Assembly: GCA_038845265.1 (NCBI GenBank)
Contig: JAWBQR010000016.1
Span: forward strand, 1-21,470
Source of the DNA: Nitrososphaerota archaeon
Lineage (GTDB): Archaea > Thermoproteota > Nitrososphaeria_A > Caldarchaeales > Calditenuaceae
DNA: 21,470 nucleotides
Direction of reading: 5' to 3'
Of the stretch, positions 1-21,470 are shown piece after piece. The position numbers were made by a program, and so were the translations under genes. The notes beneath the pieces were generated by a model. The model searched no databases, was not told the DNA's origin, and saw only the letters and a list, made by a program, of their open reading frames with translations. Every line of letters begins with the position of its first letter. Position 1 is the stretch's first letter.

Positions 1-1
1 C

Positions 2-1120
2 TTATTCCTAATTGCATTAATTGGATTTGCTGAATCTATTACTCATTTTGGAGCCATAACTTCTGCCGATAGCATACAGTATTTCAACGTTACTAGATTT
101 TTATTAGGAATACAAATTAATAATTGGGATCCAAAGTTATGGGTAACTAGGCCGCTTATACCCGCTTTAGCGACCCCGCTAAGCCTGATATTAGGACTCC
201 CCGCTGCCTACGGCATTATTAATACCATTTTCGTAATTCTATCCGGTATTCTCTATTATGAGCTTGCTTTCAAATTAACACAATCCAGCAGAGGATCACT
301 AATAGCTTCGATAATGCTTTTAACATCATTTATAACTATTTCATACGGTGCTGCATCAGGAAAAGAAGCTGGAGGGATATTCTTTCAGGTCTTGGTTACT
401 CTCATTGTTTTGAGTTCTCCCAAAGGTTTAATGAAAGCTGCTTTAACAGGATTGATCTCTGGGATTGGTGGACTAGCTTATGAGACAGTTTATGTCAGTG
501 TTGCTTTCGGATTCTTTCTATTTCTATTTAGAAAAAATTACAGAGAAGCATTCATCTATCTATTAGCCTCGCTTATTCCACAGATTATTCCACCAATTAT
601 TGGTGGATATAATATTATTGAAAGATATCTCGTGGCCTCAATTTTGTATGCTAAAAGCATTAATATGTATGATGTATTTACCTGGTTTGACTTAGGTAAT
701 AGAGTATCCCAATTTATCGTAGCAATCTCACCGTTAGGCACAATTGCTTTGTTTATAGGGTTTCTTCTGGAAAAGAGAGAAGAAGCAATGTACATATTTT
801 ACTTAATGTTTATTACCTCACTAATTGCTTGGTTTTCCTGGCCCCCAAATACTGCTAGAATAACCATAGTATTTTTCCACTCAGTCTTTTGGTTAGCAGG
901 ATATGGATGTAAGTCATTGGCAGAACTTTTAGCAAGAAAACCCATATTAAAATATTTGTCAGAAGATACATGGATAGCATTGCTACTTATTACAAATATT
1001 TTATTTAATAATTGGTTAGCTTATCGTTGGTATCTCAATCCCTCATCATACACAAAAACATGGGGACCAGTAGAGGGACTATCAATTCCCAGCAGCGAAA
1101 TGTTAAACTATCAATTATAG
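2..1120 (+). CDS. Multi-pass membrane protein, probable GT-C fold glycosyltransferase (ArnT/PMT-like); 5' end outside the window
   Basis: The frame of ORF 314..1120 is open back to base 2 (LFLIALIGFAESITHFGAITSADSIQYFNVTRFLLG...TRPLIPALATPL...). It has many hydrophobic segments, a D-x-x-x-Y first loop followed by RP-L-P, and internal KE and R motifs, as in GT-C enzymes. The DNA is very AT-rich. Confidence 0.55.
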   Translation, partial: LFLIALIGFAESITHFGAITSADSIQYFNVTRFLLGIQINNWDPKLWVTRPLIPALATPLSLILGLPAAYGIINTIFVILSGILYYELAFKLTQSSRGSLIASIMLLTSFITISYGAASGKEAGGIFFQVLVTLIVLSSPKGLMKAALTGLISGIGGLAYETVYVSVAFGFFLFLFRKNYREAFIYLLASLIPQIIPPIIGGYNIIERYLVASILYAKSINMYDVFTWFDLGNRVSQFIVAISPLGTIALFIGFLLEKREEAMYIFYLMFITSLIAWFSWPPNTARITIVFFHSVFWLAGYGCKSLAELLARKPILKYLSEDTWIALLLITNILFNNWLAYRWYLNPSSYTKTWGPVEGLSIPSSEMLNYQL

Positions 1121-1283
1121 CAAACAATTAATTATTTAATTATTTCATAGAAAATATATTCCTGTCCTCGCATTTTTTAATGTAGTAATGAGTAAGCCGG
1201 GATAGACGATTCGGAGATGAATAGAAACATCGACAAAGAGATGAGGATAACCCAGCAAGAATTATGGGAAAGCATAGAAGAAG

Positions 1284-1321
1284 TGTTAAGCAATTTTTAT
1301 AAAAATTTCAGATGCTTAACA
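1284..1321. repeat. Nested inverted repeat: 9-bp arms TGTTAAGCA / TGCTTAACA around a perfect AT-only palindrome AATTTTTATAAAAATT (1292-1307)
   Basis: Read directly: 1284-1292 tgttaagca and 1313-1321 tgcttaaca are reverse complements, and 1292-1307 is self-complementary. Confidence 0.75.
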
Positions 1322-1357
1322 GACGAATACCAGAACGAGCCGAGCCCAATAAATGGT

Positions 1358-1375
1358 AAAAGAGCTTTTTATATA
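1358..1375 (+). promoter_or_regulatory. BRE/TATA promoter of the first wHTH gene
   Basis: Purine-rich aaaagag followed by TTTATATA (1368-1375), about 29 nt upstream of ATG 1397, the typical leaderless archaeal spacing. Confidence 0.6.
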
Positions 1376-1396
1376 GCCTCAAAGAATAAATACGTG

Positions 1397-1888
1397 ATGA
1401 ATGATAAGATGAGGCTAAGCCTCCAGTACGGAGACCTGAAGGCAGACTTTGAAGGCACACCAGAAGAAGTTACAAAGCTTCTAATAAGGTTCCTCGAGCA
1501 GAACATCCCAACGTACTCAATCGCCCGCAGAATAACACTGACAGTCGACCTTGAATCCCTAGTAGACGCGGTCGAGACATATATCGGGTACAGCAAGGAT
1601 GACGGATTCTTCCTAAAGCCAGGATTCCAGCAACTCCCATCATCAGACCAGATTCTACTCCTACTAGCGAAGCGCTACCTAGAAAACATCTGGGGAATAA
1701 CACAGACACCAGCCATGAGTATGCGCGAAATATCCGAAAAACTAGGACTAAAAGAAGGAACATCATCATCAAGACTCACAGAACTAATAAGAAAAGGAAT
1801 GGTGAGAAGACTTGAGAGAGGCGACTACACAATCACGACTCTAGGCCTCCAAGAACTCATGAAGCTAAAAAAACAAGAAAAACCCTAG
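1397..1888 (+). CDS. Winged-helix DNA-binding protein (paralog A): N-terminal beta-hairpin/helix module plus C-terminal wHTH
   Basis: The C-terminal MSMREISEKLGLKEGTSSSRLTELIRKGMVRRLERGDYTITTLG is a classic wHTH. The start is moved from 1217 to ATG 1397 because of the TATA box position. Confidence 0.75.
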   Translation: MNDKMRLSLQYGDLKADFEGTPEEVTKLLIRFLEQNIPTYSIARRITLTVDLESLVDAVETYIGYSKDDGFFLKPGFQQLPSSDQILLLLAKRYLENIWGITQTPAMSMREISEKLGLKEGTSSSRLTELIRKGMVRRLERGDYTITTLGLQELMKLKKQEKP

Positions 1889-2328
1889 GCCACCTCAGCG
1901 CCCAGGCCGCCCTCACCCTGCTTCTCCTCGACCTCGCCACCAACAACTGCCTCCCTCCCCTGCCTCGCCCGATACGTATACCTACGAGGCACACCCTCCC
2001 TCACAAGCCGCTCCTCCCTAACCAAATCAAGAAGACCATGCGCAATAGCCGTCGAATCATAAGAATACCCCCTACGCCCAATCTCAGCCACCACATCCGA
2101 CAAACTCCTCGAAACCGAAAACCAACCCTCATCAATAAGACGCTCCAAAATATCCCGACAAGTAGTCACCCTACGCCGCTCCCCAACAACCCTACCCTCA
2201 ACCTCCTGACGACCCAGAGCCGCAACAACCCTCCTAACCGCCTCCTCAAGCTGATCAGGAGAAGCCTCAATCTCGACCGTCGCATTCCCGACCGTAATCT
2301 TAACCCTTATACGCTCACTGGTGTTCAT
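1885..2328 (-). CDS. Winged-helix DNA-binding protein (paralog B): same N-terminal module plus C-terminal wHTH
   Basis: CRDILERLIDEGWFSVSRSLSDVVAEIGRRGYSYDSTAIAHGLLDLVREERLVREGVPRRYTY fits a wHTH. The start is placed at ATG 2328 (MNTSERIRV), 28 nt downstream of TTTATTAA on the minus strand; ATG 2337 is an alternative. Confidence 0.7.
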   Translation of the reverse strand: MNTSERIRVKITVGNATVEIEASPDQLEEAVRRVVAALGRQEVEGRVVGERRRVTTCRDILERLIDEGWFSVSRSLSDVVAEIGRRGYSYDSTAIAHGLLDLVREERLVREGVPRRYTYRARQGREAVVGGEVEEKQGEGGLGAEVA

Positions 2329-2347
2329 TTTGACCATCTTGCGCAAC

Positions 2348-2356
2348 ATTAATAAA
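2348..2356. promoter_or_regulatory. Possible bidirectional TATA element shared by wHTH-B and nurA
   Basis: ATTAATAAA (+) / TTTATTAAT (-) is the only AT-only run in the 47-bp gap between the divergent starts at 2328 and 2376, and lies about 28 nt from each. Confidence 0.45.
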
Positions 2357-2375
2357 CAACCAACAACAACTAGTA

Positions 2376-3374
2376 ATGGCGACAAAAGCGATGATGAACA
2401 ACATAATGCTCAACCTGAACACCAATATTCAACAAGAAATGCGCCTATTTATGGATTACTCAGAAGAATGCACACTAACAATCCAACAACTCAAAAACAC
2501 AAGAATCAAAGAAACAATGAAAAAACCAAACCTCAACGAAAACGAAGAAGACAACACACAACTACTAATAGAGCCAAAAAACATCAAACCCATAAAAATC
2601 ACACCAACAGAACAAAAACACACAATCGCAATAGACGCATCAGTCATAAGACTAGCAGACTCAGCAAAAGGCACCGTAATAGCACTAAGAGGAGCAATAA
2701 TACATCGATCAAACAACATAAAAGTCGAGATCATCGGACCAATGATAAGGTTCATCAGCTACGAAGGCATGACAACCATAACAAACATAGAAACAACAAT
2801 CAAGACAGAACTAAAAATCTTCGAAAGACTAATACAACACTACGCAGCAACAAAAAACAAAAACGCAATAATACTACTAGACCATTCACTCACAATCACG
2901 CCCGACAAGCCCGGCAACCTACTCATAGACATACTTGAAAACGCCAGAAACAACTCAAACATAGTCATGGCATTCTCAAAAGACAGCGGCATAATACTAT
3001 CAGGAAAAACGCTATTCAGCATAGACGCAAACGCAGAGCCACCATTCATAATCGACCTGACAGATTCCATCAAGTACAAGACAACAACACTAAGACTCGC
3101 AGGAAGCACATACCTATCAAGACTCTCAAAACAAATGTTCCCATACCGCGTAGATGTTTATCCACGCACAGCAGCGCTACACGGCTTCGGATCTCTAATC
3201 CTATCAGATGCACTAATATATGGATATCCAGAGACGCTCTCGATCGCTCATTCAATGTGCTCCTTCACTTGGCTCGACGTAGTTGGACTTCAGAGAGCGC
3301 TTGTAAAAGATACTTCAGCAATCCTCATAGATGAGCCTGAATGCAGGACTGCTATATTATCACCATTCTCATAA
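2376..3374 (+). CDS. nurA: NurA-family 5'-3' nuclease (RNase H fold)
   Basis: Motifs IAIDAS (canonical AxDGS), FERL, ILLDHSL (canonical DGSL), FSKDS, YRVD and GYPETLSIAH (GYPxxLxxAH). It lies directly upstream of herA. The exact start is uncertain (2376, 2391, 2394 or later). Confidence 0.85.
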   Translation: MATKAMMNNIMLNLNTNIQQEMRLFMDYSEECTLTIQQLKNTRIKETMKKPNLNENEEDNTQLLIEPKNIKPIKITPTEQKHTIAIDASVIRLADSAKGTVIALRGAIIHRSNNIKVEIIGPMIRFISYEGMTTITNIETTIKTELKIFERLIQHYAATKNKNAIILLDHSLTITPDKPGNLLIDILENARNNSNIVMAFSKDSGIILSGKTLFSIDANAEPPFIIDLTDSIKYKTTTLRLAGSTYLSRLSKQMFPYRVDVYPRTAALHGFGSLILSDALIYGYPETLSIAHSMCSFTWLDVVGLQRALVKDTSAILIDEPECRTAILSPFS

Positions 3375-3384
3375 ATGATGAGAA

Positions 3385-4836
3385 TTGAAGATCCTTCGAA
3401 AGCATAACAATACAGTCGAGATCCTTACTCTGCCCGGAGATGCTGAATTAGAGAGAGGAGATTTTTTGCTTGCAAGTGAGGGAGAAAAGTCCTTATTACT
3501 TCAGGTTATAGATGAGGAGTATGCAGATATACCTGGAGTTTTAGAAGATCTTTTAAGAGAGATATCCATCGAGTCGATGGATGAGACTAGGCTCTTTGAT
3601 CCATTTAACATATCTTCACTGACAATGGTAATTAGAGATTCGAGAATAATCCTCACGAAGATAAGAGCAGTCATAGATAATGGACGATTATCCATGGGCA
3701 AGGTCTGGATGCCCTCAAGATTTAATGCAAGACTAGTAAAGGCAAGTGTCAATGATGTTTTAAAAATTTTGGGAGGAAGAACGACAATACCTATACTAAT
3801 CGGAGATGCGGGAGGCGAAGAGTTTTACATAGATGCAACGGAGCTTGAGGGAAAGCTTTCAATTATAACTGGTAAGAAGGAATCGGGAAAATCACATTTA
3901 GCGAAGATTTTAGCCACAGGGCTTACGACCCAAGGTGGAAGAGTGATTGTCTTTGATCTAAATGGTGAATATGTCAATCTGGGATTGCTTAAGTCTGGTA
4001 AGAGACACCCAGTAATGAGTGATAAAATTGTTGTCTTGGAGCCGACGATAAACTTTAGGGTTGGCATATCAGACATGGATCTAAATGTTATTCTGGACAT
4101 ACTTGAGCATGTATACGGTACTCCTATTACTAGTCTCCGCGAGTTTGCTAGGATATGGAACACCCTAACGAGCAGGGGAACAATTTCCCCGCACGAGCTG
4201 ATTAACGCTGTAAGCAGATTTCCTATGAACGAAGCAGTAAGGGAGGCGCTGCTTAGTCGTTTATCTTCATTAATGAATTCTGGTTTTTTCATTGATGGTA
4301 AAGGAGATGGCTTGCTAGAGATTTTCTCTGAGCATGATGATGGTTTGTTACTTGTGATTAATTTAAGCAAGGTATCACCTCAGATTCGTCGAGTAGTGGT
4401 TGAGTATTTACTGAGTAGGCTGAGTTCGTTGCTGTTTTCAGGAACTATCCAGCCAATATTTCTTTTTGCTGAAGAGGCACACTTATACCTGAGGAATACA
4501 TATTGGGAAGATATAGTTACGAGGATGAGGCATATAGGTATATCTCCAGTATTCATTACTAATCAGCCCGACACTATTCCAGAATTGATTTATCGTCAAG
4601 CCGACAATATTTTTTTATTCAATTTTACGAATGAGGCAGACTTAGAAGCGATTGCAAAGTATAGTCATGTTGATTCAGACACGATTAAGAAGATTTCTCC
4701 GTATCTTCAGAAGGGACAGGCCATAGTTATTGGGAAAGTAGTGTGTGGAATTCCAATTGTTCTGAATGTTAAGGATGTAGAATTGAACATGATGGGGGAG
4801 ACGAAGCTATTTTTTAAGGCAAAACAAACTAATTAG
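3385..4836 (+). CDS. herA: HerA/FtsK-superfamily ATPase (N-terminal HAS-barrel-like region plus DUF87 ATPase)
   Basis: Walker A ITGKKESGKSH, FDLNGEY, Walker B FLFAEEAH, arginine-finger region TRMRHIG and ITNQP. TTG start 10 nt after the nurA stop. Confidence 0.88.
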   Translation: MKILRKHNNTVEILTLPGDAELERGDFLLASEGEKSLLLQVIDEEYADIPGVLEDLLREISIESMDETRLFDPFNISSLTMVIRDSRIILTKIRAVIDNGRLSMGKVWMPSRFNARLVKASVNDVLKILGGRTTIPILIGDAGGEEFYIDATELEGKLSIITGKKESGKSHLAKILATGLTTQGGRVIVFDLNGEYVNLGLLKSGKRHPVMSDKIVVLEPTINFRVGISDMDLNVILDILEHVYGTPITSLREFARIWNTLTSRGTISPHELINAVSRFPMNEAVREALLSRLSSLMNSGFFIDGKGDGLLEIFSEHDDGLLLVINLSKVSPQIRRVVVEYLLSRLSSLLFSGTIQPIFLFAEEAHLYLRNTYWEDIVTRMRHIGISPVFITNQPDTIPELIYRQADNIFLFNFTNEADLEAIAKYSHVDSDTIKKISPYLQKGQAIVIGKVVCGIPIVLNVKDVELNMMGETKLFFKAKQTN

Positions 4837-4843
4837 TAGTAAT

Positions 4844-5506
4844 ATGCAAGCAGGTCTCGTGAGGATTCCTGAAGAGATACGTTTCGAGCTGTTAAGATTA
4901 TATGTAGGCATAGAAGATATTATCAAGTCTAGGTTATTAGAGTTCCAGAATTTTGACAAGAATGATGTTGAGAAGTTGTTTTCAGAGATGAGTTTTTGCG
5001 TCCTTACTCCACAGTCAAGAGCAAAAAGTGCTGACGCAGCTGTGAGAGAGTTGGTTAAGGATGGATTATTGTTTAATGGCACATATCATCAAGTTGCTGA
5101 CGTTTTAAGAAAATGGAATGTGAGGTTTTATGAGGCTAAGGCTCGTTATATAGTTCATAATAGGTATCTCCTTAAGGATAATGGAGCTATTTTGAAAAGT
5201 GCGTTAAGACTTAACTCTTTTGAATGTAGAGAGTTTTTGGTAGAAAAAGTTTGGGGCTTCGGATATAAAGAGGCTTCTCATTTCTTAAGGAATATTGGAT
5301 TCACGGGTTTAGCGATTCTTGATAGACATATCCTTAGGAATATGAAGTATATGGGTGTCATAGATGAGGTGCCTAAATCATTGACTCGTAGCCGTTACTT
5401 TAAACTTGAGCAGATATTCATTGCTGCGGCCTACTCACTTGGGATAAGTCCTGAAAGTCTTGATTTACTGCTTTGGTATCGCTCGACAGGTGAAGTATTC
5501 AAATGA
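4844..5506 (+). CDS. ogg: 8-oxoguanine DNA glycosylase/AP lyase (OGG2 type)
   Basis: EMSFCVLTPQS, HhH motif GFGYKEASHFLRNIG, AILDRHILR and the terminal ...TGEVFK lysine characteristic of OGG2. Confidence 0.93.
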   Translation: MQAGLVRIPEEIRFELLRLYVGIEDIIKSRLLEFQNFDKNDVEKLFSEMSFCVLTPQSRAKSADAAVRELVKDGLLFNGTYHQVADVLRKWNVRFYEAKARYIVHNRYLLKDNGAILKSALRLNSFECREFLVEKVWGFGYKEASHFLRNIGFTGLAILDRHILRNMKYMGVIDEVPKSLTRSRYFKLEQIFIAAAYSLGISPESLDLLLWYRSTGEVFK

Positions 5507-6468
5507 GCGCCTGTACATGGTCAGGCCAGAGCGGTATTAATCCGTCTGATGATCTTTTGGATTTTCTTAGGAGACTACCTGATATGGATATTGATGCATA
5601 TTTAGAGGCGGCCTCGAAACCTCTTCCTGAATGTTTCAGGATCAATACTCTTAAACTTCCGGAGGAACGAGTGAAAAACTTACTAAAGGATAGGGGATGG
5701 AGTTTTGTAAAGATTCCTTGGGCTAGATTTGGTTACAGGTTGATGAGTGGCCCAGAGAGTGGGTTGGGTCTGTCTATGGAACATATGTTGGGACTTATTT
5801 ATGTTCAGGGTCCTGTATCTATGCTTCCAGCCGAAGTGCTAGAGCCCAAGCCTGGGACCGCCGTGCTTGATTTATGTGCATCACCAGGTAGTAAGTCTAC
5901 TCAGCTTGCACAATTGATGAATAATGAGGGGATACTTGTGTGTAATGATATTTCGGCTACCAGGATAAAACCACTTGTAGCCAATCTTCAGAGATGTGGA
6001 GTAATTAATGTCATTATTGTTCAATCCGATGGTCGGCTATTCCGAAACTGGTGTAAAGAACAATTTGACAATGTGTTGGTAGATGCACCATGTAGCTCCT
6101 TAGGAATATTATCAAAGGACTGGTCCGCTGCAAATAGATATTCAGAAAAACTCTCAAGAAGAATTAGCAGACTCCAGCAGTCTCTTCTAATATCGGCATA
6201 TGATTGTCTGAAGCCTGGCGGACTCCTAGTTTACTCTACCTGTACGATTCATCCATTAGAAAATGAATGGGTGGTTACTCATTTACTGGATGAGAGGAGT
6301 GATGCTAAATTGTTGCCGGTCTCTGGGAATGGACTGAAATCACGGAAACCCCTTGAAGAGTGGGCAGGTGTAAAGTTCTCATCAGAGATAAAAAATTGCT
6401 TTAAGTGCTATCCACATGATAATGATGCTGAGGGGTTCTTTATCGCAAAAATTAAGAAGGAGATGTAA
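5503..6468 (+). CDS. RsmB/NOP2/RsmF-family RNA (cytosine-5) methyltransferase
   Basis: FRINTLK, SAM motif VLDLCASPGSKSTQ, and the two catalytic Cys motifs VDAPCS and VYSTCT; ENE; GFFIAKI. ATGA overlap with ogg. Confidence 0.93.
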   Translation: MSACTWSGQSGINPSDDLLDFLRRLPDMDIDAYLEAASKPLPECFRINTLKLPEERVKNLLKDRGWSFVKIPWARFGYRLMSGPESGLGLSMEHMLGLIYVQGPVSMLPAEVLEPKPGTAVLDLCASPGSKSTQLAQLMNNEGILVCNDISATRIKPLVANLQRCGVINVIIVQSDGRLFRNWCKEQFDNVLVDAPCSSLGILSKDWSAANRYSEKLSRRISRLQQSLLISAYDCLKPGGLLVYSTCTIHPLENEWVVTHLLDERSDAKLLPVSGNGLKSRKPLEEWAGVKFSSEIKNCFKCYPHDNDAEGFFIAKIKKEM

Positions 6469-6471
6469 ATC

Positions 6472-6948
6472 ATGAAGGGAGTACTGACTGAGGAAGAGAA
6501 AAAGAAAGTAGAAGAACTTTTAGAGAATCAATACGGGATTAGTAATGCATTAAAAAACTACGTAGCCATAGTAAGTGGTGAAAACAGGATAAGAATCACT
6601 CATAAAGATGTCTTAGAATTTTCTTGGAAACTTAAAGGAGTTGTGAATATTGGTTTATACATAGCAAAACTCGCTGAGAACGAGGTGTCATTATCGATTG
6701 AGGGGACACAGCTTTTTTCGGGCCTAATTAGGAAAAATATAATTAATCTGACCATAGACGAGGCTGAGAAATGGATGCGCGGTGAGACTTTAAGGATTGA
6801 GAACGTTTCAAACTCTAGATACGTTGTCGCTAAATTTGATGACATTTTTTTGGGTACTGGGAGAGTCGGTAAAGATGGACTTATTTATCCACAAATACCG
6901 AAAAACCGCCTTACTGCTCAGAATCTAAGATCCGCTGAGAATCTTTGA
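6472..6948 (+). CDS. PUA-like RNA-binding protein (RsmF C-terminal domain / NIP7-like partner of the m5C methyltransferase)
   Basis: GLYIAK...LSIEGTQL...EAEKWMRGE...FLGTG...IPK pattern; starts 3 nt after the methyltransferase stop. Confidence 0.7.
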   Translation: MKGVLTEEEKKKVEELLENQYGISNALKNYVAIVSGENRIRITHKDVLEFSWKLKGVVNIGLYIAKLAENEVSLSIEGTQLFSGLIRKNIINLTIDEAEKWMRGETLRIENVSNSRYVVAKFDDIFLGTGRVGKDGLIYPQIPKNRLTAQNLRSAENL

Positions 6949-7500
6949 TTTTACTTCTTCAACGTGTCTTGGTAGCGAGCTCATAATCTCGCTTGCAAGA
7001 AGCGAGAATTGAAAAGTTGTTCCGTCATGTGGAAGGCTCTGATAGTATGCGGAAATATGTTCACCTCTCAGGCGCTCGTCAGTCGGAGCTGCCGCCTCTG
7101 ACATAGGAACCTCTAATCCGGCGTCTATCACTCCTTTTATCGCTGCAAAGACTCTTGAACCGGGGACCGGACTATATCTGCCAATATCTGCGATAGCTTT
7201 CGTTATGCCCATCTCTACAGCCTTTTTACCCGCAATAAGTCCGGTTAGATATGCTGCTGGAATATTCTTAGTCCCAGCCTTCCAGCCATAAGAGGAGAGC
7301 AGTTTCGAAGTTACAGTCAACAGTGTACGATCTCCGCCAGGCCTTGACTCTACTATCTGGATAGTCATGTATCTATTAGAGCGCCTCACCACTACGCGAG
7401 GCAAACCAGACTTCACTAGTTTTAGACGTAGTCTATAGTCAGTTATGCCCATACGTTTTCTCCGCGGAGGAAACCTACGATAAAAGACCCGCTTTGGCAT
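6925..7500 (-). CDS. rpl18: 50S ribosomal protein L18 (uL18)
   Basis: TDYRLRLKLVKSGLPRVVVRRSNRY, NIPAAYLTGL, DIG, GSRVFAAIKGVIDAGLEVP, GEHI. Confidence 0.96.
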   Translation of the reverse strand: MPKRVFYRRFPPRRKRMGITDYRLRLKLVKSGLPRVVVRRSNRYMTIQIVESRPGGDRTLLTVTSKLLSSYGWKAGTKNIPAAYLTGLIAGKKAVEMGITKAIADIGRYSPVPGSRVFAAIKGVIDAGLEVPMSEAAAPTDERLRGEHISAYYQSLPHDGTTFQFSLLASEIMSSLPRHVEEVKSKILSGS

Positions 7501-7515
7501 ATCTTACACACCACA

Positions 7516-7947
7516 TTAACTTAATGAGGTTTTTACAAGCTGGTTTTCCGTGAGGTATGCCTTGAGGTCTGCTACCGACTTAAATCTACCAGCCTTGATC
7601 TGTAGATATATCTTTCTATAGACACCTTCCTTTAATCGACCTGCATCCCTCAGAGATGCCAAGAATCTCCTCTGCGACCTTACCCTCATTATCCATCTTC
7701 TTTTTCTCGTAACGACTGAGTGCATTGCGCCCTTCCTTCTGCCGGGGCCACGTCTTTCCTTTACTCTAAGCCTCTGCTGCCCTCTTACTGGCTCAGCATA
7801 TATTGCGCCATCTTTAATTAATGCCTTGATTTCTGCCCTAGTTATTGCATCTCTGATATCTTCAAGTCTTTCTTGATTAAACCTTATTCTATTCTCTCCA
7901 CATTTCAAGATATCTGCTGCTAGTCTTTTTTGAATCTTTAACGACAT
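7516..7947 (-). CDS. rpl19e: 50S ribosomal protein L19e (eL19)
   Basis: LKIQKRLAADILKCGENRI, AITRAEIKALIKDG, RGPGRRKG, WIMRVRSQRR, YRKIYLQIKAGRF. Confidence 0.97.
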   Translation of the reverse strand: MSLKIQKRLAADILKCGENRIRFNQERLEDIRDAITRAEIKALIKDGAIYAEPVRGQQRLRVKERRGPGRRKGAMHSVVTRKRRWIMRVRSQRRFLASLRDAGRLKEGVYRKIYLQIKAGRFKSVADLKAYLTENQLVKTSLS

Positions 7948-8367
7948 TTAGGTGACACCTCTCGGAGGGTTAAGCACCCTTAATCCAGCAGAGAGAGCGG
8001 CTTCATATATTTTTAGCTTATTCCTTCTACCAAGTCTTCCAGAAATCCTCACGGCATGTATTGAAGGATCAAGCCCCTTCAAGTCGTCCTCTTTGCTGAC
8101 GAGTACCTCCTTAAATCCAGATGGATGGAGACCTCTGTATTTTCTTGGACTTCTGTATCCTACTTTAACGAGTGGTGGCCAGCCGCTTACCTGAAGTCTC
8201 ATTTTACTATCCTTCCCCCTAGGCCTGCGCCAGTTCTCCTTTAACCTGACATATCTCCACGACTCTTGTCTCTTGAATTCTGGTCTCTCCTTTCTAATCC
8301 TGAGTACTCTACGTGGAATCTTGACTGCGGCTTTGGGTTTCTTGACCACCTCTGTCTCCTCGCTCAA
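7948..8367 (-). CDS. rpl32e: 50S ribosomal protein L32e (eL32)
   Basis: RPEFKRQESWRYVRLKENWRRPRGKDSKMR, VGYRSPRKYRGLHPSG, RVLNP; TTG start. Confidence 0.97.
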   Translation of the reverse strand: MSEETEVVKKPKAAVKIPRRVLRIRKERPEFKRQESWRYVRLKENWRRPRGKDSKMRLQVSGWPPLVKVGYRSPRKYRGLHPSGFKEVLVSKEDDLKGLDPSIHAVRISGRLGRRNKLKIYEAALSAGLRVLNPPRGVT

Positions 8368-8398
8368 TCTTATTTCTAAGCCCTTAATAACTCGCCAT

Positions 8399-8416
8399 CT
8401 ATAAAACCTTCCTTAC
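8399..8416 (-). promoter_or_regulatory. BRE/TATA promoter for rpl32e-rpl19e-rpl18
   Basis: The minus strand reads GTAAGGAAGG-TTTTATAG (TATA at 8406-8399), 32-39 nt upstream of the rpl32e start. Confidence 0.5.
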
Positions 8417-8482
8417 TCTAAGTCTTGGACGCCCTAAAAATCATTTATTTCAAGCCATACTTGATAATTATAGATAGTCAAT

Positions 8483-9361
8483 ATGCTTGCAATCGTCATT
8501 CTGGCAGGAGGAAGGTCAAAAAGATTTGGAACAAATAAATTAATCTACAAAGTCGAGGGTGAAAGCATGATTAAACGTGTCTTCAAGGCAGCCTCAGAAA
8601 TTACGCAAAATATTTACCTATCAGTAAAGGACAGGGCGCAGGCAGATATCCTACTAGGCGTCTGTGATGGGTTCAGCGGTGTAATATTGGATGCTTTCAA
8701 AGAAATTAATGGCCCCATAAATGGCGTAATTACTTCCCTGAATACATTAAGTTGCGGAGAAGTCGTGACTATTCCTGGGGATATGCCTTTTATTGATTCT
8801 AAGTCATTGTCTAAGTTTATCGATACATGTAAATCCCTAGATGCTAATTCTGGATCGATCTACTGGCCAAGTGGTTGGGTCGATGCCCTTATTCAATATC
8901 ATAAACGCGAAAAAGCAGTAAAACATGCATCTCTATACACTATTAGGGGAGCAATGTCTAGGTCATCAGATATTCTAAGAGCATCAAAGAAAGTTTACTA
9001 TATTCCAATATCTCACCTCACTAAAAATTACAGAACTTTTATTAACATAAATACACCAGAAGATTTATCGAAAAACAATACTGTGCTGTCTTATTCGATG
9101 CCTAAAATTAAACACGTTAAGGAAGACATTATAGAGAATTTTCTATTAGCAACAAACATGCTTAAGAATGATTTGCCCATGGCTGCAGAATACTACTTGT
9201 TCGAGGGAAAAAAATACGAAGAAGAAGAGCTGTATACGTTAGCCATGCATGCATACAAAGATGCAAAAATCTGTTTTGAGAAGCTTAACAAATATACTAG
9301 AGCAAAAGATTTAGATATGAAAATAGCACATATAAAATCTCTCCTAAATTATCATAGATGA
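8483..9361 (+). CDS. mobA: Molybdenum cofactor guanylyltransferase (MobA) with an extra ~95-aa helical C-terminal domain
   Basis: VILAGGRSKRFGTNK, GPINGV, PGDMPFI, FININTPEDL; convergent with moeA. Confidence 0.85.
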   Translation: MLAIVILAGGRSKRFGTNKLIYKVEGESMIKRVFKAASEITQNIYLSVKDRAQADILLGVCDGFSGVILDAFKEINGPINGVITSLNTLSCGEVVTIPGDMPFIDSKSLSKFIDTCKSLDANSGSIYWPSGWVDALIQYHKREKAVKHASLYTIRGAMSRSSDILRASKKVYYIPISHLTKNYRTFININTPEDLSKNNTVLSYSMPKIKHVKEDIIENFLLATNMLKNDLPMAAEYYLFEGKKYEEEELYTLAMHAYKDAKICFEKLNKYTRAKDLDMKIAHIKSLLNYHR

Positions 9362-9423
9362 GTGCATAATTTCAGACATATTACATTCATCCTTCGAGCC
9401 CAATAATCAGTAATATTGATTAA

Positions 9424-10662
9424 TCATCTCACTAAATTGACTAGTATTTTTTCGCCTGCTTTAATTGTCTTGTCATTATCGACCAATAGGTATCCATTGA
9501 CCCTTAGTAAACTGCTGAATGAAGATGGTCTTGACTTAAGAGGCACGGCATGGAGTTCTCCATTCCGCAGCTCTAGACTTATTAGGATGATGCTTGTCAA
9601 TCCTGCCTTACCTTTTACATCAAGATCTAGAATTGCGGGACATGAATTGATAGATTCATTGACGCCTGACAGTAGATTAATTATTTTCTTTCCAAATATT
9701 TGATAACAGACATACATCGAGACAACATGTCCAGGCATCATCAATACTGGTATATTGTTGACTACAGCGTAACCGGTGGGCTTGGCCGGGTAGCATCTAA
9801 CGCCGTGAAAAATAATCTTTGCACCACTTATCGACTTAATGGCTTTAGGGACTATGTCATTAGGCCCTATAGAACATCCACCAGTAGTAAATATAACATC
9901 GCAATTCCTCGAAAGCTCTAATAACTTATTCTTAAATTCAACTTCATCATCATGCACAACACTAATCGATACAACATCGGCGCCAGCTTCAAGTGACTTT
10001 CGCGAAATTATATATGAATAATTAATGGCTTCCAATCCTCTCTCCTGATATCCTTCAAATAGTTCATTACCTACTGAAATGATTGCTAGTCTCGGCTTAC
10101 GAAAAACATGTATCTTTTCGAAGGAAAGCTCCATTAATAATCCGGTGATCTCTGGAGTTATTATGCTCCCAGCTTTCAGTAGCAATTCTCCTTCCCTCAC
10201 CTCTTCACCTTTCTGTATGACGTCTTTTCCAGGCATGACTTTTTCGATTATACGCACGTATTCGCCCTCAACTTTAAAATTCTCAGACCTGACCACTGCG
10301 TCTGCTCCTCTCGGTAGAGCCATGCCAGTAGCTATAGGTACGGCCTCACCACTTCTTAACGAGTCAACATATGATTTCTTTAGATAGAGCTTAACTGGAT
10401 TCTTATGAGATGCATGTAAAAGATCCTTACTATTGACAGCTATCCCGTCAAGTGCAGCTAATTCTTTTGGTGGCACATTGCTTGGCGCATATATGTCTTC
10501 AGCCAGAATTCTTCCAGGACTCTCCACTAAGCTTATCTCTTCTATGCATGGCTTGTAATTTATCAAGGATTCATGAATTGCTGCTTGAGCCTCCTCCAAA
10601 GTAATTAGACGGAGAGTAGATGTATATTCGTGCTGAGATTCGTGACCTTCCAAATCCTTCAA
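9424..10662 (-). CDS. moeA: Molybdopterin molybdenum/tungsten transferase MoeA (divergent motifs)
   Basis: GRILAEDI, VPP..AALDGIAV, IATGMALPRGADAVV, GEEVREGE, SVGNEL, TTGGCSIGPND, PAKP, MPG; TTG start with TTTTATAT about 30 nt upstream. Confidence 0.92.
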   Translation of the reverse strand: MKDLEGHESQHEYTSTLRLITLEEAQAAIHESLINYKPCIEEISLVESPGRILAEDIYAPSNVPPKELAALDGIAVNSKDLLHASHKNPVKLYLKKSYVDSLRSGEAVPIATGMALPRGADAVVRSENFKVEGEYVRIIEKVMPGKDVIQKGEEVREGELLLKAGSIITPEITGLLMELSFEKIHVFRKPRLAIISVGNELFEGYQERGLEAINYSYIISRKSLEAGADVVSISVVHDDEVEFKNKLLELSRNCDVIFTTGGCSIGPNDIVPKAIKSISGAKIIFHGVRCYPAKPTGYAVVNNIPVLMMPGHVVSMYVCYQIFGKKIINLLSGVNESINSCPAILDLDVKGKAGLTSIILISLELRNGELHAVPLKSRPSSFSSLLRVNGYLLVDNDKTIKAGEKILVNLVR

Positions 10663-10729
10663 TCTTATCCATGTAGGTGCGTCAATATAAAAAATAATTT
10701 ATACACCCAAGTACTTAAAATGTAAAGAA

Positions 10730-11293
10730 TTATGATTCTATCCCTACTTTCTTCTCATATAGATATATTCCGTCAAGATATTTCCGTGGATCCTTATCTT
10801 TAACTTTCGTAGTATTTTCAATAATGCCTGCTGCAAGCCCAACTTTCTCCTTATCCAGCCCGGTCAATATTATTTCGTCTCCTTTTACTGTCGCCTTGAC
10901 GCCGTCTGGAAGCACTACCTTTCTGGGCACTTTTTCTCCAATAAAATTCTCGATCAACAACTCATTTCCCTTTATTTTTATGCTTATAGGAAAGTGAGAT
11001 TGAATTATCTTCATCCTGTATGTAAAGCCCTTAGTGACGCCAGTAACCATATTTTCGATTATTGACCTGACTGTATTGAGTATAGCGATTGCGCGTCGTC
11101 CTCTCCCGTAGACTCTGATTTTTAATGTGTTCTCCGAGATGCTCATCTTAACTCCCGCATTAATAAAACTCTTCGTCAATTCTCCGAGCTTTCCTTTCAC
11201 CGTAACTGTATTTGGTGAATTAAGACTTACCTGTACATCACTAGGTATTTGGACAGAGTCTTCGACAAACTTTAATTTGCTTATAGCCTGCAT
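10730..11293 (-). CDS. rpl6: 50S ribosomal protein L6 (uL6)
   Basis: VKGKLGEL, ENMVTGVTKGFTYRMKIIQSHFPI, NFIGEKVPR, KDPRKYLDGIY. The start is placed at ATG 11293 (MQAISK). Confidence 0.97.
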   Translation of the reverse strand: MQAISKLKFVEDSVQIPSDVQVSLNSPNTVTVKGKLGELTKSFINAGVKMSISENTLKIRVYGRGRRAIAILNTVRSIIENMVTGVTKGFTYRMKIIQSHFPISIKIKGNELLIENFIGEKVPRKVVLPDGVKATVKGDEIILTGLDKEKVGLAAGIIENTTKVKDKDPRKYLDGIYLYEKKVGIES

Positions 11294-11349
11294 GTTTTTT
11301 CCTGCAATATGTATGAAAATCGGTACCTTTAATATGCTTCGCAATAATA

Positions 11350-11739
11350 TCAGTACACGTATCCAAGTAGCTTGCCGCCTATTCTCATTTTTATTGCTTC
11401 GGTATGCGACATGACGCCTTTAGTAGTTGTTACAACTATTATTCCCACATTCTTGCTCGGTAGATAGAGCTTTGTCCATCGTTCATACTCGTCCTTTTTT
11501 ACGCTTATCCTAGGCTTTATTGGTGCAGCCCTGTTTATACGTCCGAGAAGCTGTATAAGGACTTTTCCGCCTCTCCCATCTTCAATATATTCAAAAGCGC
11601 CTATGTATCCATGTCTCTGCAACGTTCTAAGAATATCTGTGATCAGCTTAGAGTAATAGTAAATACACTCTTTATTCCTGACGAACTCGTTGTTCTGCAA
11701 TGTCGTAAATAATCCTGCAACGAGGTCCTTAGCAACCAT
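11350..11739 (-). CDS. rps8: 30S ribosomal protein S8 (uS8)
   Basis: SKLITDIL, GYIGAFEYIEDGRGG, LLGRIN, IKPR, TTTKGVMSH, IGGKLLGYVY. The start is placed at ATG 11739 (MVAKD), with TTTAAAT about 30-36 nt upstream. Confidence 0.97.
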   Translation of the reverse strand: MVAKDLVAGLFTTLQNNEFVRNKECIYYYSKLITDILRTLQRHGYIGAFEYIEDGRGGKVLIQLLGRINRAAPIKPRISVKKDEYERWTKLYLPSKNVGIIVVTTTKGVMSHTEAIKMRIGGKLLGYVY

Positions 11740-11794
11740 GCTTAACACTACTTCTATGAGCGTCATAATTTAAATCTACAGCTATTTATTAGGA

Positions 11795-12523
11795 TTAATC
11801 GAACAATCTGCGCCTAAGGTGCTTCAAATATGGGGACTGGAGACTACAAGTCATTAATGGCTCCTTAAGACGCATCTTCAATAAGGGGGGAGATGGTAGA
11901 GATACAGCTGGCTCTGATAGAAAGCTTTTCAATGTCCTTAAAGGAGAATGAAACAAAACATCATCAAAATACGGACTACCATATACAGTCAATAGTAAGG
12001 GAATTAATCGTATTTCGAACTCTCCCTCACCAATGGTCTTACTGAGAAATTCCCTCATAATGAGTATTCTTCGCTTCATTGCCGACTCAATTGTTTTGAT
12101 GAGCCCAATTGTTATGCTTCGCCTCCATCGTTTACATTCAACTATATATAACGTATCTTCATTAAATGCCAATAAGTCAATCTGCGTCTTATTTTTCCCA
12201 ATACTGATCTGAATATTCCTCATTATGTTCAGTCCGGCATTTTCAAAAATACGTGAAGTTAATTCTTCAAATAAGCTCCAATCAAGTGATACTGAGAGCA
12301 CTTCTGGAGACACATTCATGCCGAAAAGAGTTACCGCTATTCTCAGTAGGTCATCAGAGCCAAGCATTTCTCCATCCTTCAAGTTAAATTTCTCAAAAAC
12401 CCTTCTGACAACATCTCTCGAGGACCCTGACCATTCCTTAACCGTCTCGATAAATATAGGCCCAACTCTCGATGTTCTTAAAACACATAACAATACATTT
12501 CGCTCAACGGAAGAGATCTTCAT
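11795..12523 (-). CDS. PD-(D/E)XK restriction endonuclease-like protein (Mrr/NERD-like)
   Basis: DWSLFEELTSRIFENAG ... QIDLLAF ... IVECKRW. The probable start ATG 12523 overlaps the cofE 3' end by 20 nt. Confidence 0.8.
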   Translation of the reverse strand: MKISSVERNVLLCVLRTSRVGPIFIETVKEWSGSSRDVVRRVFEKFNLKDGEMLGSDDLLRIAVTLFGMNVSPEVLSVSLDWSLFEELTSRIFENAGLNIMRNIQISIGKNKTQIDLLAFNEDTLYIVECKRWRRSITIGLIKTIESAMKRRILIMREFLSKTIGEGEFEIRLIPLLLTVYGSPYFDDVLFHSPLRTLKSFLSEPAVSLPSPPLLKMRLKEPLMTCSLQSPYLKHLRRRLFD

Positions 12524-13259
12524 CGGCCGGCCTAATAATCCTCCGCGCCCCATCCTCACTCGCCTTATATCTATATCCTCGTATTATTGCTACCGGCACA
12601 CCCTCATCTGCCTGGCCCATAACAAGCTCAGCAGCAGATGCTAGTTCATCTGCAATGCAGATCTGCTTACTCCTCAATATTCGTCCATAAAGATCCTTCT
12701 CACCCCTTCTGTCCCAAATGGGCTCGATTCCGCTGCAACCTACAGCAACATTGATCGCCCCCCTGCGGAAGGGCCTCCCATGCGAGTCAGTAATTATTAC
12801 AGCAACATGTTTTCCAGTCAAGGCTTCGATCTCCTTCCTAATAATTTCAGCAGACTTATCAGGATCAATCGGAAGGAGCGCCACCATTCCCTCGCCAACA
12901 TTTGACAAATCTACACCGCTATTCGCACAAATAAAACCATGCCTAGTCTCGGTAATTATTACTTCTCCCCTCATCCTCACTATCCTGACCGCTTCCCGAA
13001 GGATTGCCTCTACATGTCTCGGATCCTTACCCGTAGTTGCCGCTATGTTTAGAGCATCCTGGCTTGGAATAAATTCGCTAAGCGAGTAAACCCTACCCTC
13101 TGCCTTTGAGACAATTATCTGTGTCACTAAAACTATGTCGTGATCCTCTATTGTCAGACCCATCCTGTTCACTGCCTCTATAATTATCTCACCGAGATTG
13201 TCTCCAGGCCTAATTAGTGGTATTCCGCTAACTCCAATAATCTCAATTTTTTGGACCAT
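12504..13259 (-). CDS. cofE: Coenzyme F420-0:L-glutamate ligase
   Basis: IPLIRPGDNL, IVSKAEGR, ANSGVDLSN, LLPIDPDKSA, ITDSHGRPFRRG, DLYGR, DELASAAELVMGQADEGVPVAIIRG. Confidence 0.95.
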   Translation of the reverse strand: MVQKIEIIGVSGIPLIRPGDNLGEIIIEAVNRMGLTIEDHDIVLVTQIIVSKAEGRVYSLSEFIPSQDALNIAATTGKDPRHVEAILREAVRIVRMRGEVIITETRHGFICANSGVDLSNVGEGMVALLPIDPDKSAEIIRKEIEALTGKHVAVIITDSHGRPFRRGAINVAVGCSGIEPIWDRRGEKDLYGRILRSKQICIADELASAAELVMGQADEGVPVAIIRGYRYKASEDGARRIIRPADEDLFR

Positions 13260-13291
13260 TTTCGTTCAGACCTGCCGTTTCTATAAATCAT

Positions 13292-13612
13292 CTAAAAGCC
13301 AAGCTTCTCGAGACGTTTCTTCGATCGGATATTCAGGGCAACTTTAGGCACTGCTTCATGTGGTTCTTCCCTGTCCTCTGTTTTTCTCTTTACGAATAGA
13401 GCGCATTTGCCTTCAGGCAGTAACTTTAGCTGTGCACAACTCGCGTATGGGCATTTGTACCCGATACATGGAGAATTTACCCAGTTACACCATGGGGGGT
13501 CGCGACGAAAATCAAGAGCAACCTGCCCGGGCGATAGGAATTTTCTGCACCTGAAGAACCGGCAAAGAGGATTACATATAGCGGTCGGTTCCCTGCTTAG
13601 AACCCACTCCAA
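13292..13612 (-). CDS. Small Cys-rich (8 Cys) putative metal-binding protein of unknown function
   Basis: CNPLCRFFRC ... WCNWVNSPCIGYKCPYASC ... LLPEGKC followed by a charged tail; purine-rich SD-like gagagagg before the TTG start; co-oriented with its neighbours. Confidence 0.7.
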   Translation of the reverse strand: MEWVLSREPTAICNPLCRFFRCRKFLSPGQVALDFRRDPPWCNWVNSPCIGYKCPYASCAQLKLLPEGKCALFVKRKTEDREEPHEAVPKVALNIRSKKRLEKLGF

Positions 13613-13676
13613 CCTCTCTCCCTCAACCGTTTTGAATAAAATAGTAATAGTCTCAATATATCTTTTTTATTTGAGT

Positions 13677-15449
13677 TCAAACCTGAAAACTCTTAACCGA
13701 TGTAGTATATTTTTTGCCATGCAATGCTCCTCTAGTCCTTTTCAGTATTAGAACTGCCGAGGATATAAGTATAGACAAGAAGAATAAAACGGCTATCAAC
13801 ATTACGAAAGTGTCAATACTCACTAGTCCACCACCAATTGATATCCCCCGTAATCTAATTATTTCCATCCCGGGCTGAGTGACAATCAATCTCCTTCTCT
13901 CTACTATCTTTCCATCATAAATTAAGTCTATAGTAATCATGCCTCTTGAGGGCACCATGAAGCTGTACTCGCCTTTGCCTGTCCTTGTTATCAATAATTT
14001 TTGTCCAGCCTTGTATGCAGCTACTTCTATGTTCTCTATAGGTGCTCCTAGCCAGTCTAAAACCTTTATGGTAAGATTGATGTCAATTCCCCTAACAGTA
14101 AGTCTCAGTTTTTCTTCCAAAATATTAACTTCTCCGGAATCAATAACTTCGTCAAGATACGTGATTGAGTATGTATGGCGTCCTGGGAAAATCTTGACTT
14201 TAGCTACCCCCTCATCATTAGTCATAACTTCGCTTGATAATCCAGTTATTGGGTCTTGTATCTTAACTATGGCATTGGGCAAAGGTTCTCCGCTTGGCTT
14301 CAATACTACTAGGGATACCTCTCTGCGAGGCACGGTATAGTCAATAGAGGATACAGCCGGTGTGAAAGAAAAACTAAAGCTGGAGATAAGGTTTTTTTCT
14401 TTGAGTATTAATGCTCGGTAATTTCCGGCACCATATTGACCAATTGAATATGGTAGAATACTGAATATGGCCTTGCCGTCTCGTCCAGTCGTAGACATCG
14501 TTAAGTTGCCATACTTATCTGTCTGTAAGATGATTCTAAGATTCCTTACGGGACTTCCATCATCGCTTGCAACATTAATCACTAATTTATCGATGTTGAG
14601 GACATAGGTTTTGTTGATGCTACTATCGAGCAAAAACTTATCGCTTAGAATGACCAACTCTTTTCCAAACTCTGGATAATTTAGAATTAAGTTAACCGTA
14701 TATGTTCCTGCAATTTTAGATATAGGTATTTCTCCGGCTGGCGCCTCCCCATTTTTTATCTGCAGAGATGCTGAATAATTATCTGCAATTAAAGTTATTT
14801 TACCCTGCTGAACTGGGTCTCCAGACGCGTCATTAACCCTGAAGTTTAGTCTAGCTAAGTTAGCAACAATATTCAATGGCTCTGTCTGTACAACTGGGTA
14901 ATCAACAAACTCACTGACGACAGTAAGATTATTTATCATTGCATATATTTGATACCTCCCGATACCTGGCAAAGATGAGAATGGCAAATCATTTATGACT
15001 AGTGTTCCATCGTCTGATGTCTTGCCTGTCTTTTTGATTGCACCGCTCTCAGACTTAACCGTGACACTCAGAGCTCCAACGCCGTTACCATCCACATCTA
15101 TTATTCGGCATCTAAGTGCCCCAATTTGGAGCTTAAGCTCGACTCGACGCATTGTCGGAAAATCAACTTCGCTATACCCAACCCGGATGCCATCAAGAAT
15201 TACAGATAAGTCATATTTTCCGGGTGACAAAAGTTTGAAAACAGCTACCCCGTTAGCCCCTGTCTTAAAGGACCTCCTAAAAGTCTCGTTAGCTACTATT
15301 ACTTCTATTCCGGGCCTCGGTTTTCCGTCATTGTCAATTACTATGACTTCCAGGTCAGACGGCTCTTGACCTGAGACCAGATAGGATAATAATGTAATTG
15401 TAAGGAGTATTAGAACCAATGCTATGAATACATGCTGGAGATTCTTCAT
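13677..15449 (-). CDS. Membrane-anchored surface protein with ~6 carboxypeptidase-regulatory-like (Ig/prealbumin-like) repeats
   Basis: N-terminal signal peptide; repeated hxhxVxDxxGxP...TxxxGxxxF units (IDNDGKP, IDVDGNG, NDASGDP, SDDGSP, KPSGEP, DWLGAP); C-terminal TM helix followed by a basic tail. Confidence 0.8.
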   Translation of the reverse strand: MKNLQHVFIALVLILLTITLLSYLVSGQEPSDLEVIVIDNDGKPRPGIEVIVANETFRRSFKTGANGVAVFKLLSPGKYDLSVILDGIRVGYSEVDFPTMRRVELKLQIGALRCRIIDVDGNGVGALSVTVKSESGAIKKTGKTSDDGTLVINDLPFSSLPGIGRYQIYAMINNLTVVSEFVDYPVVQTEPLNIVANLARLNFRVNDASGDPVQQGKITLIADNYSASLQIKNGEAPAGEIPISKIAGTYTVNLILNYPEFGKELVILSDKFLLDSSINKTYVLNIDKLVINVASDDGSPVRNLRIILQTDKYGNLTMSTTGRDGKAIFSILPYSIGQYGAGNYRALILKEKNLISSFSFSFTPAVSSIDYTVPRREVSLVVLKPSGEPLPNAIVKIQDPITGLSSEVMTNDEGVAKVKIFPGRHTYSITYLDEVIDSGEVNILEEKLRLTVRGIDINLTIKVLDWLGAPIENIEVAAYKAGQKLLITRTGKGEYSFMVPSRGMITIDLIYDGKIVERRRLIVTQPGMEIIRLRGISIGGGLVSIDTFVMLIAVLFFLSILISSAVLILKRTRGALHGKKYTTSVKSFQV

Positions 15450-15460
15450 GGATTTTGCAC

Positions 15461-15910
15461 TCAGGACAGTAGAGTATTAAGCCTATTATTAAATGCGTTT
15501 CGTCGCAAAAATTCATTTGCCTCTTCGAGTACTTGCTTTGCAGTCTTATAAGTCAAGACCTGTAAGGCATCTCTGTATTTTAGCCATGCGTAGGCTCTAT
15601 GTTCGTAGCTTAGCCTGACATTTGTTGTGTTGGTTTTAGCGAGATAGAATATGACCATCTTTCTTACTAAGTCTTCACCACTTCTATAGAAGTATTGAAT
15701 GGTCTTTCTAAAACCATCGATAAGCTCTATTTCCCTAATCCCGGTTTCTTCGTAGACCTCTCTCTTAAGCGCATCTATCTCTGTCTCGCCTTCCTCTATT
15801 CCTCCCTTTGGGAAATCCCAATGACCAGCACCATACAACAGGAGAAGAAAATACATATCGTCAAGCTTATCGTTGAATATTACGGCCCCAGCTGATCGAC
15901 GCTCCTTCAT
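15461..15910 (-). CDS. Nudix hydrolase, asymmetrical Ap4A hydrolase-like
   Basis: SAGAVIF, GHWDFPKG, Nudix box GGIEEGETEIDALKREVYEETGI, LSYEHRAYAWL. Confidence 0.9.
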   Translation of the reverse strand: MKERRSAGAVIFNDKLDDMYFLLLLYGAGHWDFPKGGIEEGETEIDALKREVYEETGIREIELIDGFRKTIQYFYRSGEDLVRKMVIFYLAKTNTTNVRLSYEHRAYAWLKYRDALQVLTYKTAKQVLEEANEFLRRNAFNNRLNTLLS

Positions 15911-15998
15911 CCAGGATTCACTGCGGTCTCTAATGTTATTTGGATACTTCTTTGAGATAAATATTTCGTGATCTTTCCTACTGAGGACTTATAGATTT

Positions 15999-16553
15999 CT
16001 ACCTTGTTATGTCAGGTACTGCTTCTTTGGTTCTTCTCGCTGCTATCTCGGCGGCCTCTTCAAGTATCTTTCTTACCTCTTCGTCTGATACATTATGATA
16101 AACTATTTCATTTCCGCTTAATCCACCTATCTCAAGTGAGATATCTTCAAGTGAGTCCTGTACAGCTCTAATATTCATGCCGAGTTCTGGCATAGCTCCA
16201 TGAACATCTTTACTAATGTTACTAATGATTGTCTTTACTGGCATGATTGCTTCTTTAACATCCTTTAAGTCTTTCAAAGTTGATAATCTATTTATGACTG
16301 CCTCAAGAGATAATTGACTCCTAATAACGTTATTGAGCGTCTTCCTCATTTGGCTGAGTTCAGAAGCATACATTGCTGCTTTTTCTTGGTCGCCTTCGGC
16401 CTGTGCTCTAACACACGCTTCGAACAACTCCTTTCCTCGCCCAGTCATGTATTGTATTCTGCTCGATAACTTATTATTCATCACTGAGAGATTAACCACT
16501 ACTCTCTCGACGTTCTGCCAAATCTGTTGCTCCTTCTTTTTGAATATCCTCAT
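15999..16553 (-). CDS. ESCRT-III / Snf7-domain protein (CdvB paralog, no C-terminal wH domain)
   Basis: ELFEACVRA..GDQEKAAMYASELSQMRK, QLSLEAVINRLSTL, MPEL and EVRKILEEAAEIA match the crenarchaeal/thaumarchaeal CdvB core. Start at ATG 16553 (MRIFKKK) or GTG 16592. Confidence 0.88.
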   Translation of the reverse strand: MRIFKKKEQQIWQNVERVVVNLSVMNNKLSSRIQYMTGRGKELFEACVRAQAEGDQEKAAMYASELSQMRKTLNNVIRSQLSLEAVINRLSTLKDLKDVKEAIMPVKTIISNISKDVHGAMPELGMNIRAVQDSLEDISLEIGGLSGNEIVYHNVSDEEVRKILEEAAEIAARRTKEAVPDITR

Positions 16554-16731
16554 GCCCTGCCTCGCCCTTATAATATTCTTGTTTTTATCCACTTTCCCAA
16601 AATACCGATAGCAACATTCTTTAAAGATTCTCAGAGTAATAATTTATCCTTATCAGACTCATGGAGCAATGTTAAGCCGCCTACTTAAACATTTTATTAG
16701 AAGGAACAATCTATAATGACAGTGCTGTAGG

Positions 16732-17133
16732 TTGAAGAGACGGATATTATTGACACCTCGACAGATTGAAGTTTTGCGACTGAGGAGACGTGGATTTACA
16801 CAAGAACAAATAGCGGAAATACTCAAGACAAGCAGAGAAAATATAAGCATAATTGAGAAAAATGCGTATAGAATAATCAAGGCAGCAAAATCAACCTTAG
16901 AAGCTTTTGAATCGCTTGACTCGGATAGAATATTGACCATACCGGCTGGGACATCAATCTACGACGCTCCGAGAATAATATTTGTACGAGGCGACATATT
17001 AGGAATCAAGATAAAATCATCTGCTGACCGCATAATCTCAATGATAAAGTCTACGGGAAAAGTAAGAGGACACCACCTAATTTCACCAATAGTAGTAGAG
17101 ATATATCAGGATGGAAAAATCTTTATTCAGTAA
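16732..17133 (+). CDS. tfx: Tfx-family DNA-binding protein
   Basis: N-terminal HTH LTPRQIEVLRLRRRGFTQEQIAEILKTSRENISIIEKNA and Tfx C-domain IPAGTSIYDAPRIIFVRGDILGIKI. Confidence 0.88.
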   Translation: MKRRILLTPRQIEVLRLRRRGFTQEQIAEILKTSRENISIIEKNAYRIIKAAKSTLEAFESLDSDRILTIPAGTSIYDAPRIIFVRGDILGIKIKSSADRIISMIKSTGKVRGHHLISPIVVEIYQDGKIFIQ

Positions 17134-17137
17134 TAAT

Positions 17138-17168
17138 GTAAATTAGCTGATTTACGAAGAATTATAAA
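17138..17168 (+). promoter_or_regulatory. 18-bp palindromic operator candidate (GTAAATTAGCTGATTTAC) followed by BRE and TATA box of modA
   Basis: 17138-17155 matches its reverse complement at 16 of 18 positions, then GAAGAA, then TTATAAA (17162-17168); the modA ATG is at 17193. Confidence 0.7.
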
Positions 17169-17192
17169 CACTCTCAAACGAAAATCAACGTA

Positions 17193-18050
17193 ATGAATAA
17201 ACAAACTCTCCTCATACTCACAGCAGGAATAGTTATTGGAATATTAATAGGAACAATAAGCGCCGCATCATCCAATCTATACTTTAATAAACCACAGCAA
17301 GAAAAAGTAATAGTTGTATTTGCAGGCGCTGCTGCTGCTCCTGTATACAGAGAAGCAGCCACGATGTTTGAGTCAAAATATGGCGTTAAGGTTGAACTCA
17401 GGTTAGGCGGGTCTGGCAGCCTATTGTCAGCTATGGAGATCGCGAAGACTGGCGATGTCTACATACCAGGATCTCCCGAATACATACAAAAGGCGATAAA
17501 ATTAGGAATTGTGGAGCCAGACTATGTAAAGAAGATGGCGTATCTCGTCCCCGCGATAATTGTTCAGAAAGGTAATCCTAAAAATATTTCATCTCTAGAA
17601 GACCTCGCGAAGCCCGGTATAAGTGTTGGAATCGCAGACCCTGAATCTGTCTGCGTGGGACTCTACGCAAAGGAATTACTCGAGAAGAATGGATTATGGG
17701 AGGAAGTAAAGAAGAACATTGTAGTATATGCACAGAGCTGTGAGGCAACTGCCTCCCTGATACCGACGAGGTCAGTTGATGCGATTATCGGATGGCACGT
17801 ATTTAAAGCATGGTATCCGGACAAAGCTGACATCGTATGGATAGAGCCATCAAAAATACCAAAGATAGGATACATTGCTGGAGGAGTTTCCACTTTTTCT
17901 AAAGAAAAAGAATTAGCTGAAAAATTCTTAGAGTTTCTCCAATCCGAAGAGATGGCAGATATATGGGGAAAGTATGGATACTATTCATCCGTACAAGAAG
18001 CTATGATACACGCGCCAAATGCCGAGATAGAGGATATCGAAGCAGACTAG
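17193..18050 (+). CDS. modA: Molybdate/tungstate ABC transporter substrate-binding protein
   Basis: N-terminal membrane anchor; VFAGAA, GGSGSLL, GDVYIPG, VQKGNPKNISSLEDLAKPG, IADP, AEKFLEFLQS..WGKYGY. Confidence 0.85.
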   Translation: MNKQTLLILTAGIVIGILIGTISAASSNLYFNKPQQEKVIVVFAGAAAAPVYREAATMFESKYGVKVELRLGGSGSLLSAMEIAKTGDVYIPGSPEYIQKAIKLGIVEPDYVKKMAYLVPAIIVQKGNPKNISSLEDLAKPGISVGIADPESVCVGLYAKELLEKNGLWEEVKKNIVVYAQSCEATASLIPTRSVDAIIGWHVFKAWYPDKADIVWIEPSKIPKIGYIAGGVSTFSKEKELAEKFLEFLQSEEMADIWGKYGYYSSVQEAMIHAPNAEIEDIEAD

Positions 18051-18062
18051 AGGTAGTCTTAC

Positions 18063-18845
18063 TTGAATTTTTTTAAAGCAATAATTAATGGATGCCTTAT
18101 ATTCGCTTCACTATTCGTAGTAATCATCATATTTTCCTCGTGTCTCTTTACTAATCCTAAGTCTCTAATACTAGCTATATTTTCCGAAGAAGTGATCTTT
18201 GCTATATCATTATCAATTAGCACAGCGACAATCTCTACGATCATTGCAATAGTTCTGGCAGTCCCTGCTGCATATGCTCTTTCAAGGGCGAACTTTGCTG
18301 GGAAGGGATTGATTGATGCATTGCTTGATATACCCATAGCATTGCCGCCTGTCGCGATCGGGACGGCCCTACTAATTTTCTTCACAAATACCCCACTCGG
18401 AGTTTATATTAACAATTCATTAATAAGATTCGTATTCGAGGTGCCTGGAATAATATTGGCACAATTCAGTGTCGTAAGCTTTTTAGCAATAAGAATGCTG
18501 AAGCCAATCTTTGAGGCTGTTGACCCACTTTACATCAAGGTTGCAAGAGTTTTAGGATGCAACGAAATACAGTCATTCTTTCGAGTCACATTACCACTAG
18601 TGAGAAACGGCATATTCGGCGCAGCAATTATCTCTTGGGCCAGAGCACTAGGAGAGTTTGGCGCTACTGTCACGCTCGCTGGCGCGACAAGGTTCAAGAC
18701 AGAAACACTGCCCATAGCAATGTATCTAACACTTGCAACTGCAGATATAGAAAAAGCATTAGCACTTGTTCTTATATTGTTGATAGTAGTGCTGAGTATC
18801 CTTGTAATTACGCGGAGAATTCTTCGACAAATCGCATTCTTATAA
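18063..18845 (+). CDS. modB: Molybdate/tungstate ABC transporter permease
   Basis: DIPIALPPVAIGTALL, EAA-like loop KVARVLG...FFRVTLPL, WARALGEFGATVTLAG, TETLPIAMY. Confidence 0.9.
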   Translation: MNFFKAIINGCLIFASLFVVIIIFSSCLFTNPKSLILAIFSEEVIFAISLSISTATISTIIAIVLAVPAAYALSRANFAGKGLIDALLDIPIALPPVAIGTALLIFFTNTPLGVYINNSLIRFVFEVPGIILAQFSVVSFLAIRMLKPIFEAVDPLYIKVARVLGCNEIQSFFRVTLPLVRNGIFGAAIISWARALGEFGATVTLAGATRFKTETLPIAMYLTLATADIEKALALVLILLIVVLSILVITRRILRQIAFL

Positions 18846-18859
18846 AATATTATCGTGAC

Positions 18860-19486
18860 TCATAAAAGTTGTAGCAACAAGCTTATGCCAAGCACAATTA
18901 ACAATGCGCTCAAAATAACCACTATTGGTCTAGTCCATTTCTTAAGAATTCTTTCGCCTCCCTTACCGGCGGTATATGAGACAAATGTCAGCCATGCATA
19001 ATCCATCCAGATATGTGAGAAAAACATTATTAGAATTCCCAACCATGAAGCCAATACAAATGCATCCAAAACCAGCTTTAATCCAATAGTAAACCACCAT
19101 GTTATAAATGCTGGATTCAACGAGGTGAATAGTAGGCCTATAAACAGAGAATTTTGCATTAACCCAGCATCTTTGGAGACTACATCACTGTTCTTTTTCC
19201 TGAGGACACTAACTACCTGCATAGAGCCAAAGACTATTAGGGCCAAAGAGCCGATGATGGTGATGATTACTGAGAGTTGACTGTAGATTAATATCATTGT
19301 AACTCCCGCGGCTATTATCAATACTAGTAGAAACTCGACGATTATGTGTCCAGTAGCAATCATTAGTCCAGCCTTTGCACCTTGTCGAAGTCCCTGAAGA
19401 ACTGTGGCAATGAAGAGGGGACCCGGAAAAAGTGCTCCAGATGCAGAAACTAAGATAATCATTGGTATAAGGGTATCCCAGCCCAT
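18860..19486 (-). CDS. LysE-family translocator
   Basis: SGALFPGPLF, GLRQGAKAG..IATGH, GLLFTSLNPAFITWW; about six TM segments; TATA palindrome TTTATTAATAAA at 19506-19517. Confidence 0.88.
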   Translation of the reverse strand: MGWDTLIPMIILVSASGALFPGPLFIATVLQGLRQGAKAGLMIATGHIIVEFLLVLIIAAGVTMILIYSQLSVIITIIGSLALIVFGSMQVVSVLRKKNSDVVSKDAGLMQNSLFIGLLFTSLNPAFITWWFTIGLKLVLDAFVLASWLGILIMFFSHIWMDYAWLTFVSYTAGKGGERILKKWTRPIVVILSALLIVLGISLLLQLL

Positions 19487-19648
19487 TTACTAACTCAAGA
19501 CCTGATTTATTAATAAACATTATTACCATTCTATTTCTCCGCTATCTCTTTAGACAACGTTAATCAGTAAGATTTTTTCAAAAGTGTGCTATTCTCATTA
19601 AACTAATCGTTAAATAAAAGGAGAGATTTCTACATGCATAGAATACTG

Positions 19649-20077
19649 TTGAGTGTGAAGGAAGTGGCGCCTTTACAGCTGATAAAAGCAACTGCCCAGT
19701 ACCTGAAGGATAACGAACTAGTAACACCTCCTCCTTGGGCCCCATTTGTTAAGACTGGAGTCCATAAGGAGCGCCCACCTACTGATCCTGACTGGTGGTA
19801 CGTCAGGTGTGCAGCTATTCTGAGGAAGGTCTATCTAAAGGGACCCATAGGTGTCTCTCGCCTTAGAAAGATGTATGGAGGAAGACATAGAGTCGGTCAT
19901 GGCCACCCAAGATTTGCACCGGGGAGCGGAGCCATAATCAGGAAGGCACTTCAGCAATTAGAGGCTGCAGGGCTTGTCGTGAAGGATAAAAAAGGACGAA
20001 TAGTAAGCGAGAAGGGAAGAAAACTCCTCGATGAAATCAGCAGCTCCTTAATAAAAAGACAGGCTAAACAGATGTGA
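19649..20077 (+). CDS. rps19e: 30S ribosomal protein S19e (eS19)
   Basis: PPWAPFVKTGVHKERPP, DWWYVRCAAILRKVY, GPIGVSRLRKMYGG, GSGAIIRKALQQLEAAGLV. The start is probably TTG 19649 (TATA TTAAATA at 19610-19616); the ORF track start is 19634. Confidence 0.96.
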   Translation: MSVKEVAPLQLIKATAQYLKDNELVTPPPWAPFVKTGVHKERPPTDPDWWYVRCAAILRKVYLKGPIGVSRLRKMYGGRHRVGHGHPRFAPGSGAIIRKALQQLEAAGLVVKDKKGRIVSEKGRKLLDEISSSLIKRQAKQM

Positions 20078-20274
20078 AAAAAGGCCACCCAGCAATAAGA
20101 AGAATCCACGAAGAACTTTCACAACTATCTAAAGAAATACTAGACTTAAAAGAAGCCTATCTAAGAGGTGAGGTAGATTTTGAAGAATATAGAGAGAAGA
20201 GGGCTGAACTTGAAATTGAGTATGAGAGGCTAGCTGAAGAACGTTTAAGGAAGTATACCAAAAGTAAAAAATAG
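20074..20274 (+). CDS. Small soluble coiled-coil protein with a SHOCT-like motif
   Basis: ILDLKEAYLRGEVDFEEYREKRAEL fits the L-x-x-L...G-x-I/V-x-x-EEY-x-x-K-x-x-x-L pattern; GTGA overlap with the rps19e stop implies translational coupling. Confidence 0.65.
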   Translation: MKKGHPAIRRIHEELSQLSKEILDLKEAYLRGEVDFEEYREKRAELEIEYERLAEERLRKYTKSKK

Positions 20275-20290
20275 CAACATAATAAGCATG

Positions 20291-21469
20291 TTACTCTCCA
20301 TACATTTTTGTAATATTTGCCAAGTCGAATAATATATTGAGGACGTCTAGTCCTCTAATTCTTCCTAGTCCACCCTTACTGCATGCAAATTCATCAAATC
20401 TACTCGTGTCGTCAGTTCTCACACCCTCTCCATGAATTAAGATTGGCACCGGGTCACCCCGATGTTCACCAACAGTTGAGCAGGTTGTATGATCGCCTGT
20501 TATACAAATAATGACATCACTAGTTATTTTGTCGAGATAATTCCCCAGAGTCGAGTCTATCTTTTCGATGAATCTCGCCTTCAGTTCCGGATTCTTATCA
20601 TGGGATGCGCTATCAGTTCCCTTGATATGAAGAAATACAAAATCGTATTTATTCAGCAACTCTATCGCTGTCCTGAATTTTGAGTCCAGATTTGTATTAA
20701 TAGTACCCGTGGCGCCCGGCGCGTTTATGATGTCCATTCCGGCGGCCTTGCATACACCCTTGTATATCGCCCCACCGGCAACAACCGCACCCTTGACGCC
20801 GTACCTCGCACCGATTGATGGCAGAGTTGGAAGTCTACCGGCTCCGCGTGGAAGCACTGCATTGGCCATCTTAAGACCTCTCCGCCTCCTCTCAATGTTA
20901 ATAGGATGATTCTCAAGAATCTCTTTTGATTTCATAAGAAATTCTTTTAGTATTTCTGCTGTTCTTTTAGCATTTTCTGAACTGTCAGTGGGCCTGGGCA
21001 TATGTACTTTCACCCCTTCTCTATGTGGATCAACGTCTGATACTTTTTCCGATAATCCCTCACCTTTAATTACTAGAACGCCACGATGCTCAACTGTATG
21101 CTTAAACACTATCTCGAGATTCCTTGACGACGTTAGTGATAAATCAAGCAACGACCTAGATAGTTGTTCTGCATCTTCATCAGATATCCTCCCAGCCCTG
21201 CGGTCAATCACCACCCAATCATCACTCACGGTAGCAAAGTTGCATCGAAAAGCAATATCAGATGGTCCGAGATCTATTCCTGCACCAAGAGCCTCAAGTG
21301 GGCCCCTGCCACTATAGTAAACATATGGATCATAACCGAGCAGCGCTAGGTGTCCAGTGTCACTTCCAACAGGGATGCCGGGAGCAACCGGATCCATAAT
21401 GCCGGTCACACCACCAGCAGCTAGTAGATCAATATTCGGCTTACGAGCCAACTGCAACGGCGTCATCAA
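20291..21469 (-). CDS. apgM: 2,3-bisphosphoglycerate-independent phosphoglycerate mutase, archaeal type; 5' end outside the window
   Basis: TPLQLARKPNID, GSDTGHLALLGYDP, GRGPLEALG, AFRCNFAT, DRRAGRI, HIKGTDSASHD, TGDHTT, H.GDPVP. Confidence 0.95.
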   Translation of the reverse strand: MMTPLQLARKPNIDLLAAGGVTGIMDPVAPGIPVGSDTGHLALLGYDPYVYYSGRGPLEALGAGIDLGPSDIAFRCNFATVSDDWVVIDRRAGRISDEDAEQLSRSLLDLSLTSSRNLEIVFKHTVEHRGVLVIKGEGLSEKVSDVDPHREGVKVHMPRPTDSSENAKRTAEILKEFLMKSKEILENHPINIERRRRGLKMANAVLPRGAGRLPTLPSIGARYGVKGAVVAGGAIYKGVCKAAGMDIINAPGATGTINTNLDSKFRTAIELLNKYDFVFLHIKGTDSASHDKNPELKARFIEKIDSTLGNYLDKITSDVIICITGDHTTCSTVGEHRGDPVPILIHGEGVRTDDTSRFDEFACSKGGLGRIRGLDVLNILFDLANITKMYGE

Positions 21470-21470
21470 C

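Follow-up and report, generated by a model that had tools for sequence, protein, structure and literature searches.

In transcription-associated asymmetry, the non-template strand carries an excess of G+T that is anchored at the start and extends over one to a few kb, which the authors attribute to the single-stranded state of the non-template strand (PMC2927911). [quoted passage not shown] The skew produced by prokaryotic replication is weak and replichore-wide, switching only at origins and termini (PMC3269012).

An A+C-rich tract in the genome of a hot-spring Nitrososphaerota archaeon is one member of a genome-wide and phylum-wide class of kilobase "keto-skew patches" that can be set beside these systems. 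The window that holds it, meaning the whole stretch of DNA analysed, comprises 21,470 nucleotides. The patches share with transcription-associated asymmetry a keto excess, an extent on the kilobase scale and, putatively, anchoring at starts (PMC2927911). They differ from the mammalian form in that two-letter usage at third codon positions is as high as 85-97% and shifts the amino acids too, and also in that a minority of genes is affected, half of the patches would need antisense starts, and the patches are known from sequence alone. The mammalian asymmetry is an effect of a few per cent. The divergent geometry of the patches at gene starts resembles the skew at bidirectional promoters.

The patches also resemble vertebrate mtDNA in C>T and A>G changes on the strand taken to be exposed, in codon endings that follow the strand, and in the mirror bias of a gene on the opposite strand (PMC3269012). 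However, the asymmetry of mtDNA covers a whole genome and comes about through strand-displacement replication from one origin, whereas the patches measure 0.2-3.5 kb, occur in either polarity, are scattered and are anchored at gene borders. Prokaryotic replication skew, the analogy drawn in the initial annotation, likewise consists of a strand-specific G+T excess, on the leading strand, ascribed to deamination of the more exposed strand, but the patches are extreme, local and alternate within kilobases, and they do not lie beside the cdc6 genes of this genome. Kataegis, caused by AID/APOBEC on single-stranded DNA, offers a further likeness in its kilobase clusters of same-strand transitions, which imply a single-stranded intermediate. 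Kataegis is a one-off event confined to C, whereas the patches affect both C and A, build up gradually under selection and are maintained across species. No description of these patches was found in print.

The A+C-rich tract and the genes it covers

The tract lies on contig C16 of the genome of the window (G000), and was compared with two congeners (G001 and G002); tracts of this kind were also mapped in a closed relative (G024). The features in and around it are as follows.

1360..1380, + strand: TATA-like conserved A/T-rich box, some 20 nt ahead of the start codon of the wHTH gene, an invariant block of the three-species alignment
1397..1888, + strand: wHTH gene, MarR/HTH_24-like (Pfam HTH_24, E=7.5e-07, residues 161-197 of a 223-aa ORF)
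1627..3135: tract core, + strand A+C-rich (0.70) and - strand G+T-rich (maximal-scoring segment and profile)
1885..2328, - strand: ORF of a 147-aa gene, coded on the G+T-rich strand, with codons ending in G/T
2376..3374, + strand: divergent NurA-family gene, by homology to a G005 gene upstream of herA
3136..3230, - strand: predicted start zone of a leftward process exposing the - strand (polarity rule from G024 and G000; sharper 3' edge of the A+C strand)
3385..4836, + strand: herA, HerA/DUF87 ATPase (Pfam DUF87, E=2.1e-16), outside the tract
4844..5506, + strand: ogg, 8-oxoguanine DNA glycosylase gene (Pfam Ogg-HhH, E=1.3e-56), outside the tract

Over the core (1627-3135), A+C amounts to 0.700 (z=+5.75 against all genome windows of equal length), and just 0.26% of genome windows lie as far from an A+C of 0.5. 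Windows of 200 nt range from 0.65 to 0.77 between ~1600 and ~3200, with weaker left shoulders out to ~1400. The five hand counts given in the initial annotation are all exact (A+C of 40/60, 44/60 and 50/60, the last with 4 T and 6 G; G+T of 41/60 and 36/60), and its reading of the bias as a property of the DNA strand holds as well. Composition tracks the strand and not the genes, and is strongest at third codon positions, which in + strand letters (means of three species) are A+C-rich in nurA on the + strand (A.49, C.36, G.10, T.05) as well as in the minus-strand gene 1885..2328 (A.38, C.44, G.13, T.04). The wHTH gene, which reaches into the tract with its 3' half and has the A+C-rich strand as its coding strand, has third positions of A.45, C.27, G.19 and T.08 over 1500-1885, and the short spacer between the minus-strand gene and nurA appears A+C-rich by eye. 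Within nurA, the tract takes in codons 1-253 (2376-3135), again with the A+C-rich strand as coding strand, while the last ~80 codons have normal composition. The sharp end claimed for the middle of nurA is borne out in all three congeners, where A+C falls from 0.69 to 0.51 at ~3136, with a slightly earlier edge in G002 (~3040).

Sequence homology to G002 sets in at ~1360 and points to a start of the wHTH gene at 1397/1400, with the box at 1360..1380 as the putative promoter of this gene itself. The minus-strand gene gave a weak Penicillinase_R match (E=0.0073) below the cut-off and, judged from its sequence, probably encodes a winged-helix protein. Profile searches with the nurA ORF (2376-3374) returned no Pfam match at E<=1 and no NCBIfam match. 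With the G005 gene upstream of herA the ORF shares 34% identity over 330 residues (E=2e-58), and that gene scores above the Pfam NurA cut-off (25.9 vs 21 bits). In the window, herA starts 11 nt past the stop of the ORF. The ORF is assigned to the NurA family as a divergent member through this profile-positive homologue and its place directly upstream of herA. Amino-acid drift in this protein is confined to the tract part. Patch composition would explain why a profile search can fail on a real gene, as for NurA here.

Occurrence, polarity and maintenance of the patches

Keto-skew patches exist as a class that is conserved, maintained and polar and that carries a transition-only signature. G000 contains 19 tracts of both polarities, covering 26,458 nt or 1.9% of the genome, whereas the shuffled genome yields 0 such segments. 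The genes involved are unrelated (L2/L23/L4, proteasome, NAC, Nre, a ubiquitin-like gene, a PLP enzyme and others). The closed chromosome of G024 has 78 tracts (3.7%), and A+C or G+T runs occur in 49 of the 76 genomes of the class and 131 of the 201 sampled genomes of the phylum. All six tracts examined, that of C16 included, are shared by G001 and G002 in place and polarity. The C16 and C5 tracts each contain genes of either orientation, whose third-position biases are opposite, and a single G024 gene bears opposite patches at its two ends.

The polarity of the patches was analysed with 30 partial-gene patches of G024 in which third positions dominate. Of these, 18 have the 5' edge of the G+T strand within 100 nt of a gene border and none has the 3' edge there (p=1.9e-7), and the 5' edge is the one nearer to a gene border in 27; the corresponding figure in G000 is 11 of 14 (p=.057). 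On the A+C strand, the sharper edge is on average the 3' one. The patches are polar, with a sharp start, usually at a gene border, from which they run 5'>3' along the G+T strand for 0.2-3.5 kb. In the C16 tract this edge (3135) is 239 nt from the closest gene border, and the start zone would fall at 3136..3230, by the sharper tract edge. Fourteen A+C-coded patches start at a stop codon, and in the nine with a homology-supported neighbour the nearest is co-directional in 7 and convergent in 2, which fits divergent starts from a promoter-bearing junction. Among A+C-coded partial patches of G024, 11 of 22 start at no border of the main gene. Sense transcription does not set polarity: of 56 G024 tracts, 27 have their main gene on the G+T strand and 29 on the A+C strand, and half of the patches would need antisense or upstream transcripts.

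Transversion divergence is the same inside and outside the tract (~0.20). Inside, A<>C differences are three times as common as outside (0.149 vs ~0.045), and transitions are ~2.5 times rarer. As in transcription- or R-loop-associated asymmetry, third positions carry the signal and only transitions are biased. A general Markov model was fitted to 2,835 third positions in the lineages of G000, G001 and G002. In this fit, P(A>G) inside is.03 (.02-.05) in G000 and.07 (.05-.09) in G001, against.16-.29 outside, and stationary A+C inside is.92 in G000,.84 in G001 and.67 in G002, against.42-.49 outside. On this model, the fit shows a bias toward G>A and T>C on the A+C strand that is still operating in G000 and G001 and relaxing in G002. 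Parsimony polarisation inside tracts (A>G 572 vs 234, C>T 306 vs 158) points on its face to decay, but this count is regarded as confounded. The skew is much smaller at codon positions 1 and 2 than at position 3, and the proteins keep intact Pfam domains. The commonest replacements are V>I (13) and R>K (6) in the A+C-coded part of NurA; in the G+T-coded proteasome gene they are I>V and K>R. The bias carries the proteins with it through conservative replacements, and the change is gradual under purifying selection.

A possible origin in transcription and strand exposure

The reading favoured here, at a probability of roughly 45%, is that patches arise by transcription from promoter-like sites, sense or antisense, with deamination of the displaced strand at high temperature. 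The geometry of the patches suggests this link to transcription, R-loops and deamination. Transcription would begin at such sites in either sense and would repeatedly leave the non-template strand single-stranded in open complexes and R-loops. Heat-driven hydrolytic deamination of C and A on the exposed strand would then give C>T and A>G changes, and the complementary strand, which at the C16 locus is the + strand, would lose G and T and become A+C-rich. The changes would build up gradually under purifying selection, with third positions near saturation and proteins drifting conservatively, in a regime kept over speciation-scale time. At the C16 locus, the minus strand would be the exposed one, and the unit would start at ~3136-3230 inside nurA, antisense to it, run left through the minus-strand wHTH gene and fade by ~1400-1600.

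Some observations sit uneasily with this reading. With its edge 239 nt from the border, the C16 tract needs a hypothetical promoter inside nurA, and the half of the A+C-coded partial patches of G024 that lie off main-gene borders (11/22) likewise speaks against transcription. The ribosomal-protein tract region is affected in part only, which means that expression level cannot be the sole determinant. As regards deamination, the suppression of reverse transitions stands out better in the model fit than a rise of forward ones (with wide intervals), which fits selection too, and T>C is at least as biased as G>A on the A+C strand. Adenine deamination is much slower than that of cytosine. EndoV is found in 41/41 and UDG in 39/41 genomes, irrespective of tracts.

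It is proposed more tentatively that the Thermoproteota carry a previously undescribed form of promoter-anchored, strand-specific hypermutation patch, a footprint that R-loops or single-stranded DNA persisting at sense and antisense starts would leave. In a bolder variant, the exposed strands may mark sites of R-loop-primed, origin-independent DNA synthesis.

Competing explanations and wider meaning

One alternative to transcription with deamination is that a two-letter strand is selected for, in the transcript or the DNA, with the skew held by purifying selection and not by mutation. It is unlikely, although the most probable of the rivals. RNA of A+C only is unable to self-pair and RNA of G+U only gives wobble pairs only, and A+C upstream and G+U downstream of starts would keep start regions unstructured or remove palindromic targets. 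Such selection agrees with reverse transitions that are down 3-10 fold while forward rates are not clearly up, with the anchoring of patches at gene borders, and with the position of A+C-coded patches just upstream of the next co-directional start in 7 of the 9 with a supported neighbour. However, patches of up to 3.5 kb extend over whole genes and operons, far beyond the need of a start region, and the same stretch forces opposite codon endings on oppositely directed genes. Amino acids are also dragged along at a cost to the protein, the bias is relaxed in G002, and an A+C leader beside a G+U start would be expected to pair more, not less.

Directional low-fidelity DNA synthesis (repair, nick-initiated or R-loop-primed) from a fixed putative site is rather improbable. 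The new strand would become G+T-rich through G.T mispairs, with G placed opposite T and T opposite G. This process predicts an equal polar geometry, with a sharp start and 5'>3' extension of variable length along the G+T strand, and its mispairs would explain the similar strength of both transition types better than spontaneous deamination does. It needs, however, thousands of events at one site in one direction, and to our knowledge nothing puts recurrent DNA-synthesis starts at gene borders in archaea.

The patches might also be imported DNA, recombined from mobile elements or viruses that have a single-stranded DNA phase or are strongly skewed, and now decaying. The strongest cluster of G024 (715-728 kb) is indeed a defence island without G000 homologues, which includes an Eco57I-type methylase, a PLD-SNF2 helicase, Csx1 and Cas6. 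Patch edges are often arbitrary relative to genes, the parsimony counts resemble decay, and similarity between G000 and G001 is unusually high in the C11 region (0.86-0.93 vs 0.74-0.82 in the flanks). Core genes such as those for ribosomal proteins and the proteasome nevertheless bear patches, transversion divergence inside equals that outside and gives no sign of a more diverged foreign source, and according to the general Markov fit G000 and G001 still maintain the bias. Import also leaves the 5' end of the G+T strand at gene borders unexplained, and a single saturating event would have destroyed the proteins. This origin is accordingly held to have a small chance of being correct.

The initial annotation had proposed a process specific to the locus, namely origin-like or recombination-driven initiation, fork stalling, or polarity signals for HerA. 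Its general idea of a recurrent strand-asymmetric process with exposure of one strand stands, because the bias is transition-only, strand-bound and still maintained, but its readings of the locus do not and are very improbable. A+C followed by mild G+T has an origin-like polarity, and the tract is kept beside nurA-herA within the genus. However, the tract is real but not special to its locus, and the flip to G+T in herA and ogg is ordinary: A+C over 3400-5500 is 0.451 (z=-1.58, with 7.9% of windows as extreme), herA has z=-1.07 and third positions (A.28, C.17, G.24, T.32) like those of flanking genes, and the mild G+T excess of ogg (A+C 0.425, z=-1.88, 5.4% of windows as extreme) is inside the normal range of the genome. 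Like tracts of both polarities occur in unrelated genes of G000, in the closed relative and, as runs, in many genomes of the phylum, so that nothing connects the tract with nurA/herA or with a translocase signal; in other genera of the family with profiled herA loci, nurA-herA is present and the tract is missing. A KOPS/FtsK-like oriented motif does not fit the signal, which is a third-position composition bias that is found at non-herA loci and is absent beside herA in other genera. The rare or unique skew switch expected of oriC is not seen among the 19 tracts of G000 and the 78 of G024, which alternate within kilobases. Adjacent opposite pairs in G024 occur in both orders (10 GT-AC vs 6 AC-GT, counted by hand). 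The direction of replication does not determine a polarity that changes within a few kb. The initial annotation had rightly seen no cdc6 nearby: in G000, Cdc6_C matches fall on C7 (41054-41332) and C15 (13382-13654), with none on C16.

A sequencing or assembly artefact or chimera, which the place of the tract 1.4-3.2 kb from a contig end in a short-read MAG and the 127-base overlap of the contig ends might suggest, is already refuted by the congeners and independent contigs: two other species carry the same tract at ~75% identity, independent metagenome contigs span it (X11 over 1204-4500 with 6 differences; X8 over 1000-3288 with 1 difference), contigs of other runs bridge 3135-3150 with no break, and such tracts also occur in the closed chromosome of G024.

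If the patches are footprints of strand exposure, local DNA transactions can override codon usage and shift protein composition in blocks. Composition would then be non-stationary inside single genes, which affects codon-usage models, gene finders, the detection of horizontal gene transfer and phylogenetics in thermophilic archaea. The patches would also allow start sites and R-loops of uncultured archaea to be read from sequence alone, and would offer a natural setting in which to measure heat-driven deamination against repair. If they are selected instead, they point to an unknown constraint on two-letter strands. The phenomenon is widespread either way (131/201 sampled genomes). The near-complete genomes in the sample include some with hundreds to thousands of run hits.

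The A+C-rich tract of the nurA locus

In 200-nt windows, the plus strand has an A+C content of 0.65-0.77 from ~1600 to ~3200 of the window, with weaker shoulders to ~1400, and maximal-scoring segmentation places the core of this tract at 1627-3135 (A+C 0.700). The core lies 5.75 SD off the mean of all windows of equal length in the genome (G000), 0.26% of which are equally extreme, and the same segmentation returned zero segments of this kind from a shuffled genome. The five base-composition counts made by hand in the initial annotation were all exact on recount. The tract overlies or adjoins the following features:

1360-1380, ~20 nt upstream of the winged-helix start codon: conserved TATA-like block AAAGAGCTTTTTATATAGCC, invariant in three species
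1397-1888, plus strand: winged-helix gene (HTH_24, E=7.5e-07)
1885-2328, minus strand: gene without a significant family match
2376-3374, plus strand: divergent NurA gene, by homology to a gene upstream of herA in G005
Downstream of nurA: herA, then ogg, then an RsmB-type methyltransferase gene

The block AAAGAGCTTTTTATATAGCC at 1360-1380 resembles a BRE/TATA promoter from which a leaderless transcript would arise. An Rfam search of the window gave zero families. The product of 2376-3374 has no match to the NurA profile, even at E<=1, and is 34% identical (E=2e-58) to that of the gene upstream of herA in G005, which scores above the Pfam NurA cut-off; thus, it is a divergent NurA. It is suspected that amino-acid drift driven by the tract has lowered its profile score.

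That the bias belongs to the DNA strand is borne out by the opposite codon endings of nurA and the minus-strand gene. Pooled over three species and written in plus-strand letters, third positions are A.49, C.36, G.10, T.05 in nurA and A.38, C.44, G.13, T.04 in 1885-2328, so the codons of the latter end in G/T when read in their own sense. The spacer between these two genes also looks A+C-rich by eye. The A+C bias does stop within nurA, as had been claimed, at a right edge of ~3136. The flip to G+T claimed for herA/ogg is not unusual (z -1.6 to -1.9), with 5-8% of genome windows at least as skewed.

Contig C16, which begins with the window, belongs to an assembly of 34 contigs (1.37 Mb) whose contig ends overlap by 127 bases. 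In two congeners, G001 and G002, the tract occupies the identical place with A+C peaks of 0.76-0.80, in a region ~75% identical to that of G000. Sixteen metagenome runs contain the stretch at >=0.86 of its words, including studies unflagged as a possible source. A contig from run X11 (5,856 nt) spans 1204-4500 with 6 differences and one from run X8 spans 1000-3288 with 1 difference; both cross 3135-3150, so the assembly break near 3150 considered in the initial annotation is not seen. The A+C tract is real and striking rather than an artefact. A k-mer search in purine/pyrimidine space for an un-mutated copy elsewhere in the assembly gave nothing beyond ordinary repeats and the overlaps of 127 bases at contig ends.

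At 12300-13000, 16700-17300, and 19900-20200 of the window, A+C is mildly raised (0.56-0.61 per 200-nt window) but stays under the tract threshold. None of the runs that contain the stretch is listed as RNA. In runs X17 and X18 of a single study, labelled metatranscriptomic and flagged "probably DNA," contigs fall mainly on 1610-1948 and 2384-3136, and one ends at 3136. These contigs, which show neither strand nor ends, contain back-joints (2792>2384, 2956>2582, and 3136>2544) in the A+C-rich part of nurA; circular RNA, low-complexity sequence that induces template switching, or the assembly graph could have produced them.

Tracts across the genome and the phylum

The window tract belongs to a widespread class of strand-skew patches that seems to be undescribed. 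Maximal-scoring segmentation of G000 gives 19 tracts of both polarities, 0.35-2.8 kb long and totalling 26,458 nt (1.9% of the genome), of which the one at C6 33091-33635 owes its composition to a T/E/V-rich repeat protein and the one at C6 28254-29248 is weak. The genes in these tracts are unrelated, encoding ribosomal proteins L2/L23/L4, proteasome beta, NAC, Nre, a ubiquitin-like protein, a PLP enzyme, a phosphorylase, an ABC binding protein, an ArsR-type protein, and an ATPase. The locus-specific interpretation of the initial annotation, which tied the skew to the nurA-herA gene set, is therefore unsupported. The signal resides in third positions, where A+C is either 0.03-0.19 or 0.81-0.87.

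Counting the window tract, G001 and G002 share all six of the tracts examined in both place and polarity. As regards orthologous nurA-herA loci, the tract is present in these two congeners and absent upstream of herA in the other family genera profiled, and the proteasome-gene tract was found at none of 28 more distant loci. Thus, tract positions are stable within a genus but not from one genus to another. G024, a closed chromosome of 1.68 Mb from the same order, carries 78 tracts covering 3.7% of its length. With a crude tracer, a run of 40 A/C letters with <=3 mismatches, positives were obtained in 27 of 41 relatives, in 49 of the 76 class genomes, and in 131 of the 201 genomes sampled across the phylum. 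Loci in the distant phylum sample show the identical kind of third-position tracts, occupying up to 44-62% of a contig, and patch load differs by orders of magnitude between lineages. G134, G204, G214, and G229 are among the genomes of the phylum sample with 1,800 to 11,700 such 40-letter A/C windows.

Local patches of this kind in archaea are undescribed in the openly accessible literature searched, which included PMC3082918, PMC2780954, PMC2927911, and PMC3269012. Strand asymmetry that arises when one strand is left single is a known kind of process; the extreme, patchy, putatively promoter-anchored archaeal form appears to be new.

Substitution within tracts

Among the three species, purine/pyrimidine identity is equal in and out of the tract (~0.9), and overall identity is higher inside. 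At third positions of the nurA tract, total transversion differences match those of flanking genes (~0.20), A<>C differences are about tripled (0.149 vs. ~0.045 in flanks), and transitions are ~2.5 times rarer. The sites therefore still turn over, within a two-letter alphabet.

A general Markov model on a star tree with three leaves, in which the root composition and the matrix of each branch were left free, was fitted by EM. The data were 2,835 third positions of five tracts, with 1,555 of flanking genes. The fitted root composition within tracts was A.55, C.34, G.07, T.04.

Branch-wise estimates of the Markov fit for third positions (ranges in parentheses)
P(A>G), A+C strand: G000.03 (.02-.05); G001.07 (.05-.09); G002.19; outside tracts.16-.29
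P(C>T), A+C strand: G000.00 (0-.03); G001.03 (0-.05); G002.12; outside tracts.10-.22
Stationary A+C of branch process: G000.92; G001.84; G002.67; outside tracts.42-.49

Given the low P(A>G) and P(C>T) and the high stationary A+C, the bias is still enforced in G000 and G001 and is relaxing in G002, in a fit whose forward rates are poorly determined and in which high G000-G001 similarity at C11 shortens both branches. Along C11 ~1250-6000 (L044), G000-G001 identity is 0.86-0.93, vs. 0.74-0.82 in flanks and elsewhere, which suggests recent recombination between these lineages across both C11 tracts. A parsimony count within tracts (A>G 572 vs. G>A 234) would on its face indicate decay. This polarisation was set aside in favor of the Markov fit, since the remaining G/T lie where sites are constrained and parallel changes are assigned the wrong direction.

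One-shot hypermutation is rejected: the skew at codon positions 1 and 2 is far below that at position 3, and protein domains are intact. The change accumulated gradually under selection. In the part of NurA within the tract, V>I (13) and R>K (6) are the most frequent replacements and residues with G/T-only codon starts fall from.23 to.08, with no shift in the part outside the tract. The G+T-coded proteasome gene has the reverse replacements, I>V and K>R. Amino acids are pulled along by conservative steps.

Polarity, placement, and origin of the patches

Global replication direction is rejected as the cause of polarity, which alternates within kilobases in G024. With real genes of G024 called by cross-family homology, 27 of its 56 scored tracts have the main gene on the G+T-rich strand and 29 on the A+C-rich strand; the corresponding split in G000 is 12,297 vs. 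6,888 nt. In 54 of 62 tract genes of G024 it is the third position that deviates most, patches often span just part of a gene, and one gene has opposite patches at its two ends. Neither codon adaptation at the gene level nor sense transcription is the cause; both are rejected by the 27 to 29 split, by tracts holding genes in both directions, and by the gene with two opposite patches.

Among 40 partial-gene patches of G024, 16 have the 5' end of the G+T strand <=60 nt from a border of the main gene, and 1 has the 3' end so placed. Within a subset of 30 third-position-dominant patches, which removes hydrophobic N-termini as a cause, the 5' edge on the G+T strand is at the border in 18 and the 3' edge in 0 at 100 nt (p=1.9e-7). 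This 5' edge is the one nearer the border in 27/30 patches of G024 and 11/14 of G000 (p=.057). The sharper edge on average is the 3' edge of the A+C strand (0.71 to 0.51, vs. 0.53 to 0.66 at the other end). G+T-coded patches are found at gene 5' ends and A+C-coded patches at gene 3' ends. Fourteen A+C-coded patches start at a stop codon, 9 of them with a supported neighbor; the nearest of these neighbors is co-directional in 7 cases, starting within about -60 to +230 nt, and convergent in 2. Thus, G+T strands tend to diverge from promoter-bearing junctions, and patch polarity points to initiation at gene borders. The order of adjacent opposite pairs along the chromosome (10 GT|AC vs. 6 AC|GT, counted by hand) shows no preference, and a break or bubble signature is rejected.

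Two known systems resemble the patches. In PMC3269012, C>T and A>G on the mitochondrial H strand are attributed to deamination of single-stranded DNA, and there, as in the patches, one strand moves from amino to keto bases through both changes. At mammalian start sites, asymmetry linked to transcription is ascribed, in PMC2927911, to single-stranded non-template DNA and R-loops, and it matches the geometry of the patches, which start sharply at a gene border and run 5'>3' on the G+T strand over 0.2-3.5 kb. From this deamination signature and start-site geometry, promoter-like starts are favored as the source of the patches. Starts at promoter-like sites, sense or antisense, would repeatedly expose the non-template strand in a thermophile, and the single-stranded DNA would be deaminated, C>T and A>G, to become G+T-rich. 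The window tract would then correspond to a minus-strand unit beginning near 3136-3230 inside nurA. TATA-like letters at this edge double as codons for conserved residues, so their conservation is uninformative on a promoter.

Several findings count against promoter-linked deamination. The edge of the window tract is 239 nt from a gene border, and half of the patches require antisense or upstream starts. A>G is as strong as C>T in the patches, and adenine deamination is slower than cytosine deamination. EndoV is present in 41/41 relatives and UDG in 39/41, irrespective of tracts, which also leads us to reject loss of deaminated-base repair as the cause. Suppressed reverse changes are clearer than raised forward ones in the Markov fit, which also fits a rival explanation, selection for a two-letter strand. 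Alternatively, directional low-fidelity synthesis could make G.T mispairs, or the patches could be imported from skewed mobile elements, with which it agrees that the strongest cluster of G024 is a defence island. The origin or translocase reading of the initial annotation, and artefact, are the least likely.

The defence island lies at G024 715371-721500 (L098:15371 to L099:1500). An Eco57I/MmeI-type methylase (1030 aa) is in a G+T tract, directly followed by a co-directional PLD + SNF2/ResIII helicase in an A+C tract and then by Csx1 and Cas6. Elsewhere in G024, short G+T tracts at 691863-692071 and 697943-698233 surround the stronger orc1/cdc6 match (696862-697140), ~4 kb and 0.8 kb off; both are of one polarity and thus do not form an origin-type switch. 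In G000, ~1.7 kb directly after the C5 tract (C5 ~56300-58100; L043:4400-6200) has no counterpart at the orthologous place in G001/G002, so that G000 may have gained it or the congeners lost it. Within a G+T tract of C11, ~75 nt at 5750-5826 (L044) match several other G001/G002 loci at 77-89% identity, as might be expected of a tRNA gene or of a short repeat.
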